From an uncultured Chloroflexia bacterium (GTDB lineage Bacteria > Chloroflexota > Anaerolineae > Anaerolineales > UBA4823), in contig CAWHGE010000017.1 in the NCBI GenBank assembly GCA_963828845.1, forward strand, positions 8,981-72,980: a DNA stretch of 64,000 bases. The letters are read 5' to 3'. The first letter of the stretch is position 1, and each line of letters opens with the position of its first letter. The notes beneath the pieces are model-generated. The model had not been told where the DNA came from and searched no databases. It was given only the letters and a program-made list of their open reading frames with translations. Of the stretch, positions 1 through 64,000 are shown piece after piece. The position numbers and the translations under genes are program-made.

Positions 1-95
1 TGCGTGATCTTTCATAGCTTACTCCCTTGCCATTACGTTATATTGAATATCGAGCTCCCCATTGGCAAGGGAGTGTTTCCTGCCAGTAAGATTGC

Positions 96-278
96 CTGCC
101 GGGCGACCTGGAGCTGCTTGCCTTGGTCGCAGCTGGCAGGTCGAACAAGGAGATCGCCGCTGAGCTGTATATCTCTTTAGGGGCGGTCAAGCGACACACA
201 GTGAATATCTTCAATAAATTGTATGTCCAGAACTGTACACAGGCAGTGGCTAAAGCACGCCAAATGGATTTGCTATAA
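96..278 (+). pseudogene. Orphan LuxR-family C-terminal HTH remnant
   Basis: Manual translation: ELLALVAAGRSNKEIAAELYISLGAVKRHTVNIFNKLYVQNCTQAVAKARQMDLL*; in-frame TAA at 87-89 upstream, no ATG. Confidence 0.75.
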
Positions 279-300
279 TTTATTTCCCCAATAATTAGAG

Positions 301-326
301 AAAAGCCTTGGATATCCAAGGCTTTT
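301..326. terminator. Perfect palindrome, probable bidirectional terminator
   Basis: aaaagccttggat/atccaaggctttt followed by T run, after LuxR remnant stop. Confidence 0.7.
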
Positions 327-756
327 TTATATTTTTCTGGCAGGAGAGTATGCGCATGGTAGGGTATTCACTTGCTCATTTTGATCTTATACGATATGTA
401 CGCCGACTATAGATACAAGCTAAAGCAAGTGTTTTTAGTCCATGCATCGCTCAATATATTCGGCTTTTAACACGAAAGTTTATGGGCCAGGTATCATGCA
501 CTCCTCTCTGTACCCAACCCACTGAGAGGCAACCGTATCCTGAGTCATCAGTCAATGTATGTCAAAAAAATAAACTTCCTGATACTACTTTTGGGGCATG
601 ACAGACTCCTGGGTTTATCGCTAAACTGTGTATAAATCAAGGCATTAATTTGCTCACGAAAGTGGTGTAAACGAACTATATGATTGTTCGATATCTTCCA
701 ATGAAAACCAAACCTTCATTCAAAAATTCAGAAGCGAGAGAAAAAGGAGCTAAAAA

Positions 757-1725
757 ATGGATTCTCCCAATAACCTGGTAATTGAAACTCACAACCTGAG
801 CAAGGCTTATAAAGGGGTGGAAGCCCTGAAAGATCTCAACCTGAAGGTACGGCAGCATTCCATTTTTGGCTTTCTTGGGCCGAATGGGGCTGGCAAGACC
901 ACCACCATCAAGTTGCTGCTTGGCCTGTCCCGTCCCACCGGGGGCTCGGGGCAGGTGTTCGGTTATGACATCCAGCGCGCGAGTGCTTCCATCCGCAAGC
1001 GAGTGGGGTATCTGGCACAGGCCCCGCGCTACTACGAGCACATGACCGCCCGAGAAACTCTGCGCTTCACTGCCCGGTTCTTCTACTCCGGCCCGGCAGC
1101 AGAGATTGAAAAAAGGGTTGAAGAAACACTCGTGCTGGTTGGTCTGGCAGACAAGGCCGACCGCCCGATCAAGGGCTTTTCCGGCGGTGAGCGCCAACGG
1201 TTGGGCATCGCCCAGGCCCAGGTCAACTATCCCGACCTGATCATCCTGGATGAGCCGGCTGCCTCGCTTGACCCGCAGGGCCGCCATGATGTTCTGGAAG
1301 TCATGGAAAGGTTGCGCAAGCATACAACTATCTTCTATTCGACCCACATCTTATCCGATGTGCAGCGGGTCAGCGATACCGTGGCTATCCTGGACCATGG
1401 CAAATTAATCTCTCAAGCGCCCATTGAAGAGCTGCTCGATTCCAACAGCCAACCGGTCTTCACTCTGGCACTCAAAGGCGAGACGGATAAAGCACGCCTG
1501 CGCCTATCGAGCCTTCCATGGGTGACCGCCATCCAGGCCAGGCCAGTTAACAGCCACATCAATTGGGAGATCACTGTTACGGATGAAGCCATTGCTGAGG
1601 TTCAATTATTGCCCCTTGTACAAACGGGTGGTGAAGTCACTGTGCTTGAATATGGTCGCAAAAAAGTTGATCTTGAAGACATCTTTTTATCCCTTACGGA
1701 AGGAGATCAAAATGGAAAGCACTAA
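757..1725 (+). CDS. ABC transporter ATP-binding protein (exporter type)
   Basis: Walker A GPNGAGKTT, signature FSGGERQR, Walker B IILDEP, H-loop STH; RBS aggag. Confidence 0.95.
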   Translation: MDSPNNLVIETHNLSKAYKGVEALKDLNLKVRQHSIFGFLGPNGAGKTTTIKLLLGLSRPTGGSGQVFGYDIQRASASIRKRVGYLAQAPRYYEHMTARETLRFTARFFYSGPAAEIEKRVEETLVLVGLADKADRPIKGFSGGERQRLGIAQAQVNYPDLIILDEPAASLDPQGRHDVLEVMERLRKHTTIFYSTHILSDVQRVSDTVAILDHGKLISQAPIEELLDSNSQPVFTLALKGETDKARLRLSSLPWVTAIQARPVNSHINWEITVTDEAIAEVQLLPLVQTGGEVTVLEYGRKKVDLEDIFLSLTEGDQNGKH

Positions 1726-2563
1726 TACTCTCAGAATCGTAAATGAACACGGTTGGCGCATGGGCTTTGCCAACCTGTTTCAAGTAGCAAGTGGCAGTTT
1801 TTGGCGCACAAAAAAGTGGCTGATCCAGATAGGTATATGGCTTTTGTGCCTGAATGGAATGCTCGCCAGTTTTTTATGGCAAATACCAGCTGATATGTTG
1901 TCACGGGCGGCTGCCTCTTTGGGCAATATCAAGACGATGGCGGCTGCAGAAGATAATCCTATAGCATTTGCCGTGATGATGTTCCTGATGGTCTGTTCGA
2001 TGGCGCTCCCAATCGCTGCCATAGTCGCCGGTCAGGAAGCCATCATCGGTGAGCGCCAATCCGGTACCGCGGCCTGGTTGCTATCCAAGCCTGTCTCCAG
2101 GCCAGCATTTATCTTGTCCAGGCTGGCTGTCAGCGCAGTTGGGATGTTAGTCACTGCGGTGGTGATCCCGGGTGCGGTTGCCTATGGCATGCTCTCTCTC
2201 AGGATTGGTGCACCGTGGCCAATCGCAGGATTTTTAGCTGCCATGGGTATGTCCTTTCTTAACTTATTTTTCTACCTTACCCTGACTTACATGCTTGGCT
2301 CAATATTCACCAGCCGGGGGCCTGTCTTGGGGATCAGCCTGGCCATGGCTCTGGCCGGTCCGGGCTTCCTGCGGACGTTGCCAATCCTCAAAGATTTCAC
2401 TCCATGGACTTTCTTCTTGAATATATCCGCAGATGTACCAGTGGGTCTTGCTTTGGCGCTCGGACATCCCCCCGTAACAGTTATACCCATCATTTGCACT
2501 GCGCTGAGTTGTTTAATCTTTGTCGCAGTGACCATCCTGCGCTTCCAGCGTGAGGAGTTCTAG
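1712..2563 (+). CDS. ABC-2 type permease
   Basis: Multiple TM segments, ERQSGTAAWLLSKPVSR motif, ends FQREEF; ATG 1712 after aggag overlaps ATPase end. Confidence 0.9.
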   Translation: MESTNTLRIVNEHGWRMGFANLFQVASGSFWRTKKWLIQIGIWLLCLNGMLASFLWQIPADMLSRAAASLGNIKTMAAAEDNPIAFAVMMFLMVCSMALPIAAIVAGQEAIIGERQSGTAAWLLSKPVSRPAFILSRLAVSAVGMLVTAVVIPGAVAYGMLSLRIGAPWPIAGFLAAMGMSFLNLFFYLTLTYMLGSIFTSRGPVLGISLAMALAGPGFLRTLPILKDFTPWTFFLNISADVPVGLALALGHPPVTVIPIICTALSCLIFVAVTILRFQREEF

Positions 2564-2574
2564 GAGAGTGAAGA

Positions 2575-3489
2575 ATGACTGCACAAAACATTCAACCGGT
2601 TGCACATAGCTTTAGAATAATGCAAACCATGAAAACAAGAGTGCTTACTACACTGGAAATCCTATTGGTATTTGCTGTTCTCATCGCATTGCGCGTATCC
2701 TTTCGTTCAGCAAGTATTGTGCAATGGGAAAAACAAAATCTCGGCTGGTCCTACACCATGATGTTCCTCTTCATTGGCATCATCGTGTTAGTCATACTAC
2801 TGACGCGCCGGAGCTGGGCAGAATACGGCGTTTCGGCAAAGAATTGGCGAACAAACCTGGATATCGGATTTAAAGCCTATCTGATTCGGATCCTCCCAGC
2901 TGTGATTGGGACTTTTGGTCCAGCCTGGTTGGGTTTGAATCTCAATGAGCTCGGTAAGGGGGTCTTCGAGGCCCCGCTGTGGATGATCGCCGTAGCACTG
3001 ATCGTGTGGGTGTTAAATCGCCAAAAGGAAGTTAAATCTGGCCGAGCCAATCTAATTGCCACCCTGCTGTTTTTAATCGTGCCGATTGGAATTGCACTGG
3101 CTGTGGGCAAGTTGAGCCTGGTGATCGTTTCGACGGTCGTCTGGCAGTTCATCTTTTCAGGGTTTGGTGAGGAATTTATCTTTCGCGGTTACTTTCAATC
3201 CCGGCTGAATCAGGCTTTCGGACGACCAGTGCATTTGTTCGGCATCCAGTTCGGAGTTGGTCTGATCATCGCCTCCCTCCTGTTCGGCCTCCTGCATGCT
3301 TTCAATGGATATGATCCCGCCATTGGATTTTCATCCCTTGCATGGGGTTCGGCGATTGGTTCGACTGTAGCGGGGTTGTTCCTCGGTGTGCTGCGCGAGA
3401 AGACCGGTACTTTGCTCGCACCATGCATCGCCCATGGCCTTCCTGATGCAGTGGGAGAGCCGATGAAAATAATTTTTGGTTGGTTTTGA
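2575..3489 (+). CDS. CPBP (Abi/CAAX, Rce1-like) intramembrane protease
   Basis: EEFIFRG, FGLLH, AH motifs; hydrophobic. Confidence 0.9.
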   Translation: MTAQNIQPVAHSFRIMQTMKTRVLTTLEILLVFAVLIALRVSFRSASIVQWEKQNLGWSYTMMFLFIGIIVLVILLTRRSWAEYGVSAKNWRTNLDIGFKAYLIRILPAVIGTFGPAWLGLNLNELGKGVFEAPLWMIAVALIVWVLNRQKEVKSGRANLIATLLFLIVPIGIALAVGKLSLVIVSTVVWQFIFSGFGEEFIFRGYFQSRLNQAFGRPVHLFGIQFGVGLIIASLLFGLLHAFNGYDPAIGFSSLAWGSAIGSTVAGLFLGVLREKTGTLLAPCIAHGLPDAVGEPMKIIFGWF

Positions 3490-3530
3490 AATAACTTATG
3501 AAGGATAAACACGATAAGTGAGGTGATAAG

Positions 3531-3671
3531 ATGGACACAAATGTAATCATTATCACCCAGCTCACCCGCTATTTCAAGGAGACTGTTGCAGTAGATCAGC
3601 TTTCGCTTGAAGTGCACGCGGGAGAGATCTTCGGCTTCCTGGGCCACAACGGCGCCGGCACTGCTGCATGA
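3531..3671 (+). pseudogene. Truncated ABC ATPase N-terminus
   Basis: [46 protein letters not shown]; breaks within Walker A; RBS gaggtg. Confidence 0.8.
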
Positions 3672-4014
3672 AGTGCCTGAGGCGATTGGATTTGTTGCAA
3701 TGCTATTCTTTTCATGATGCAGGTAGGGACGATATGTTGTTCAAAGATGCAGGAGGTACGAGCACTGGTGGAAGAGAGCTGATTCTAATGCCACCGGCAT
3801 TTTTTCGGCTTCTCGGCTTGTCTCCATTTCAACATGACTCAATATGATGAAATCAGACATCAGATTAACAGGATTTTCCCATACTCTTGTTAGAGTTCTC
3901 TGAAGATATCGAGGAACACGTTGTTTTGTGCGTACCCGACTCGTTTCAAGACCACGATGACGGGTATGTTCCTTGTCTGACAAGCAAAACAGTGTTTTTC
4001 TACCCTTTCAAGGC

Positions 4015-6144
4015 TTATGGTCCGATATAGCTTGTCCGTGTGGAGGTAAAACCATCGAAATATTCCGCCCCGGATGTACCCGAAGGGACAGTTTGTGGTC
4101 CTAAAAGCACATCTTCAAGCCGGTATCCACCATTGGCAATACCATTGCGGGTTTCCTTGAGCGATCCATCCAGCCATAAGCTGAGCAGACCATCCGTACC
4201 TTTAGCTAGTTGAGGCTGCTTGCCAGGCTATCTCTATTGCATGAGCAGAATTACTCATTGTATACCAGCTGGTGGTCAGTGTTTTTCCATTACCATTCAA
4301 GGATCATGCCACGTACCTGGTAACTACCGGATGCATACTGGAGCTGCAATCGGAAAATCACCACACCTGCGGATGTACGCCCGATGAAGAGGTCCTGAAG
4401 TTTCTTTCTTGGAAGGGCGACACCGTTGGGTGAGAAGTAAAAACGAGCATGATAAGGTGGCTTCAGCAGCAGGTGATGTATCTATGACGTAGATGGATTT
4501 GGTGCTGTTTACCAAAGCTTGCATGCCTTGTGTACCAATCATAGCAGCCTGTCCTGATACACTCAGCCGGCTCCCATCTGTAACGGCTGAAGACCAATGG
4601 CTAAGATCCCCTGATTCAAACCCGTCAGAGAAAATCGTATCTGGCCACAGGAGTAGACGTCGGTGAAGGAGCTGGTGTAGGAGTTGGTGAAGGAGCCGGT
4701 GTGGGAGTTGGCACAGGTGTTGCTGTCGCTGTAGGTAAAGGAGTTGGGGTCACACGGTTGCCAGCAGCCAGCCAATTATATGCTGCCAGAGCATCAAGCA
4801 TGCCATAACCAAAGTCATTATCCGGACCAGTTGAACCCAAGATCAACGGCTGTATTCATCAGAGCTGCAGCTTGTGATTCGGTGGAGAGTTCCGGAAAAG
4901 CGCTGATCAGCAATGCCAGCACACCAGAAACATGCGGAGCTGACATGGATGTACCACTGTGCTTGGGTGTACAAGCCATATAAATCTGTCGTGGTGATGT
5001 TCGCACCTGGGGCAACCAATTCAGGATAGATGCTTGATGATTCACCACAAGCGGAAGGTCCGCGACTGCTATAGGTCTGCAATGCACCAGAATTATCCAC
5101 TGCACCGACCGCGAAAGCTTCGGGATAATTGGCCGGGCTGACACTGGTGGAGGAATTCGGACCATAATTTCCTGCGGCAAACACTGGCAGGATACCCACC
5201 AGACGCAAGGACTTCAGGTCATTCTGGAATTCCAGGTTGCAACCGGGGCTGCCATACGACCATGAGTTGTTGACCACCTGTGGTGCATCGGCCGTGGCGG
5301 GGTTGCCGTCAGGGTCGAGCAACCACTGGAATCCCAGGTGGATTGCCAGTGGCAGTGGCTGTGCCACTATCATTGAAGATCTTCACCGCAATCCACTGGG
5401 CCTGTGGAGCCACTCCAAGTGTGGTTCCAGAGCCATCAGCAGCGACCATCACACCCATGGTCCAGGTACCATGACCGTTCAAATCGGTGGGTGTGGTGGG
5501 GTGTTGGTTGTACGGGTCATACCAGCTGTCACTGCCACCCCGCCAGCGAGCGCTTAGCTCAGGGTGACTGAGATCAACACCGGTATCCATATTGGCGACC
5601 ACAACACCCTGACCGTAATAACCAAGGTCCCACAATGCTGGGGCATTGATGGCTGAAAGATTACCCGCTGGTGCGGCCAGGTTCATCGTCCCAACAGGCA
5701 TGATGTCGGTTGTATCTGGCGTGATGCTTACCACATCCCCTCGGGTGGCAAGGGCCTGGATCACGTCTGCATGTCGCAGTGACTGACAATCCGTTGAAAA
5801 CCCAAAAAGGTATCACCCTGGCAACGCGACCTTGGGCTTGAGTCAGCTTCCAAGACTGACAGAGATCGCCTGCTGTGAGGTTCGAGCGAGGGCTTGTAGA
5901 GCTTCGATCACCACTTGCTGCCGATTTGGCAAGTTCTGCAGAATGCTGGTATCAGGGCGATATTGGTCTTTGAGGGTGACAATGACGGTAACCATTTGAC
6001 CTGGTTGCGAGTTGGCTAATTGAGCTTGCACTTCGGGGGCAATTTTGGCTGATGGATCGCTTGCTGCGCTTCTGGCAGCCTTTGCAATCCCAAATATGCT
6101 CAATGCAAGAACCAAAATAATAATGCCGGGTAATGTTTTTTCAT
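4015..6144 (-). CDS. Secreted S8 (subtilisin/bacillopeptidase F-like) serine peptidase with Pro/Thr linker and C-terminal beta domain; frameshifted
   Basis: Signal peptide, prodomain, catalytic NMDTG, HGTWTMG, GTSMSAPHVSG across fragments; PTPTP linker; ends YFDGFTSTRTSYIGP*. Confidence 0.85.
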
Positions 6145-6195
6145 TTGACTCCGATCGGAATATTATTGATAGCCAATTAGTTAAAAATCGTTGTT

Positions 6196-7048
6196 TTATC
6201 TGACAATAACAGGTTCTACACGCTCACGACCAAAGACAAGGCTGACTTCAGATCCAGCGTGAATCACCTGCTGGGTTGGGAAAAATATGATGAATACCTT
6301 TCCGGCTTTTAACCTGTTTCCATTGTGCGAATGCATATGGGGTGCCAGCACAAGAGATTGTTGATTGACAAGTAAAGCGGCCTGGTTTTGAAGAAGCATA
6401 TGTGCTTTTTCGGGATCAATAATTTTTAACCGCACATCCACAATGCTGTTCATCATGGATGTGGCCACCAGTGATACCTGCACACCATATTGCTCTTCTA
6501 ATTCAGAAAATGATGTTACGGGCGTATCGATCACCTGGTCCAGTGAACCAACATGATATCCAAATGCCTGTGTTACACGCGGTATCCCATCGATAGGTAA
6601 AGGCACTGATTAGCACAAGGATAAGCAAGCCAGTTACCGGCTGGATATAGCGAAGTGGCTGTTGAGCAGTAGCCGGGAGCAATTCACCAGTCAGGAGATT
6701 TTCCACGGGCGCAGGATAAATAGCAGGATGAAAAAGCCTTCCACCGCCATCGCTACAATCCCATAAGGCGTAAACCATTCCTCTACTTCCATGCCCGGCA
6801 TACCCTTGGTCCTGCTCCAGGCATAACCGGCTATCGAGCCAATGGCGATGAACAAACCGAGCATCCACCCCCAGAGCTGCTTGCGATAAATACCATAGGC
6901 GGCAAGCAATGCGCCGACGAAGTTTCCCACGAAGAGATAACCCATATATGCGGCTTCCTCAAATTCGCCTTGGGCGGTCATCAGGTGAAGCAGCCCGATT
7001 TCGAGGATGAGGACGATTGCAAACCATTGAAGTGAATTTAGATTTCAT
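6196..7048 (-). CDS. Membrane protein with C-terminal soluble domain containing HMHSH; frameshifted
   Basis: Fragments 6691-6981, 6503-6868 and 6196-6606 join; several TM helices; C-domain paralogous to 7087-7584. Confidence 0.65.
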
Positions 7049-7086
7049 TTTTATTTCTCCGTATATCAATAATAACTCTCATGGTA

Positions 7087-7584
7087 TTACCTGGCATTGA
7101 TTGGCTCAACCGCGATATTGCCAAACAAAATCGTCACTGGTGTATCATGTTTGATTGCATTACCGGAGTTCGGATAAATGATGAAAAGATTACCCCCGGA
7201 GATGAACTGGATTTCCTGTGATTTTGTATCTTCGGGAGCGCTCAAAACAACTCCCTGCTCAGTATACAAAGTTGGGAAATTTGTTCTTATCAGCTAACAG
7301 CAGTTTCAATTTCTCACCATCCACAATTTTCAAGCGGACATCCACGAAACCACCTGCAGCAGTCACAGCGATAAGATTCACACGCAGACCATATTTTTCT
7401 TCCAGCGTGCCTTGCGAGATTACGACTGTTCCATTCGGAAGGGATGCAGCTTGAAATGCCCTGGATCGCATTGTTTACATATATGGCCGACACAATATAA
7501 GATCGATAGAATAATACCGATGGAAATAAATCTACTGGTTGATTTTTGTGGCACCAGGGTGTGGTTGGCTTTTATCGCTTGCAT
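7087..7584 (-). CDS. Membrane-anchored hypothetical protein; frameshifted
   Basis: N-terminal TM then LEEKYGLRVNLIAVTAAGGFVDVRLKIVD...VTILFGNIAVEPINAR; RBS aggag. Confidence 0.65.
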
Positions 7585-7663
7585 GATTTGTTTTCTCCTG
7601 ATTTTGGGAAGCCGTAGTCTCAGTAGATACAAGGACCTTCCACAATAAACCTGATAATTGCTT

Positions 7664-7701
7664 ATGGCTGGAGGCTCCAATGAATTGAGACCTCCAGCCA
7701 T
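7664..7701 (-). terminator. Stem-loop after third cupredoxin gene
   Basis: atggctggagg...cctccagccat inverted repeat. Confidence 0.55.
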
Positions 7702-7717
7702 TTGACTTAGTTATTGA

Positions 7718-10435
7718 TTATGGAATATCAAATGCATCGATATCCAGGTTGTTGCTGGTTAATCCATGTGCAGTACCATCGAAGTAAACGATCCAGGTAC
7801 CGTTGTTGTAGAACACAACATCCTCGTCCTGAACTGTTCCAAGACCTGGCACATGTTGTATCAGTAGCAAACGAGAGGTAGAAGTGAGTGGTATCAACCC
7901 AAACCAATCCATCCACATTCGCTCCACTGGGGAGAGAATACGGAGATGCAGAGGCATCCACTACACGGGTATAGGAGCTACCACCATTCCAGCGGTAGAT
8001 ATCTGCATCATCGCCTGTACCACCAGCACCGGGGGGGTACATTACCATGTCTGTCGAGAAGTAAATGTGCCTCCGACAATACTGAATGCGTCGAGATCAA
8101 AGCTGGTTGCGTTGTCGAGACCAGGACGCTGTCCATCAAAGAACAGCTGACCAGGTACCCGCGTTGTAGTAGACAATATCTTCATCCTGCGACTGTACCG
8201 AAGCCCGGTAAAGTTGTGTCACCACTGAAGGACATGTAGAAGTGGGTAGCGTCAACCCGATCAAAACCATCCACGTTGGCATTACTGCATGGAATACCGA
8301 TGCGTAGATGGCATCCACCACACGACTGTAGGCTGTTCCGTTCCACAGGTAGATATCTGCATCATCTGCAGTTCCACCCACACCTGGAGGATTGGAATTT
8401 CCAAGCGGTCGAGAAGTACAGCGACTTGGTGATCACCAGGATCGTTGTGCTCATCGCACCCCAATTGCCTGCGGCATCCTTGGCATGGACATAGATGGTA
8501 TGGTTGCCATTGCTGAGGGCACCGATCACCGCCAGCGGGATATCTCCATAGCCTGATTCAGTCGGGCTGTTGAAGCTACCATCTGTAGCAATGAACACGA
8601 AGCCCGTGCCGGTTGTGCCAATCGTATCGAGGAAACCTTCAGCTGCGGCAATGTTGGAGCCACCAGTGGCTACATCACTGAAGTCGGCTGTCACACGCAC
8701 CGCCTGGTACACTGGTGTTGAAGCCTTGACTGCCATTGTTCGGATTGGGCGAAGCAGCGACGTTACTGGTGGTTGGAGCAGCAGTATCTGTCACCTGCAG
8801 GGTAATCGTTGCGACTGCACCCCAATTTCCAAACGCATCCTGGCTGCGCACCGAAACGACATGCGAACCCATGCTCAAACCAGCCGGGATCGTAGCCGTA
8901 AAGCTTCTTACAGATGAATCGGAACCAGCGACGATGTCATGGCGGTATGAGGCACCACCATCCACCCAGTATTCCGCCGCAGTGACGATTACTGTTGCCA
9001 GAGGCGGTGTCATTGCCGGTTGCAGTCAAGGCTACACTCACAGCCCCACTGCTTGGGTTCGGCGTAAGACTCAAACCGGATGTTGATCGGACCAGTCTTA
9101 TCCAGATTGAGCGTGATGGGACGGAAGGCTCCCCAATTCCCGAGAGATATCCTGACCGCGTACATAGATCGTGTGATTTCCAGAGGACAAGGTCTCCGAG
9201 TGTAGCCGCTGGGATCGTACCTGTAACAGATTCTGCAGTTGAGTCAAATGACCGCATCCACTGCGGTCATCGCAGTTGGCATGTTGGCAGTGCTATCGAT
9301 ATAGAACTCTGCTGCGAGTTACAGTTGGAACCACCTGTTGATCCATCAGCTGATGGTAGCATTGACGGTAACATCCACTGAACCGTTGGTCGGGTTCGGT
9401 GATAGGCTTATCGCTGTAACCGTTGGACCGGTGATCTACGGGAGGTGGCGGTGGTAGTTGCGCTCACAGTGAGAAAGGAAAGCATGCCGCCAAAGCTTGC
9501 TTGCCGTGTTATTGCGCAACAGCATATTGGCATCGTATACAGCGAACTTGCTTCCCACAGCGGCCGAGGCAGGGATGGTGACGATGGTATCCAGGGTCTG
9601 CCCGGTGGCGATCGTTTCTGCAACCACCTTGTGTGAGTAGAGATAGGGGCTGCCATCCTGCCCAATGATGGTCTGGGAAAGACCCAGGGTGCTCATGGCA
9701 TGCGCCTGTATACCTGCATTGACATAGCGCAGCAGCACTTTACCACCTGCAGACTACCGTCAAAGGATCCGTGCCAGGATAAGCCTTGCCATTGATCAGG
9801 AAGTACTTCGGGTTGAAATTGCGCATATCGAAGGAGGCCGGAGTGGCGACTGTGTTGAGCGCGGTATCGAGTTCGCTGAGCACCATAACAGTCTTCCTTC
9901 GGCAAAGTGCAGTTGAAGCATCATCATATGCCTAGCCCACGGCTGCAGTTGGGCGAACGATCAAGGCGCCATATAACCCCATGGCCACCTGATGCTGACC
10001 ATTGGGAGTCAGACCTGCTTCGTAGAGGAATGTCCCGGGGCTGCTGGCAGTGAAAGTATAGATTGTACTAGCACCAGCTGCCACACCGGTTGTATCCGGG
10101 ATCATTGCCTGACCCTGGAAGAGCAAGGACGTGGCTTCGGGAAGATCAGTTGTGTAAGGTCACCTGTACACAATCCCCCTCAGTGACATCCAATACAGGA
10201 CCAGGTAGACCAGCGGGATCGGTATCCAGGGCATGAATAGCCCCATATGGTCACTGAGGTCGTGCCATAACAGGGTGGCTGTTCCCGTCTTAGCCCATAA
10301 GTCAATATTGAAGACATGTAGGCGTGCAGGTGGCGGCGTAGGCCACTGATGATTTGAAACCAGCGCCAAACATCGCCATCAGCACTGACAAGTGCCATAC
10401 ATTATTTTAAGTGTATTACGTGTTATTGTTTGCAT
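7718..10435 (-). CDS. Secreted two-domain cupredoxin (MCO-like) protein lacking Cu ligands, with Ig-like repeats and C-terminal DADIY/QDED repeats; frameshifted
   Basis: TSLLFQGQ, PGTFLYEAG..QVAMGLYGALIVRP, YFLINGK, LLRYVNAG; three PNP..AAE..GNWG repeats; two GGT.DDADIY.WNG repeats. Confidence 0.8.
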
Positions 10436-10452
10436 GTTAGTCTCCTTAGCCC

Positions 10453-11752
10453 TTACGGACAAGTGTTGGGCTGAGGTGGATCAATCCTCAGGTAAGTGAT
10501 GGGACCAGACATGGTCTGACCAAAGGCATCCAGCTGGAAGAGGGCATGGTTGTGCGAGATGATGTAGTACTCGCCGCACTGGTTGAGCGTGCTGATGCCA
10601 GGCGGCATGGTTTGCATCTGACCCAAATATGGACTGCCACTGTAGAACATGCCGATGGTCACGTTTACCAGGTCTGGAACGGTGACTGGAACCGGATTTG
10701 ACTGGGCTATAACTCTCCGCGTCATACCATTTGAAGAGCACATCCCAGGTCTGGCCCGGACCGATGTTGACAGCGAATTTCTCGAACGATAGATCTTGAC
10801 CACCAGGACCTTCCAGCGGATATCCATCACGGCCGATCACCAATCCATTTTGCCCGTGGGGGTGGAATGGATATTCCTCCGAACCCACATTGATAAAGCG
10901 TTCCACGGCGGGGTATGGATGGGTGGCTAGCATCGTATGGATAGATGCGTGCCAGAGCGCCATAAGGTTGAGCAGGCAGCCAGGGAGCATAGTTATCGGC
11001 GATGCTATCTGGGAAACCGCGCCCATTGATCAGCCAGTAGCGGGCACGATAGTTGTTCAAGTTATAAGTTACTACCCTGAGTGAGTCCCACTTCCCAGGC
11101 TGCATGCTGGTAAGGGTCAACTTCAGAAAGCAGGGCCAGGAACTCCTCAGTGGGAGTGAATTGGCTGTCTGCCCGGTTATAAACGTAGTCAGCACCCGAG
11201 GCAGGTCGTACGATCAATGCTCCGAACAAACCCATGGGTACTTGTGTTTTGGTATCTGTCCCGCTCTCGTAGATGAACGTGCCGGGTCGTGGAGGCGATG
11301 AAACTATAGGTGACACTGCCACCCGATGGCTGCACTTTTGGTGAGCGAGGTGAGATTCCCACCTCCGATCAAACTCCGGCTGGGCGGGAGCACCATCTGC
11401 CAGGACATCTCTCCTGCCCGGGGAAGATGATCGAAGTGGAGAGACCATAGGGCAGGGAATTTTGTAGAGTAACCGTTACCGTGTCCCCTTCATTGACGCA
11501 CAATACGGGACCTGGATGCTGGAAGCCTGCCGGCTCCATAACTCCACATATACATGGTATTCATGTCTGGCATTTGGATGTAACCCGATTGAGCCGTCAA
11601 GGAAGAAGGCTCGGCTCCAGTAGGTGCAGACGATGCCCGTAGCTGGGTTTGCAGCTTTTGCGGATTGAACTGGTGCCAGTGGGCTCAATGCCAGCAAGCC
11701 CATCACGAGCACCATTACCAACCGCATCCATTTGAATTTTGATAGTATGCAT
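10453..11752 (-). CDS. Secreted two-domain cupredoxin (MCO-like) protein with domain-2 His ligands; frameshifted
   Basis: Signal peptide; SIIFPGQ, PGTFIYESG..MGLFGALIVRP, YWLINGRGFPD, PFHPHG, SHNH. Confidence 0.8.
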
Positions 11753-11770
11753 TTTATATACTCCTTTTGG

Positions 11771-13160
11771 CTATTCCCCGCTAGACCAATTATGTCGTCG
11801 GGGTGCTGGTTTATGTACTGCTGGGCGGGCTAGAGTTCCTGCGGGATATACACGCACTTCGGTGCGCTGCCCTGCTCCCCCGCCTGCAGTCAGGTTGCTG
11901 TCCTGGGTGTAGCGCCGGTTGTACAGGATGTACTTGTCGTAGCTACGTCCTTGTTCATCAATAGCAGTGCCACCGCTAAAAGTTGGGGCTTCAATGATGA
12001 CATCATAGCTTTCACCAGCACCGATCAGGATCGTGTCGGTCATGTAGCTGGTATCGGTGCCGTCGCGGCCCCTCATGTAGAGTGGCATCACGCCCGACCA
12101 CCTTCATCTTGATACCTGCCAGGGTCATCGCCTCTTCGCGGAAGCCAAGGTTGGCAAAACGCAGCAAGACTCTTTCACCTTCATTGCAAGTGACCAGGGA
12201 AGAGTGTGGGTTATATTGCAAATGCTCGTAGTCCCGGATTGGCCACCAGGTCACCATTGCCATCCGTCTGTATGGTCAATGCATGGGTGGAGGCCGCCAG
12301 GTTGATCGGTGAGTTGGGAAGCAGCGTATCGGGATAGACCCGCCCATTGAGCATGCTGAAATCCGCTTTGAACTGACTCCAATCGGATTCCTGGATGTGG
12401 GCATCGTTCCAGTGACCTTCAGCCCAGATTTCGCTCAGGAACAGGGCGTTCTCTCGATCATAACCGGTTGATCCGTCACCATCGTTGTAGGCATACTTGC
12501 CACTTGGATACAACGATGTGTCGCCATTCTGTAACGGGTCGAACAAACACCAGGCTGGTCATGCCCATGGTCACATGTTCCACATCTTCCACGTGGCAGT
12601 GATACATGTAGGTACCAGGATCATGCGGGCGGAAAACATAGGTAAAGAGCTGTCCGACTGGCACAGCGACTGAACCGGTTGGTTCGCCATCAAAGAACGG
12701 GATCACATTGCGGAAGCCATGCCAGTGTAGGGTGTGGGCATCGGTCAGATCAGGGCGTTGTGCCAGACCCAGGTTGGTGAGCTGAACCTTGAGCTCCTGC
12801 TCTTGATCCACCCAAAAGAAGGGTGCATTGTGCTGCGCTTTATTCTTCTGGTTTGCACGCTGGACATCATCCAGGCCGGTAACATTGCGAAAGCCGAAGA
12901 TATACGTGGTAAATGGTGCAGGTGCATATGTATCAGGATGCCATGGCGGGATGGCTGGATCAGGTGGCATATAGAACCATCCATCCGTTCCGGCAAAGAA
13001 TAGATCATAATTACCAGCAGCGCCAACCACCTGTTCTGGCAGCAAGGTCTTGCGCAGGAATTGAGGCATTACACTTGCCCCGGCAACAATGAAGGCTGCG
13101 CCGCCTGCCAGTTTGAGAAAATCACGCCGGTTGATCGATTGCGAGAAGTTGTTTATTCAT
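11771..13160 (-). CDS. Tat-exported two-domain multicopper oxidase-like protein with type-1 Cu site; frameshifted
   Basis: NRRDFLK Tat motif; HTLHWHG and YMYHCHVEDVEHVTMGM. Confidence 0.88.
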
Positions 13161-13185
13161 ATTATTTCTCCTTTGATTGCTTGCT

Positions 13186-13216
13186 GGCTGGAGAGGGGAG
13201 CTCGCCCTCTCCAGCC
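13186..13216 (-). terminator. Intergenic GC stem-loop between giant gene and MCO gene
   Basis: ggctggagaggg/ccctctccagcc; no clear U tract, may be an mRNA stabiliser. Confidence 0.5.
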
Positions 13217-13230
13217 GGTTGCTGATTGTA

Positions 13231-16200
13231 TTAAGGCACTCGTCGGCGCCGATGTCAAAGCCTGCCGCCGATGACGGTCGGGATTGGTTATCGATATCGA
13301 AGAGCGGGTGCGGTTACGCCATTCTTAGCGTTGGCTGCTTGCCGGTAAGTTCACATGGCTGGTGACCCGCTACCACTCAGGTGGTAATCACCCAACCAGG
13401 TAGGGCGGCAGGTCCACCGTCACCATGATGGCACCGATGAAGTTGATATTGGTGCGCCAGGAGGTGAAGCTCAGAGGGATATCAAGTGTAGCCAATCACC
13501 AGAGGATCAGCCAGCTGTTGGATGCACTCCGAGATGACTCCGGGATGCGCACTCGGCTGAAGGACCGAGTTGGTTGGTGACAGCAGGTTGCTTGATGCTA
13601 CCCACCACGCCCATATCCCAGTAGGATCGGTAAGCATCACCTGCGGCGTGATTCCGGTCACCGTATTGGTGCCGCTTGGTACCAGCCCAGTTATCCCAGA
13701 AGATATCGTTGAACAGCAAGGGATTGCTGAAGAACGGGGAACCACCAGGCAAGGTGGACTTGCAGCTGGTCGCTATTTGCACCGGTCGAAAGACCAGCCG
13801 GGGCAGGCAAACCATCGCTGGTAATGGCGGTTGCAGTGGTCTTGTTATTCATGACCGTGTTGTTATAGAAGCGCACATCGGGAGCATCGTCGAGGGCGAC
13901 ACCGCCGCCTTCGTGCATGGAGACGTTGTTGACGATCATGTTGTTGTACACGTTCATGGGGAAGTTGCCCGCCATGAGGAAGCGTAGACCACCACCGTCG
14001 TCTTCAGCCATGTTGGCCTGGATCAGGTTGTTGTAGATATCCACCGGCACCTGAACCTTGCGGTCCACCGGGCTGACCATAGCTCGCAGTGGGATCGGTA
14101 GCCAATTCACCGGCGATGATGATGCCAGCACCTTCATCGTACGAGTGGTTGTAGTAGATGCGGTTATCGTGGATCTTGCCATTGGGGCTGATAGCCGAAG
14201 TGGCTGATGGCACCACCGTATTCAGCTGAGAAGTTACCGCACAGGTCGTTGCTGGCGATCTCGTATCCATCAGCGCCATTGAAGAGACCGATGGCACCTG
14301 CCAGGTTGGTACCACCGTTGGCAAAGATGCGGTTGTTGGCGATGCGCAGGTTCTCGTTATGCTGGTTGGTATCCGGACCAGTCAGGTTGGGTGTACCGAT
14401 GCGGATGGTGCCGTACGAGCCGCCGTTGCTGTCGATCAGGTTGTTGGTGATCTGCAGGTTGCGCGCGTAGGCGTTGGCAAAGATGGCCCCGCCCTGGGTG
14501 ACTACCTGGACTGCCTGGAGAGGTCCGGGGAAACCGCCAAAGATGGCATTGAGGTTGCCCGGAAGTCCCTGCTGGTCGCCACCGCGGATTTCAAAGCCGT
14601 CGATGGAGGCCTTGAAGATTGAACCGAACTGGCGGGCCTGGTTGGGTCCGGTGGTCTGGTTCTGCAGAGGCCAGCACGTAGATCACCTGGCCATCGTTGA
14701 TATCCTGGGAACCATCCCAGGTCAGGCTGCTGATTTTTGTCAGCCAATCCGTCGCCAGGTGTGGTATCACCACCAAAGGCGATGCCATCGATGATCGAGC
14801 CTTGGACGGGTGTGCCATCCGGATACACGCCACCAGGTCCAACGCCTTGCAGCTTGACCGGCGAGTACATGATCAGGTTCTCGTAGTACGCACCGCGTCC
14901 GTTATAGCGTGGGTTGCTGTGATCTACTGCGCCGGGTAGACTACTACCAGCGAGTCTTGACCGGGGAGTGAGGCGGCTGCATCGAGTGCACTCTGGATGG
15001 TGGTGATAAGCATGGCCTGGACCGACTTCGTATACGGTCGGGTTGTAAATGCTGCAGGGCATTTCCACCACCGAAGTTGTCGAAGCGGGCATCGTTCGCT
15101 ACTGAGAAGTTCCAACGAACCGGACGCCGATGCTGCCGCCAGCTTGTGCCAGAGACGATAGGCCAGTAGGGTGTCGGTCCAGTGGTCGTCACATTGACGC
15201 TGCCGATCAGGACTGCCGTTTTTATATACATCGACAGTTCCATCTGCAGAAGCGATCGCACCGAGCTGATCATCCTAGCAGCTAAAGGTCACGGGGAAGG
15301 TGGCTCGCAGTGCTGCGCTGTTGGAATTCTGGCCGCGTCACTTTCGTGCGAACCGCGACAGCGTTGGTTACCATTGTAGGCAACCTCGATCCACGAGGCG
15401 CCGTTGCTGTTCGGGTCTGCCTCCGCTGAACTTGAGCAGCAAGCCTTGCTCAGTCCCGCTTGAGCTCACCTTGGTAAAGGTGAAGTAGGCTTCCTGGTCA
15501 GCGCCGAACGAGGTTCGGGAGCCCACCAGGCATTGCCGGTGCTGCGTACTTGAACGACACCATCGGGGTTGATGCTCGGGAAGTGCTGGATACGGAAGGT
15601 ACCCTGGGTGTTGCCGTCGCCGCCCCAGTTGCTACCCAACCCACCATTGGCACGATTGAAATTGTCCAGTACACTGGTCTGTGGGAAGGTGCCGCTGCAA
15701 GCACGTGGAAAGTCAGGCCATTGACTGTGCTCTTGCCGTTGGCAGCTGTGATCTTGAGCTGGTGCGGACCTGGCACGGTTCCAGCCGGTACGGTTACGTC
15801 AATATGAGTAGCGCTCCAGCTGGTTGTTGGTAGTGCAACACCATCCAAGGTCACCTGACCTGGTGTAGGTCCCAAAGCCCTGACCATCGATGGTAAACGA
15901 ACCTGAGCCGTTCACATAAGGTTGCGAAACTGCAAATAGCTCGGGGGTTATCCCTGCACCATTTGGAGTCACCCAGTAGTGCGGCTGGATCGTTCAGCGT
16001 GCAGACAGCTGGCTTGACTCGTCTGCAAACCCGGGATCTGAACAGCTACGGCCACTGGCGTAGGCGCCAGGTCAGCCGGGAGGGTCAGGCCAGGGAAGGC
16101 TTCGAACTCAGCCGAGATGGTGCGGTATTGAGGGTTGTAGTTCGCATTCCAACGACCCGGAGTACCGGGATCGTTGCCAACGAAGCGATACAGGTTGGCA

Positions 16201-19200
16201 CATACACCGGAAGGTGTTGGACAGCTGATGCGGTTGGTGGAAGGCAGAAGCACATCCCACAGACCGTTGTAATCTGATTCGACTGTGTAGATCAACCGGT
16301 TGGTGTAATCATAGATACCGACCGGAGCGAAAGATACAGGCAACTTCTCGCCATAAGCGATCGATTTGGGGTTGCTGGAGAAGTTGAGATCATCCACGAT
16401 CAAACCCCAGAAGCGGCCTGGAAGCGGAACATCGGTGAACAGGTTGAAACCCGGGGCGATCGACTTGCGATCACTGAGACGGACCAGTTTCATATCGCAT
16501 AGAGGCTTCTGCTTGTCCTTCGTATATCGATCCGCCAATATCAACGAAGGTGGGATTATCGGTGGGTGTAGAAGCGGGAACGGTAACACCAACGGGCAAT
16601 GACCGTTGACTATCGTAACCAGCTCCGACAACTGCTGGATAATTGTCTGTATCCGCTACCTGCGACATCCACCGTATGTAATGGACCAGCACAAGGCGGA
16701 GGTGGAACCTGCGGGACGAACGAATCGCCATTGGCGATGTTGATATCTTCTTCACGGGTCACTTTGTATAATGCGGCATTCGGGTGGACAGCCGCAGCGC
16801 CATATACATCTGCCTCGGTTGGGATTTCGACTTTGACCAGATAATCCCGGTTGGAAGGTAAGGATAGGAAATCGCCAGTTGAACAAGTCTCCAGATGTCG
16901 GATCAAACGCACCGGGAGTGCCATCAGCCAGGAAACAACCATCGCCGAAGCCATAGTTGCCATCCACGCTGGCACCGAAGTTCGGTGCCATCAGACATGG
17001 GACCAAACTGCACACCCATCATGGGGGCTTCCAGGCAGGGTTGGCATTTCCGGGTGTATCTGAACCGAGTGGCAACACCTGCTCATCTACTCCATTGAAC
17101 CAACGGATTGCCGTCCACATTGCGGGCAACACAACCGGTGGGTCGTTCCCAGGTTTCTGAGACATACTGGTTCAACAATGGACCCAGGGCATAGGAACCA
17201 TCTGGATTCAGCTGCATAAATTCCATTCGCATCGCACGGTGCGTCGGGTTACGTCCATCATAGGGGCAAGCTACCGGAGCATACAGGTCGACCGTCAAGC
17301 CCGAAATGCTGGGCTGCCAGTCTTCAATGGCTGCATAAGCAGGATTCAGCTCATTGCGGGTGGTATCGTAACTGATGGTGCCTACGATGCCGCCGTTCGT
17401 TCCAGGAGCATAGGCTTTCACGCCCCAATCCAGGCGACCGCCCAGGCCAATGACCGGATGAACGTTCACATCCACACCCTGGCCGAGTATCGTGGTTTCT
17501 TCGGGCTGGTTATCCGCCTGGTAGGTGATACCGGTGGTCTGGAAGCCATCAGCATAGGCTTCTTCCACCAGCCATTGGGTGATTGGGTAGGCATTTTCCA
17601 TCCAGTAATAACCGTTTGCATCGGTGGTCACCAGGGTTGCGCCGCGGTCCATGATGGAATTCTCACGCGTGCGCATCACAATGGGGAAGTTAGGAATGCC
17701 CGGCTCACCGGCATCCATCTTGCCGTTTTCATTGAGATCATTGAAAACGTGACCTTCGATGGTGGTCCACCAACCTAGCATGGATAATGAACCCAGGTCA
17801 ACAATCTCACCATTTCGAACAGAGACGTTCTGTTCAAGGAAGATATAATCCTGGGGCTCATCCCAAACTCCGAGAACATAATCTCCATCCGGAACATTCG
17901 GGATAGTGAAGTTAACCGGTGGACAACCGGCAGCTTCGTTACAATCGAACTCTCCCATATAAACAGTCTGATCGTTATTGTTGAGATCAGATAAGGAGAC
18001 GAATAAGCGGTGGATTGGATTTACATCCTTGGGTTTTGCACCCAGCAGACCGGCTTCACCGCCGATACCGCCTACGGGAGGGATATAGGCACTCACAGCC
18101 AGTGCAGTACCTTTGATCGTCGCCACTGCCTGGCTGCCATGGTATTCGTGGGTTGGACAAAACCGAAGAAGGTGGCGGGGAAGGGTTCACCTGCCACGAC
18201 GAATTCGGTATCCAGACCAGTGGCACCTTCCATCACCCAGGCATCCCAGTCATGGTTGCCTTCCAGGGTGGTGGTCTGAGCCCAATCGGTGCCCGTCGGG
18301 TCTGACAACGGATAAGGCATAGCGGTTGGGACCAAGGTGCGGGATGATTAATTTGCCCTCAATCACTGCACGTAGCAGAAACTGGTAAGGTTCCGTATCA
18401 GTTGTAGTTGCATCGGCAGGAAGATCATCGCGGAATGGGCAATCGGCCATCGGCATCATCGATGGGTGCGACGATACCGAGATCGACACCACCATCAACC
18501 ACGTAACATTGGCTTACGCAATGAGCCATCACCGCAAACGGGATCGCCATATACATCCGTTGTGACTTCATCAATGTAATCCGCGATGTGGCCTTCAAAA
18601 CCAGCCAAACCGCGTTCAGCGGGTACATCCGGGGCACTATTGGTGGGAGCAACATCTTCAAAAACTTCCGCCTGAATGGTTGCGTCTGGAAGATCATAGG
18701 GCTGCATTTCTACGGTGACATATGGCCAGTTCGCGATCAGCCATGGTACAGTGAAATGTGCACCATCGATCTTGTAATTATCAGCCAGCACCGAGATCAG
18801 ATAACGCCCATCGGGTAGAGTAATACCAGGACCGAAGTCGGTCTCGATCACCCTGAGTGTAGATCGGGCTGGAGCTGGCTACACCGGCAATTGAAACCCA
18901 ATTGCATGAGCCAGGGTAACCAGCATCCTGTGGTGAACATCCAGTGCCAGGTTCAGGACTTCTTTGCTCGGTGGTACCAGTGTTATCCACATTGATGATG
19001 TATTTGAATTGAGTAATTGGATCGCCTTTTGATATCCCATAGGTAGCGCTATCATTCGCGCTGATTACCTTCAATATGAAGGGTATTTGTTTGCCGCTTT
19101 GGCGGGGGTTGCTGTTAAAGAGTTAAGTGGCCCGAGAGCTGTAACAAGCATCACCAGGGTCACCAAAAGCCGGAATAGATTAAAACCTTTATTCGATTTG

Positions 19201-19218
19201 TGAATTCTTACCTTTCAT
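13231..19218 (-). CDS. Giant (~2000 aa) secreted multidomain protein: SdrD-B-like, IPT/TIG, right-handed beta-helix, choice-of-anchor-Q-like tail; heavily frameshifted
   Basis: Signal-like N-terminus; GHVFNDLNENGKMDAGEPGI; GQVTLDGVALPTTSWSATHIDVTVP; TIQSALDAA; NNMIVNNVS/GGG repeats; ends GFDIGADE; no internal RBS/gap seen. Confidence 0.7.
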
Positions 19219-19509
19219 GGATTAGCCTCCTTTGAAATATTGGTTGGATAACTATGATTGATTGAGATTACTCATGAACCGATTAACTCTCCTTTCATGT
19301 GTTAGAAGTAGATATTCATGGCACGATACAACAAATAGTCTTAGGAACTGTTGTTGAGCCTAGTTGGTAATGTGATAACGTGCGTTCAAAAACTTCTTTC
19401 CCCTGTTTAAGGTGCCTATAGGTTACTGGAGAAGCCAGAAGGTGTATACGCACTCTTGTGGCCCATTAAGGAATCAAAAAAGAGCCATTTATTAATGGCT
19501 CTTTTTTGA

Positions 19510-19539
19510 AAAAGGATTAACCCCAGGGTTAATCCTTTT
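19510..19539. terminator. Intrinsic terminator after response regulator
   Basis: aaaaggattaaccc/gggttaatcctttt. Confidence 0.75.
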
Positions 19540-19543
19540 AGTT

Positions 19544-20196
19544 CTATTTGATTAAACCTGCTTGTTGGGCATATAGGATCGCTGCTCGTGCGGTTCTTCA
19601 GCCTTAACTTGGCCAGAATATTATGTATATGATGTTTAACTGTGTTCACGGATAGAAAATAGTTTGGTCGCGATTTCCCCATTCGACGCACCCAGGGCTA
19701 TCTCCCGTAAAATTTCAATCTCACGCTGACTGAGAACACTCTGTGTATTGCAAACCTCACTGGAGACTCCATTATATGGTGCTGTGAGAATTCCTCCAGG
19801 AGACGCATGGTCATTGATCCCGAGATGGCTGCTTCACCTTTTTCGATTGATTTTAACGAGCTCACCAATTTCGCTCACCGGCACATTCTTTAACAGATAT
19901 CCCTTGGCACCACTCCGGATGGCTGCAATCAACTTATCATCCGCGTCATACATGGTCAGGAAGACAATCTTACATCCGGGTTGCTCTGCTAAGATAGCTG
20001 CAGAAGCTTCAGCACCATCACCATCCGGCAAGCTGAAATCCATCAGGATTAATTCGGGTCGGAGTTTACTGGCTAAATATATTGCTTCATGAACCGATCC
20101 GGCCTGACCGACAACATTAAAATATTTATCTGCTTTGAGTAAACTGACCAAACCTTCACGAAATAACACATGATCATCAACGACGAGTACTTTCAC
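19544..20196 (-). CDS. NarL/LuxR-family response regulator; frameshifted
   Basis: VLVVDDH, ILMD, GYLLK receiver; LSVNTVKHHIHNILAKL HTH. Confidence 0.9.
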
Positions 20197-20220
20197 ACTT
20201 CACCTCTCTTATAAAACTCT

Positions 20221-21620
20221 TCACTCATCAGACGCAATTAATGGCAAGCAGGAGCATGACTTCTGTACCCTGCCCTGGGGTGCTGTTGATTTCTGCATTT
20301 TCCTCCAAGAGATTGAATCCGTTCATCAATAATGTGAAGTCCATAATGACCATCATAGCGCAGTTTCATCTGAGCTAAAACCCCGTCCATCATCCCAAAT
20401 ATTCACCTTAAGGTGTGTATCCGTCCAGGATAAGTGTACCTTTGCGTGGCTGGCACCAGAATGTTTTTCGATATTGTACAGAGACTCTTTAAACGCGTAA
20501 AGGAGCTGTTTTAAATGGTTTGGTGGTATGGAACGTGGCAGACCTTCTTCATCGATATTTACGGAAATCCCGGCACGTTTGGCAATAATTTGCGTGTGTG
20601 CTTTGAATAGTTCATTGATCTGATGGTCACTTCCATGATGCAGGATGACCAGGGTATTCCTCACCAGTTCGTATGATTCATTGGCAAGCTCGCGCAGATG
20701 TTCGAGCTCATTTTTCAATGTGCGCAATGAATACTTCTCACCTGCAGTTAGTATCTGATCAAGTTTGAGATGCAAATATCCCAGATTCTGACCTAGTGTA
20801 TCATGCAGGTCACGGGCGATTTCCAAGCGTTCGTTACTGGCTGCTTGGCAACTTCTATGGCGTGCTGTTCTTGTCTTTGGTTAGCTGCACTCAAACCAAT
20901 GGCAATATCATCTGCGGTATTACTTAACAGTTGAGCATGTTCATTTGTTAAATACTTGTGTTTCGGCAGGATCATATAAAGCATCCCTATTGGCAGATCC
21001 CCATAATTAATAGAGATGTGATAACACTGCCGCTTTCCATCTCTATCTTCGCTAATTTTGTCGCAATCAACCAGGTGGACATTGGGAGCGATAGTGACTG
21101 ATATCATCTGTACAACAGGCATCTCTGGATATGGTTTTGACTTGGATTTCAATATTCTCAGATGGAGCTATCCAGCTCTGCTTCTGTGACGAAATTATCA
21201 TTATCCTGGTCAAAGATCAGTAGCGATGTTGCTGACACCGGTAATATGGAGGATGGATATTGGAGTACCCTGGTTACAACATCCTCCCAATTTTTCGCAG
21301 AAATCAATTGCATGCTGAGGTTATGCCGGGCATCCAATATCATGATGGTCTGATTCTTGGCAATCACTGCTTTGATGGCCAGCTTCAACCATTACTGCTG
21401 TGACGGCGATTAATGTATAGTACATCGCAATTTCTTTAAAAAAATATAAACTATTGTCGGTAAGAAAGTCAGGATGCTCAATAATTTCGAATATACCCAA
21501 GAAGATTGTGGTCAAATAGCAAAATAACGATCCGCCAACGAATGAGAAAATTCTGTATCTTCCCAACAAGAGGGCGAAATTCATTAATCCTGGAGCGTGA
21601 CGAAAGTACCATTTCCTCAC
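20221..21620 (-). CDS. NarX-like HisKA_3 sensor histidine kinase with TM and GAF-like region; frameshifted
   Basis: EIARDLHDTLGQ, ESLYNIEKHS, DDGRGF. Confidence 0.85.
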
Positions 21621-21942
21621 CTAATTTGTCCGTATTGCGAAGATTTTACAACAGATATGCAATTATTCTATTCGAATCACATTAGTATTCATTAATAACA
21701 GATTTTTTAGGAAAGAGCATATTCCACATTATTCACACTAACAAATGATTATGGATTTTTACCCTTTACGAATAGAGGAATAATTTAGTACCGCTGGTGG
21801 ATGTAATTTGCGAACTCTGGCAATCATGATCTGATAACACGAGGCAATAACTAATCACTATCGTAACTGCATGAGTTCTCCTTCCGGGCAGAACTGCAGG
21901 CTATTTTTTTCTTTGATCTTTTACATCACCTTCCTAGCAAAT

Positions 21943-22825
21943 TTATCCCACAATGGCGAGGTTGTGGTGCCGTAGACTGTTTATCACCGGACCTGGTGCC
22001 TCTCCAAGCTGAAAGTGGTAAAGGCGCATCGTCCTGAACAGCGAGTTCAATCGGGCGCAGCCAGGGAAAGCGGGCCAGGCGTGGCTCTGGCCGGTCGAAG
22101 AATCCCCACTCGTCGAGCAAACGAATGCCATCGCCCCAGCCTTCGAGCTTCTGACCGCGCCAGATTCCCCAATGGACACGGAGAACAACCTTTGTGGTGG
22201 ACATTTGGAGGTTGTGCACCCAGACATGGAGTGGCGAATAGGCATCGAAGACCAGCTCCGCGCCTGGAAAACGGTCACGCAACGTCAGCACCAATGACTT
22301 GACCTGCGCTTCTTTGAAGTACATGAAAACACCTTCGGCCAAGAACAGGAAGGGTCGCTGGCGATGTGCGCTCACAGTGTCCAGCCAGGCATCCTCGAGT
22401 ATTGAACAGCCCAACAGGCGATGACGCCCCACTTCGTCGCTGATATACTTACGGCGCAGCTCGATGACCTCTGGTAAATCCAGGTCGTACCACACCACCT
22501 GCTCATTACGCTCGGCGACGCGCTCGAAGCGTGAATCGAGACCGCACCCGATGTGAACTACAACCGCCTCCGGGTGGCGCCTCAGGAACTCCCGTGCATA
22601 GCGGTCGAATTCCCGGTTGCGCAGGATTATCACTAACTTATTCGCCTCACTCAGTGGGATCTTTCTGATCTGGGCGAAGTCGTAGCTCATCTGTGCGACC
22701 AGCGCCACAGCCTTATCGTCTTTAATCAAGGCGTCTGGGCGCTGCGATTCCTCCGCCCGCAGGTAAAGTGTGACGAGCAGCGATTCAGACACACTACTCA
22801 GTCCTTGATCAGTATTCTCAAACAT
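21943..22825 (-). CDS. Class I SAM-dependent methyltransferase (LCM/TcmP-like); frameshift near 3' end
   Basis: VVHIGCGLDSR, WYDLDLPEVI, FLAEGVFMY. Confidence 0.9.
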
Positions 22826-22835
22826 ACCGCCCTCC

Positions 22836-23657
22836 TTAGAGTTGATAGTGAAAAACGCCTATCCCCGTGGAGAGGAATGGAACCAGGCGCACCTTCAGAG
22901 CACGGCGAAGACGATGCTCAGGGTACTGGAAGGGGAACCGCTCATCGAGCAGATGGATGCCATCACTCCATCCCTCGAGGTTCTGGGGATGTTTCAGAGC
23001 CCAGTGCAAGGGGGCGCCGATTCTGGTGCGGGCGACCTTGATATTGTGCGACCAGCGGAGGAACGGTGAATAGGCATCGAAGACCAGCTCCGCGCCAGGG
23101 AAACAATCATGCAGCATCAGCACCAGCGACTTGACCTGCGCACCTTCGAAGTACATGAAAACACCTTCGGCCAAAAACAGGAAGGGGCGCTGGTGATGTA
23201 CGCTTACTGCCTGCAGCCAGGCATCCTCGAATACCGAGCATGCCAGCAGATGATAGTGCTCCTTCTCATCACCAATGAACTTACGGCGTAGCTCAATGAC
23301 TTCCGGCAAATCCAGGTCGTACCACTCCACATGACCATTGCGCTCCGCGACGCGCTCAAAGCGTGTGTCAAGGCCGCACCCGATGTGGAGCACGACCACC
23401 TCCGGGTGGCGCTCCAGAAAATCCTGGGCGAAGCGGTCGAAATCCTGGGTTTTCAGGATCACAACGAGCCGGGTGGAATCTTCGGTCAGGGCTGTCGTCT
23501 TGTGCAAGGCCTCCTGATCCAATTGGCGGACCAGCGCTTCGGCTCGCTCGTCTTTGATCAGGGCATCTGGGCGTTGTGATTCGATGGCTCGGATGTAGAG
23601 CGTGATGAGCGACGTTTCAGGTACACCGCTCAGAGTTGGGGATTTTATTTCAGGCAT
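22836..23657 (-). CDS. Class I SAM-dependent methyltransferase (LCM/TcmP-like), tandem paralog
   Basis: VLHIGCGLDTR, WYDLDLPEVI, FLAEGVFMY. Confidence 0.9.
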   Translation of the reverse strand: MPEIKSPTLSGVPETSLITLYIRAIESQRPDALIKDERAEALVRQLDQEALHKTTALTEDSTRLVVILKTQDFDRFAQDFLERHPEVVVLHIGCGLDTRFERVAERNGHVEWYDLDLPEVIELRRKFIGDEKEHYHLLACSVFEDAWLQAVSVHHQRPFLFLAEGVFMYFEGAQVKSLVLMLHDCFPGAELVFDAYSPFLRWSHNIKVARTRIGAPLHWALKHPQNLEGWSDGIHLLDERFPFQYPEHRLRRALKVRLVPFLSTGIGVFHYQL

Positions 23658-23680
23658 AGCTAACCTCTACCGAAGCTCCT

Positions 23681-24193
23681 TTACGACAATTTCTCCAGCT
23701 TTTTTTTCATGGGCTGATAAATCAATCCATAACCATCAAAACTCCAGCCGTTGCGAACACCGGTGGATTTTCTATAACCAACAGCTTCATAAAACGGGAC
23801 CGCATAAAGGGTAGCTGCAAGGTGGATGACTCTCGAACCTCGACTTGCACATTCCTGCTCGCAGCGTTCCACCAATCTTCGGCCGATACCCTGACGATGG
23901 TGATCCTCACGAACAAAAAGACTTTGCAGACGAGCTGGTCTGCACCTGAGCACGCCGACAATTTCGTCACCATCTTCAGCGATAAAAATCATTTCAGCTC
24001 TTAATACCCGAGTAATCGCATCACGGTGAGTGAGCTCAGTTGAACCGGCGTATCGAAATGGTCCCAAGAGCTTTTCCTGTTCTTCGGGTGAGGCAAAGCC
24101 AAGATTGAACTTGCGATAAGTCTCGGCGATGAGCATGCCAACTGATTGTGCATCGGTTTTCTCATCGTAGGCGCGAATAATAACCATCCCCAA
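23681..24193 (-). CDS. GNAT family N-acetyltransferase
   Basis: LFVREDHHRQGIGRRL motif A; AVPFYEAVGY. Confidence 0.9.
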   Translation of the reverse strand: MGMVIIRAYDEKTDAQSVGMLIAETYRKFNLGFASPEEQEKLLGPFRYAGSTELTHRDAITRVLRAEMIFIAEDGDEIVGVLRCRPARLQSLFVREDHHRQGIGRRLVERCEQECASRGSRVIHLAATLYAVPFYEAVGYRKSTGVRNGWSFDGYGLIYQPMKKKLEKLS

Positions 24194-24226
24194 AAGTCCC
24201 TCCTATGAGGCGTTACTTACCATTGA

Positions 24227-24967
24227 TTATAACTGGATAACCCCACGCCATATGAGGATGACGACCAAACCAATTTGAATGGCATCGTACAGGTAATGGG
24301 CAACAATCAGGTGAAAGATACGCCCAAACCGCAAGTACCATAGTACCATGATCAAACCGTTGAGGGTCACAGAGATAACACCCGCCGTACCTTGGGCCAC
24401 ATGGTTGAGGCCAAACAGCACCGCTGAAAGGATCACTCCGAGAACCAGCCAGAGCTTTGTGGAAGATATCTTCATCCAACGCGTGATGAAAAATACGCGG
24501 GTCAGCTCTTCGGAACCTGCCACACCGATGAACAATACCGGACCAAGGAACAAGGCGCATAACCAGGGGTTTCCCGCTAGTGTATTAACTAGACCGCCTA
24601 TACCACTCTCACTATCTGAAGCACGGTGGAAATATCTGGCGATCGTAGGGTCAAGTACGTACTTAAGGGATAAGGTCAGCCCAACCAACACTATACCGCC
24701 GAGGAGATCCTTCCACCATGCGCCGGGTCTCAGATTAAGGACTTCAGGTTTTTCCCCGCACAGGAACCACAACAAAAGCAGGAGCACAGCGATGACAATC
24801 AGGGTATACACGATGGAGTAGAACAGGTAACCTCTAGCTGTGACGGCTTCTCCACCCAGCTGAGTTATGAAAACCATCAAAGGCGGTATATATCCAAGCA
24901 AGATGGCGAGCACACTTACCCAGGTTTTTCGCTGCCAGGGTTTGCGGGTATCTTGTGATGTAGACAT
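24227..24967 (-). CDS. CPBP family intramembrane protease
   Basis: SEELTR, FGLNH, AHYLYD. Confidence 0.85.
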   Translation of the reverse strand: MSTSQDTRKPWQRKTWVSVLAILLGYIPPLMVFITQLGGEAVTARGYLFYSIVYTLIVIAVLLLLLWFLCGEKPEVLNLRPGAWWKDLLGGIVLVGLTLSLKYVLDPTIARYFHRASDSESGIGGLVNTLAGNPWLCALFLGPVLFIGVAGSEELTRVFFITRWMKISSTKLWLVLGVILSAVLFGLNHVAQGTAGVISVTLNGLIMVLWYLRFGRIFHLIVAHYLYDAIQIGLVVILIWRGVIQL

Positions 24968-24976
24968 CGCTTCCTC

Positions 24977-26050
24977 CTATTTTTCATGGGACAATTTACT
25001 TGATGCCAGGACTGAATCTTCTATTGGCTCAATTCTGGCAGGCGATTGATAAACTGAAGGATGGTCGGAAGGTAGTTTCTTCCACATCCGGTCATAAACG
25101 ATCGCAAATATGGTCAAGACGATAAATAGAACCTTGCTGATAGTGGTCTGGGTGAATGAGTTTCCGAAGGCGTTCATAGCAGGATGAAATAGGGCAGGCG
25201 CCAGTAAGCTCCCGTTGGTACGGTTATATAACCAGGCTAAGATAACCCCGAAAAGCACTCGCCAAAACAGGCGATACTCAAGAAACCAGGCCAGTGATGG
25301 GGCTCTGTTGATTGGGGCAAGGTCGTAAGGCAAATGCCATAACGCCCACAAGACTCCCACAATTATCGACGCCGCAATGACGGAGTAACGCGCTTGCAGG
25401 CGAGGCAGAGCAAAACCGCGCCAGCCGCTTTCCTCGTTGATGCCCCCAGTCATAAGGAATCCTCGCAGGAATTCGAGCAGGAGGGCGATGGCTGCGCCCT
25501 CCAATCCGAGGTTATCCAGGTAGAATTGGGCTTCCCCTCCCAAGCTGCGTGGGATAACTAGTGACAGGAGCGGGATACCCGGGAAGATCAGAAAAATAAC
25601 CAGGTACCACAGGATAGATCCTCTCGGTTTGAGCAGGGTTGAGAACTGCTTGCGAATCCCGGGTGTTCGGGCATACGCGCTGGAAAGCACCCAGGCAGGG
25701 AAAAGCGCAAAGATGCAGTTGATTATGATGGTTCCTGCCCCGAAATCCATATTCTGAACCTTCCAACTGTATAGGGTTAAGACTACTGAAGCAAAGAGCC
25801 AGGACAAGAAAATTGCTAATAAATGAGGGCGTCTGCGTTCGAACTTTGGTTGGGGTTCTGCGATACCAGAGATCAGCATCGAGGTAAGCGCTGGACTGAA
25901 GAGCGTGAACGGTGCTGACAGACCCAAAACAACCTGGTTACCAGGGAATATAAAGTAGATAAGGAGAAACCCTGGCCATGAAATTGCATAGGCTAATAGG
26001 AAGAATGCCAGCACTTGATGTAGCTTGATCCAATCGGTTATCTTATTCAT
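24977..26050 (-). CDS. CPBP family intramembrane protease
   Basis: NEESGWRGFALPRL, WALWHLP, FHPAMN. Confidence 0.9.
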   Translation of the reverse strand: MNKITDWIKLHQVLAFFLLAYAISWPGFLLIYFIFPGNQVVLGLSAPFTLFSPALTSMLISGIAEPQPKFERRRPHLLAIFLSWLFASVVLTLYSWKVQNMDFGAGTIIINCIFALFPAWVLSSAYARTPGIRKQFSTLLKPRGSILWYLVIFLIFPGIPLLSLVIPRSLGGEAQFYLDNLGLEGAAIALLLEFLRGFLMTGGINEESGWRGFALPRLQARYSVIAASIIVGVLWALWHLPYDLAPINRAPSLAWFLEYRLFWRVLFGVILAWLYNRTNGSLLAPALFHPAMNAFGNSFTQTTISKVLFIVLTIFAIVYDRMWKKLPSDHPSVYQSPARIEPIEDSVLASSKLSHEK

Positions 26051-26091
26051 GATAATTCTCCTCTAGCTATAAGGCTCCTCCCATAGGTTCC

Positions 26092-27261
26092 CTAATCTGC
26101 TGAGCTGGGGGTAGCGACTAACGGTACTTGAGTCACGGGTGACTGAGCCGGGCTCTCCAACGCTCTCAGGTCGCGATAAGCCAGCGTCCAGATGGACGAC
26201 ATATAAACCTCTACCAGACCATTGACAAAAAGCATAGGTGAAGCCATCACTACGATGAAAATTGGTACCCCCACCAGTGCACCCATGATCCAGGGTGTAG
26301 CACCACCCATAAACAGGCTGGTGACCGTGGCAACCAGGGTGGCTGGTAAACCACCCATAGCTAAACCAGCCAGAGTCGTCAGCAGGAAGAAAGGAACAAG
26401 CAGGATTACGATCAGAATTCCCAGGGGTACCCACAGCAACCTGATGCACATCCAGACTAACCAGAGCATACCGACATCTTTTAGGTGACGCTTTGTCAGC
26501 GTGATTCCATGACGGAATGCGGCTACCATGCCCTGATTATCCAAGGCGCAGGCGCGTTTAATAGGCTGTATCACCAGTGAGAGTATTCCGCTGGCGGCGA
26601 GCCACAAATAGCCTGCCATGATGAACAGGCCGAAAGCGCCAATCCCGGAAGCGATGATGATTGCCTCGTTGCTTCTGATCGCCAGAAGGACTGGGGCAAC
26701 TACCACCCCAAACACTACGATAAATACCAGGATGGTCACCGCGGAGACGACGAAATCAATGAGGAATAGTCGCCAAGCGCGCAACGAAAATCCTCTTCGC
26801 AAACCCTGCCACAGGCCTAAATGTTTGCCATTCTCCTCTGCCTCACCTACCATGCGGATCATCGCAGTCTCCACCACGTAGCGTGAGATCACACCCAGCA
26901 GGAGCAGGCAAGCCAGGATCACGGCGACCTCGATCGTGATCGCCCAGAGGTTGATCGAAGCCTGGCGATTTACTTGATCGACCAGCTCACGAAACTCATT
27001 CCACGAAGTTCCATCCTCAGTGATTATGCGGATTCCTTCAGGTGCGGTGAGGTCGATGGTCATATCAGCCCCAGGTAACTGAAGCGTGGTGGTATTGCTG
27101 AGCTTGATCCTGATCCACTGGTCATTGTCCTCCCAATCGAACCATGGACCTAGATAAACTGTGGAGGCGCCAACCAATGAAAGGATTGCACCGAACAGCC
27201 ACAATGCTCGATAATGCCAGAGCATTTGCCAGGCTTTGCGTAGAATTGTGTTGAGGTTCAT
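26092..27261 (-). CDS. Polytopic membrane protein of unknown function
   Basis: 389-aa intact ORF, many TM helices, RBS aggag. Confidence 0.8.
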   Translation of the reverse strand: MNLNTILRKAWQMLWHYRALWLFGAILSLVGASTVYLGPWFDWEDNDQWIRIKLSNTTTLQLPGADMTIDLTAPEGIRIITEDGTSWNEFRELVDQVNRQASINLWAITIEVAVILACLLLLGVISRYVVETAMIRMVGEAEENGKHLGLWQGLRRGFSLRAWRLFLIDFVVSAVTILVFIVVFGVVVAPVLLAIRSNEAIIIASGIGAFGLFIMAGYLWLAASGILSLVIQPIKRACALDNQGMVAAFRHGITLTKRHLKDVGMLWLVWMCIRLLWVPLGILIVILLVPFFLLTTLAGLAMGGLPATLVATVTSLFMGGATPWIMGALVGVPIFIVVMASPMLFVNGLVEVYMSSIWTLAYRDLRALESPAQSPVTQVPLVATPSSAD

Positions 27262-27442
27262 GTTGTTCTCCTAACTCCTTGTGCTGACCCCGTTTGCCAC
27301 AAACACCCTGAAGCAGGGTCGTGGACGATAACTGCATCGATAATCCTAGCATAACGGATATTGGAGGGAAACACACGAGCCTGGAGATGGGTTTACTGAT
27401 TACGATTGATGCGATTGTGAATGCATCTACAGAATGAAATCG

Positions 27443-27610
27443 CCCCCTCTACAGTACCCCCATTTATCCTCTCCGGATATATCCGGATATAAAAAAAAGT
27501 GGCGGAGATGCCAGCCACGAAAGTAAGGCTGGCAGCCTTGTGTTGATCCTACTCGATTTGTAATAACTTGTTCGCGACGGACGATCCCAGACTACCAGGC
27601 TAAGGCTGCC
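27443..27610 (-). repeat. Degenerate copy of 28465-28630 (regulator 3' end, hairpin, promoter-like region)
   Basis: Colinear blocks: cccctc.acagta; atcctct.cggatat; tgccagc..aaagta..gctggca; ttcgcg.cggacgatccc...ccaggc..aggctgcc. Confidence 0.8.
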
Positions 27611-27849
27611 AAGTGTCTCAATAACCTCCGCATTACACTTCTCCGATGAAGAGCAGCCTCCCCTACAGCAGTGGAAACTTTCTGTAATTTGGTTTTTAAA
27701 ATTTCGTGAAAGTTTTTTCTAACACTTGGTTGACTATCAGGTGGCCTTCTCCCCCAATACCTTACTCAGCAGACCTACGGATATTTGAAACGCCCCTCCC
27801 ACGGATTATGTGTACGCAGGAGGGGAATATTGTGACCTTGGAAGAAAAT

Positions 27850-28203
27850 TTACGGTGTCGGTTGGCATGGATGTCGTTCGATCCAGTCGGAACCGGCATA
27901 GTAGTTCGTGGGGACGGCGGTCGGTGGATGGCGTTCGATCCAGTCGGAACCGACATAATAGTTCGCAGGGTGGACGACCGCTGGGTGGCGTTCGATCCAA
28001 TCGGAACCGACATAGTAGTTAGCGGGAAGGGCGGCCTGTGGGTTGGATTGGATAGAATCGGAGCCTGCCAGTTTTTCGTTGGTGATGGAATCTCCTGAAT
28101 TTGAGGTTGGAGCGGAAGTACTAGATAGCACCTGTACTGACAGTAATACTACCACCAACAAACCAGCTGATATTACAATCCTCAATATACTTTTGGTAGA
28201 CAT
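27850..28203 (-). CDS. Secreted 117-aa protein with tandem NYYxGSDWIERHP repeats
   Basis: RBS aggagg, signal peptide MSTKSILRIVISAGLLVVVLLSVQVLS, 3 full and 1 degenerate 19-aa repeats. Confidence 0.8.
   Translation of the reverse strand: MSTKSILRIVISAGLLVVVLLSVQVLSSTSAPTSNSGDSITNEKLAGSDSIQSNPQAALPANYYVGSDWIERHPAVVHPANYYVGSDWIERHPPTAVPTNYYAGSDWIERHPCQPTP
27868..28071 (-). repeat. 57-bp period coding tandem repeat
   Basis: Units start at 27868, 27925, 27982, 28039; core differences mostly at synonymous positions of the minus-strand frame. Confidence 0.9.
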
Positions 28204-28522
28204 GTTAACCTCCTTTCTTATTTGATTCGAAAATCTACTCTGACAAGCATTGTTCCAGGCATTTTTTACGATTTGCATGACATCCATATATAAATCTCCT
28301 TTCCTTGCCTCCTTTGGTGTTCTATCCAGCCATTTATCAACGCAGAGCTGGAGGATGTTTCTGCTAATAGGATATCGGAAAGTGATCTGCAACACACGAG
28401 TCTACATGGGGGTTCTTCGTTTACTGAGGATGTATTTTCGATCCTGTTTAGGGAGTTATTGGTTCCCCTCCACAGTAATCTGCAACCATCCTCTGCGGAT
28501 ATGTCCCCGGATTAAATAGCAA

Positions 28523-28560
28523 CGGGGTTGCCAGCTCCAAAAGTATCGCTGGCAACCCCG
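28523..28560 (-). terminator. Stem-loop after response regulator
   Basis: cggggttgccagc/gctggcaaccccg. Confidence 0.7.
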
Positions 28561-28587
28561 CCATCACACCAATTGATTTACATCCGT

Positions 28588-29251
28588 TTATTCGCGGCGG
28601 ACGATCCCTTCCTGCCAGGCATAGGCTGCCGCCTGGGTGCGGTCGACCAGGTGCAATTTGCTGAGAATGTTGCTGACATGCCCCTTGACAGTACCCACAC
28701 TGATGACCAGTTGTTCGGCGATCTTGTCATTTGAATAACCTTTGGCGATCAGCTTGAGCACTTCCATCTCGCGTTCAGTCAGCGCAATGAAGGGAGTTGC
28801 CTCTTCAGGCTCCAGGCTGCGGAATGTTTTGATGACGCGTGCGGCGATCCTTGGATGAAGGGTGGCTTCCCCCCGGGCAGCACGACGGATGGCTTCGACA
28901 AGCTCTGAGGCTTTCACATCTTTGAGCAGGTACGAGATCGCACCGGCTTGAAGGGCAGGAAAGATAAATTCGTCTTGATGGAAAGAAGTCAGGATGACGA
29001 TCTGGGTGCGCGGGCTGATGTCTCTTGACCCTGCGTGTGGCTTCAACGCCATCCATGCCAGGCATCACCAGGTCCATCAAAACCACATCAGGGATGAATT
29101 CCTGAGCCAACTTGACGGCCTCTTCACCTGACCCTGCTTGAGCAACCACAGAGATATCAGGTTGGGCTTCCAGGTAACTGCAAGCACCACGACGAACCAT
29201 TTCATGGTCATCAACGATCATTACGGTGATAGCATCCGTTGGATCAGCCAT
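28588..29251 (-). CDS. NarL/LiaR-like response regulator; one frameshift
   Basis: IVDDHEMVR, VLMDLVMPGMDG, LTEREMEVL, TVKGHVSNILSKL. Confidence 0.92.
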
Positions 29252-29263
29252 AGTGCCTCCTTA

Positions 29264-30754
29264 TCAAACCATGCGCGGTAAAGTTACTATGATTTTGGTG
29301 CCCTGCTCTGGCGAGCTTTCAACTGTAAAACTCCCGCCTAATACTTCGGCGCGTTCTTGCATCGAGTAAAGGCCTAACCCACCATGTTGAACACTCTTGT
29401 CAAAGCCGTGGCCATCATCTTTGATGATCATTGTAACCATCTTTGTCTCATATTCCAGGGATACATCTGCACGACTGGCAGAACTATGACGGGCAATGTT
29501 TGCCAGGGCTTCCTGGGCGATCCGGAACAGGGCTTCCCGGGTCTCTAACGACAATTCGTCGTTTCCCTCAATATTAATATTCAACTCAATCCCACTTCGA
29601 TGAGACCAATCCACGGCGTACTCTTTGAGGGTTTCGGAAAAATCCTGTCCGTCCATGGACTGGGGGCGCAGCTCGTGGACCAAATTGGTGAGCTCATTGC
29701 GAACCGAATCAACCAGTGCATCGGCTTCCACCAGATGTTTTTTTGCGATTTGTGGATCGCGGTCGTATAACGTGAGGGCAGTGCCCAATTGAAAGGAAGC
29801 CGCCAGAGCCTGTTGCTTGGCACTGTCGTGCAGGTCACGCGCCAGCCGGTTACGCTCTTCAGAGACTGCCATTTCTTGTCGTCTGCGAAGCAGATCCTGT
29901 AATTGTTTGGCCATATTGTTCAAACGCTGTGAAAATTGCGAAATCTCATCTCCGGTGGTGTCATCAATAAACTTTGAGAAATCACCTTCACTCCAGGCAT
30001 CGATGGTGGTAGATAATCGCTTGAAGCGTGTGGACAGCCCATGGGCAAAAAAGGCACCGAAGATGGCTCCCATGATCCCAGTACCAAGCAGAAAGATCAA
30101 CAGGCTTCTGCCGGCAATATTCAGGATGTGCGAAGGAATATCCGCCTGGGTGGGAAGATTATCGATAAATACCACAACAACCCCCACAACCCGGTTTTCG
30201 CTCACGGGACGTAGTCGAAAATCGGAAGTGCCAATACATATCGTTTATTCGGTTCAAATATGGTGTACAAATGGCTCGTATCTGTGTCACCCGCCAGTGC
30301 GGCATTAAAGGGTGCCTCCAAACCCTGTACCTGAGCGAGGTCGAATGGTTGCCCGATTACAAAACTGGTGGGGAAACTATATTCGGTCTTTCCTAATAAT
30401 GTTCCATCCGTTCCAATAATTAAAGCGCGCACTGAGCCATTGTCCTCACAGTGAACTGTACAGAACCAATGCGAAGAAAATCGAAACTTGTGATCGTCGA
30501 TATCAGATTCTTTCAAGAGCAAAGCAATTAATTGCTGTATCCACCGGAGATTGAGAAAGTACATGACTAAACAAGGGACCAGTGTTTTTCTGTAATATCT
30601 CAATCAGTACTTCGGGACTGAAAATATTGGTTTGCACAAATATCCGGGGTAAAACAATCCCTACCAGGATCAGGATAACTACCAAAAAAGCACTCACCGT
30701 CACGATGGTGTAGTTGAAGGTCAATTTCCAGCGAAGTTTACGAAAGATGTTCAT
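29264..30754 (-). CDS. HAMP/HisKA_3 sensor kinase (LiaS-like); frameshifted
   Basis: Two TM, HAMP, EERNRLARDLHDS, EALANIARHS, DDGHGF, GLGL. Confidence 0.9.
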
Positions 30755-31016
30755 ATTTTTGCCTGCTCGCGTTATCTACTTTGATTTTAGAATGCATCTC
30801 AACGATAGTATACGCACTTTCAGACTTGCCTTACACAGAATCCATATTCTCCGACAGACTATCCTACTATGATCTTAGCATAACATAAATCTGATGCCAA
30901 GAAACCTGTCTTGGGTATGGTTTATGCTCTAACTTTGGATAGGTATTCGAATCGGGCGCGTCTCTAGCGTTTGTCTTGCAGAAGAACCCACAAAAGAAGC
31001 TTTTAACAAGTAGATA

Positions 31017-31040
31017 AAAACCTGCCGTCCGGCAGGTTTT
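31017..31040. terminator. Intrinsic terminator
   Basis: aaaacctgccg/cggcaggtttt downstream of dehydrogenase. Confidence 0.75.
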
Positions 31041-31075
31041 GGTTTATTTTACAAGATTTAGTTAAAAATGGAATC

Positions 31076-32095
31076 TCATAAGTCAAGCATGACTTTCATA
31101 TACTTCCCTCCGGATGATTCTATAGCCTTATAAGCTTCCAAATACTCCTTAAATGCAAATCGGTGAGTCACAATTTGATCCAGCTGAAGTTTCCCAGTTG
31201 AAACAAGCTCAATTGCGCTCTCATAATCTTTCCGTTGATACATAAGAGTGCCGATCAAACTCAGCTCACGATCCTGGATCAGACCCAGATCGACTGATGG
31301 CTTCTGACTAAAAACACCCACAACGATGATCGTGCTACCCTTGCGGGCGTGTTCAATGGCCTGAGTGATGGTATCTTGCACACCCACACATTCCACGATC
31401 AGGTCAGCTTTATCCGCACCGAAGGCTTTCAGGATTGCCTGGCCAAGGTCCTCGTGGATGGGATTCACCGCGTCCATCAAACCACATTGGCGAGCCTTAT
31501 CCAGCTTATATCCGCTGACATCTGTGATCATCACCCTCTTAGCGCCATTGGCAGCAGCGACCTGCGCAACCAGATTACCAATCGTGCCTGCGCCAAGGAC
31601 CAGCACGTTCAAACCCGTCATACTGCCAAACCGGGAAAGTGCGTGAACCGCCACCGATATTGGCTCGATCAGCGCAGCGTGATCCAGCGGCATCGATGCT
31701 GGCAGCTTTAAAACCCGGTCTGCCCTCACTGGGAAGTATTCCTGAGCTGCCCCATTGGTCTGAAAGCCCATGACTTTCAGGTTTTCACATATATGGTACA
31801 TCCCATGGCGGCAAGGATAACACTCCCCACAGGTCACCTGGGGCATGAAAACCACTGTATCACCCCTGGCAAATCCTTTCACCTGTGTGCCCACCTCAGC
31901 AATCACACCCGCGACTTCATGGCCTTGCACAACCGGGTAGCTGGTAAAGGGGTGCAGCCCATGGTACACATGGATATCTGAGCCACAGATACCAATCCGC
32001 TTCACCTGTATCAGAACTTCATCCGGCTGAGTTTGCGGTAAAGGGATTTCACGAAATTCAATCTTCCCGGGACTGACCACGATTGCCTGTTGCAT
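31076..32095 (-). CDS. Zn-dependent medium-chain (sorbitol/threonine-type) dehydrogenase
   Basis: GICGSDIH, GHE, CGECYPCRHGMYHIC, GAGTIG. Confidence 0.92.
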   Translation of the reverse strand: MQQAIVVSPGKIEFREIPLPQTQPDEVLIQVKRIGICGSDIHVYHGLHPFTSYPVVQGHEVAGVIAEVGTQVKGFARGDTVVFMPQVTCGECYPCRHGMYHICENLKVMGFQTNGAAQEYFPVRADRVLKLPASMPLDHAALIEPISVAVHALSRFGSMTGLNVLVLGAGTIGNLVAQVAAANGAKRVMITDVSGYKLDKARQCGLMDAVNPIHEDLGQAILKAFGADKADLIVECVGVQDTITQAIEHARKGSTIIVVGVFSQKPSVDLGLIQDRELSLIGTLMYQRKDYESAIELVSTGKLQLDQIVTHRFAFKEYLEAYKAIESSGGKYMKVMLDL

Positions 32096-32344
32096 ATGTT
32101 CTCCTGTACTTTACTTATGCGTTGCGAATTACCCTCATCGCCTTTATCTCAGCTTGTGGATCACCTATGTTTTGCAGCCCACTTTGCATAGCTTAGTAGG
32201 CTTCTTGCATATCGGGATTCACAATTAATCGCCTGTCTCCCGTTTATGTACTAACTGAGTATATTTATTTAACCCCTGCCTGCACCCAACCTCCTCCCAT
32301 GAGCCGAAATTAGACTGCCTGGGTAGATAGACCTCTTACTCAGG

Positions 32345-33097
32345 TTATTTACTTCCCAGGGATTTATAGGTGCCCAATCCGGTCGTATTAACATCGGTCT
32401 GAGGATTGCCATAATACGAGATAGTCCCAGCACCACTGATGGTGCCAGCCAACTTATCAGTCACCCAAACAGTGGCGCTACCCAGACCGGGTACGGTTAC
32501 GTTGGCAGTCTTGATTTTTAAGTCGGGGGCGTTAATGGTCCCTGCACCGGGGATACTGATGGTTGCCTCACCTACATCACCGGCAATATCAACACTCCCT
32601 AATCCGCTTACATTGACGTTGAGCATATCGGCAGTGAGCTGGTTGAGCTGAACCTTCCCTGCCCCACTCATGGTCAATGTCAGATTGGGGGTCGACAGCG
32701 TCTCCATACTGACGTCACCCAGACCACTTACCGTCAGTGAGGAGAGATCCTTAACCCCAATGGTGAAGGTCAGCATATTTGTTTTGTTAAAAGAGGTGAC
32801 GTTGATATTCTCATCTGTTTCTATATTTAGGGTACCGTTGCTGACGGTTGTTTTGATGAGTGGGACCAAGTTATCGCTGCCCGAGATGGTCAGTGATTCA
32901 CTGTTACCCTGACTTAGGATTACCTTGCCGAAGCTGCCCATGTTGATCGCGGTAAAACCACTCACGCCGCGTGTTTCGCTGATAATGACATCAGAAGGTG
33001 TGATTATTCTGCCATTTATGTTACTTATAATGCCACACGCAGAGGTTACCAGCATTACAGCCAGGAGGAACGTGAAGATTTTTATTGAAGTTTTCAT
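32345..33097 (-). CDS. DUF2807/GIN-domain lipoprotein
   Basis: Lipobox-like VTSAC; repeated SGxGxV beta-solenoid motifs. Confidence 0.85.
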   Translation of the reverse strand: MKTSIKIFTFLLAVMLVTSACGIISNINGRIITPSDVIISETRGVSGFTAINMGSFGKVILSQGNSESLTISGSDNLVPLIKTTVSNGTLNIETDENINVTSFNKTNMLTFTIGVKDLSSLTVSGLGDVSMETLSTPNLTLTMSGAGKVQLNQLTADMLNVNVSGLGSVDIAGDVGEATISIPGAGTINAPDLKIKTANVTVPGLGSATVWVTDKLAGTISGAGTISYYGNPQTDVNTTGLGTYKSLGSK

Positions 33098-33274
33098 TGA
33101 GAATCTCCTTTCAATGATAAGAGTTAAAATAGGTGGTTTGATTATTAAATCATAATAGTGGATAATTAGGAATACCCCTTTCGTACGGGGGTGAATATCC
33201 TATCCAGATGGGTAAGTATATTCCGGGAATGGTAAAGTTTACTCACCTTGGATAACAACAGTCGGGAACTTGTA

Positions 33275-36200
33275 TCAAGCGTTATTCGGAGGCAATTCGT
33301 TGAGCGAAGGTCGACTATCTTCTGGATCTCCCATAATCACCTCAACATTGTGTTCCTGTCCATCGTCAATCAAGGGGATAGACATAAGGCCCAATATTTT
33401 CCCATCCAATTTCACATACTGAACATTATGAGCAAGGTGTCTGGGGTTGTAAACCTTTATTTGATAGCAAGTTGCCCCGAATAGATATTTAATTTCATAC
33501 CCGTCCCAGGTTGGTGGAATTACCGGATCAATGCTCAGGGTGTCACCGGTTTTCTTGAAACCAAGGAGCGCCGTCAGACCGAGACGGTACATCCATGCAG
33601 CCGAACCGGTATACCAGGTCCATCCACCACGATGCAAGTAAGGTGGTTGACTGTAGATATCAGCACATATCACATAAGGCTCGACGCGATATTCAGCTGC
33701 CTTCTCCTCTGAATCGGAATGGAAGATAGGATTTAGAAGATCGAAGAGTTCACCCAGCTTGCTTTCCATCACCTAGTTGGGCGAAAGCCCAGGCAGTCCA
33801 GATGGCGGCGTGTGTGTACTGCCCGCCGTTTTCGCGTATGCCCGGAAGATAACCTTTAATATAGCCTGGATCATGCTCAGTTTTGTCAAAAGGTGGTGTG
33901 AAGAGCAGAGACAATCGGTCCTGCGGGAGAACCAACCGTTCCAACACTGATTGCATCGCCTGACGGCTGTGACTGGGATCGCCAGCTCCACTTAATACAG
34001 CCCACGACTGGGCAATTCCATCAATCTGGCATTCAGGATCCTGGATCGAGCCGAGTGGGAAACCATCATCATAATAGGCACGACGATACCACGCTCCGTC
34101 CCAGGCTGTTTGCTCAACTGCGGCAGCATATTCCTTAGACCGGCTCCGGTAATATTCGGCTGTTTCGCTATCTCCCCGATGTTCACAGATTCGAGCGAAG
34201 CGCTCAAGGACATCGCATAGAAACCAGGCCAGCCAGACACTTTCCCCTTTTCCTTCTTCCCCTACTCGGTTCAGGGCATCATTCCAATCACCAGTACCAA
34301 TCAAAGGTAGGCCATGCGAGCCGCTGGTGGCGCCTTTTTTGATCGCCCGGTGGCAATGTTCTATCAGAGGATATGATTCTTTGGTCTGTGGATATTGGTT
34401 ATAGCGTTCGTTTTCATCCTTATTCAATGGTGGTGCTTCCAGGAAGGGTATTTTTTCTTCGAGAATACTCACGTCGCCAGTGGTTTCGACGTACAAGGCA
34501 GTCGCATACGGAAGCCACAGCAGGTCATCCGAGATACGCGTTCGCACACCGCGACCGGAAGGTGGGTGCCACCAATGCATTACGTCGCCTTCAGTGAATT
34601 GAAGTTGGGCAGCGTTGAGTATCTGGCCGCGGGAAATAGCCGGATCGATCGGAAGCAAGGCTAGAACATCCTGAAGCTGGTCCGCGGAAGCCAAATGCTC
34701 CACTGGGCTGATAAAAAGCCGACCGCCCCCAGATCCGGCAGGAGAGGCTCTGGTAGAGCATCCAACGGTTGAGGATCAAATCGGTAGCTGGTTCAGGAGT
34801 ATGCACCTGGACTGTACTTGAGTAGGTGGTCCCAGAACACCCTTGTTCGCTCCAGAGCAGCGCCCACGTAAGCCGGAGTCATGGTATTTTTTGGCCAGCT
34901 CAAGGGCATGTTCCTTATTGCTCCCTTGCCCCAGCACAAAGTAAATCTCTTCAACCGCACCAGGGAGTAGATCGAGGTGTAACTGGAGTACCGCACAAAT
35001 ATCCTCACTGGGTGAAAGACGAGTTTCCAGCCCGATACGATGCAAAGCAGCCGGAAAGGCGAGTGTTCCACCCCGCCCCAAGAACTCCATCCGGTCGGTT
35101 GTCAATCCGTGGACTGGTTTACTGGCGATGAGGAAGGCGGTTCTCTCGCCAAATTCAGCGTTGTAGGGGTTGGTAGCCAGCAGGCAGTATTCAGCCGCGT
35201 CATACTCTGGAATGATATATGGTAGTGATGCGGCATGAGTAGTACCCAACACCCATTCGATGTACTGGGTAGCTGTAATCCGACGATTGTGATTCCAGGT
35301 GTTTTCAACCCGCAAGTGGATAATTTTAACCGGGTCTTCTGGACTGGCAAATAGCGTCAGACGCTGGCGAAGACCGTGTGAATTATGCTCGAAGATGGTG
35401 TAGCCCGCGCCATGTCTAACCCGATAGGGCTGGTCTGCACCAGCAGGAAGAGGCGTGGGAGTCCAAACATCGCCGGTTTCTTCATCTCGCAGGTAGAGCA
35501 CTTCACCCGTTGGGTCGCGTACCGGGTCGTTTGACCAGGGTGTGAGGCGGTTTTCTCCGCTGTTCACCGCCCAGGTGCACTGGCTGCCGGTTTCGCTAAC
35601 CATAAAACCAAAATAAGGATAACCGATAACGTTGACCCACGGGGCAGGAGTACGCCTGCCGGGGCTCAGCTCAATGATATATTCCCGGCCATCTGCATTA
35701 AAACCGCCATAACCGTTATAAAACTGCAAGGGTCCTGTTGAGGGGAGGGGATCCTCCTGACTGGGAACGCCAATGCCTTCGGTGGACCTGGTTGGTATAA
35801 ATTCGGGCAGATGAGCAGCCTGGATTGTGTACTCCGGAATTTGATCATCCAGGGATCCGTGATCTCCCCTAAAAAGGATGTATCCCGCGGTCTGTAGCAA
35901 AGCGTGTTCCTCAGGATTGATCTGATCCGCATAAAGGATGAAGATCCCGCCGCGCTTAGTCAACCACTGCTCGCTGTTTAGACGGTTTACCAAGCGATAG
36001 AGCATACCATTCAACTCGGCGCCGTAATCGGTTACTTGATGATTGAGAATGACGATATCCACCATAAAACGGCGGCTACGTAAAAATTCATGTACCTGTA
36101 AAACCTCACGGATCAGGTCGATCTGCTTGGGATCTTCAATCTCGACCAGCAATATCGGATAATCGCCTGAAATACCAAAGCGCCACAAACCAGCCTGACC

Positions 36201-39200
36201 AAGCCGATTTCCTGCAATTATTTCAGTTGAAGCACGCACGGCCTTGAACGGATATATCAGTGCGGAGAGCACCTGCAAGGTATTTTTGAATGACCGAGAA
36301 TCGTAGTTTTGCTTCCCCAGCCAGGTCTGGACGGATATGTTAGCTTGATGATAGGAACGCTCAATGAGAGACCAGCTGGAATACCGCTTGGCTAATGCCA
36401 GGACTGCTTCCCGACTGTCTCCAGCGAAGGTTAGATATGCCAGCTCAGCACTTTCGTGAGGGCTAAGTTTGATCTCCTGTCCAAGTGCAAAGATCGGATC
36501 AAGTGTAGCGCCAGTTGTTCCTGTGAGGTACTCCTTAGCATCAAGTGCAGCTGGGTTGCGGAGAGTACGGCCTCGGCCGATAAATCGATTGCGGTCAGCT
36601 TCATGACGTATCACCGGTTGGTCATCATGAAATTCGCCTTTACGATCGACAACCAGCATGTGTCCCATGAAGATGGGCTTTTCATCGCTGGAACGGGGTC
36701 GTCGTGAGAAAATTTGCATATTTAGCTCAGGTACAAATTCACTCTTGATAAAAAGCTTGTTGTAAGCTGGATGGCGCCTGTCTGCAGCCTGTTGTGCAAG
36801 GATCACTTCCCCATAGGAAGTCAGACGCAGGTGGTGCAGCTGGCTATTCGTATTGTGCAAATGAATGCGACGGATCTCAACCGGGTCGTCAGGACATACA
36901 GTGACTTCCATGGTTGAGGTAACATCATTCTCCGTGCGGTGAAAGACCGCCATATGGGCGAAGAAAGTCACCTGCATATTTTCCGCATTGGTAGGGATGG
37001 GTTGGAACCCTGTCGACCAAAGTCCTCCAGGGGTCACTTCCTCTTCGTCTCTGAGATTCATATCTTGAATGTAGATCCAGGTTCCCCATGGATCAAGTAC
37101 GCCATCCGCCTGCCACCGTGTCAGGTCTATATCGCGCCAGGTACTATACCCACTTCCCATATTGGAGAGTAAGACCCCATAATTACCATTGGAGAGGAGA
37201 TTAACCTGTGGGATAGCGGTCTCAACCGGCACACTCCAGGGATCTATTTCGACTGGGGCTACTGAAAACCGCATTACTCCTTTAACATCCTCTGCATAAG
37301 GATTTTGTAGAGGAACTGCCTGCGGTATCTGCTCTTGTAAAAGCAGCTCGACACTCTGGATACGGGGGTCGTTGTGCATCCGGCGTACCATTATGTTTTT
37401 ATCTAAATAATTTACCAATGCCATTAAGATCATGCCCTGGTGGTGAGACATGTACTCATGAACCACAGATGAGGTATCGCCCACCGGTAGTCGGTCAGCT
37501 GTGAAATCAATCGACTCATACAGACCGTACAATCCAAAGCTGTTGAGCTCGATTAGGCTCCCTAGATTTTGGGCTACAGCATGGGGGTTGTAACCGATCG
37601 CCATAAGCGAGGCGTAAGGTGTAACAACCAGATCGTCTCCCAATCCACGTTTAAAGCCCAGCCCTGGAACCCCAAATGCGCGATATTGGTAATTTTGATT
37701 GGCGTCAAACAGGTAAAAACCGGATTCGGAGATACCCCACGGGACATCTTTTGCCTTTCCATATGCGATTTGATGGAGGACTGCTCCCTGTGCGCTTTCT
37801 GCCAACAGCGTGCCTGGGTAGGAGCGTAGGAAAAGCGCCGGCATCAGGTATTCAAACATGGTCGCACTCCAGGAAAGCAGGACATATGTCCCTTCTACCC
37901 GGGTTAACGGCCGGCTAAGTTGCAGCCAGTGGGATTGAGGCACTTCTCCCTTTGCCAGGGCAATGATGGAGGCGATCCGTGCCTCAGAGGCCAGTAGATC
38001 GTAGTAGTTATTGTCGAGCTGACCGGTGTCAAGGTTAAAACCGTTGTGGAACACTCGCCGTTGCGGGTGATAAAGGAATTGGAAATCCATCTCTATCACA
38101 AATTGCTCAGCACGGATCGCACTTTGAGTGTAACTATTCAGCAGTTCATCAGCATTGGCTCCAGCCTGCGCTAAAGCCTGGTCCATTGCATCCAACCATT
38201 CCATCCGCTTCGCGTTCCGGACCAGATTCGGGAACGTGGATGAGTTGGATTTCCTTTAGAAGATTGCGTAATGCGGCTGTGCTGGTTAAGCCAGCAGTGG
38301 CGTAGGTGCGGATCTCGCCGAGGTGTGGATTGTAAGGTAAATTAGCTCTCAATGTGTTCAACCCTTGCACAAATTGAGACTCATTGAAAAGCACGGGAAC
38401 CTGCTCCAGCAAGTGAATCCAGGGCACCAGTTCAGCAAGCGTTCGTTGTATGGCTTGGTGATGACGTTCAACCTGGGATGCGACTTCTTGCAGCTTGCGC
38501 AGTGCTTCCAAATCGAAAGCTGCACTGCCTACCTCTATCAGCTCAATCAGGCGCTTCGAGAGATCTGGCCAAAATTGTTCATTTATAGTCTGAAAGAGTG
38601 CAAACCAAAGGTTTGGTTCCATCCGCACTGCCAGGATTTTATCGTTCATCTCGGCAATTTTGCGGTTGATTTCCTGAACCGGGTGGTCAAATTCAGCCTT
38701 GCGCATCCCTTTTAATATTTCGGTCAGATTGGAAAGCGTATCCAGGTAACCCTGCCATAGATCCCAACGAAAAATTCGTTCTGTCGGCATGCTCTTACAC
38801 GCCTGAGCAGTTACGATCAGGCTGGCAGCCAGGTTACCGCTGTCTACAGTAGAAATGTAGCGCGGCTTGAGCGGCTGCAGGGTCAGCGTATCATACCAAT
38901 TTAAGAAATGCCCGCGGAAACGTTCCAGCTGGTCTAGGGTATCTATCGTTATGGAGAGGCGGGTTGCCAATCCGAGTTGATCCAGGTATCCAAGGTCGTA
39001 AGCAGCCAGAGTGGAGGTGAGTAGCAGGCCGATGTTGGACGGTGAGGTGTGGTGTGCGACGATCCCAACGGGCGCCTCCTGGAAGTGATCGGGTGGCAGC
39101 CAGTGATCTTCCGGGCCAACGAATCTCTCAAAGAAGCCCCAGGTACGCCGGGCAACCTGTCGAAAGAGAATTGTTTGCTCTTTACTCAACGGATTCGTAC

Positions 39201-42189
39201 GGTGCATGATGGGCTGGTCAATCCATTGGGCGATCAATGGCGAAAATATCCAAAGCAGCAGCATGGGTAGAGCGAAGAACAAGGCAGATGACACTCCACT
39301 TCCGGTAATACTATAAACCAGCAGGATTCCACCGGCTAAAATTACCACCATAAGGGTCGACGCGATCATCCTCAGCCAGGATGTATTCCGGTAGACCTGC
39401 AAGCCAAACAGGCGGGCAGTTTGGGCAGCAGTGGTCCACTGCAATAGGTTGCGGTGACTTATAAAAAGGCGATAGAGAGTCGTCAGGATGGCATCCAAAG
39501 CGTTATATGCCTCGTATGGAAGGAAAGCCACCGCTAACGTCCAGCGTACGAAGGACCATCGTAAGGGATGAAACGCTGCGCCGAAACTTTCGCCTCCCAG
39601 GGTTTGAAGAGCACTCCTGGCCATACTTGTCAGAACAGGGATGCCTAAAGAAAGCAGGACAATTACTATCCAAAGCCCTATGAGATCAGGCAGGGAAATA
39701 ATACCTAAAAAGAAGATAAACATGAGGGATGGAGCGAGCATTGCCCGTAACAGGTTATCAATCATTTTCCAACGATCGATACCTGTGAATTTAATCCTGA
39801 ATTTTCCTGGATGAATCAGCCAGGGTAAGAGCTGCCAGTCTCCGCGGTTCCAGCGCTGTTGGCGCTTGACTTGGACAATATAGTTCGATGGGTAATCCTC
39901 GATCATGGTGATATCAGTGACCAGTCCAGCGCGGCCTAAGATCCCTTCCAACAGGTCGTGACTGAGCACGGTGTTTTCGGGAATATGTCTATCCACGCTG
40001 CGCTCAAATGCGTCTACATCATAAATACCTTTGCCAACGTAGCTTCCCTCACCAAACAAGTCTTGGTAAGCGTCAGAAACTGCCCGTGTGTACAAATCCA
40101 GCCCGGTATCTCCAGCAAAAATCCGGGTAAACCACGAATAATTGGCGCTTCTTGGATGGGTCTCCATGCGGGGTTGTAGGATGGTGTAGCCGGAAACTAC
40201 CTGGTTGGTTGTGTCAACGAACTTAGCATGATTCAATGGATGGGCCAGTGTACCAGCCAAACGTCTGGCTGCACCGCGTGGTAGGATGGTATCTGCATCC
40301 AGGGTGATCACGAAACGGACGCATTGTAATTCTGCAATTTCTGACATCTGGTTTGTGACGGTAGAAAACGATGTATCTTTAGCACCCCGCAGCAGCTTGT
40401 TCAGTTCATGTAGTTTGCCACGTTTACGTTCCCACCCCATCCACCTTCCTTCAGATTGGTTCCATAAGCGTTTCCGGTGGAGAAAATAAAACGATTGTGC
40501 GCCTTCCAGGATGGGTTGCTTTATTCGTTCATTATCCTCAAGGTTCCCAGCTTCGATCAGTTGAGCTACACTGCTGTCAGCGCTCGTGTTGCAGTCAGGG
40601 ATCGAACGACTATATTTGGTGTTCAATTTCTCAATGGCAACGGTGGCGTACCTTATCATTTCTTCATCTTCAGGCAGGGTTTCGCTGTCCGCGTCGCCGA
40701 AATCTGTCAGTAAAGCAAAAAGCAATCCTGGGTCTGAGTTGCGTAGAAAATTCATTTCAAGCTGGCGAGTCAGGTTGTCTATTTCCCTATGGTTGGTGAT
40801 TAAGGCAGGGATAACTACCAGCGTCCGGAACGGATCTGGAATCCCGTCCACGAAATTCAACTTGGGAAGGATGCGGGGTTTTATCATCAATGTGATTAAC
40901 CAATTGACTAGGCTGGCGGACACTGTCCATATGGGAGCCAACAATGCAATCGCCAGCAACAGGACCGAAATCCATTGCAATGGAGAACCGGCCTGAAATA
41001 TCTCCCGCAGATTGATTTCAAGTGAGATTACCCCCAAGATCAGCAGGCTAAGGAAAAAGATGGTCCCGAGGTATAAGGCACTGGCATGCTGCATTCCCCA
41101 CCGTTTGAGCGTTGCTTTCACATCTGGATGATAGCCAATCCTTTCCTCTAATACGGCTCGGCTTTTCCCAAGTAAATATTCGCCTACATGTGGGATTGGG
41201 TCGTCGAGAGACCTTTCAACTCCACTTGTGCCTGGAAATATTCCAGCAGGTTCGGTTTCACCTGTGCTACTTTCACGGGCCAGGTCGAGCGTGATTTTAG
41301 CCAGTTCATTTTCTTCTTGGCCACATGCAAACGAAAGCGACTCGATTTCTTTTCGGTACATGTCGCGGGTTTTAAAGTCCATCAAAGGGTATATTCCAGC
41401 CGGGTCTTCACGCAGAGTCCGTTCCAGCTTGCAAACTGCTTCAAAAAAGTCATTCCAGTTTTGTTCGGAAATGGTACGAAAACTGAGGATAATATTGGCC
41501 ACGACCCCGCTGGCTAACGTATCGCCCGTTGCAGTGTGGTTTGCTGTAAAAGGATTGTCAGTCTCCACAAGCATTGGAGGGAAGACAGGTAAGTTAGGTG
41601 GTGATTGGGGATGGATTATCCAGTCGAGTGTGTGCGCCAGCTTTTCTATCAGGCTGTAACGCAGGAAAATCGGCAAAGCCCATAATTCGCCCATTGTCAG
41701 GGGAACATGTTCCTGAACCTGAATCAGGATGGCTTGAAGGTCCAGCACATTCAATAAATAATTTTGGAAGAAAATCACAACCCGCCCAATTGCATAAATG
41801 CGTGGCAGACCTTTCAATGGTCCTCCTGCCAATTTAGGCAACTGCTTATAATAACCAGCGGGCAAATCTTCACCGATTTGCCGGAGAGCTTGCCGGATGA
41901 TGTAGTAATTGTCCAGCACCCATTCCGAGGCAAGAGTAAGCGTTAGATCCTTATTCGAAGCCTCCCGGAAATAGGCATGCGCCTTTTCCAGCCAATCTTC
42001 ATACACCTTGAGCTCGCCTCCCCCTATAACAGTCCTCTTCCCAGGCTCCATCGGAAATTGGCTTATTTCCTGATAATTCCTTACCAGAAAATTGGCCAGT
42101 GCTTGTATTTGTTCAGTTTTTGACGAAAATGAATTTCCCGAGATAGGAAAGTCCTGTTCTCGGATTTTATTATCATGGTCTTCCGGCAT
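33275..42189 (-). CDS. ndvB: Cyclic beta-1,2-glucan synthase-like (GT84 + glycoamylase + GH94); about 4 frameshifts
   Basis: [79 protein letters not shown]. Confidence 0.88.
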
Positions 42190-42191
42190 GC

Positions 42192-43220
42192 TTAACGTCT
42201 CCCGGATTTTTCTGCCGCAACTTCCGCCATCGTTGGTCTTACTTGAGAACGCGGTATATCCTGAATAATCAGGAGGGGCTTGGTGCCATTTTCTATGTAA
42301 TTGCGTGTAACGGTTCCGTAAGGCCAGGTAACTTGCCCAGAATAACCATGAGCGCAAAGGATTACCAGGTCGATATCTTCCTGCTCGGCTAAATCCTGTA
42401 TTGCCGAAGGCACGCTAGTACTCTCGACCACACAGGTATCACAATCTACCGGCAAACGCTCTTTCATCTCGTAAAGGTATCTGTCAACAGCCTGGCGGCT
42501 GAGTTGTAACAACTTTTCTGTGAGCTGGCTAATTTCGATCGGGAAGGGTTCCGGTATAGGGAGTTCGGGCGGTCGAATCACGGCAGCTAAGAAGAGTGTC
42601 GATTTGTCACCAGCGGCTTCTGGTGTGCTTTCAGTAGACAATTCGCCTCGCGCCAGCTCAATCCCGGCAGAGAGGGAACACTCAGCGCGGCGGGAGCTGT
42701 CAATCGGGAGTAGAATTCGGCGATAACGTTTTATGTTTTCATCCATGCTGGTTCGGTCATAAGAGCGCACGATCAGAACGGGTAGATAGATCAAATTAAT
42801 CACTTTTTGGGTGATACTGCTGATGTTCCAACGACTCAGACCGCTTGAGCCATGCGTACAGATAACCAGCAGGTCGATATTCTCGGTATGCGCAAAGTCG
42901 ACGATGTTTTCCGCAGCTTTTCCTTCTCGGATGGAATAATCAACCCGACTCTTTTTATCATCTTCATCCATCCTGATAGTTTCGCCCAGATTTTCTCGGA
43001 CTCTGTCTGCGATCCCTTGCATATATGCATCAGCCTCAGCTTTATGAAGTTGCCAACGCAATGGATCAACAGCTGCAGGGTTTTCGTGAAAAGAGATAGG
43101 TTCAAGAACCCGTAAAAGATGGATGCTTGCCCCAAAGATGCGAGAAAATAGCTCGGCATGCGGAATCGCTCCTTCAGCAAGCGACGATCCATCCAATGGC
43201 ACTAGGATCCGGGTAAACAT
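42192..43220 (-). CDS. Tandem-domain universal stress protein
   Basis: RILVPLDGSSLAE and RILLPIDSSRRAE; THGSSG / AHGYSG. Confidence 0.92.
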   Translation of the reverse strand: MFTRILVPLDGSSLAEGAIPHAELFSRIFGASIHLLRVLEPISFHENPAAVDPLRWQLHKAEADAYMQGIADRVRENLGETIRMDEDDKKSRVDYSIREGKAAENIVDFAHTENIDLLVICTHGSSGLSRWNISSITQKVINLIYLPVLIVRSYDRTSMDENIKRYRRILLPIDSSRRAECSLSAGIELARGELSTESTPEAAGDKSTLFLAAVIRPPELPIPEPFPIEISQLTEKLLQLSRQAVDRYLYEMKERLPVDCDTCVVESTSVPSAIQDLAEQEDIDLVILCAHGYSGQVTWPYGTVTRNYIENGTKPLLIIQDIPRSQVRPTMAEVAAEKSGRR

Positions 43221-43693
43221 GATATTAACTCCTTTCTATCCAGAAAACCTAAAGAAGTGACAGTAGAGGTTTGATTAGTGTTCCAGGCAACCCATCGATG
43301 AGTATAGTCTGGAGTGCGCTCAGCATGGGTGACAGGCTATAGTAGGTTGAGGACAATCGCCCAAGCAAAACTTGTGATGGGGCTCTCTAAGCAAATCCAT
43401 AAATCGGTGATGGAGCTGGACGGTTCGGCTATGATTTTGGCAACACCGCTATAGCCCCGAAGGTTAACGTGCAAAAAGATCAAAGATAAGATCAAAAATA
43501 CCCCGCCCTGACCGGCTGACCACACCAGAGACGAAGCAATCAGAGAAGAGAGAAATATCAAACCGACCCGCCTCCATTGTATCAGCATTACCGCAAGTAG
43601 CGTTGCACGAGTGGAAAGGTGACTTAGTCGCCTGATTGGGAGACTGATTCGGCACTCGGATATTCTTGGATGGGTGAGCGAGGGACGGGTCGG

Positions 43694-43807
43694 CTACTTG
43701 TGGATGGGAATGCTCTTGCCTGCTTCTTGTTTCAGCCGTCGCAGGTGCGTGCGCACCCCTTTGGATAATCGCTTTTTCTTCTTCTTTTCGTTTTTATGGT
43801 CTGCCAT
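43694..43807 (-). CDS. Small basic protein (37 aa)
   Basis: RBS aggag; MADHKNEKKKKKRLSKGVRTHLRRLKQEAGKSIPIHK; below ORF-track cutoff. Confidence 0.5.
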   Translation of the reverse strand: MADHKNEKKKKKRLSKGVRTHLRRLKQEAGKSIPIHK

Positions 43808-43854
43808 TGGCCTAACTCCTGTTTTGATAAAGTCGGCTCATACCTAAGTGCGGC

Positions 43855-45333
43855 TTAGCCAACGTGCAGCTCGACTACCTGGCGGAAATGGAAACCCATG
43901 ATGGCCAGCGTGATTGCTAACGGGAACAGCCGTGGGTGCCGGAACAGTGTCCAGAAAAAGAGTCGCCAATATTGGACACGCTCGACGCCACGGATCCCCA
44001 ATTGGTAGATCGAACGCCACAATGCCAGTATGTACTGCGTATCCAGGTGAATCCGGATTTCTGGTGGGTGGTACTCGCGCAGAAAAGTCAAAACGCGTTC
44101 ATAATAGAACTTGGGAGCGTATATTTGGGCCAGGAGCTTACGATAACCTTCCTGGAGTGATTCCAGGCCCATCTTAGGGATGATGTTCGTCGAGCCATCC
44201 ACGTTATCACCTGACATTTCATTCACCAGGCGACCTTCTTTTCGCATACGCTCATACAAACGTGTTCCTGGAGGGGCTTGCAGCAACCCCACCATGGCTG
44301 TCACGATCCCACTTTTTTGGATGAAATCAATCTGCTGTTGGAAGATGGAGGGCGGATCGTTATCAAAACCAACAATGAAACCTCCCTGTACCTGAAGACC
44401 AGCGCGCTGGAGTTGCTTTACGCTTTCTACCAGGTCTCGCCCCTTGTTTTGGTTCTTACTGCATTCGGTCAGGCTGCTTTCGTTGGGTGTTTCGATACCA
44501 ACAAACACCGTGTCAAATCCGGCTTGCGTCATGAGGTTGATCAGCTCGGGATCGTCAGCCAAATTAATGGAAACTTCAGTGCTAAACGGCATACCAGTCT
44601 TGCCCTTACGCCATTCAATCAAAGCCGGAAGGATTTCAGACTTGATCTGCTTCTTGTTGCCGATAAAGTTGTCATCCACAAAGAATATGCTTTTGCGCCA
44701 GCCCAACCCATACAGGCTGTCCAGCTCAGCGATGATTTGGGCAGCGGTTTTGGTGCGTGGACGATGTCCGAGCAGCGCAGTCACATTACAAAAGTCGCAG
44801 CTGAACGGACAGCCTCGCGAGAACTGGATGCTGAATGTGTCGTAATGCTTGAGATTTACCAGCTGCCACAAGGGAGCGGGCGTTTGGTGGATATCAGGGT
44901 ACTCGCTCGTGGTATATAGGTGTTGGGCGTGCCCTTTTGCCAGGTCTTCCAGGAATAATGGCAGAGTCAGCTCGGCTTCGTTGAGCACGAAATGATCGAC
45001 TTCCGGGAACTGCTCATGCTCCATGGTGAAAAGTGGTCCCCCTGCCACCACTTTTGTACCAAAATCCTTACATTGGGCAATCAATGTACGTGCGGCATCA
45101 CGCTGTACGATCATGGCGCTGATGAACACGTAATCAGCCCAGTCCAGGTCATCGGAAGTCAGACCGGTCACATTGAGGTCAACCAGCCGTTTTTCCCATT
45201 CTGAAGGTAGCAATGCTGCCACGGTTAACAGACCTAATGGGGGGGAAGCAGCTTTTTTATGGATGAACCGGAGGGCGTGCTTGAAACTCCAAAAGGTGTC
45301 GGGGAACTCGGGGTATACCAGTAAGATTCTCAT
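43855..45333 (-). CDS. B12-binding radical SAM protein (DUF4070, HpnP-like family)
   Basis: PPLGLLTVAA, GGP, RGCPFSCDFC, FVDDNF, GFIVGFDND. Confidence 0.92.
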   Translation of the reverse strand: MRILLVYPEFPDTFWSFKHALRFIHKKAASPPLGLLTVAALLPSEWEKRLVDLNVTGLTSDDLDWADYVFISAMIVQRDAARTLIAQCKDFGTKVVAGGPLFTMEHEQFPEVDHFVLNEAELTLPLFLEDLAKGHAQHLYTTSEYPDIHQTPAPLWQLVNLKHYDTFSIQFSRGCPFSCDFCNVTALLGHRPRTKTAAQIIAELDSLYGLGWRKSIFFVDDNFIGNKKQIKSEILPALIEWRKGKTGMPFSTEVSINLADDPELINLMTQAGFDTVFVGIETPNESSLTECSKNQNKGRDLVESVKQLQRAGLQVQGGFIVGFDNDPPSIFQQQIDFIQKSGIVTAMVGLLQAPPGTRLYERMRKEGRLVNEMSGDNVDGSTNIIPKMGLESLQEGYRKLLAQIYAPKFYYERVLTFLREYHPPEIRIHLDTQYILALWRSIYQLGIRGVERVQYWRLFFWTLFRHPRLFPLAITLAIMGFHFRQVVELHVG

Positions 45334-45538
45334 GCCAATATTCCTCTAGTCTGGAGCCAGGGCAATTATATGAAATTATATCTATATTATTGTAACAGGT
45401 TTTTTCTCGTTTCTTAGCTGGGCTGAATTTTTTATTCCATGAGGAAAGATAATTAAAATGCCAGAAATAAAAGCAAGTTAGAAATTAAAATTTTAGTCTG
45501 GTAAATGCAGATTTTCGCTGTGTTATACTCGCCTCGTC

Positions 45539-46447
45539 ATGACGTCTGTCGCAATTATTCTGGTCACCATCTCCGCATTCGTGCATGCCTTTTGGAACCT
45601 GCTGAGCAAGCGGCAAAATCCATCCACCGCTTTCTTCTTCGTCGCCTCTGCGTTCGCGGCGATATGTTTCTCACCTCTGCTGCTGGTTTACCATGCAGCT
45701 TTTGCCTCTATCCCGGCGCGTGTTTGGGTGTGGCTGGGGCTCACCAGCGTTTTTGAGGCAATTTATTATATCGGGCTGGCAGGTGCATATCGGCATGGGG
45801 ACATGTCGGTGGCATATCCACTTGCACGCGCACTTCCGGTGATCCTGGTAGCCTGCCTGACAGCCACTTTGGGTCTTGGGAAACCTCTCAATCTTATCGG
45901 CGTGGGGGGTATTCTCCTGGTGGCGATCGGCTGCCTGATCCTGCCACTGCGCAGTTTGCGTCACATCCATCTTGCTAACTATTTGACTGCCTGTGGCTTG
46001 CTGGCGGGTCTGGCAGCCCTGGGTACCACCGGGTACACTCTGGTGGATAACCAGGCATTATTTGACCTGAGATCTGCGCCTGGCATTGGTCTGAGCCAGA
46101 TTGAGATTGCCTTTTTTTATCTGGCGATGGGGAGCATTACCATCAGCATAGCGATGGGAGCAACTATTCTGCTCTCCAGCTCTGAACGAGCAGAATTAAC
46201 CAAAGTCTGGCGAGCGGGGAAAAGGATGGCGTTTGTTACGGGTTTATTGATCGTTGGCACTTATGGTTTGGTGCTGGCGGCCATGCAGTATGCTACCAAT
46301 GTCAGCTATATCGCTGCGTTCCGCCAGTTAAGCATCCCGCTAGGAGCAGTTTTGGGCATCCTGGTACAGAAGGAGCCAGCTTACCCTCCCAAGCTTGCCA
46401 GTATTGCCATCATCTTTGCGGGTCTGGTTCTGATCGCATTGGCATAA
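45539..46447 (+). CDS. EamA/DMT transporter
   Basis: HAFWNLLSK, GDMSVAYPLAR, ~10 TM. Confidence 0.88.
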   Translation: MTSVAIILVTISAFVHAFWNLLSKRQNPSTAFFFVASAFAAICFSPLLLVYHAAFASIPARVWVWLGLTSVFEAIYYIGLAGAYRHGDMSVAYPLARALPVILVACLTATLGLGKPLNLIGVGGILLVAIGCLILPLRSLRHIHLANYLTACGLLAGLAALGTTGYTLVDNQALFDLRSAPGIGLSQIEIAFFYLAMGSITISIAMGATILLSSSERAELTKVWRAGKRMAFVTGLLIVGTYGLVLAAMQYATNVSYIAAFRQLSIPLGAVLGILVQKEPAYPPKLASIAIIFAGLVLIALA

Positions 46448-46557
46448 AGATAGTAAAAAAAACAGAATTTACATTTTTATCATTTGAATAAGGGTGTATC
46501 AGGCTATCACAGGCGGTGTGATAAAATTGTGCCCACACTTATAAAAGGAGCAGATTA

Positions 46558-47362
46558 ATGATAGACCAACCTCAAGGAGAAAAGCCTGCCCTGACTGTGG
46601 TCATCCAGTCTTGGTGGACTCCCGCTGTGGCATTGATCTTTCTGGTGGTCGGGTTACTGGGAGGATATTTCGGTCGCCCATTGGTGAATAAGGGACTTGG
46701 ACCCGACTGGAAACGTTGCTGCAGTGGTGACACCAGACACGTCAGTTCAAACCACTCAGAGTGCCATTCCGACCGCCACCGTGGATCCTGCCCAAGTCAA
46801 GCAATTGATGGATAGCATCATCAGCCAGACAACCAACTTCCAGGGTGACCCCAATGCCACAGTCACGATCATCGAATTTAGCGACTACCAGTGACCATTC
46901 TGCGGGCGTTTTGCCACTGACGCGGGTCGTCAGGTAATCACAACATACGTAGATACTGGTAAGGTTCGTTTTGGATATTTCAACTTCGCCTTTCTGGGCG
47001 ATGAATCACAATGGGCAGCCGAAGCCGCTGAGTGTGCTGGTGATCAGGATGCCTACTGGGAATTTCACGATTATCTCTTCTCTCACCAGAATGGAGAGAA
47101 CCAGGGTGCATTCACCAGCGATAACCTGAAAGGGTTCGCGGCTGATATGGGTCTGGACACGAAAGAGTTCAATACCTGCCTGGACTCTGGGAAATACACT
47201 CAGCTTGTCAAGGATCAGACCAGTTTTGCTCAGCAGCTGGGAGTGGAAAGCACGCCCACCTTTATCATCAATGGCAGGGGCTTGGTCGGTGCGCAGTCTT
47301 TTGACACCTTCAAACAGATAATCGATTCATTTTTGAGCTCAATAATAAAAGTTTATCAATGA
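46558..47362 (+). CDS. Membrane-anchored DsbA/BdbD-like oxidoreductase, selenoprotein (UPFC); frameshift near 46695
   Basis: IIEFSDYQ-TGA(46892)-PFCGRF reads on in frame to GVESTPTFIINGR. Confidence 0.85.
46917..46933 (+). promoter_or_regulatory. Candidate bacterial SECIS hairpin
   Basis: ctgacg-cgggt-cgtcag starting 23 nt after UGA. Confidence 0.6.
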
Positions 47363-47458
47363 AACAGGGACGAGCGGATGTCTGATCGCTACCCGTCCCT
47401 GTTTTTATTGGTATACTTTATACTACCTCCGGGTAACCCGAAGCGCGGTATATAAGCC

Positions 47459-48614
47459 ATGCCATCCATAAATGACCCTACCATTAGCTCAAACGACATT
47501 GTCCGCCCAACCTTGGTGGAGGTGGACATAAATCGACTTAGCGATAACTTTCGTGCCATACGGCAACATGTTGCTCCTGCCAAGGTGATGCCTATTCTCA
47601 AGGCGAACGCGTATGGTCATGGTTTATTGCGAGTAGCACAGCTGATGGAATCACTCGCTGCAGATTATATTGGCGTGGCAGTTCTCGAGGAGGGCATCCT
47701 CCTGCGTGAAAATGACATTCACATGCCCATCCTGGTATTGGGAGGCATCCTGGGGAATCAGGTGCCGGGTTTCTTGAAGAATGACTTAACCATCACGGCT
47801 TCATCGATCGATAAATTGTGCCAGGTGGACGAAATTGCCGCTCAGATGGGGATAAAAGCGAAAGTACACCTGAAGATTGATACAGGCATGGAGCGGATCG
47901 GTGTGCATTATTACAATGCACCCAGCTTCCTGGAAACCGCCTTGAAGTGCCGATCGATAGACTTGGAAGGCATTTACTCCCACTTCGCCAATGCCGATCG
48001 ATCCAACCTGATCGACGCTCGCCATCAGTTCGAGCGCTTTCAGGAAGTACTTTCCTTTTACGAGAAGCACAGCCTGCCACCTCCACCCTTGCGCCATATG
48101 GCAAATTCCCCCGCCATCTTGCAACTACCTGAAGCCAACTTTGATATGGTCCGTCCCGGCTTACTGCTCTATGGGGTCTATCCTTCGGTTCAGATACCTC
48201 ATACCGTCATGGTTCACCCGGCATTAAGCTGGAAGTCACGCGTGGTTTACTTCAAGGTCATCCAACCCGGGCACCCCGTTGGGTATGGATCTACCTGGCA
48301 GAGTGACCACATGGTGCGGGCGATCACTGCACCAGTGGGCTATGGGGATGGCTATTTTCGCAGCATGTCCGATAAAGCCTAGCGTCCTCGTACGGGGTAG
48401 AAAGTATCCGGTTGTTGGGCGCATTTCCATGGATCAAATTGTGATCAACATTGAGTGGGATAGCGCTTATAACGATGACGAGGTCATTCTAATTGGGGAA
48501 TCTGATGGAGAATCCATAACTTGTGAAGATCTTGCAGATTGGGCAGGGACCATTCCTTATGAGATCCTGACCAATATCAACACTCGCGTGCCACGCATCT
48601 ATACAGGCGAATAA
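47459..48614 (+). CDS. alr: Alanine racemase; one frameshift near 48380
   Basis: ILKANAYGHG, HLKIDTGMERIG, VRPG, GYGDG, GRISMDQ. Confidence 0.95.
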
Positions 48615-48677
48615 TTCTTTAGTTGGTATTTCACGATTGAGACGATTCACTCTCGGAGCATAACGCAGCAGCCGGTT

Positions 48678-49556
48678 TTATGGGGGCGCTAAATAAGCTG
48701 GCGCTTTCTCAGTGGTTAGGACCATCAGCCCGGTAAAGATCAACAAAATGCCAAAAACTGCCAGGGTGGTTAAAGCCTCGTGTAGAAAGAGTACCCCTAA
48801 TAATCCAGCGGTGAGTGGTTCACCAAGGGTGAGGCTGGCAGCAGTAGCCACTGGCACCAGGCGCAAACCACGGGCGAATAAGGTGTATGCCAATCCAGCA
48901 GTAATCACCCCAAGATGAAGGATGACCAGATATCCTGACGGTTGTGTCAGCCAGTGTAGGTCGGCGGTGAAGAGCAGTGGCAGAACGAAACACGCTCCCA
49001 GGCAAAATGTGACTGCCATGACTGACTCGGGCGTGTGCACTTCGAGCAACCCTTTGCTGACCGTGGTAAAAATCGCATAGGAACCCCCAGCACAGATTGC
49101 CATGAAAATCCCCAGCAAATCCAAATGAATTTTCTCACCCGCGGTGATCAGAAGCGCGCAGCCGATGACCCCCAAAGCAGTAGCCAGTGCCCAACGACGA
49201 CTGGGACGCTCACCGCGTATGAGGAAGCCTATTGGACCAGCCAGAATGGGTGTGCTGCCGATCCCAACGATGGTACCCACTGCCACACCTGTGCGTGCCA
49301 CCCCTGCGAAGAAAAACATCTGGTAAGCCGCCATGCTCAACGCACCAAGTAAGGTTGGCCAAAATGGCCAGCGCTTTCGATCCCGCAGTCCACCCCGTAA
49401 GGCGGCGATTACCAGCAAGGTCAACCCGCCTAAGGCGATACGCAGGGTTCCAATAATGATGGGCTGTGCGCCTTGGGGTGCCAAAGCCTGAGCGGTGCCA
49501 TTGGTACCCCACAGACAAGCCGCTAACAAGATGAGCCAATAGCCGCGGGATTTCAT
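48678..49556 (-). CDS. EamA/DMT transporter
   Basis: LWGTNG, LGEPLTA, ~10 TM. Confidence 0.9.
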   Translation of the reverse strand: MKSRGYWLILLAACLWGTNGTAQALAPQGAQPIIIGTLRIALGGLTLLVIAALRGGLRDRKRWPFWPTLLGALSMAAYQMFFFAGVARTGVAVGTIVGIGSTPILAGPIGFLIRGERPSRRWALATALGVIGCALLITAGEKIHLDLLGIFMAICAGGSYAIFTTVSKGLLEVHTPESVMAVTFCLGACFVLPLLFTADLHWLTQPSGYLVILHLGVITAGLAYTLFARGLRLVPVATAASLTLGEPLTAGLLGVLFLHEALTTLAVFGILLIFTGLMVLTTEKAPAYLAPP

Positions 49557-49602
49557 TTGGTTGCAATTATCCCCATGAATTTATCTGGCAGCAGGGCTGT
49601 AC

Positions 49603-49938
49603 TCATGCCTTTTCAGGTAAGGTTGAGGCGTATTGATATCCCAACTCAACCCAATACTGCAAGTCTTGATCGTTTGTGATCCCTTCTGGTGCCACCAGGA
49701 CCCAACCTGCCATGGGTTTTCCAGGCATCACCATGAATGGCCGTACAAAGGATCGAGATAAGGCCACTTCGTTATTTTCAGCACCCACGCGGACGATTAA
49801 GTCACTCGCCTGAACGCCACAAGCCATATTTCCATTCAGGATAAACCCTACTCCACCGAACATTTTCTTTTCAACAACACCCGGGTGAATTTCCAGGGTA
49901 GCGCGGATACGCTCAGCCAGATTTTGGTCGTAGGACAT
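49603..49938 (-). CDS. TfoX/Sxy N-terminal family protein
   Basis: EKKMFGGVGF.LNGNM, PMAGWV; ATG 49938 after ggagg. Confidence 0.85.
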   Translation of the reverse strand: MSYDQNLAERIRATLEIHPGVVEKKMFGGVGFILNGNMACGVQASDLIVRVGAENNEVALSRSFVRPFMVMPGKPMAGWVLVAPEGITNDQDLQYWVELGYQYASTLPEKA

Positions 49939-50020
49939 GTTACCTCCAGATTGACCCAAGGATGCGGAGAATTCTACCCCAGATTCATCATTTCACCACC
50001 AGTTTTGCAGTTAATGAGAT

Positions 50021-50063
50021 AAAAAAACTGGCAGGCTCCTTACCGATGTCCGGATCCTGCCAG
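50021..50063 (-). terminator. Terminator of hdr/flx operon
   Basis: ctggcagg/cctgccag followed by T7 on minus strand. Confidence 0.7.
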
Positions 50064-50089
50064 AAATGCGCTCGCATATAGATCAGTAA

Positions 50090-50953
50090 TTACAAGAAGC
50101 TCTCCAGCAATGCTCCCACTTCCGCCATGGTGAAAACTGGTCCATCCACGCAGATCAGCTTGGTACCCAGGTTGCAGCGTCCACACTTGCCAATGCCGCA
50201 GTGCATCCGTGCTTCTAAAGTAACATAATTCTGCTCGGGCATGAAGCCGAGCTTTTCCACTAAAACTCGGTTAACGAAGTGGATCATGATAGGCGGTCCG
50301 CAGGTGATGGTAACGGCATTTTCTGGAGAGGGAGCCACACGCTCCAAGAGCTGGGTGATCAGACCAACACTGTGGTTCCAGGTATCATCAGCCTGGTCAA
50401 CAGTTAAATGCAGCTCAGTATCAGGTGTGGCACGCCAATTATCGTATTCGTCGGTGAAAACCAGCAACGAAGGGTTCCGTGCAGCCCACAGGATTTGGAA
50501 GTGCCCGTAATCAGCGCGGTTGGCGATTACCGTCTGGATGACAGGGCGCAGGGGCGCACCACCGATTCCACCACCGATTACGACCAGGTTCTTCCCCTTG
50601 AACCTATCCATGGGGAAGCCATTGCCCATCGGTCCGCGCACACCAACCATATCACCCACACCCAGCTCATGCAGATCGGTGGTCACCGAGCCCAGGCGGT
50701 TGATGGCAAAATCGAGAGTGGCGTCCCCATTTTGATCACCAAAATGGGGAATGTTGGCAATCCCGAAGGGCGCTTCACCCACCCCAAAGGCTGAAACAAA
50801 GGCAAATTGCCCCGGCTTGTAATTACTGAAGGCTTCACTTCCGCCATTGAGCATCTCAACCCGGAACAGCTTGATCTCTGTGGCGATATCTTTCACCTCG
50901 ACAAGCTTTCCGAGGTAAGGCAGCATGGGGTTGGTTTTTAGTATGTCTGTCAT
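50090..50953 (-). CDS. flxA: FAD/NAD(P)-binding 2Fe-2S subunit (FlxA/AsrB-like)
   Basis: PGQF, RGPMGNGF, GGGIGGAP, CGPP, MHCGIGKCGRC..CVDGP. Confidence 0.85.
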   Translation of the reverse strand: MTDILKTNPMLPYLGKLVEVKDIATEIKLFRVEMLNGGSEAFSNYKPGQFAFVSAFGVGEAPFGIANIPHFGDQNGDATLDFAINRLGSVTTDLHELGVGDMVGVRGPMGNGFPMDRFKGKNLVVIGGGIGGAPLRPVIQTVIANRADYGHFQILWAARNPSLLVFTDEYDNWRATPDTELHLTVDQADDTWNHSVGLITQLLERVAPSPENAVTITCGPPIMIHFVNRVLVEKLGFMPEQNYVTLEARMHCGIGKCGRCNLGTKLICVDGPVFTMAEVGALLESFL

Positions 50954-50956
50954 TCA

Positions 50957-51958
50957 TTACCTCCTGCCAACATATCCCAATACCTCGGTGATATCCACAT
51001 TCACCGGGCAGGCATCTATGCAACGTCCGCAGCCTGTACACGATACGGGTCCATAATGTAAGGGAAAATAGTAAAACTTGCAGTAGAAACGGTTACGCAG
51101 ACGCTGGTTCTTCATAAAACGTGGATTGTGCCCCCCCGCCACGCGCCGGTACGGGATGCCGTTGCACGAATCCCAGCAGCGTATACGTTCAGATTGATTG
51201 CGTCCATCTCCGCCCGGTAAAGTTTCGTCACGTACATCGAAACATCGGCAGCTTGGGCATACATAGGCACAAATCCGGCAGCTCAAGCAGCGCTCAGCCA
51301 TCTCGGCCCAAAAGTCATCGTTGAACCTGGCTGGCCACACTTCCTTGGGAGCAACCTTTAGCTCACGTTTCCGTGCGTGGGTGGGATGCGGGCGTATCTC
51401 CGATAATCCATCGAAAACAGGGAACTTTTTACTGATCTTTTCACCTTTTTCTGTGATGATCTCAGCTACATAACCGCCATCAGAAGCGGTTAACATGATA
51501 TCCATTCCTGTGGGATCATCTGGTGCGCCACCCACATTGGTACAAAAACAGCTGGCACCCACCGATTGGCAAGCCAACCCGATGAGGGTGGTGTTCTCTC
51601 TACGGCGGGCATAATAAGGATCTACTGGTTCGTTCTCAATGAATAAGGCATCGAATGTCAGCAACCCTCTTGCATCACAGGGGCGAACGCCAAAGATGAT
51701 TGTATTCCCCTCTGGGAGGGTTTCGGTGAGCGCCACCTGTTGGCCAATCTTTTCCATCAACATCAAACGCTCGGTGGGTGGGAAGAACACTTCCTTTACG
51801 GACATAAATGAGCGCACGAAGTCCCACACCACTTCCTTCGTGTTGCTTACCGGGCGGTAAAGTATGTTTCCGGCAATGTCCAATGGGGCAATCAGGGTTT
51901 GTTCCTGAGCCAGGTGGTCCAGCCAGGTGGCTAACTCCTGGTGGGTAAGGTAATTCAT
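50957..51958 (-). CDS. flxB: 4Fe-4S dicluster subunit (FlxB/AsrA-like)
   Basis: GVRPCD, CLSCRICAYVCPSC, RCWDSC, CTGCGRCIDACP; ATGA overlap with upstream gene. Confidence 0.82.
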   Translation of the reverse strand: MNYLTHQELATWLDHLAQEQTLIAPLDIAGNILYRPVSNTKEVVWDFVRSFMSVKEVFFPPTERLMLMEKIGQQVALTETLPEGNTIIFGVRPCDARGLLTFDALFIENEPVDPYYARRRENTTLIGLACQSVGASCFCTNVGGAPDDPTGMDIMLTASDGGYVAEIITEKGEKISKKFPVFDGLSEIRPHPTHARKRELKVAPKEVWPARFNDDFWAEMAERCLSCRICAYVCPSCRCFDVRDETLPGGDGRNQSERIRCWDSCNGIPYRRVAGGHNPRFMKNQRLRNRFYCKFYYFPLHYGPVSCTGCGRCIDACPVNVDITEVLGYVGRR

Positions 51959-53373
51959 GGGAGATTCTCCTCTCCGCCCAGGATAGTCACGAATGGTGGC
52001 GGGACAGCCGCCATTCCTGCCCGGTAGCCAAAAATATTTTCCATCTCTTGAGCCATCTTGCGATGAATCAGGCTGAGAGGAATGTCCATGGGGCAGGCAC
52101 GCTCGCACTCATTGCAGCCCACACAACGCCCCGCCAGGTGGTAGGCTCTCCCCAGGTGGAAGGTACGCTTCTCATCCACATCGATACCCATTCCCACCCA
52201 CAGCGAATCATCCCGCTCGTACAAGCAACTGGGGCAGTCACACATTGGGCATACCTGACGGCAGGCATAACAACGGATGCAGCGATCAAACTGGCTGAGC
52301 CAGAAGTTCATCCTTTCACTCGGGGTCAGGGCATTCAAGTGGTCAATCCCTGGGTAGATATGTTCAGGAGGGATTTCCCGATAAGTTGTTTCAGGATCTC
52401 CAATCAGTGTGTCGTAAATGACTGGTGTGCGCTCACTACAGGCTGCACAACGCGTCTGGATCGCCCCACTTTTATCATTGGTGAACCCCGCACCCTGTCG
52501 GATGCCATCACATGCCATGCCGATGATATACACTTGCTCACGTAAAAAGCGATTCTCTGCCAGTAATACGTTGATGGAACGGCTGTCACATGGTTTTACG
52601 ATCACTGCCGCTTTGGGCAAACGGTCGGGCTGCTTTTTCTTTCCGCCATCCGTGCCCCACCCCAGTTTTTTACTTAAGTAGGCTGATAGATTATGAGTGC
52701 AATCCTGGTTCCACACCAAACGCTCAACGTCTTCCGGCTGATGGATGAATGCCGGGCGTGTGCGGCCTCTGGGTCCCATTTCATAGCCAATAACACAATC
52801 CACCTGTTTGCTGGTCAATAAATCGCGGGCTGTAGTGCGGATGACCTGGGTTTGCTGGTCGTAGACGGGGGTGTGATAGATCGCGTGCTTCGGTTGTTCA
52901 TCACTGAAAGCTGAATAACGGTGGCTGATTGGTTCCCGCTCCCACACAAAATGTGCCCTCCGATCAACGATCCTCCAGTGGATGGGTCCCAAAGACCGTA
53001 CTGCTTCGGTAAATTCAGTTGTAATGTGTGAGTATCGTTCGCCTTCAGATGCAGATACCCAATCCAGACGCACTCGTTCAGGTTCCAGTCCTGCATAAGA
53101 CAGTAAAGCTCGCAAAACAGGTAGACGTTTGGCTGCCCGGTGGTTGCCTGTGTTGTAATGGCATTCGCCAATGTGGCAGCCCAGCACAAGTACGCCATCC
53201 GCTCCTTGCTCAAAGGTGCGCATGATTAGCTCTGGCGAAACCCTTCCTGAGCATGGAACACGGATGTCGCGGATATTGGCAGGTGATTTTAAACGGGCGA
53301 TGCCTGCTGTATCGGCACCGGTATAGCTGCACCAGGTGCACAGGTAGGCTATGATCTTGGGTTCAAATGGCAT
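51955..53373 (-). CDS. MvhD-like domain fused to 4Fe-4S FlxC-like domain (FlxCD)
   Basis: CTWCSYTGAD, VPCSGR, GCHIGECHY, WVSASEG; KPCD, CIRCYACRQVCP, CVGCNECERACP. Confidence 0.85.
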   Translation of the reverse strand: MPFEPKIIAYLCTWCSYTGADTAGIARLKSPANIRDIRVPCSGRVSPELIMRTFEQGADGVLVLGCHIGECHYNTGNHRAAKRLPVLRALLSYAGLEPERVRLDWVSASEGERYSHITTEFTEAVRSLGPIHWRIVDRRAHFVWEREPISHRYSAFSDEQPKHAIYHTPVYDQQTQVIRTTARDLLTSKQVDCVIGYEMGPRGRTRPAFIHQPEDVERLVWNQDCTHNLSAYLSKKLGWGTDGGKKKQPDRLPKAAVIVKPCDSRSINVLLAENRFLREQVYIIGMACDGIRQGAGFTNDKSGAIQTRCAACSERTPVIYDTLIGDPETTYREIPPEHIYPGIDHLNALTPSERMNFWLSQFDRCIRCYACRQVCPMCDCPSCLYERDDSLWVGMGIDVDEKRTFHLGRAYHLAGRCVGCNECERACPMDIPLSLIHRKMAQEMENIFGYRAGMAAVPPPFVTILGGEENLP

Positions 53374-53384
53374 GCCACCACCTC

Positions 53385-56300
53385 CTATAAATTCAGGATC
53401 CCGGGAACAACCGGTTCAGCCGCCAATGCACCGATCATCTCATTGACGATTTGTTGATCATCGAAATGGATGAGGGTGATGGCTTTGTCGCGACAGGTTG
53501 AGGCGCAGGTACCGCAGCCCTTACACAGGTATGTATTGACCGAAGCCACACTTTCTTTCAGCTCAATGGCACTGTAAGGGCAGGCTTTAACACACAAGCC
53601 ACAGCCAGCACAACGCAGCAGGTTCACGGTGGCAACTGATGGGTCTAGAGCTATCGTGCCTTGGTCGAGCAGGGATAGTGCAGCTGCCGCGGCACCACCT
53701 GCCTGAGCCACACTATCCGGAATATCCTTTGGACTCTGACAAGCGCCTGCTATATAAATACCTTCTGTCGAAGTCTCCACGGGTGCCAGCTTGGGGTGCT
53801 TCTCGAGAAAGAATCCATCCGGGCTGCGGCTGATGCCGAACATGTTAGCCACCTGGGCAGTATCGGCCTGCGGCTCAAAGCCCGTGGACAGGATGACCAT
53901 ATCCACCTCGACATGGTTCGGTTGGTTATAGAACGACTCGTCCCATCTCACGATGAGCTGCCCATCGCGTGAGCTCGATGCCCTTAACCCGCCCGTGATA
54001 GAGATTGACACCCTTCTTGCGGGTGCGGTTATAGAATTCTTCATAGTCCTTGCCAAATGTACGCATATCCCGGTAGATTTCATGCACCTCTGCGCCCACA
54101 TAATCGTGAACCAGCTGCGCCAGCTTGAGTGAGTACATGCAGCACGCCCGGGAACAGTATTCGTTGAATTTTTCATCCCGGCTGCCGACGCAATGCACGA
54201 TGGCTACACTCCTGGGTGCTTGGCCATTTTTGAGGTCTACCTTTCCGCTCGTCGGACCACCAATATTGATCAAGCGCTCAAATTCCATCGAGGTGAGCAC
54301 GTTATCCAGTCGTCCATAACCAAGCTCTGGAATAATACTTGGGTCAAAATCCTTGAAGCCAGTGGCCAGGACGATCGTCCCCACCTTCAAATCAAGGTAG
54401 CTATCTTTCATGTTATGGTCAATGGCACCACGGTCACAAGCAGATAAACACTCCAGGCATTCGGAACAGATGCCACATCGCAGACAACGTTCAGCTTCTG
54501 CCAGGGCTTCTTCCTCGGTAAAAGCCAGGTCCACCTCATTGAAGTTATTCACGCGATTTTCGGCTGGAATGGTGCAAGGTCTTGGTACGCCCGAATTTCT
54601 GCTGCCCAGCCAATTTTCATCTTCTCCGCCACCTCTTCTTTTGTAAAACTGGCAATGGGCAGCTTGGGTGGCTCTTGAATGCCTTCCTCCCCACGCAGGT
54701 AGCGGTCAATGCACCTTGCCACGTGGTGACCTTCTCCGATTGCATCCACCACGAAGAATGTCGTGCCACGGCGCACATCACCTGCCACAAACACACCTTT
54801 CATGGTGGTCATCATCTCTTCATCTGCCTCGAGCCCCATCGAGCTAAGCTTGCGGATGTGGGTACCCGCGGGCAGGAAGGAGAAATCTGGTTGCTGACCA
54901 ACTGCCCAAATGACCAAATCACAGGTATGATGTGCTCAGTGCCAGGGATTTCTTCCATCTGGCGTTTGCCATTGACAATCGCGCACCGACTTTGGCTTCC
55001 ACACACCGGATCCCAACGATTTGATTACTTCTCGATAACAACTTCCTTGAACACCCGGTTGCGGATGATTTCAATGCCTTCCTTATTTGCCTCATCGATC
55101 TCATTGAAGGAAGCACGCATACCGCGACAGACCATCTTTACCTTTGGGACGGCCCAGGCGGATGGAGACACGCGCGGCATCCAGGGCCACATCTCCCGCG
55201 CCAATCACGGCAATGTCCCGTCCACTCAGGTCGATCTTTTCACCCAGGCAAGCCCGGCGGAGTAGATCCAGGCTCAGCCAGTTATCGGGGTGTTCGGTAC
55301 CCGGAATGTTCAGCTTCCATGCGCTGTGTGCACCTGTGGCAATGACCACGGCTTCATAGCCTTGATTGAAGAGGCCGGGGATATCATCCACCCGGGTACT
55401 TAGCCGCATGTCAACACCTTCGTCATGATTTGCTGGATCTCCCAATCCAGTCGATCATAGGGAAGGCGATGAGGGGGAATTCCCACCCGCATCATGCCCC
55501 CGGCGATGGGAAGCGAGTCAAATACCGTCGGTTGGTGACCAATACGCACCAGGTCCAAGGCGGCAGTCATACCCGCTGGACCTGCGCCGATGATGGCTAC
55601 TTTTTTACCTGTGGGTGTGGGCGTGTGGGAAAATGGTGTGCCAACCAGGGATTTGTCGCGCATGTTGGGCAATTCATCGCGATGAGCGTATGCCCAGTCG
55701 GCCACGAAACCACTTGAGCTTCATGATGCTGACCGGCTCATCATACAAACCGCGGCTGCATTGCTCCTCACAGCGACGGTTGCACACCCGTCCACATACT
55801 GAAGGAAATGGATGCTCACGCCGGATAGCCCAATAGGCATCGGCGTAGCGCTTTTGGCGGATCAAGGCAATGTACCCTTGGGCGCGCTGGTCAGTAGGGC
55901 AGGCTGCCCGGCAGGGTGCGATGCCTCGTTTTTCGATCACATATGCCCCAGGCACCGACTGAGCGGAATTGCGATAGGCAGCTTTGCGTGTGCTTAGACC
56001 ACGATCAAAAGTGTTGATCACTTCCACCGGGCATGACCTCAGCACATTTTCCGCATCCAGTACACTTGGTTTCATCCACAAAACGGGCTTTCCTGTGCAC
56101 ACGCACCTGGTAATTCCCGACGTATCCGGAGACTTTCTCAACTTCACTATAGCTGAGCAGGCTGATGTTTTCGTGACGTCCGACGGACGTCATTTTGGGG
56201 GTAAGTATTCAAGCCGCACAGTCTAAAGTGGGGAAAGTCTTATAGAGTTGAGCCATATGACCGCCGATGCTTGGCTCTCGTTCCACCATATACACCTTCT

Positions 56301-56802
56301 TGCCGGCGTCTGCCAGGCGCAGGGCAGCCTCGATCCCGGCGATGCCTCCGCCAAGCACCAGGGCTGATTGCTCCATCTCCACCGAGCGCATGGTTAATGG
56401 GCGGTGATGGTGCACTCGACTCACTGCTGCGCTGACCATGTGTTTGGCTTTTTCAGTCGCCAGAGCAGGGTCTTCAACCACCCATGAGCAGTGCTCACGG
56501 ATATTTGCCATCTGAAAAAAGAACGGGTTCAACCCACCTTCCTGGCAAGCCCTGCGGAAGGTGGGCTCATGCATCAGGGGCGTGCAGGAAGCCACTACCA
56601 CCCGGTTCAATCCCTGCTCTTGGATATCCTGTTTGATCAAGTCTTGACCAGGATCGGAACACATATAGGTGTAATCGCGGGCCAGAATGACATTATCCAG
56701 GTGCCGCGCATACTCAGCTACCGCTGCCACGTCTACCTTGCTGGCGATATTGGTGCCACAGTGGCAGATGTAGACCCCCGTCTTTATCTTGGAGAGGTTC
56801 AT
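53385..56802 (-). CDS. HdrL-like protein: HdrA with inserted GltD-like NAD(P)H domain; Sec at 56209-56211; frameshifted
   Basis: VYICHCGTNIA, KTFPTLDCAA-TGA-ILTPKM, KVAIIGAGPAG, EAERCLRCG, CSRACCMYS, ACQSPKDIP. Confidence 0.85.
56174..56192 (-). promoter_or_regulatory. Candidate SECIS hairpin in hdrL
   Basis: tgacgtcc-gtc-ggacgtca starting 17 nt after UGA. Confidence 0.75.
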
Positions 56803-58822
56803 GCCACTCCCTGCTGTGGCATTACCGGCATTTTCAATGCTGACATTATTCCGACAATTTCAGCCAGGACCTGGTCTTGGGTAAAGCCATTTTGGATGGC
56901 TGCTTGAGCCAGACAAGCGGCAACACAGGTTCCACACCCTTTACATAACACTTCATTTACGCTAGACACCAAACGCCCATCCAGTTCCACCATTTCAATG
57001 GCATGGTACGGGCAAACTGTCTCGCAAGTGCGGCATCCACAGCATTTGGATTGGTCAATGTAGGTTGTGAATGGTTCCAGGGTGACATACCCAGCATCCA
57101 TCAGTGAAAGGGCTACTGAAGCGGCTGCGCCACCTTGGGCAACGCTATCGGGGATATCTTTCGGTCCCTGGCATGCGCCTGCCAGGTACACGCCATCCGT
57201 CGTGGTCTCCACTGGTGCCAGTTTGGGATGTTTTTCAAGGAAGAAACCATCGGGTCCACGACTGATGCTGAAGGTCTGTGCCACCTGGGCTGCGTCTGCT
57301 TGCGGCTCAATCCCTGTGCTCAGCACCACCATATCAACCAGCACATCATTGGGTTCTCCCGTGTAGAGGTCAGTCGTTGACACCTTGAGCTGGCCGTTAT
57401 GACGGCTGACCTGCAAGCCTCCCCCGGGATTTCTTGGTCAAAGCGGGTGAAGTGCACCCCGGCACGCGCCACACGTTCGTAGAAGGCTTCGTATCCCTTA
57501 CCAAAAGCACGCATATCGCGATAGTACTCGTAAACCTCAGCCCCCACATAATCGCGCACCAGCTGCGCCAGCTTGAGCGAGTACATACAGCACACCCTGG
57601 AGCAGTATTCGTGATAATCTTTATTACGGCTGCCAACACAGTGCACGATAGCAACACTCTTCGGACTGCGACCATCTTTGAGTAATACCTCGCCGGTGGT
57701 TGGACCGCCGGTATTGATTAATCGCTCCAGTTCCATGCTGGTCAAAACATTTTCCAATACTCCATAGCCGTATTGTTCTATCCGGCGAGCGTCAAAATCC
57801 TTGAAACCGGTAGCCAGGATGATCGCTCCTGCTTTCAGATCGATAAATTCTTCCTTCTGCTCGAAATTGATCGATCCAGTTTGGCAGAATTTCTCACAAG
57901 CGCGACATTTCCCTTTTTGGAAGTAAGCGCAGTTTTGTTTGTCAATTATCGGTACGCGTGGCACAGCTTGGGCAAAGGGGAAGTAGATTGCAGGTCGGGT
58001 TCCCAATCCCAGGTCGAACTCAGACGAGATCTTTTTCCAAGGGCATTTTTCCACACACGTGCCACAACCAGTACATGTTTCTTCGTCCACATAGCGTGGT
58101 TTTCGGCGCACCTTGACGGTGAAATTACCTACGAAGCCGGAAACTGATTCGACCTCGCTATTGCTCAGCAGGGTGATGTTTTCGTGGCGTCCAACGGACA
58201 CCATTTTGGGTGTGAGTATTCAGGCAGCACAGTCTAGGGTAGGGAAGGTCTTGTAAAGCTGGGTCATATGCCCGCCGATGCTGGGTTGCCTTTCCACCAG
58301 GTACACATGCTTTCCGGCATCCGCCAGGCGGAGTGCAGCCTCAATCCCGGCGATACCTGCCCCCACCACCACGGCAGCTTGCTTCATCTCCACCTGGCGG
58401 GATTCCAGTGGGTTGTGGTACTGCACACGATTAACCGCTGCGGAGAGGAGTGCTTTAGCCTTATGAGTGGCAGTGACAGGATCTTCCGAAACCCACGCAC
58501 ATTGTTCGCGGATGTTCGTCATGTGGAATAAAAACGGATTCAGTCCTGCTTCCGCACAGGCCCGTCGAAAGGTCGTTTCGTGCATCAAGGGTGAGCATGA
58601 AGCCACTACAATGCGATCCAGGCCTTCAGTGCGGATGTCATCCTTGATGAGGGCCTGGCCTGGGTCAGAACACATATAAGCATAATGACGGGCGACCACC
58701 ACATGCTCTAATGTCGCTGCATAGCTTGCCACTGCTTCTACATCCACCGTCCCGGCAATATTAGTACCGCAATGGCAAATATATACGCCAATCTTGGGGC
58801 CGTCTCTGTTGGTTGGTTTCAT
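56799..58822 (-). CDS. hdrA: Heterodisulfide reductase subunit A, selenoprotein (Sec 58220-58222); one frameshift
   Basis: VYICHCGTNIA, GAGIAG, KTFPTLDCAA-TGA-ILTPKM in frame, CSRVCCMYS, ACQGPKDIP. Confidence 0.9.
58185..58203 (-). promoter_or_regulatory. Candidate SECIS hairpin in hdrA
   Basis: tggtgtcc-gtt-ggacgcca starting 17 nt after UGA. Confidence 0.75.
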
Positions 58823-59026
58823 CCGGTGTTTCTCCTTATGTATAAAATACCTGAGGTAAAAAAGACACCTGATAAAATAATGGTCAAATATTTATAAATT
58901 TATTGACATAAACACTAATAGGTCGCTCGGCGCTTACCTGCTGTAGAAAGCGACAGAATGGGTGAAACCTTGCATCTGGTAGCTTACGGATCCCGCTACC
59001 CGCATAGGGTTTCCTCTCTAGCATAC

Positions 59027-59064
59027 TTGTGCAAGGATGCACAATCTAGTGTAATATAGCACAA
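59027..59064. promoter_or_regulatory. Rex-like operator plus a weaker adjacent copy
   Basis: TTGTGCA-agga-TGCACAA (59027-59044) resembles TTGTGAAnnnnTTCACAA; ttgtgctatattacacta (minus, 59047-59064). Confidence 0.65.
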
Positions 59065-59164
59065 AATAGATAGGATGAAAGTGACAAATGTAAGGTTTCG
59101 TGAAGCCAGCCTGGCTGGTATCAGATAGCCGTCTGAGAAGTCACATTGCGATGGTTCGCAGGAA

Positions 59165-59944
59165 TTAGATGTCCCCTGTTTCAGCTAATTTTCTGACACT
59201 TCTTAAAAATGCAGGTGTATTCAATCCACGCTCAAGTAAGTAGGTGAGATAGTTCCCCATCAAGTTTTCCAGCTCACGATCTACGGCTGAAGATAACCGG
59301 GCACGCTGCGCTTCAGCATAATTTGAGCGTTGGAAGTGGCGTAGAATTCTTAATGCTGGCATACTCACCGGGCGCACCCCAGCCTCTTTAGCCCCACATT
59401 TTGGGCATATAACTCCCCCTTTTTCAAATGAAATGAATTGGTCTTCAGCTTGAATTTCCTCTCCGCAGTTCACACAATGAACTAGCTGAGGACGAAAGCC
59501 AACCAGGTCAAGTAACCTGACTTCATAATATCGCACTGCAAATGCCGGGTCTGCTTCCTTATTGATGCGGGATAGGGTTTCGCTCAACAAACGATATAGA
59601 CCAATATTCTCGCCCTCTTCGTAAGTAAATCGGTCCAATAACTCGATGGTGTATGAAGCATATCCCAAACGAACCAGGTCTTCCCGCAATGTCAGGTAGG
59701 CATCCTTCGCCTCAGCCTGCGTTACGATAGGTAGATCACGCCCATGCGCCAGCTGCAATTCAACCCGCGTGAAGGGTTCCAGATGCCCGGCTTTTCGTGA
59801 ACGTGGTTTGCGCACGCCCTTTGCCACAACCTGCACTTTGCCAATCTCACGCGTGAAAAGCCACAGGAGACGGTCAGCCTCACCCCAATCGGTATGGCGT
59901 AGTACGATGGCTTCAACCCTTCGCGAGCGGACACGTGATGGCAT
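59165..59944 (-). CDS. recO: DNA repair protein RecO
   Basis: AIVLRHTDWGEADRL, AKGVRKPRSR, CVNC/CPKC zinc finger. Confidence 0.95.
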   Translation of the reverse strand: MPSRVRSRRVEAIVLRHTDWGEADRLLWLFTREIGKVQVVAKGVRKPRSRKAGHLEPFTRVELQLAHGRDLPIVTQAEAKDAYLTLREDLVRLGYASYTIELLDRFTYEEGENIGLYRLLSETLSRINKEADPAFAVRYYEVRLLDLVGFRPQLVHCVNCGEEIQAEDQFISFEKGGVICPKCGAKEAGVRPVSMPALRILRHFQRSNYAEAQRARLSSAVDRELENLMGNYLTYLLERGLNTPAFLRSVRKLAETGDI

Positions 59945-59960
59945 AGGTTTATTATAATCG

Positions 59961-59989
59961 TTGACTCACAGCCTACTTCCTGGTAAAAT
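59961..59989 (+). promoter_or_regulatory. Sigma70-type promoter of rplI
   Basis: TTGACT-17 nt-TAAAAT. Confidence 0.65.
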
Positions 59990-60058
59990 CTCCCCTTGCC
60001 TGAGGCGTTGTACCCTTCGCCCAGGCAAAATTTTGCAAATACCGAAAGGGCTTGAGAA

Positions 60059-60601
60059 ATGAAAGTACTCCTCCTGAAAGATGTTTACAAACTAGGCCGG
60101 GCAGGCGATGTTAAACGGGTAGCCGATGGTTACGGTCGAAATTACCTGCTTCCTCAGGGTATGGCTGTTTTAGCGACTACCGAAGCACTCAAAATGTCTG
60201 AACGCATCAGAGAGAAAGCCAACGTGCAGCGCGCCATTGTCAATCAAGAAATGGATGCTGTTGCCAAACAGATTGCCGGGCTCACCCTGGTCTTTCCAGC
60301 CAAGGCTTCAGAGACTGGCAAGTTGTATGGCTCCGTGACCACACAAATGATTGCCGATGCCATCAAAGCCAAATCGGGTGTGGAAGTTGCCCGGCGTCAG
60401 ATAGATTCTCAACCGCTACGCATGCTGGGTGAATATAAAGTGCATATCCGACTTACGGTTGATCTAATCCCCACCATCGATGTGATCGTACACCGTGAAG
60501 GTGAAGCCATCAGTGCGACAGTTCCAACCAAAGCTACCCCTCCAGTGGCTGAAGAAGCTGTGGTGGAACCCGAACCCGCTGTCGAATCAGAAACTGAATG
60601 A
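60059..60601 (+). CDS. rplI: 50S ribosomal protein L9
   Basis: MKVLLLKDVYKLGRAGDVKRVADGYGRNYLLP, GKLYGSVT. Confidence 0.97.
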   Translation: MKVLLLKDVYKLGRAGDVKRVADGYGRNYLLPQGMAVLATTEALKMSERIREKANVQRAIVNQEMDAVAKQIAGLTLVFPAKASETGKLYGSVTTQMIADAIKAKSGVEVARRQIDSQPLRMLGEYKVHIRLTVDLIPTIDVIVHREGEAISATVPTKATPPVAEEAVVEPEPAVESETE

Positions 60602-60699
60602 CCATTTTTGTTGGTTAAAGAACAACGGGTGCTTGATGGGTGTAATCATCCTTGCAAAGCACCCGTATTGTCGTTTAAGCCTGCTGTATAATACAGTCG

Positions 60700-62011
60700 A
60701 TGTCCATCGGTACGCAACTCCGTCAAGCGCGTGAAGCGCAGTCTATTAGCCTGGATCAGGTAGCTCAAGCAACCCATATCCGTTTGCACTATCTTGGAAG
60801 CATTGGAAGCGGATCAGTTCGAAATGCTTCCCTCTTCCGCACAATTGCGTGGCTTCCTGCGTGCCTATGGGGATTACTTAAAGCTAAATTCAGGGGAGCT
60901 GGTCAGGTCTCTGGAAAAGGATTCAACCGTTAGCCCGATCTTATCCAGCCCTCCCACACCATTAGGTGAAATCAGTGAGGCGTTAACCAATTCAGATGCC
61001 ATCTTTAAGGAGATTGGGCACAAACTTCAATCCCAGCGTGAGTTAATGGGTCTATCACTTGGGGATGTCGAGCGTCACACCCACATCCGCATGCATTATA
61101 TCCGAGCGCTCGAAGATGGTGATATTTCCCATTTGCCTTCCCCTGTTCAAGGAAGGGGCATGTTAAGTAATTATGCCTCTTTTCTCGGTCTCAACACAGA
61201 GACTATTTTGTTACGTTTTGCGGATGGATTACAGGCCAGTCTCTATGACCGTCAGGCGGCACGGAACACATCCCCTCCCGGAGCACGCGATAAAGAAACT
61301 GGCAGGATACCGGCCAGACCTTCACAGCTAAAGCGACTGTTCTCGATGGATTTATTCCTTGGCGGTTTTCTTATTATTTTCCTTTTGGGTTTCACCATTT
61401 GGGGTGCATTACGGATATCAAAATTGCATTCCGGCCAGGAACCTTCCCTAACTGCGCCTCCGGTGTCTGAAATCTTATTGTCCACCCCTGCTGAAAGCCT
61501 TTTTGGCACACCCACACTCGTCTCGAGCAGTGTGATCTCAACTGCATCAACGCCTATTAATGATGCCCCACTCATCACAGGCACAGTCCAGGTAAATCAG
61601 AACGAGACCCCCGTTGTATTCGAACCCACGCCAGCTCTTGAGAATGCACCCGTTCAGGTTTATGTTGTCGCCCAGCAGCGAGCCTGGATGCGGGTCACCG
61701 TAGATGGCGAGATCGCGTTCGAGGGCAGGGTGATACCTGGCAGTGCCTATTCTTTTGCCGGGAATGAGCGCATCGAAATTCTGACCGGAGATGGCGCTGG
61801 CTTGCAGGTGTATTTTAACCAACAAGACTTGGGATTGTTGGGTGCTTTCGGAGAAGTGATTGAGCGTGTCTATTCCATCGAAGGTGTCCAAACTGCCACG
61901 CCTGCAGTGCCATTTACCAGCACCCCAGTTCCGACCAGCACGGTCACTCCCACACCCATAACAACACCTTCGAGTGTACCAGTTACTCCATCCCCAACAC
62001 CCAAACCATAA
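60700..62011 (+). CDS. RodZ-like protein (two HTH domains, TM, DUF4115); frameshift near 60795
   Basis: IGTQLRQARE..SLDQVAQATHIR, second IGHKLQSQRE..THIR, TM, RAWMRVTVDG. Confidence 0.8.
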
Positions 62012-62022
62012 CTATTAGCAAT

Positions 62023-63364
62023 ATGAAGAATAAATCATTTCATATGATATCCCTTGGCTGCGCCAAGAATACAGTTGATTCAGCTTCCATGGCTCAAATA
62101 TTGGGCAATGCAGGATACCTAATCCACCGACCAGCCTTCCAAAGCCAGAGTGTTGATTGTCAACACTTGCGGTTTCATCGGTCCAGCGAGGGAAGAGTCT
62201 TTTGAGGTCCTCCAGGAGATGGCTGACAATAAACAGCCTGGCCAAATATTGATTGCTGCTGGATGCCTCACCCAACGTTATGGAGCTGAGGTGGCTCGTA
62301 GGGTCCATGGAATCGATGGCATCCTGGGCACGCGCCGTTGGATGGACATCCTTGACGTGGTGGATGCATTACGCCATGGAAAGCATCCTGCACCCCTTTA
62401 TCATCTTCCGGATGTATCAACAGTTGGCACGGATGAGCATGGGCGTCCTGCGCGCAGGCATCCAGGGTCATAGTGCATTCGTAAAGATTGCAGATGGATG
62501 TCGCCGTCCGTGTGCTTTTTGTGCCATACCACTGATCAAAGGTACAGCGGTCAGCCGCCCATCGGATGTGATTGTTAATGAGGCACGCCAGTTGAGCGCA
62601 AATGGGAATGCATGAGCTTAACCTGATTGCTCAAGATACGACTGATTATGGTTATGATCTTGGGATGAAAGATGGATTGGCGTACCTGCTTGAGCAAATT
62701 ATAAAAACTGTGTCCGGATATCGATTGGATCCGCATTATGTATGCCTACCCCGGCTATGTGACCGATCGTCTGATTGACGTCATGGCATCCAGTCCACAG
62801 ATCCTGCCCTATCTGGATATGCCCCTCCAACATGCGCACCCCGATACCTTACGCCGGATGAAACGACCCGCCAATATGGATTGGGTGCATCGTACCTTAG
62901 TAGAAAATGCGTACTGCCATGCCTGAACTGGCATTGCGGACGACATTCATTGTTGGATACCCCGGGGAAACGGAAGCAAGAGTTTCAGACCCTGTTGGAT
63001 TTCGTCAAAGAGATCCGTTTTGACCGGGTGGGAACCTTCCCTTTCTCTTTTGAGCCTGGTACTGCCAGTGAGCCTTTGGGTGACCCTGTTCCACAAGAAG
63101 TTAAAGGAAGAGCGCTACGATCGCTTGATGACCCTCCAACAGGGGATATCACTTGAGCGTAACCAAAGTTTCATGGGTAAGACTTTAGAAGTGCTATTTG
63201 AGGGGCACGGAGATGGGTTATCGATGGGGCGTAGCTATCGCGATGCACCCGAGATCGATGGATTGGTGATTGTGGAAGGCAAGGCTCCCTTGGGGGAGCT
63301 TTTACCAGTGCGCATCACCGGTGCAATGACTTACGATTTGAGTGGAGTGTTGATGGTAAGTTAG
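62023..63364 (+). CDS. rimO: Ribosomal protein S12 methylthiotransferase; frameshifted
   Basis: [49 protein letters not shown]. Confidence 0.92.
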
Positions 63365-63393
63365 TCAGAGACGGAATATTAATCTGTTAAAAG

Positions 63394-63432
63394 GATGAAC
63401 GCCTGGGTGAGGGGGGCACCCAGACGTTCATC
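63394..63432. terminator. Stem-loop between convergent rimO and tRNA
   Basis: gatgaacgcctgggtg/cacccagacgttcatc. Confidence 0.55.
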
Positions 63433-63501
63433 GCTTGCAATAATACCTGATTGTTTGAATTTTGACAAGGGTGAAAAGATGAATTGTAAGACAACTTTAA
63501 G

Positions 63502-63574
63502 CGCCCCAGGCGGGAGTCGAACCCACAACCTCGGCCTTAGGAGAGCCTCGCTCTATCCTTTGAGCTACTGGGGC
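63502..63574 (-). tRNA. tRNA-Arg (anticodon CCT), CCA not encoded
   Basis: GCCCCAG/CTGGGGC acceptor stem, TAGCTCAAAGGATAGAGC D arm, loop CTCCTAA, GGTTCGACTCC T arm. Confidence 0.92.
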
Positions 63575-63672
63575 TTTCGCCCGAGATTATAGCATGGAAA
63601 CTTCCCTTGACAACGAAAACTTCCCGGGCTCATCTACTGCCCGGGAAGCCGAGATGCAAGCCTGGAATTGAA

Positions 63673-64000
63673 TTAAACCAATCGACCGGTGATAATAGCA
63701 GCCTTCACCTCACCAATCGCCTGGGTGATCTCAATCTCACGCGGGCAGCATTCGGTGCAGTTAAAGATCGTATGGCAGCGATACACACCAAATTGATCAT
63801 TTAAGATCCTCAGGCGTTCAGCCGCCGCCTTGTCGCGGCTATCGAAAATAAAGCGATGGGCAGCCACAATGGCCGCTGGTCCAACATATTGGTCACTTGC
63901 CCAGAAGGATGGGCAGGAGGTGGTGCAGCAGGCGCACAGGATGCACTTGGTGGTATCGTCGAAACGTTCGCGCTCTTCGATGCTTTGCAGGCGCTCCTGA
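63673..64000 (-). CDS. sdhB: Succinate dehydrogenase/fumarate reductase Fe-S subunit, C-terminal part
   Basis: CILCACCTTSCP, RFIFDSRD, RCHTIFNCTECCP; runs off window edge. Confidence 0.9.
   Translation of the reverse strand, partial: QERLQSIEERERFDDTTKCILCACCTTSCPSFWASDQYVGPAAIVAAHRFIFDSRDKAAAERLRILNDQFGVYRCHTIFNCTECCPREIEITQAIGEVKAAIITGRLV

Follow-up and report, generated by a model that had tools for sequence, protein, structure and literature searches.

Multicopper oxidases such as laccase, CueO and ceruloplasmin are textbook enzymes. In structures of the 2ZWN/3G5W type, neighbouring chains meet through domain 1 on one side and domain 2 on the other, with the trinuclear copper cluster between these two domains. 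These type C two-domain oxidases, among them mgLAC (PDB 2ZWN) and the blue copper oxidase of Nitrosomonas europaea (3G5W), form homotrimers from a single gene product, and each trimer has three complete clusters. Ceruloplasmin and hephaestin form a six-cupredoxin-domain ring from one polypeptide, with several type-1 sites and a single trinuclear cluster at one interface. To our knowledge, only sequence arguments have been offered for the step by which two-domain trimers with three-fold symmetry became asymmetric six-domain enzymes with one oxygen-reducing cluster. The Mnx manganese oxidase of Bacillus, located at the cell or spore surface, is multi-subunit (MnxG with MnxE and MnxF). Nmar_1354 of Nitrosopumilus maritimus (PDB 9CCK) is a two-domain oxidase that has been termed an alpha-alpha-alpha' 'heterotrimer' (PMC11761707). 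Finally, the secreted multicopper oxidase IOX of Iodidimonas (IoxA and IoxC) yielded at least two proteins on purification and is encoded in a co-oriented gene cluster with SCO1/SenC copper chaperone genes (PMC9415286).

The locus described here encodes three two-domain oxidase paralogues, MCO1, MCO2 and MCO3. MCO1 resembles the type C enzymes in its two cupredoxin domains and in the type-1 site and HxxHxH and HCH motifs of domain 1; unlike in those homotrimers, the cluster ligands are split into half-sets on different paralogues and the third paralogue lacks them, which limits a ring to one cluster at most. The predicted MCO1-MCO2-MCO3 ring, with six domains and one cluster, is likened to ceruloplasmin and hephaestin by architecture alone, and would consist of three polypeptides with one type-1 site. 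In Mnx, by contrast, MnxG by itself is a complete oxidase of six domains, accompanied by small proteins that are not oxidase paralogues. As far as its published account goes, the chains of Nmar_1354 come from one gene, are distinguished only by whether an extra cupredoxin domain has been lost, and form a full cluster per interface. IOX, compared by description only, has all four copper-binding regions on IoxA, and in that description the ligand split, the giant protein and the subtilase, all three present in our cassette, do not appear. We put at roughly 60% the reading that this is a conserved secreted cassette assembling one heterotrimeric two-domain multicopper oxidase from three paralogues, and that the ~112 breaks in the copy studied here are assembly errors.

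The window, a stretch of 64,000 nucleotides, holds nine co-oriented genes on its minus strand at positions 4016-21612, in the order kinase, NarL-type regulator, ~2000-aa exoprotein (hereafter the giant protein), MCO1, MCO2, MCO3, sm1, sm2 and S8 protease (Table 1). Families were assigned by Pfam on 69 stop-to-stop fragments, and gene limits by tblastn mapping of the intact orthologues of genome G020. The fragments matched, in this order, HisKA_3/HATPase_c, Response_reg and GerE, SdrD_B, TIG, Cu-oxidase_3/_2, Big_13 and Peptidase_S8; the Cu-oxidase_3/_2 fragment has a TAT signal, a second Cu-oxidase_3 match is also present, and Beta_helix/NosD matches in the window were weak, below the Pfam cut-offs. 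Gene content and order are those listed by the sequence-only reading, whose end points agree with the S8 stop and the kinase start. That reading had nevertheless missed the frame breaks throughout the window's copy: none of the genes is intact, the longest ORF between 3.6 and 21.7 kb has 367 aa, and its ~2000-aa protein exists in the window as pieces in alternating frames only. Its signal and transmembrane (TM) segments can be recognized in the intact G020 proteins, where we assigned them by eye, with three supports (the TAT_signal Pfam match, the nearly invariant twin arginines of MCO1 and a modelled TM helix in sm1). We found no description of such a cassette in the searched literature.

Table 1. 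Features of the cassette in the window, with persistent frame changes relative to G020.
Feature	Position	Strand	Basis	Frame changes
Sensor histidine kinase, HisKA_3 + HATPase_c, NarX/LiaS-like	20193..21612	-	Pfam on fragment 20356-20880; G020 mapping	~8
NarL/LuxR-type response regulator, REC + GerE	19535..20196	-	Pfam; G020 mapping	~4
Giant secreted protein, SdrD_B + IPT/TIG + C-terminal beta-helix	13231..19218	-	Pfam; G020 mapping	~38
MCO1, two-domain multicopper-oxidase paralogue with predicted TAT export	11781..13160	-	Pfam; TAT_signal match; motifs	~6
MCO2, Sec-type two-domain paralogue	10453..11752	-	Pfam; motifs; G020 mapping	~10
MCO3, two-domain paralogue without ligands, with Ig-like domains and twofold C-terminal repeat module	7718..10462	-	Pfam; G020 mapping	~23
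sm1, single-pass membrane protein with extracytoplasmic beta-sandwich domain	7087..7584	-	G020 mapping; model	~2
sm2, ~four N-terminal TM segments (by eye)	6196..7048	-	G020 mapping	~3
S8 subtilase	4016..6165	-	Pfam S8 over three fragments; G020 mapping	~9

The 'three cupredoxins' of the sequence-only reading are indeed three proteins, but they are really two-domain multicopper-oxidase paralogues, one of them of ~900-975 aa. In G020, Pfam Cu-oxidase_3, Cu-oxidase_2 and Cu-oxidase match MCO1, and Cu-oxidase_3 matches MCO2 and MCO3. The best PDB matches of the MCO1 profile, 2ZWN (E = 6.7e-16) and 3G5W (E = 3.2e-15), span both domains, while the best match of the MCO2 profile is Nmar_1354 (E = 3e-11). 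We compared the ligands in an alignment of 14 paralogues and then followed their conservation across the best 80 of 254 MCO2 loci. Domain 1 of MCO1 contains a complete type-1 site (His, Cys, His, Met) and four of the eight trinuclear-cluster histidines, with motifs at 12716-12736 (HTLHWHG) and 12560-12601 (HCHVEDVEHVTMGM) of the window. Residues H143, H146, H148, H188, C189, H190, H196, M199 and M201 were found in 79/79 loci, and MCO1 is the only paralogue with a type-1 site (H143, C189, H196 and M199/M201; window 12560-12736). No conserved HxH was detected in domain 2 of MCO1 among the sequences from the examined loci, and an HMM alignment to 2ZWN places AAMTLAG of MCO1 opposite the domain-2 HAMHSHG. 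The other four cluster histidines (HPH and HNH) are in domain 2 of MCO2, with Asn where the type-1 Cys is expected; the motifs FHPH and SHNHA lie at 10856-10867 and 10543-10557, and H293 is present in 79/80 loci and H295, H397, N398 and H399 in 80/80. An HCH motif occurs in 0/80 MCO2 and 0/76 MCO3 sequences. MCO3 has no copper ligands (48/76 lack any HxH), and none of the three proteins bears all eight cluster histidines on one polypeptide. An internal repeat of MCO3 (window 7793-8063 and 8151-8418) corresponds to its C-terminal repeat module. Of the 80 loci, 58 have this module on MCO3, 42 on the giant protein and 25 on the S8 protease, with 21 having it on all three.

Synteny was seen in G020, G010, G014, G008 and G038: all nine genes are unbroken and in this order in four genomes of the same genus, and a genome from another family has eight of them, with no separate sm1 and with the S8 gene cut by the contig end. 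We then considered 254 MCO2 relatives in species-representative genomes and examined the best 80, anchoring the loci on MCO2 and counting, for each gene, only loci whose contig reaches far enough. The giant protein was found in 71/71, MCO1 in 77/77, MCO3 in 73/73, a small membrane protein in 69/72 and the S8 protease in 69/70 of these, counts that overstate independence because the loci are the top 80 out of 254 and include many close relatives. Together with MCO2 these genes make up a six-gene core whose order is kept in Chloroflexota, Actinomycetota and Proteobacteria; conserved synteny, the absence of which had been named beforehand as fatal to the earlier proposal, is thus present. The idea of one regulated system fits the Chloroflexota, with the regulator upstream in 17/19 loci, and fails for Actinomycetota (2/39) and Proteobacteria (0/5): kinase and regulator are a Chloroflexota add-on to the cassette. 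CopC-CopD genes lie within the cassette in 29/37 Actinomycetota loci, and SCO1 in 5/7 Proteobacteria and 5/27 Chloroflexota loci. Judging from sequence, these copper genes and the ligand split between MCO1 and MCO2 lend weight to the earlier suggestion of a copper-enzyme complex. Isolates carrying the cassette include Humibacillus xanthopallidus DSM 21776, Cryobacterium algoricola MDB2-B, Xylanimonas sp. McL0601, Nocardioides sp. YIM 152588, Actinotalea sp. M2MS4P-6 and Cellulomonas sp. ICMP 17802. Carriers are soil, wetland and sludge bacteria.

According to these results, the product is likely an obligate heterotrimeric oxidase with one active site. By analogy with homotrimeric two-domain oxidases, the trinuclear cluster would sit where domain 1 meets domain 2 of the next chain, and it could form at the MCO1-MCO2 interface only. 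Electrons from the substrate would enter at the type-1 copper of MCO1 and travel along the His-Cys-His triad to the shared cluster, where O2 would be reduced to water, with MCO3 closing the predicted six-domain ring. The Ig-like domains and C-terminal module of MCO3 may position the enzyme next to two other products that carry this repeat module in many genomes, the giant beta-helix protein and the protease. Predicted export is by Tat for MCO1 and by Sec for MCO2 and MCO3, which would place assembly and copper loading outside the membrane, and CopC-CopD or SCO1 could help the loading in other lineages. Such a mix of export routes is uncommon among the subunits of a single enzyme. Control of the cassette by the neighbouring NarL-type two-component system would apply in Chloroflexota only. 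Our guess for the substrate is something polymer-bound, or a metal, at the cell surface.

One could argue that the three oxidase-like proteins act separately or as homo-oligomers, with MCO1, for instance, as a blue-copper carrier and MCO2 as a mono- or binuclear copper protein. Their association is a prediction, their predicted export differs, and copper-less cupredoxin paralogues with non-catalytic roles exist, as SufI/FtsP illustrates. Nevertheless, we consider separate action unlikely: across three phyla, each half-set of cluster histidines is kept in 79-80 of 79-80 loci, the two half-sets occupy precisely those domain faces that come together in homotrimeric relatives, and the three genes were never apart in the loci examined, with tight or overlapping spacing (in G020, a 28-nt gap between MCO1 and MCO2 and a 10-nt overlap between MCO2 and MCO3). 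It is also quite improbable that the cassette is a CopA/PcoA-type module for copper resistance or homeostasis, oxidizing Cu(I) outside the cell. In favour of such a module are a weak NCBIfam similarity to copper_res_A (TIGR01480), far below the cut-off, and the CopC-CopD and SCO1 genes inside the cassette of other lineages, which belong to families that also serve cuproenzyme maturation. Against it, conservation of the ~2000-aa beta-helix protein and of the S8 protease is as strong as that of the oxidase genes, and we know of no place for either in the cop/pco systems; the two-component system here is NarL/HisKA_3-type, whereas CopRS and CusRS are OmpR-type.

Around the putative heterotrimeric oxidase, the remaining genes were characterized from the window and from intact orthologues. 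A HisKA_3 and HATPase_c kinase (470 aa in G020; H-box RDLHD at window 20800-20814) adjoins a REC and GerE regulator, as in NarL/LuxR-type two-component systems, the GerE domain being spread across two frames in the window. The intact giant protein has ~1980 aa and is 55-70% identical across phyla over most of its length. Its C-terminal ~600 aa form a right-handed beta-helix (model pLDDT 86.6, pTM 0.90), whose best Foldseek matches are LnbX, AlgE4 and PL6 lyases (E 3e-5 to 1e-3, with weak TM-scores of 0.3-0.4). This part was considered as a candidate beta-helix carbohydrate-active enzyme. The sm1 model (pLDDT 89), which includes the TM helix, gave no specific fold match in structure searches; sm2 is a paralogue that shares its C-terminal domain, and its Atlas matches are unnamed Chloroflexota clusters only. 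A PCuAC-like Cu(I) chaperone was discarded for sm1/sm2: no His, Cys or Met is conserved in 92 aligned sm1/sm2 sequences or in A4, and PCuAC is a weak fold match (Z 5.2), level with many unrelated sandwiches. The protease has the Asp-His-Ser triad in S8 order (DTGVD 5573-5587, HGTW 5462-5473 and GTSMSAP 4935-4955 of the window; Pfam S8 E = 8.7e-51 on the G020 protein), and it is not filed as a mycosin because it scores 131 bits against a cut-off of 279 for the TIGR03921 equivalog. For the giant protein, sm1/sm2 and the protease, the scaffold, anchor and maturation functions put forward by the sequence-only reading are conjectural, suggested by fold and neighbourhood only.

The window's copy has at least 112 persistent frame changes relative to G020, nine of them intergenic, at 3.5-7.9 per kb in every gene, and all nine genes are interrupted. 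One could take it for a real, decaying pseudogene island, with the frame shifts in the DNA and the system dead in the source organism. Every gene is broken, and the noisy stretch coincides with the cassette, its left edge abutting an ABC ATPase gene cut at the Walker A motif, although a badly joined island would fit this too. Gain and loss of the cassette do happen, given its patchy presence among relatives (strong matches in 8/41 genomes, including the source genome, G000) and flanks that differ from those in G020. However, substitutions keep their codon structure: mismatches at the three codon positions are 10.6/6.7/30.7% against G020 and 16.8/11.1/44.8% between intact orthologues, an equal concentration at third positions. 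Among 239 gaps in the alignment to G020, 174 are one-base, with 133 insertions versus 41 deletions in G000 and 137/174 outside homopolymers, while gene decay in bacteria favours deletions. Large losses are absent from every gene (tblastn coverage of 91-100%), and unrelated genes are split likewise elsewhere in this genome, which has a completeness of 61.58%, 61% of its sequence within ORFs of at least 200 aa and 39 stretches of more than 3.5 kb without any; two other such stretches contain split ROK, amylase, HIT and MFS genes. Together, the codon-structured substitutions, the insertion excess, the full-length coverage and the broken patches elsewhere argue for assembly error, and decay seems to us a poor bet. 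The frame shifts are probably sequencing or assembly errors, inferred rather than seen in reads because the public runs aligned to this locus contained only relatives at 85-95% identity. The source assembly thus holds patches of uncorrected indels, and gene calls there should not be read as pseudogenes.

More tentatively, and with somewhat less than even confidence, we propose that the enzyme may be a present-day link between two-domain oxidases that form homotrimers and six-domain ones of the ceruloplasmin type: a three-paralogue ring with a single site across two of them, heading a six-gene surface machine with a ~2000-aa glycan-binding beta-helix protein and a dedicated subtilase, spread through three phyla and treating an extracellular polymer or metal as no known oxidase system does. 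The unusual conservation of the whole cassette argues for a defined extracellular function in soil, wetland and sludge bacteria. If true, a single cluster spanning two gene products, with a copper-less third paralogue, would make that evolutionary step testable at the bench.

The minus strand of the window (G000:C17:8981-72980) at ~3.6-21.7 kb is a patchwork of short stop-to-stop pieces with alternating frames, in which the longest ORF (table 11) has 367 aa. A Pfam scan of 69 of these pieces gave, from 21.6 down to 4.0 kb, the series HisKA_3/HATPase_c, Response_reg, GerE (over two frames), SdrD_B and TIG, followed by a weak Beta_helix/NosD, Cu-oxidase_3/_2 with a TAT signal, a further Cu-oxidase_3, Big_13 and Peptidase_S8 (over three frames). 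Gene coordinates were obtained by mapping the genes of G020, a same-genus genome with an intact cassette, back to the window through DNA alignment. The sequence-only reading, which had proposed one regulated surface copper-enzyme system at ~4015-21620, was right about the families, their order and coordinates, as seen by Pfam on the pieces, but not about the state of the genes: none of them is open and all are frame-broken. Despite these breaks, the window still has every motif for the copper ligands and for the protease triad.

Features of the cassette and its left edge in the window
Feature	Window coordinates	Strand	Basis
HK (sensor kinase)	20193-21612	-	mapped from G020
RR (NarL-type regulator)	19535-20196	-	mapped from G020
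giant (~2000-aa exoprotein)	13231-19218	-	mapped from G020
MCO1 (multicopper-oxidase paralogue)	11781-13160	-	mapped from G020
MCO2 (multicopper-oxidase paralogue)	10453-11752	-	mapped from G020
MCO3 (multicopper-oxidase paralogue)	7718-10462	-	mapped from G020
sm1 (membrane protein)	7087-7584	-	mapped from G020
sm2 (membrane protein)	6196-7048	-	mapped from G020
S8 (subtilase)	4016-6165	-	mapped from G020
ABC-transporter ATPase, first 49 codons	3522-3671	+	86% DNA identity to the start of the full paralogue, G000:C17:7234-7351

Using the longest giant-gene fragment as a query against 41 genomes, the source genome of the window (G000) included, we obtained strong matches (E <= 2.2e-67) in eight of them, again counting G000. 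The giant gene is an open frame of 1966-2006 aa in four genomes of the same genus (G020, G014, G008 and G010) and of 1884 aa in G038, which belongs to another family within the order. Gene order is identical in these five genomes (kinase, regulator, giant, MCO1, MCO2, MCO3, sm1, sm2, S8), with lengths of 435-468 aa for MCO1, 426-437 aa for MCO2 and 898-991 aa for MCO3; in G038 there is only one gene of the sm2 type, and the protease is cut off by the contig end. According to Pfam and NCBIfam, the G020 kinase is of the HisKA_3 type, related to NarX/LiaS, the regulator is NarL-type, the giant contains SdrD_B, TIG and a terminal 'choice-of-anchor Q', and all three MCO proteins carry Cu-oxidase domains. 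No family was found in either database for sm1 or sm2 of G020, and its S8 subtilase is closest to the mycosins, yet far under the cut-off of that NCBIfam model. Relaxed Pfam scans of the giant, the MCO3 tail, sm1, sm2 and the S8 tail gave nothing new above cut-offs. Two further relatives harbor giant-gene copies with in-frame stops or frame changes (G015:C14:46082-47133 and G022:C7:370578-371678). Frame-broken copies of this gene are not unique to G000, and are due either to assembly error or to real decay.

When compared with G020, the cassette of the window shows 82% DNA identity and 239 alignment gaps, 174 of one base, among which there are 133 insertions in G000 and 41 deletions, with 137 located outside homopolymers. 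Counting a frame change only if the offset persists for at least 24 aligned bases, we detected at least 112 of them relative to G020, at 3.5 to 7.9 per kb across each of the nine genes. One could argue that this is a long-decayed pseudogene island, in which relaxed codon structure, deletion bias and some large losses are expected; none of the three was seen in the window cassette in comparison with G020. By tblastn, the G020 proteins cover 91-100% of each window gene, and mismatches at codon positions 1, 2 and 3 amount to 10.6%, 6.7% and 30.7%, the corresponding values between the intact orthologues of G014 and G020 being 16.8, 11.1 and 44.8%; the differences between G000 and G020 are at least as codon-structured as those between intact orthologues. 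Because the cassette presents none of the marks of such decay, we favor uncorrected long-read consensus errors as the origin of the breaks, with a probability of roughly 85%. The G000 assembly (2.99 Mb in 26 contigs, 61.58% completeness) does have patchy indel errors: genome-wide, ORFs of at least 200 aa hold only 61% of the bases, 39 stretches longer than 3.5 kb lack any, and in two ORF-poor stretches (L016, G000:C20:132001-146000, and L017, G000:C19:58001-68000) ordinary genes (ROK, sugar ABC transporter, alpha-amylases, HIT and MFS) are split between frames. Public reads weigh on neither side. Five wetland-metagenome runs contain 5-7% of the sampled words, and four of them, at 85% likeness, yielded contigs of relatives, mostly less than 95% alike and not from the strain of the window, so these runs cannot show whether the indels are real. 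Among the best-supported indel sites in the read contigs, 6 of 12 coincide with G000-specific indels relative to G020, a result predicted by both error and decay. An alternative genetic code was ruled out, since the breaks are frame changes and not in-frame stops.

The noisy patch coincides with the cassette and may come from a low-coverage, strain-variable island. Its left edge adjoins the fragment of an ABC ATPase paralogue, which breaks off at the Walker A motif, with nothing homologous between there and the cassette start at 4016; this break marks either the true boundary of an island that was inserted or a faulty join in the assembly. No cassette-free junction was found on searching the left flank in 23 genomes and comparing two orthologous regions, and the neighborhood of the cassette differs in arrangement from genome to genome, close relatives included. 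In the relative G001, a homologue (L102 17-1029) of window 28600-29599 is inverted and sits right next to the first ABC ATPase. Both flanks are paralogue arrays: the left one (757-3489, plus strand) has an ABC ATPase, an ABC-2 permease and an Rce1-like CAAX protease, and the right one (21926-26050, minus strand) encodes two tandem LCM-type methyltransferases (~74% mutual DNA identity), a GNAT acetyltransferase and two more CAAX proteases. Regarding expression signals, scans of the G020 locus (L018) gave fewer promoter-like sites than expected (17 versus 21.2) and more terminator-like sites (26 versus 17.0 +/- 4.4). Strong hairpins of 18 and 13 pairs are found in the gaps after the giant gene (L018 8537-8576) and after MCO3 (L018 14227-14257), the latter with a window counterpart, read by eye, at ~7666-7700. 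These hairpins could lead to differing transcript levels within the cassette.

Species-representative genomes were scanned with an alignment of MCO2 (A1), giving 340 candidate stretches; a relative is encoded in 254 of these. We examined the best 80 of these 254 loci with 10-kb flanks; by record title, 42 are from Actinomycetota, 30 from Chloroflexota, 7 from Proteobacteria and 1 is unlabelled. BLASTP against the nine proteins of G020 served to assign the ORFs, and a gene was counted only where the contig reaches far enough. Among these best 80 of 254, MCO1, the giant and MCO3 are present in every locus that reaches (77/77, 71/71 and 73/73, respectively), a protein of the sm1 or sm2 type in 69 of 72, and S8 in 69 of 70. 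An upstream regulator on the same strand was found in 17/19 Chloroflexota, 2/39 Actinomycetota and 0/5 Proteobacteria loci, and such a kinase in 15/19, 0/39 and 0/5: the two-component system is an addition specific to Chloroflexota. Further genes inside the cassette handle copper and are lineage-specific: clustering of the remaining ORFs revealed a CopC-CopD fusion in 29/37 Actinomycetota and 6/27 Chloroflexota loci, while SCO1/SenC was seen in 5/7 loci of Proteobacteria and 5/27 of Chloroflexota. Downstream of the cassette, Actinomycetota repeatedly have KdpD and an OmpR-type regulator, which we take as shared flanking synteny. In a quick maximum-likelihood tree built from the 80 MCO2 sequences, the Actinomycetota fall on one side of a branch with an SH-aLRT of 99, and the Proteobacteria cluster together (100) amid Chloroflexota that are not resolved, with short branches between phyla; as the tree is unrooted, we do not claim a direction of transfer. 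Some genomes carry two complete cassette copies on different contigs (L035 and L037 in one MAG, L076 and L085 in one MAG).

Conservation extends to the giant protein, which in 55 full-length ORFs from three phyla is 55-70% identical to that of G020 nearly end to end, with the exception of residues 1141-1380. Repeat-rich surface proteins are not usually conserved to this degree. The C-terminal 598 residues gave a confident right-handed beta-helix model (pLDDT 86.6, pTM 0.90), whose nearest solved structures are beta-helix enzymes that act on carbohydrates, namely LnbX (a lacto-N-biosidase), AlgE4 (a mannuronan epimerase) and PL6 lyases, with E of 3e-5 to 1e-3 and TM of only 0.3-0.4; these matches are a lead to glycan binding and do not assign a family. 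In the ESM Atlas, both the giant and sm2 belong to unnamed clusters. The model of sm1 (pLDDT 89) shows one TM helix and a beta-sandwich, for which Foldseek gave no match at E <= 0.001, and its best VIA-align Z of 6.6 is tied with many unrelated beta-sandwiches. We ruled out a PCuAC-type chaperone for sm1, since neither a specific structural relative nor any conserved His, Cys or Met was found; it may act as a membrane tether. A twofold repeat module of ~115 aa without a Pfam or NCBIfam family lies at the C-terminus of G020 MCO3 (window 7793-8063 and 8151-8418). Of the best 80 of 254 loci, 61 have it: MCO3 carries it in 58, the giant in 42 and the protease in 25, all three proteins having it in 21 loci, and it is absent from 7/7 proteobacterial and 11/30 Chloroflexota loci. 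The shuffling of this module among three secreted proteins of one cassette suggests that they share an address or dock onto one another. In general, what the giant, sm1, sm2 and the protease do is inferred.

Regarding the oxidases, domain 1 of G020 MCO1 contains HTIHWHG and HCHVEDVEHVTMGM, which by comparison with three-domain laccases are the L3- and L4-type motifs, and which provide a full type-1 site and four trinuclear-cluster histidines. Domain 2 of MCO2 contains FHPHG and SHNHA, the L1- and L2-type motifs, with Asn where the type-1 Cys would stand, and MCO3 carries neither motif set. This split is the same in all 14 paralogues of the five genomes. Across the best 80 of 254 loci, the ligand columns of MCO1 are invariant (79/79), and MCO2 keeps H293 in 79/80 and H295, H397, N398 and H399 in 80/80. 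In these same loci, HCH was found in 0/80 MCO2 and 0/76 MCO3, no HxH occurs anywhere in 48/76 MCO3, and MCO1 has no conserved HxH downstream of HCH. Among solved structures, the MCO1 profile has its best relatives in 2ZWN and 3G5W, both type C two-domain oxidases, the domain-2 HAMHSHG of 2ZWN standing opposite AAMTLAG of MCO1 in the printed alignment, and the best solved match of the MCO2 profile is Nmar_1354 (PDB 9CCK). The twin arginines of MCO1 are nearly invariant, the leaders of MCO2 and MCO3 look Sec-like by eye, and the three G020 genes are spaced by a 28-nt separation and a 10-nt overlap. In homotrimeric two-domain oxidases, the cluster is built where domain 1 of a chain meets domain 2 of its neighbor. 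With the ligands divided as they are here, neither MCO1 nor MCO2 alone would be able to complete it, whereas an MCO1-MCO2 interface could.

Type C two-domain multicopper oxidases are the closest family, with the same fold and motif layout, but the feature that defines them, eight cluster histidines on one chain, is not found in the cassette MCOs. The expected single-cluster ring would resemble six-domain oxidases such as ceruloplasmin. Mnx is a complete six-domain oxidase with small unrelated subunits, whereas those of the cassette are paralogues. The chains of the Nmar_1354 'heterotrimers' come from a single gene (PMC11761707), in contrast with the three paralogous genes described here. IOX comprises IoxA and IoxC, with SCO1 genes in its cluster, and all four copper regions are on IoxA (PMC9415286), unlike the ligands divided between MCO1 and MCO2. 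A full-text literature search, with most subscription journals outside its coverage and hence no proof of absence, returned no two-domain oxidase described as ligand-split or genetically heteromeric. What stood of the sequence-only reading is that the cassette encodes a genuine secreted system, strongly conserved, with a copper oxidase at its center, to which the two-component system is added in Chloroflexota. The most notable feature of the cassette had been overlooked: its oxidase is probably an obligate heteromer of three gene products with a single active site.

Follow-up and report, generated by a model that had tools for sequence, protein, structure and literature searches.

Three adjacent cupredoxin genes divide the copper ligands of a multicopper oxidase and may encode a heterotrimeric enzyme

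Introduction

In two-domain multicopper oxidases (2dMCOs), adjacent chains of the trimer bind the trinuclear cluster jointly, one through its domain 1 and the next through its domain 2 (PMC13151041). The 2dMCOs described in the literature that we consulted are homotrimers, and those of type C have all eight His residues in one chain. Six-domain multicopper oxidases (MCOs), such as ceruloplasmin, hephaestin, Fox1 and MnxG, have lost ligands to the point that no more than one trinuclear cluster remains, and the T1 sites of ceruloplasmin are those of domains 2, 4 and 6 (PMC3600357). That a homotrimer gave rise to a six-domain protein in which a single cluster survives is a hypothesis resting on fused proteins. 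The copper nitrite reductase NirK is also built from cupredoxin domains, and its mononuclear T2 site needs a third T2 His from domain 2 of the neighbouring chain.

Here we describe three adjacent cupredoxin genes, A, B and C, in the window, a 64,000-nucleotide stretch of DNA from an uncultured Chloroflexia bacterium (contig CAWHGE010000017.1). In contrast to the type C enzymes, the His ligands are divided between two of these genes and absent from the third. A ligand-split MCO is not described in the literature that we searched, which lay mostly outside the subscription journals.

Results

All features given below are on the minus strand. Gene A (11771..13160) encodes a two-domain cupredoxin with a Tat signal, gene B (10453..11752) a two-domain cupredoxin with a signal-peptide-like N-terminus, and gene C (7718..10435) two cupredoxin domains without the ligand set, followed by Ig-like domains and C-terminal repeats. 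Around them lie gene D (13231..19218), encoding a giant secreted protein, gene E (7087..7584), encoding a small exported or membrane-anchored protein, gene F (6196..7048), encoding a membrane protein, and a gene for a secreted subtilisin (S8) protease (4015..6144). The bounds of A, B and C agree with those of L011, an intact locus from the same genus, and the two-component pair upstream of D (19544..21612), consisting of a histidine kinase (20193-21612) and a response regulator (19544-20196), has a matching counterpart at that place in L011. All 11 motifs quoted in the original prediction were recovered in the genes to which it had assigned them. Promoter and terminator scans gave results at chance level.

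The window copies of A, B and C carry 10, 14 and 47 indels, respectively, that are not divisible by three relative to L011. One explanation of the ligand gaps described below would be that they are frameshift artefacts, or that the genes are paralogs of a single oxidase gene in the course of decay; all three are frameshifted in the window, and its own copy cannot be proven intact. However, the indels strike the surrounding genes equally, with D, the S8 protease and the neighbouring kinase being likewise broken, and stop-free stretches of at least 300 aa cover just 41% of the genome. Judged from the assembly, these observations suggest that the sequence was misassembled and not that these particular genes are decaying. 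Sequencing reads from three DNA runs of relatives show indels against the window at a few places, and no single piece covers the stretch. Moreover, the same ligand split is present in intact orthologs of close relatives and recurs, together with the fixed D-A-B-C gene order, in many bacterial phyla, and our trees place the A/B/C split before the divergence of the two clades into which the relatives fall. The split is therefore not a product of the window's sequence errors. At the family level, the artefact reading is already refuted by the intact homologs, and artefact or decay is an extremely improbable source of the gaps.

Domain 1 of A had been predicted to hold a full type-1 site and four cluster His residues, and this arrangement is found in 77/77 and 80/80 homologs from two distant clades. 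HTLHWHG (12716-12736) supplies the T1, T2 and T3 His (77/77 homologs), with a conserved Asp coming after it in DGEP (12680-12691), while HCHVEDVEHVTMGM (12560-12601) supplies a T3 His, the T1 Cys, a T3 His, the T1 His and the axial Met. The seven His/Cys ligand positions are invariant (77/77), and within the T1 loop E143, D144, E146 and M152 are invariant in 65 aligned rows, the acids being conserved across the family. Domain 2 contains EEAMTLAG (12114-12137) and ILYNRR (11912-11929) and, as anticipated, is devoid of cluster ligands, with YNRR and YTTN and no His at either cluster motif. A motif scan detected a single HxH somewhere downstream of T1 in 4/80 second-clade A proteins. An additional conserved motif of domain 2, HWNDAHIQ (12391-12414), whose His residues are retained in 75/77 and 77/77 homologs, is a candidate for a putative substrate or metal site.

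Gene B is complementary to A. Its domain 1, with SIIFPGQ (11414-11434) and IYESG (11260-11274), is ligand-free, whereas domain 2 holds the other four His residues and lacks the T1 Cys, as the original prediction had it (72/72 in the alignment; 52/52 in the distant clade). PFHPHG (10853-10870; 72/72 homologs) provides a T2 and a T3 His, and SHNH (10546-10557; 72/72) provides two T3 His residues with Asn at the Cys position. Conservation of these HxH motifs had been chosen beforehand as one of the points on which the prediction could fail, and they are invariant in 72/72 and 57/57 proteins. The T1 HCH motif is absent in 149 of the 150 best B relatives, and the sole exception is an A-to-B read-through. 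Taken together, A and B carry by sequence the ligands that define an MCO, namely a type-1 His-Cys-His(-Met) site and eight His in four HxH motifs. AlphaFold2 models of the A and B orthologs from locus L036 (pLDDT 82 and pTM 0.87 for A; pLDDT 78 and pTM 0.81 for B) both match the folds of 3G5W and 2ZWN, which are the nearest solved structures by TM-score. The B monomer model is of low confidence around both His motifs; this would fit an absent partner and equally a shallow alignment, and we did not count it.

In gene C, the cupredoxin pair, delimited by profile search only, spans about 9450-10330 and precedes the Ig-like and repeat domains. The alignment confirmed that C has no full ligand set, with neither a T1 Cys nor a complete cluster set. 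It contains SLLFQGQ (10109-10129), LYEAG (10013-10027) and HAMSTLG (9682-9702), the His of which aligns with the position of a type-1 relic and not with a cluster position. With a mean column identity of 44%, compared with 58-59% for the other two, C is the least conserved paralog.

The complete T1 site of A and its weak similarity to nitrite reductases, together with the restriction of the Tat signal to A among the three proteins of the window's clade, would be compatible with A acting without the other two, either as a NirK-like reductase in homotrimeric form or as a blue-copper electron carrier, and with B and C being separate copper-binding or structural proteins. This is very unlikely. 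The oxidase-type HxxHxHG and HCH motifs of A are invariant, A scores 26-32 bits against the NirK family TIGR02376 with its cut-off of 296, and the four His residues of B are invariant at exactly the positions that A lacks. Since domain 2 of A has no His at the cluster motifs, a neighbouring A chain would be unable to give the third T2 His of NirK.

The gene neighbourhood also argues for a joint function. We surveyed the best 80 of 352 and the best 80 of 509 relatives; many of the loci are kin, and with this sampling lone distant A homologs could escape. The occurrence of A without B, named in advance as evidence against the prediction, was not seen: B follows A at 79/80 loci, the one miss being a contig edge, and at 52/52 distant-clade loci with room. 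Among 300 genomes sampled from the phylum, one and the same set of nine carries A, B and C, with B after A in all nine. Among the best 80 relatives, C and D are each present at 76 loci, with every miss near a contig end, and C follows B at every locus with room. Additional A matches in two genomes of the phylum sample (G209 and G265) are unsplit type C oxidases rather than lone A genes, and the third gene of L175, assigned to B by the score threshold, has no motifs and was reassigned to C.

Fusions occur at several junctions of the operon. D is fused to A at 4/80 loci and, by profile, in 41 of 45 long A matches, C to D at 2/80 loci and at 3/3 Burkholderiales loci, and B to C in P0047 and P0048. 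The apparent fusions P0001 (D-A), P0043, P0111 and P0130 (A-B), and P0078 and P0080 (B-C) have out-of-frame linkers and were discarded as frameshift read-throughs. No clean A-B fusion was found, the cases seen being such read-throughs, and an A-B-C fusion is absent among the 45 long A matches and 150 B matches of a word-limited search. L186 encodes a single four-domain chain in which a T1 site with four His residues, two empty domains and a domain with four His residues follow one another; a C-like neighbour was not seen.

The main tree was calculated under the LG+G4 model with the ligand columns removed (36 of 87 rows). It groups A, B and C (96/91) and, within them, B with C (97/95), and the sister group consists of unsplit type C proteins including L182 and L183; the monophyly of C itself is weak (68/54). 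In an earlier tree from a quick search, with the ligand columns kept, A had grouped with unsplit type C proteins at weak support (80). Judged by these phylogenies, it is established that a single type C two-domain oxidase gene gave rise to all three. The top PDB sequence matches are 2ZWN (E = 1.7e-12) and 3G5W (E = 7.4e-12).

In L186, the A and B ligand pattern resides in one chain with no third unit, so the third subunit may be dispensable. Accordingly, A and B alone could be the active oxidase, as a heterodimer or as A2B/AB2 rings, with C inherited alongside them as a surface or scaffold protein that takes no part in the catalytic ring; the low conservation of C would agree with this. An inter-chain covariation analysis (MI-APC, 111 loci, Neff 83) gave no A2:C1 signal, with 33 such pairs observed against 77 expected in the top 1000 and A2:B2 pairs enriched, and so did not favour the predicted ring; its output is noise, however, with top intra-chain pairs that are not contact-like, and it speaks neither for nor against. 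On the other hand, C keeps both cupredoxin domains and its invariable place after B, groups with B in the tree, and is fused to B or, in Burkholderiales, to D. We consider an oxidase of A and B alone quite unlikely. Our preferred reading is that A, B and C form a single secreted ring with one O2-reducing multicopper centre at the interface of A domain 1 and B domain 2, and with C as the third member; we put the probability of this architecture, leaving the substrate aside, at about two in three. The three proteins likely function only as one mixed secreted enzyme.

The inventory of the original prediction did not extend to D, the small protein E, or the SCO or CopC chaperones. In L011, D is a protein of 1978 aa with SdrD-B/Ig domains, IPT/TIG domains, a right-handed beta-helix and a choice-of-anchor Q domain, and a sequence-cluster search returned generic beta-helix clusters only. 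We dropped D as a donor of cluster ligands, with His kept across both clades in just one column. E belongs to no Pfam family and matched unnamed sequence clusters only; a homolog is present at 73 of 74 long loci. F ends in an E-like domain with the His-rich stretch PHMHSHNG. Of the same 74 loci, 67 have an S8 protease homolog and 42 an SCO or CopC copper chaperone gene, with both together at no locus. CopC/CopD genes are found at 28 first-clade loci, while the second-clade surroundings contain SCO, type II secretion, cytochrome c and two-component genes.

The metal-resistant C. metallidurans CH34 carries the operon as Rmet_4702-4700, with type II secretion genes adjacent. This occurrence and the CopC/CopD genes would suit a role in copper resistance, in which the complex would act in the periplasm or at the surface to oxidise Cu(I) or to trap copper, as CueO and CopA do. 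However, in acute copper exposure of CH34, Rmet_4702, Rmet_4701, Rmet_4700 and the SCO gene showed log2 fold changes of -0.53, -0.42, +0.16 and -0.81 with an FDR of 1.0 (PMC7563307 Table S3), although low expression may mask a response. Scores against the CopA and CueO families are far under the cut-offs, and A has two domains, in contrast to their three-domain monomer. No Cu(I) oxidase is known to have a 2000-residue partner, and a role in copper resistance is highly improbable. The CH34 genome paper does not mention 'multicopper', and a Paraburkholderia record annotates all four genes as 'hypothetical'. Rmet_4700 appears in the literature searched just as an uncharacterised variable gene.

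Discussion

In the A:B:C ring, a substrate would hand electrons singly to the T1 copper of A (His2-Cys-Met), and the Cys-His pair would relay them to the trinuclear cluster common to A and B, where O2 would be reduced to water. C would take the third place of the ancestral homotrimer, giving a ring in which domain 2 of B meets domain 1 of A, domain 2 of A meets domain 1 of C, and domain 2 of C meets domain 1 of B, and would contribute its Ig and repeat domains. D may present the enzyme on the cell surface, and copper may be loaded by SCO or CopC/D, perhaps with E/F.

SCO genes accompany many copper enzymes, so the SCO neighbours do not by themselves reveal the substrate. A reduced metal ion, e.g., Mn(II) or Fe(II), is our leading guess, ahead of the others, at somewhat less than even odds. 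It is favoured by the invariant acids in the T1 loop and by the context of SCO, type II secretion, cytochrome c and two-component genes, which resembles the mnxG/mcoA clusters of Pseudomonas putida with their SCO1/SenC, type II secretion, two-component regulator and possible cytochrome link (PMC13689576). Phenolics or matrix cross-linking are a doubtful candidate, and further small inorganic compounds, or the mere removal of O2, also rank behind the metal.

On a larger scale, we tentatively propose, as a possibility with the odds against it, that this is the first obligate heterotrimeric MCO, in which a homotrimer gene was triplicated once and the ligands were divided. The ring might form the head of a secreted machine that is widespread, sits at the cell surface and comprises the beta-helix stalk D, the chaperone E, SCO/CopC, cytochrome c and, in diderms, type II secretion; its function would be the extracellular oxidation of Mn(II) or Fe(II). 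If so, it would be an unrecognised marker of metal oxidation in Chloroflexota, Actinomycetota and Proteobacteria. Taken singly, each gene resembles a defective oxidase or passes for hypothetical, so motif-based oxidase surveys would miss the system, although species-representative genomes contain at least 352 relatives. A natural three-gene version makes the duplicate-and-degenerate step testable by subunit, and C. metallidurans CH34 is an existing tractable host. An asymmetric single-site ring, if real, would allow the T1 site and the O2-reducing cluster to be engineered on separate chains.

Among described enzymes, the closest are the metagenomic mgLAC (2ZWN) and the Nitrosomonas europaea blue copper oxidase (3G5W), in which each chain consists of two cupredoxin domains and, as in A, the first of them bears T1. 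Type C 2dMCOs share the motifs HxxHxHG and HCHxxxxEHxxxxM with A, and their domain-2 HxH motifs resemble those of B. All three of our proteins have the two cupredoxin domains of that class, whereas the N-terminal T1 site is found in A only and the one-gene ligand set in none; unlike the type C enzymes, an A:B:C ring would have a single centre, and its genes travel with D and E. NirK is a trimer whose chains, like A, have two cupredoxin domains with T1 in the first, and it has a copper site between chains, but A and B together offer eight His for a trinuclear cluster.

Other MCOs with more than one type of chain (PMC10443355) are the fungal POXA3/NLAC with its small subunit, Bacillus MnxG-MnxE3F3, and the Nmar_1354 alpha-alpha-alpha' trimer (9CCK). 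In these, the catalytic chain has every ligand, the partners being accessory or a shortened product of the same gene, and in none of them are the copper ligands divided between paralogous genes, unlike in A and B. MnxG and McoA are large exported MCOs with neighbours like those of the second clade, a likeness of gene context; however, they are single chains.

The comparison with ceruloplasmin made in the original prediction stands in part: by ligand count there is one cluster per six domains, but T1 is here in an odd domain, in contrast to domains 2, 4 and 6 of ceruloplasmin (PMC3600357). Ceruloplasmin, hephaestin, algal Fox1 and Bacillus MnxG are moreover each one chain whose even domains bear T1, rather than the products of three genes. 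In Fox1 and the bacterial six-domain enzymes the cluster lies between domains 2 and 3, which a ring order of B-A-C would match. If true, the A:B:C enzyme would be a living unfused counterpart of the six-domain oxidases; it arose in parallel to them, out of a type C ancestor, and is not their direct precursor.

RESULTS

Sequence quality and gene order

All 11 motifs quoted in the original prediction from A, B and C, the three adjacent two-domain cupredoxin genes, were found at their claimed positions on the minus strand. Compared with L011, the homologous locus from the same genus, the window genes carry 10 (A), 14 (B) and 47 (C) frame-breaking gaps, and their neighbours are broken likewise. 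The window's genome is an indel-rich assembly, with stop-free stretches of at least 300 aa covering only 41% of it, and its apparent pseudogenes or frameshift features should be distrusted. Because the window is full of indels, the analysis was done on intact orthologs. The L011 order, on a single strand, is kinase, regulator, D (a giant beta-helix protein), A, B, C, E and F (small/membrane proteins) and S8 protease; D, A, B and C measure 1978, 457, 429 and 966 aa and are spaced by 17–69 bp. The closest named loci, among the best matches listed, are from Chloroflexota. A second kinase/regulator pair, at about 28600–29950 of the window, resembles the pair upstream of D.

Division of the copper ligands

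Two samples were used: the best 80 of 352 relatives in species-representative genomes (first clade) and the best 80 of 509 metagenome matches, with ~35% identity to A (second clade). Many loci are kin and each scan gave its best 80, so the ligand and linkage counts are not independent trials. The original prediction had assigned a full type-1 (T1) site and four trinuclear-cluster His to domain 1 of A, the other four His to domain 2 of B, and no ligand set to C. This division holds among the best 80 of 352, where all seven His/Cys positions of A domain 1 are present in 77/77 full-length A and all four His of B domain 2 in 72/72 full-length B; across 68 C cores no His is invariant. In the second clade, A domain 1 is complete in 80/80 (best 80 of 509), and both B motifs occur in all 52 loci with room for them. 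The axial Met of A is invariant over 65 rows.

Alignment with an unsplit type C oxidase shows A and B sharing out the four motifs without overlap, each motif surviving in exactly one of the two; C lacks the three motifs that were aligned, and its own alignment contains no His where the fourth would lie. In a 50%-identity library, 149 of the top 150 B relatives lack the T1 motif, the single apparent exception being read-through from A. Partial His remnants persist in the first domains of B and C, and one relic HxH after T1 occurs in 4/80 A and 5/40 C of the second clade, as scored without position. Outside the copper motifs, HWxDxH (12391–12414) and QH (12821–12835) are conserved in A, a lone Cys of A (12177–12197) is found in 76/77 and the Cys of NQCGEY in B (10564–10584) in 72/72. 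These could represent a candidate substrate site and disulfides, possibly inter-chain.

Linkage, fusions and neighbouring genes

As expected if A does not act alone, B follows A in 79/80 first-clade loci, the miss lying near a contig end; C follows in 76/80 and D precedes in 76/80, again with all misses near contig ends. In the second clade, C came after B in 40/41 loci by script, and the sole miss was a misbinned C. Among 300 genomes sampled from the phylum, a complete A is present in nine, and the best matches to B and to C come from these nine as well, C sitting on a different contig in one; two weaker A matches were unsplit type C oxidases. The hosts include Chloroflexota, Actinomycetota, Anaeromyxobacteraceae, one deltaproteobacterium, Burkholderiales and Methylobacter.

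D is secreted and contains Ig-like domains, an IPT domain and a right-handed beta-helix, with conserved His nearly absent. Fusions that place it at the N-terminus of A occur in 4/80 loci and, by profile, in 41/45 long A matches (one artefact removed), two of these fusions having been inspected at full length. D is fused behind C in 2/80 loci, an arrangement also present in C. metallidurans CH34, Paraburkholderia and Ralstonia sp. RRA.1, and two proteins with a common natural-looking linker are B–C fusions. Since the fusions connect the pairs A/D, C/D and B/C, they are indirect evidence for one complex. Three second-clade loci (L106, L109 and L154) carry a tandem pair of D genes upstream of A. 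One protein, P0116, has two tandem C-like ligand-free cupredoxin pairs and then a C-terminal repeat, presumably dockerin-like. A has a twin-arginine signal (13112–13129), and B, C and D of this clade look Sec-type; in Burkholderiales A no twin-arginine motif was seen. The subunits may meet only after export.

In 74 loci of at least 19 kb, E is present in 73, the S8 protease in 67, SCO or CopC in 42 and a cytochrome c protein in 14; type II secretion genes adjoin eight loci. SCO and CopC never share a locus (28 loci each, n=163), suggesting interchangeable copper-loading modules, a pattern partly confounded by lineage. The chromid locus of C. metallidurans CH34 (L098:14550–30388, Rmet_4702–4695) lies just downstream of type II secretion genes that form a cluster and comprises A, B, a C–D fusion, E, two LolA-like proteins, a cytochrome c protein and SCO. 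Its A, B, C–D and SCO genes are unchanged by acute copper in the corresponding Table S3 rows of PMC7563307, which weakens a copper-resistance role. In one laboratory line, a region of Rmet_4700 was hypervariable (PMC13192273).

Fold and ancestry

Among proteins of solved structure, A is closest in sequence to two type C oxidases, 2ZWN and 3G5W; AF2 models of orthologs of A and B show two-domain cupredoxins that match these structures. In a 36-row tree built without the ligand columns, using type B oxidases as the outgroup, A, B and C form one clade (96/91) containing a B+C subclade (97/95), with lesser support for B (81/86) and C (68/54); a larger quick tree gave 100, 91 and 97 for A, B and C. 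As each gene splits into the same two clades, the ligand division predates them. The sister group consists of an unsplit type C pair and L186. Two unsplit type C two-domain oxidases (L182:3–1163 and L183:58–1320) are the nearest intact relatives found, and usable ancestral-state controls. L186 (8113–10377, genome G153) encodes a single-chain four-domain multicopper oxidase plus a C-terminal cupredoxin domain, with T1 and four His in domain 1, empty domains 2 and 3, and four His in domain 4. Its halves group together in the tree, so complementary ligand loss arose twice, independently. Another cupredoxin-like gene (6599–8026) adjoins it.

DISCUSSION

We consider a split-oxidase architecture of A, B and C probable, at roughly two chances in three, from the sequences. 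An A:B:C ring would hold one T1 site and one cluster, electrons passing from T1 through a Cys-His path to the cluster and O2; D would supply surface display, and SCO or CopC would load copper. The axial Met points to a moderate potential. Two-domain oxidases are trimers whose cluster is bound jointly by domain 1 of a chain and domain 2 of its neighbour (PMC13151041; PMC11761707), and in this layout the contact of A domain 1 with B domain 2 alone could form it. Inter-chain covariation was noise, partly contrary to the proposed ring order, and the four-domain single chain of L186 implies that the third subunit may be dispensable.

Reduced metal is the leading, still tentative, substrate guess, at somewhat less than even odds; it is drawn by analogy from the invariant T1-loop acids, the extra His in A and the Mn-oxidase-like gene context, which resembles the Pseudomonas clusters (PMC13689576). 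NirK was ruled out by the absent domain-2 His and by family score.

At the level of sequence the A/B/C system is real and conserved, and it is apparently undescribed in the searchable literature; a search covering few subscription journals returned no ligand-split multicopper oxidase. The heteromeric multicopper oxidases that it did return carry every ligand on one gene product, whereas here the ligands are divided between A and B. The site count parallels that of six-domain enzymes (PMC3600357). A+B+C would function in the manner of type C two-domain oxidases; that family, however, is defined by one chain, and here the centre would be assembled from separate ones.

What the first reader, a model, noticed from the sequence alone, without database searches (positions are those of the whole stretch)
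27850..28203. Secreted peptide with tandem NYYxGSDWIERHP cores
Seen: signal peptide, then 19-aa units with an invariant GSDWIERHP core and variable Pro/Ala spacers; the first unit is decayed (LAGSDSIQSNP). It lies directly downstream of a LiaRS-like two-component system. Inference: multi-core precursor of a signalling or antimicrobial peptide, or a small metal/ligand-binding repeat protein.
Basis: partly seen in the sequence, partly recalled or inferred. Interest (0 to 1): 0.7.

Follow-up and report, generated by a model that had tools for sequence, protein, structure and literature searches.

The report
Regulator-linked exported repeat peptide, Anaerolineae
A sediment bacterium carries a small gene from an undescribed family: a likely exported protein built of repeated 19-residue units, probably switched on by the neighbouring two-component system and possibly cut into short signalling peptides, although that neighbour is probably not its dedicated receptor.

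Summary
Window 27850-28203 (-) encodes 117 aa: a signal-peptide-like leader, one decayed and three intact 19-aa units with the core GSDWIERHP. It belongs to a real family (217 homologues; 226 clusters at 50% identity), mainly in one Anaerolineae genus, with no Pfam, NCBIfam or PDB assignment and no paper on the motif in the searched library. The core is held at protein level, units are mostly 14 or 19 aa, and single-core genes exist. The link to the two-component system looks like regulator-to-target. A promoter model trained on peptide-less copies of this kinase/regulator pair hits only two genome sites: before this gene and before the next membrane-protein gene. None of 20 further kinase loci carries the peptide, and the same core sits beside eight regulator classes (33 of 44 loci have a regulator just upstream, against 2% background). 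No modifying enzyme is conserved. Best reading (0.33): a multi-copy precursor of unmodified extracellular signal peptides. Rivals: intact heme/metal sponge, intact multivalent decoy, ligand of the adjacent kinase. Earlier scan notes report similar multi-copy exported peptides on other DNA.

The parts
27850..28203 (-). Gene for the 117-aa exported repeat protein (P0001)
   Evidence: 217 homologues
28108..28203 (-). Leader: basic n-region, 18-residue hydrophobic stretch, small-residue c-region (Sec signal peptide or uncleaved anchor; inferred)
   Evidence: sequence; AlphaFold helix 3-30; family hydropathy, 0 of 121 with a lipobox
28024..28080 (-). Decayed first 19-aa unit (residues 42-60)
   Evidence: intact in close homologues such as P0008
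27967..28023 (-). Unit 1, residues 61-79, core GSDWIERHP, ends in Pro
27910..27966 (-). Unit 2, residues 80-98
27853..27909 (-). Unit 3, residues 99-117, ending at the stop codon
   Evidence: a 6-residue tail after the last His in 69 of 121 near homologues
28204..28287 (-). In-frame 28-codon upstream extension with its own ATG and SD-like site; role unknown
   Evidence: open in 7 of 8 TCS-linked loci, stopped in L034
28366..28403 (-). Conserved promoter-like element (inferred target of the response regulator)
   Evidence: aligned across 8 loci; scores 18.8 with a model trained on 10 peptide-less loci
28521..28562 (-). Terminator-like hairpin after the response regulator
   Evidence: -31.3 kcal/mol, z -4.98; conserved
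27793..27825 (-). Hairpin 25 nt after the peptide gene stop
   Evidence: -19.3 kcal/mol, z -2.5
28588..29251 (-). NarL/LuxR-type response regulator; the frameshift near 29023 is probably an assembly error
   Evidence: short-read contigs of relatives lack the extra base
29264..30754 (-). HisKA_3 sensor kinase with extracytoplasmic PAS/Cache-like domain, in three frame pieces in this assembly
27345..27382 (-). Second copy of the promoter-like element, before the membrane-protein gene
   Evidence: score 29.7, best site in the genome
26092..27261 (-). Multi-TM membrane protein; a homologue has a weak DUF7544 match; recurrent neighbour of this kinase/regulator pair with or without the peptide
24227..26050 (-). 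Two Rce1-like (CAAX/CPBP) membrane protease genes; such genes also follow the pair in peptide-less loci

Best explanation
The gene encodes a short protein of repeated units that is likely exported, probably transcribed from a promoter controlled by the upstream two-component system, and would be cut by general proteases into unmodified 14- to 19-residue peptides that likely act as an extracellular signal on a receptor other than this kinase. Shown: ORF, repeats, family, protein-level conservation of the core, 14/19 spacing, the shared promoter element, adjacency to varied regulators. Inferred with good support: export (~0.9) and status as an output of the adjacent regulator (~0.8). Inferred weakly: release of single units (~0.5) and a signalling role. 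Each core is predicted to be a self-capped mini-helix (Ser cap, Asp-Arg i,i+4 pair, His-Pro end) that shows an aromatic face to a binding pocket.
For: Copy number runs from 1 to 8 across 121 homologues. Single-core genes of 55-58 aa exist (P0214, P0241), so one unit seems to be enough. AlphaFold gives no globule (pTM 0.26), only four 4-residue helices after the leader. The last unit ends at the stop codon as a full 14- or 19-mer in 77 of 121 proteins. In 168 of 206 N-[YF]-[YF] units a Pro lies two residues before the Asn, so a cut after Pro would give equal peptides in this subfamily. Core pN/pS is ~0.04 with pS 0.57 within genes (units picked by motif, so pN is biased low). The same leader also carries derived or new cores, often mixed with the old one in a single gene. 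This resembles the duplicated, diverged Phr propeptides of PMC5199041 (passages read). 33 of 44 metagenome loci have a regulator within 550 nt upstream, against 58 of 2797 ORFs in the own genome. Many of these regulators carry TPR or TM-WD40 sensor domains.
Against: No cleavage site is shared by the whole family: dibasic pairs occur in 3 of 380 linkers and the Pro rule is subfamily-specific. The 19-residue period and 6-residue tail persist in distant relatives (77 of 136 intervals; 24 of 36 tails) while 7-aa linkers share only ~20% identity between proteins, which fits a geometric constraint on an intact chain just as well. An identical core beside unrelated regulators is unlike the private codes of pheromone systems. 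No dedicated protease, exporter or receptor was found. A prolyl-oligopeptidase N-domain was not found in the 62% complete genome. No peptide has been observed.
Confidence: 0.33

Rival explanations
1. The intact, disordered chain is a heme or metal sponge, SilE-like in logic: each aromatic-x-x-x-His-Pro unit supplies a His ligand and the fixed 19-residue spacing places pairs of His on one heme or ion.
For: The His column is 93% conserved in 501 near cores. Weak Pfam matches go to heme binders: Cyt-b5 in 27 of 55 near members at E<=0.1, best 2.4e-4, and haemophore MHB just above cut-off in one distant member, P0227, at 27.9 vs 27.4 bits. The b5 HPGG His is an axial heme ligand (PMC3423564, passages). 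Rv0203 binds heme through Tyr59/His63/His89, the same i,i+4 spacing as Trp/His here (PMC13764973, passages). SilE is an exported, disordered, repeat-motif sponge encoded with the SilS sensor system (PMC5008109, passages). The period is fixed.
Against: Equally good or better weak matches go to non-heme families (PPTA in 20, Luciferase in 28 of 55), so the signal may be a generic helix end. No b5 or haemophore chain appears in four PDB searches. There is one His per unit and Met is ~0.3%. Single-core genes exist, and the same leader carries His-free cores. No conserved iron or heme genes lie nearby.
Confidence: 0.2
2. The intact chain, free or tethered by an uncleaved leader, is a multivalent decoy or feedback modulator whose mini-helices bind a conserved protein target in the envelope, made as an output of envelope-stress regulators.
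For: It shares a promoter element with a membrane-protein gene, and CAAX proteases and membrane proteins fill the same slot in other loci. One core is used under eight regulator classes. The period is fixed although linkers are not conserved. A Pro follows the likely signal-peptidase site in P0001, and in 12 of 112 homologues with such a site, which could leave it anchored.
Against: No target is identified. Copy number varies freely from 1 to 8 and cores decay or are replaced. Most homologues have an ordinary small-x-Ala site (112 of 121, loose pattern).
Confidence: 0.18
3. The released core is the cognate autoinducer of the adjacent kinase, closing a positive feedback loop as in ComCDE or Agr.
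For: The kinase has an extracytoplasmic PAS/Cache-like domain (Foldseek matches to WalK, DcuS and KinD sensors, all at E>0.001). The arrangement recurs in 11 of 44 metagenome loci and twice in this genome. The peptide gene carries the regulator-linked promoter element.
Against: 0 of 20 further kinase loci carry the gene. G003 (same genus, 95% complete) has the syntenic kinase and no family match. Peptide-linked and peptide-less kinases interleave in the sensor tree, though at unstarred nodes. L079 and L084 keep the sensor while the core has decayed to one altered copy. The same core sits beside unrelated regulators.
Confidence: 0.12
4. A RiPP or bacteriocin-like precursor, modified or cyclised by enzymes encoded elsewhere, with antimicrobial activity.
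For: Leader plus repeated cores rich in Tyr, Trp and His; Pro-bounded units in this subfamily; CAAX proteases nearby.
Against: No radical-SAM, YcaO, lanthipeptide, P450 or exporter gene recurs among the 64 of 138 neighbours scanned; one ATP-grasp and one S9-family hit each occur once. The units are anionic (net -1). CAAX genes also follow peptide-less kinase loci.
Confidence: 0.07

Closest known systems
Rap-Phr / NprR-NprX (RRNPP) propeptides with intragenic autoinducer duplications (PMC5199041, passages; PMC10075063, passages)
   Same: Small propeptide with signal-peptide-like leader; several identical or diverged copies of a short motif; gene next to a regulator; no modifying enzymes.
   Different: Chloroflexota rather than Bacillota. 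117 aa with 14-19-aa units rather than 5-6-mers. The neighbour here is a membrane kinase plus response regulator, elsewhere STAND, ECF or LuxR proteins, not a 250-500-aa TPR receptor. One core is shared across regulators.
Fungal KEX2-processed repeat proteins (KEPs; PMC9769878, abstract and outline)
   Same: Precursor with many peptide cores; function largely unknown.
   Different: Bacterial; no dibasic KEX2-type sites (3 of 380 linkers).
SilE / PcoE periplasmic metal sponges (PMC5008109, passages)
   Same: Exported, predicted disordered, repeated short helical His motifs, encoded beside a two-component system.
   Different: No sequence match; one His and almost no Met per unit; no metal-efflux genes nearby.
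Cytochrome b5 HPGG segment and mycobacterial haemophore Rv0203 (Pfam Cyt-b5, MHB)
   Same: Helix ending in aromatic-x-x-x-His-Pro; weak profile matches.
   Different: Matches cover mostly one short helix end and are below cut-off except one; no folded b5 or haemophore domain; no PDB match.
LiaFSR envelope-stress system (features recalled, not from a call)
   Same: HisKA_3 kinase, NarL-type regulator, downstream membrane-protein genes.
   Different: Far below the LiaS cut-off; ~177-aa extracytoplasmic domain; no LiaF- or LiaH-like neighbour seen among the scanned ORFs.

Membership tests
RRNPP quorum-sensing pair | Propeptide of 10-100 aa (PMC10075063) | tested here: not met
   117 aa here; some family members are 55-99 aa
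RRNPP quorum-sensing pair | Sec signal peptide | tested here: inconclusive
   basic + hydrophobic + small-residue pattern, no lipobox; SignalP not available
RRNPP quorum-sensing pair | Directly adjacent 250-500-aa cytoplasmic TPR receptor | tested here: not met
   neighbours are a response regulator and a membrane protein; TPR-bearing neighbours elsewhere are ~870-900-aa LuxR/MalT-type STAND proteins
RRNPP quorum-sensing pair | Mature peptide released, re-imported and bound by the receptor | not testable with these tools
   family-5 solute-binding proteins exist in the genome but also in 11 of 14 control genomes
Two-component peptide quorum sensing (ComCDE/Agr type) | Peptide gene always accompanies its kinase | tested here: not met
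   0 of 20 further kinase loci; G003 lacks the family
Two-component peptide quorum sensing (ComCDE/Agr type) | Dedicated processing exporter or AgrB-type enzyme in the locus | tested here: not met
   none recurs; CAAX genes track the kinase, not the peptide
Two-component peptide quorum sensing (ComCDE/Agr type) | Peptide gene is under the cognate regulator | tested here: inconclusive
   shared promoter element; regulator binding not tested
RiPP (graspetide, cyanobactin, radical-SAM types) | Co-clustered modifying enzyme | tested here: not met
   none conserved among 64 of 138 neighbours scanned
Fungal KEP | Dibasic sites flanking cores | tested here: not met
   3 of 380 linkers
SilE/PcoE | His/Met-rich MxxH and HxxM motifs | tested here: not met
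   Met 0.3% of repeat regions; no family match
Cytochrome b5 / MHB haemophore | Whole folded domain above Pfam cut-off | tested here: not met
   P0001 has no Pfam match; 1 of 37 distant members scanned just passes MHB; no globular model
Cytochrome b5 / MHB haemophore | Heme binding through His | not testable with these tools
   needs spectroscopy
LiaRS (adjacent system) | LiaS equivalog score and a sensor without large outer domain | tested here: not met
   115 vs 450 bits on the window's C-terminal piece; ~177-aa outer domain

The most novel reading that the evidence does not exclude
Anaerolineae run a peptide-signalling network: multi-copy exported mini-helix peptides (GSDWIERHP, SDYFQRHP and cores derived from them by internal duplication) are sensed by divergently encoded STAND ATPase regulators with outward-facing WD40 propellers or TPR arrays. 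This would be pheromone signalling through NLR-like receptors in Chloroflexota, with this locus a copy recruited by a two-component system.
Probability: 0.17. Interest if true: 0.82.

Novelty: new variant of a known kind. Interest (0 to 1): 0.52.

Why it matters
No description of this family turned up in the libraries and paper searches run here, and it is common in one genus of uncultured soil, sediment and wetland Anaerolineae. It gives a short, chemically makeable unit with three mutually exclusive and cheaply testable roles: signal, heme/metal sponge, or protein decoy. If it is a signal, it points to peptide communication in Chloroflexota and to a ligand class for their many STAND-WD40/TPR regulators. 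If it binds heme, it is a minimal natural repeat haemophore. The shared promoter element also defines a small regulon for a widespread orphan two-component system.

Tried and rejected
Complex prediction of the L032 kinase sensor domain with two repeat units of its own peptide: no answer, score 0.00 in both runs, controls not folded; it counts neither for nor against binding. DNA-level repeat (CRISPR, REP or RNA element): rejected, because variation is synonymous. Phage or viral origin: 9 pattern hits in viral contigs, none confirmed; PHROGs gave only short weak matches to unknown families. Fused longer forms: none among 7994 candidates, weak evidence. ESM Atlas: best scores 0.80 and 0.83 to unnamed clusters, leads only. 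The sigma-70 and terminator scan found nothing; the hairpins have loops longer than its limit. The variable linker as product, with the core as recognition site: disfavoured, since 105 of 380 intervals have no linker. CAAX proteases as dedicated maturases: they follow peptide-less kinase loci too. Amyloid-signalling motif beside STAND proteins (recalled concept): not pursued, as the units are Pro-rich, helical and behind an export leader. False hits dropped: L044 (actinomycete repeat protein) and G083/L091 (unrelated ORF). L215 and L216 were left out (19-residue matches). Expression: one 258-nt RNA contig, about 99% alike, covers 28018-28277 with a 2-base gap, and the same run covers 14 of 30 bins of 31001-50500; contigs cannot show strand or level and DNA carry-over is not excluded, so this is only a hint. 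The promoter element was not scored in the metagenome loci, so its presence there is open. Supplements of the papers were not opened.

Full report
Observation. The minus-strand ORF 27850-28203 encodes 117 aa: a basic and hydrophobic leader, a short Ser/Thr-rich stretch, one decayed unit and three intact 19-aa units with the core GSDWIERHP. TRF gives a 57-bp period with score 236, against 32-42 for the other three rows in 20-36 kb. The gene lies 385 bp behind a NarL-type response regulator and a HAMP-HisKA_3 kinase. Both are frameshifted in this assembly. Short-read contigs of close relatives lack the extra base in the regulator and show many such single-base differences nearby, so these breaks are probably assembly errors.

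Family. P0001 has no Pfam or NCBIfam match and no PDB match. A full-text search for three spellings of the motif found 0 papers, and topic searches listed nothing on such a family (listings only). Yet 217 proteins match (best 120 listed), and a profile finds 226 clusters at 50% identity, including a distant group with the core SD[WY][FY][EQL]RHP. In GTDB genomes the family is narrow: 16 of 21 other genomes of the genus, 21 of 136 in the family with one false hit, 13 of 401 in an order sample, and 3 other genomes of 400 in a class sample with the distant profile. Record titles name uncultured Chloroflexia/Anaerolineae. Related DNA occurs in wetland and freshwater-sediment runs. The own genome holds a paralogue behind a second copy of the same two-component system.

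Anatomy. In 121 near homologues there are 501 cores, 1-8 per protein. Of 380 intervals, 203 are 19 aa, 105 are 14 aa and 34 are 18 aa. The tail after the last His is 6 residues in 69 proteins and 1 in 8, which is exactly the end of a 19- or 14-mer. The distant group keeps the 19 period (77 of 136) and the 6-residue tail (24 of 36), while 7-aa linkers of the near group share about 20% identity between proteins. Core codons vary almost only at synonymous sites (39 units; pS 0.57 within genes, pN 0.02; units were picked by motif, so pN is biased low). AlphaFold predicts a leader helix and four short helices with no globule (pTM 0.26). Single-core genes of 55-58 aa exist, and the same leader also carries other repeated cores, alone or mixed with the old one.

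Link to the two-component system. Intact kinase homologues have two TM helices around about 177 aa. The model of this domain (pLDDT 61) has only weak Foldseek matches, to PAS/Cache sensors (all E>0.001). This sensor occurs in 23 of 137 family genomes. Of 20 further kinase loci fetched, none carries the family (several contigs are short and some loci are near-duplicates). One has a different exported repeat protein in the slot; others lead to a membrane protein homologous to window 26092-27261, to CAAX proteases or to an S41 protease. What is conserved behind the regulator is a hairpin and a promoter-like element. A weight matrix trained on 10 peptide-less loci finds two sites above 14 in the own genome: before the peptide gene (18.8) and before the membrane-protein gene (29.7). 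The seven other TCS-linked family genes score 1.4-25.5, and 21 of 23 family genes in other contexts score below zero, the exceptions being 0.8 and 9.9. I read the peptide gene as one output of this regulator (inference).

Other contexts. Of 69 metagenome loci, 67 were classified and 44 have at least 500 bases upstream. Of these, 33 have a regulator-like match within 550 nt, against 58 of 2797 ORFs in the own genome with the same queries. The queries came from family loci, the ORF calls are crude, and some loci are near-duplicates. The regulators are this NarL pair, other LuxR proteins, divergent SARP-STAND, XRE-STAND-WD40, XRE-ATPase, MalT-type TPR, LuxR-AAA operons and ECF/anti-sigma pairs. 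Four STAND-WD40 neighbours have a hydrophobic helix between ATPase and propeller, so the propeller may face outwards. The exact SDWIERH core is present in 38 of 42 genes across eight such classes (most loci were retrieved by that pattern). No modifying enzyme, exporter or protease is conserved among the 64 of 138 neighbours scanned.

Mechanism. The functional unit is a short linear motif, repeated, probably exported, and placed under many local regulators. Free copy number, single-core genes, the stop-codon register, Pro-bounded units (168 of 206) and chimeric cores favour release of unit peptides, like the duplicated Phr propeptides of PMC5199041 (passages). I put 0.33 on released signal peptides with a receptor other than this kinase and 0.12 on the kinase as cognate receptor. 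The fixed spacing without a shared cut site keeps intact-chain models alive. One is a heme/metal sponge (0.20), prompted by weak Cyt-b5 and haemophore matches and by the SilE precedent; non-heme families match as well, and PDB searches give nothing. The other is a multivalent decoy (0.18). A RiPP or antimicrobial reading gets 0.07.

Comparison and verdict. It works most like multi-copy Phr/NprX propeptides or fungal KEPs but fails their membership tests: size and TPR neighbour by the criteria of PMC10075063 (passages), and dibasic sites. It is not LiaRS-associated in the strict sense. Earlier notes of this scan describe similar exported multi-copy peptides in another Anaerolineae genome and beside TPR regulators in Acidobacteria and Bacteroidota; these are unchecked leads. 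Verdict: a real, apparently undescribed, lineage-restricted family; new variant of a known kind; function open but directly testable; interest 0.52.

Noticed in passing
L130:4814-5164 (G024): A different exported repeat protein (core YVGMGDxxxYE, two copies) fills the same slot behind the same kinase/regulator pair and has the same promoter element (score 24.5); a MalT-like gene follows.
   Followed up: partly
L090:5135-5578, L086:5228-5801, L075, L076, L081, L083, L087, L088: The family leader carries other repeated cores (ARWQALGxYY, AKIAPVFD, PDYxDERYPRAI, SFTGAES), pointing to a wider set of leader-plus-repeat genes in this genus.
   Followed up: partly
window 28204-28287: In-frame upstream start with its own SD-like site, open in 7 of 8 TCS-linked loci; could give a longer isoform or a translational control element.
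   Followed up: partly
window 28420-28500 and 27400-27490 (- strand): By eye, two conserved boxes about two helical turns apart lie upstream of the promoter element in both window genes and in peptide-less loci: candidate response-regulator sites.
   Followed up: no
L039:11481-16241, also L083 and in part L074, L078, L081: A light-stress-like cluster (heliorhodopsin, MerR/B12 regulator, photolyase, an unassigned membrane protein, alpha/beta hydrolase) lies convergent to a family gene at a syntenic locus in the genus.
   Followed up: partly
L074:6091-7374, L077:3620-4741, L191:1489-2841: Multiheme cytochrome c genes lie directly upstream of family genes in three loci.
   Followed up: no
window 34776-38204 and 33275-34703: A large gene resembling a glycoside phosphorylase or cyclic-glucan synthase (judged by eye, not searched) is split by single-base insertions that short-read relatives lack; the assembly has many indel errors.
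   Followed up: no
window 19834-21620, 21926-23657: A second, frameshifted HisKA_3/NarL-type pair and two LCM-family methyltransferase-like genes lie downstream (only the first LCM gene was scanned).
   Followed up: no
P0228, P0230, P0233: Unrelated exported proteins with about 17-residue WLxxHP helical repeats score weakly on the profile; possibly another His-Pro helix repeat family.
   Followed up: no
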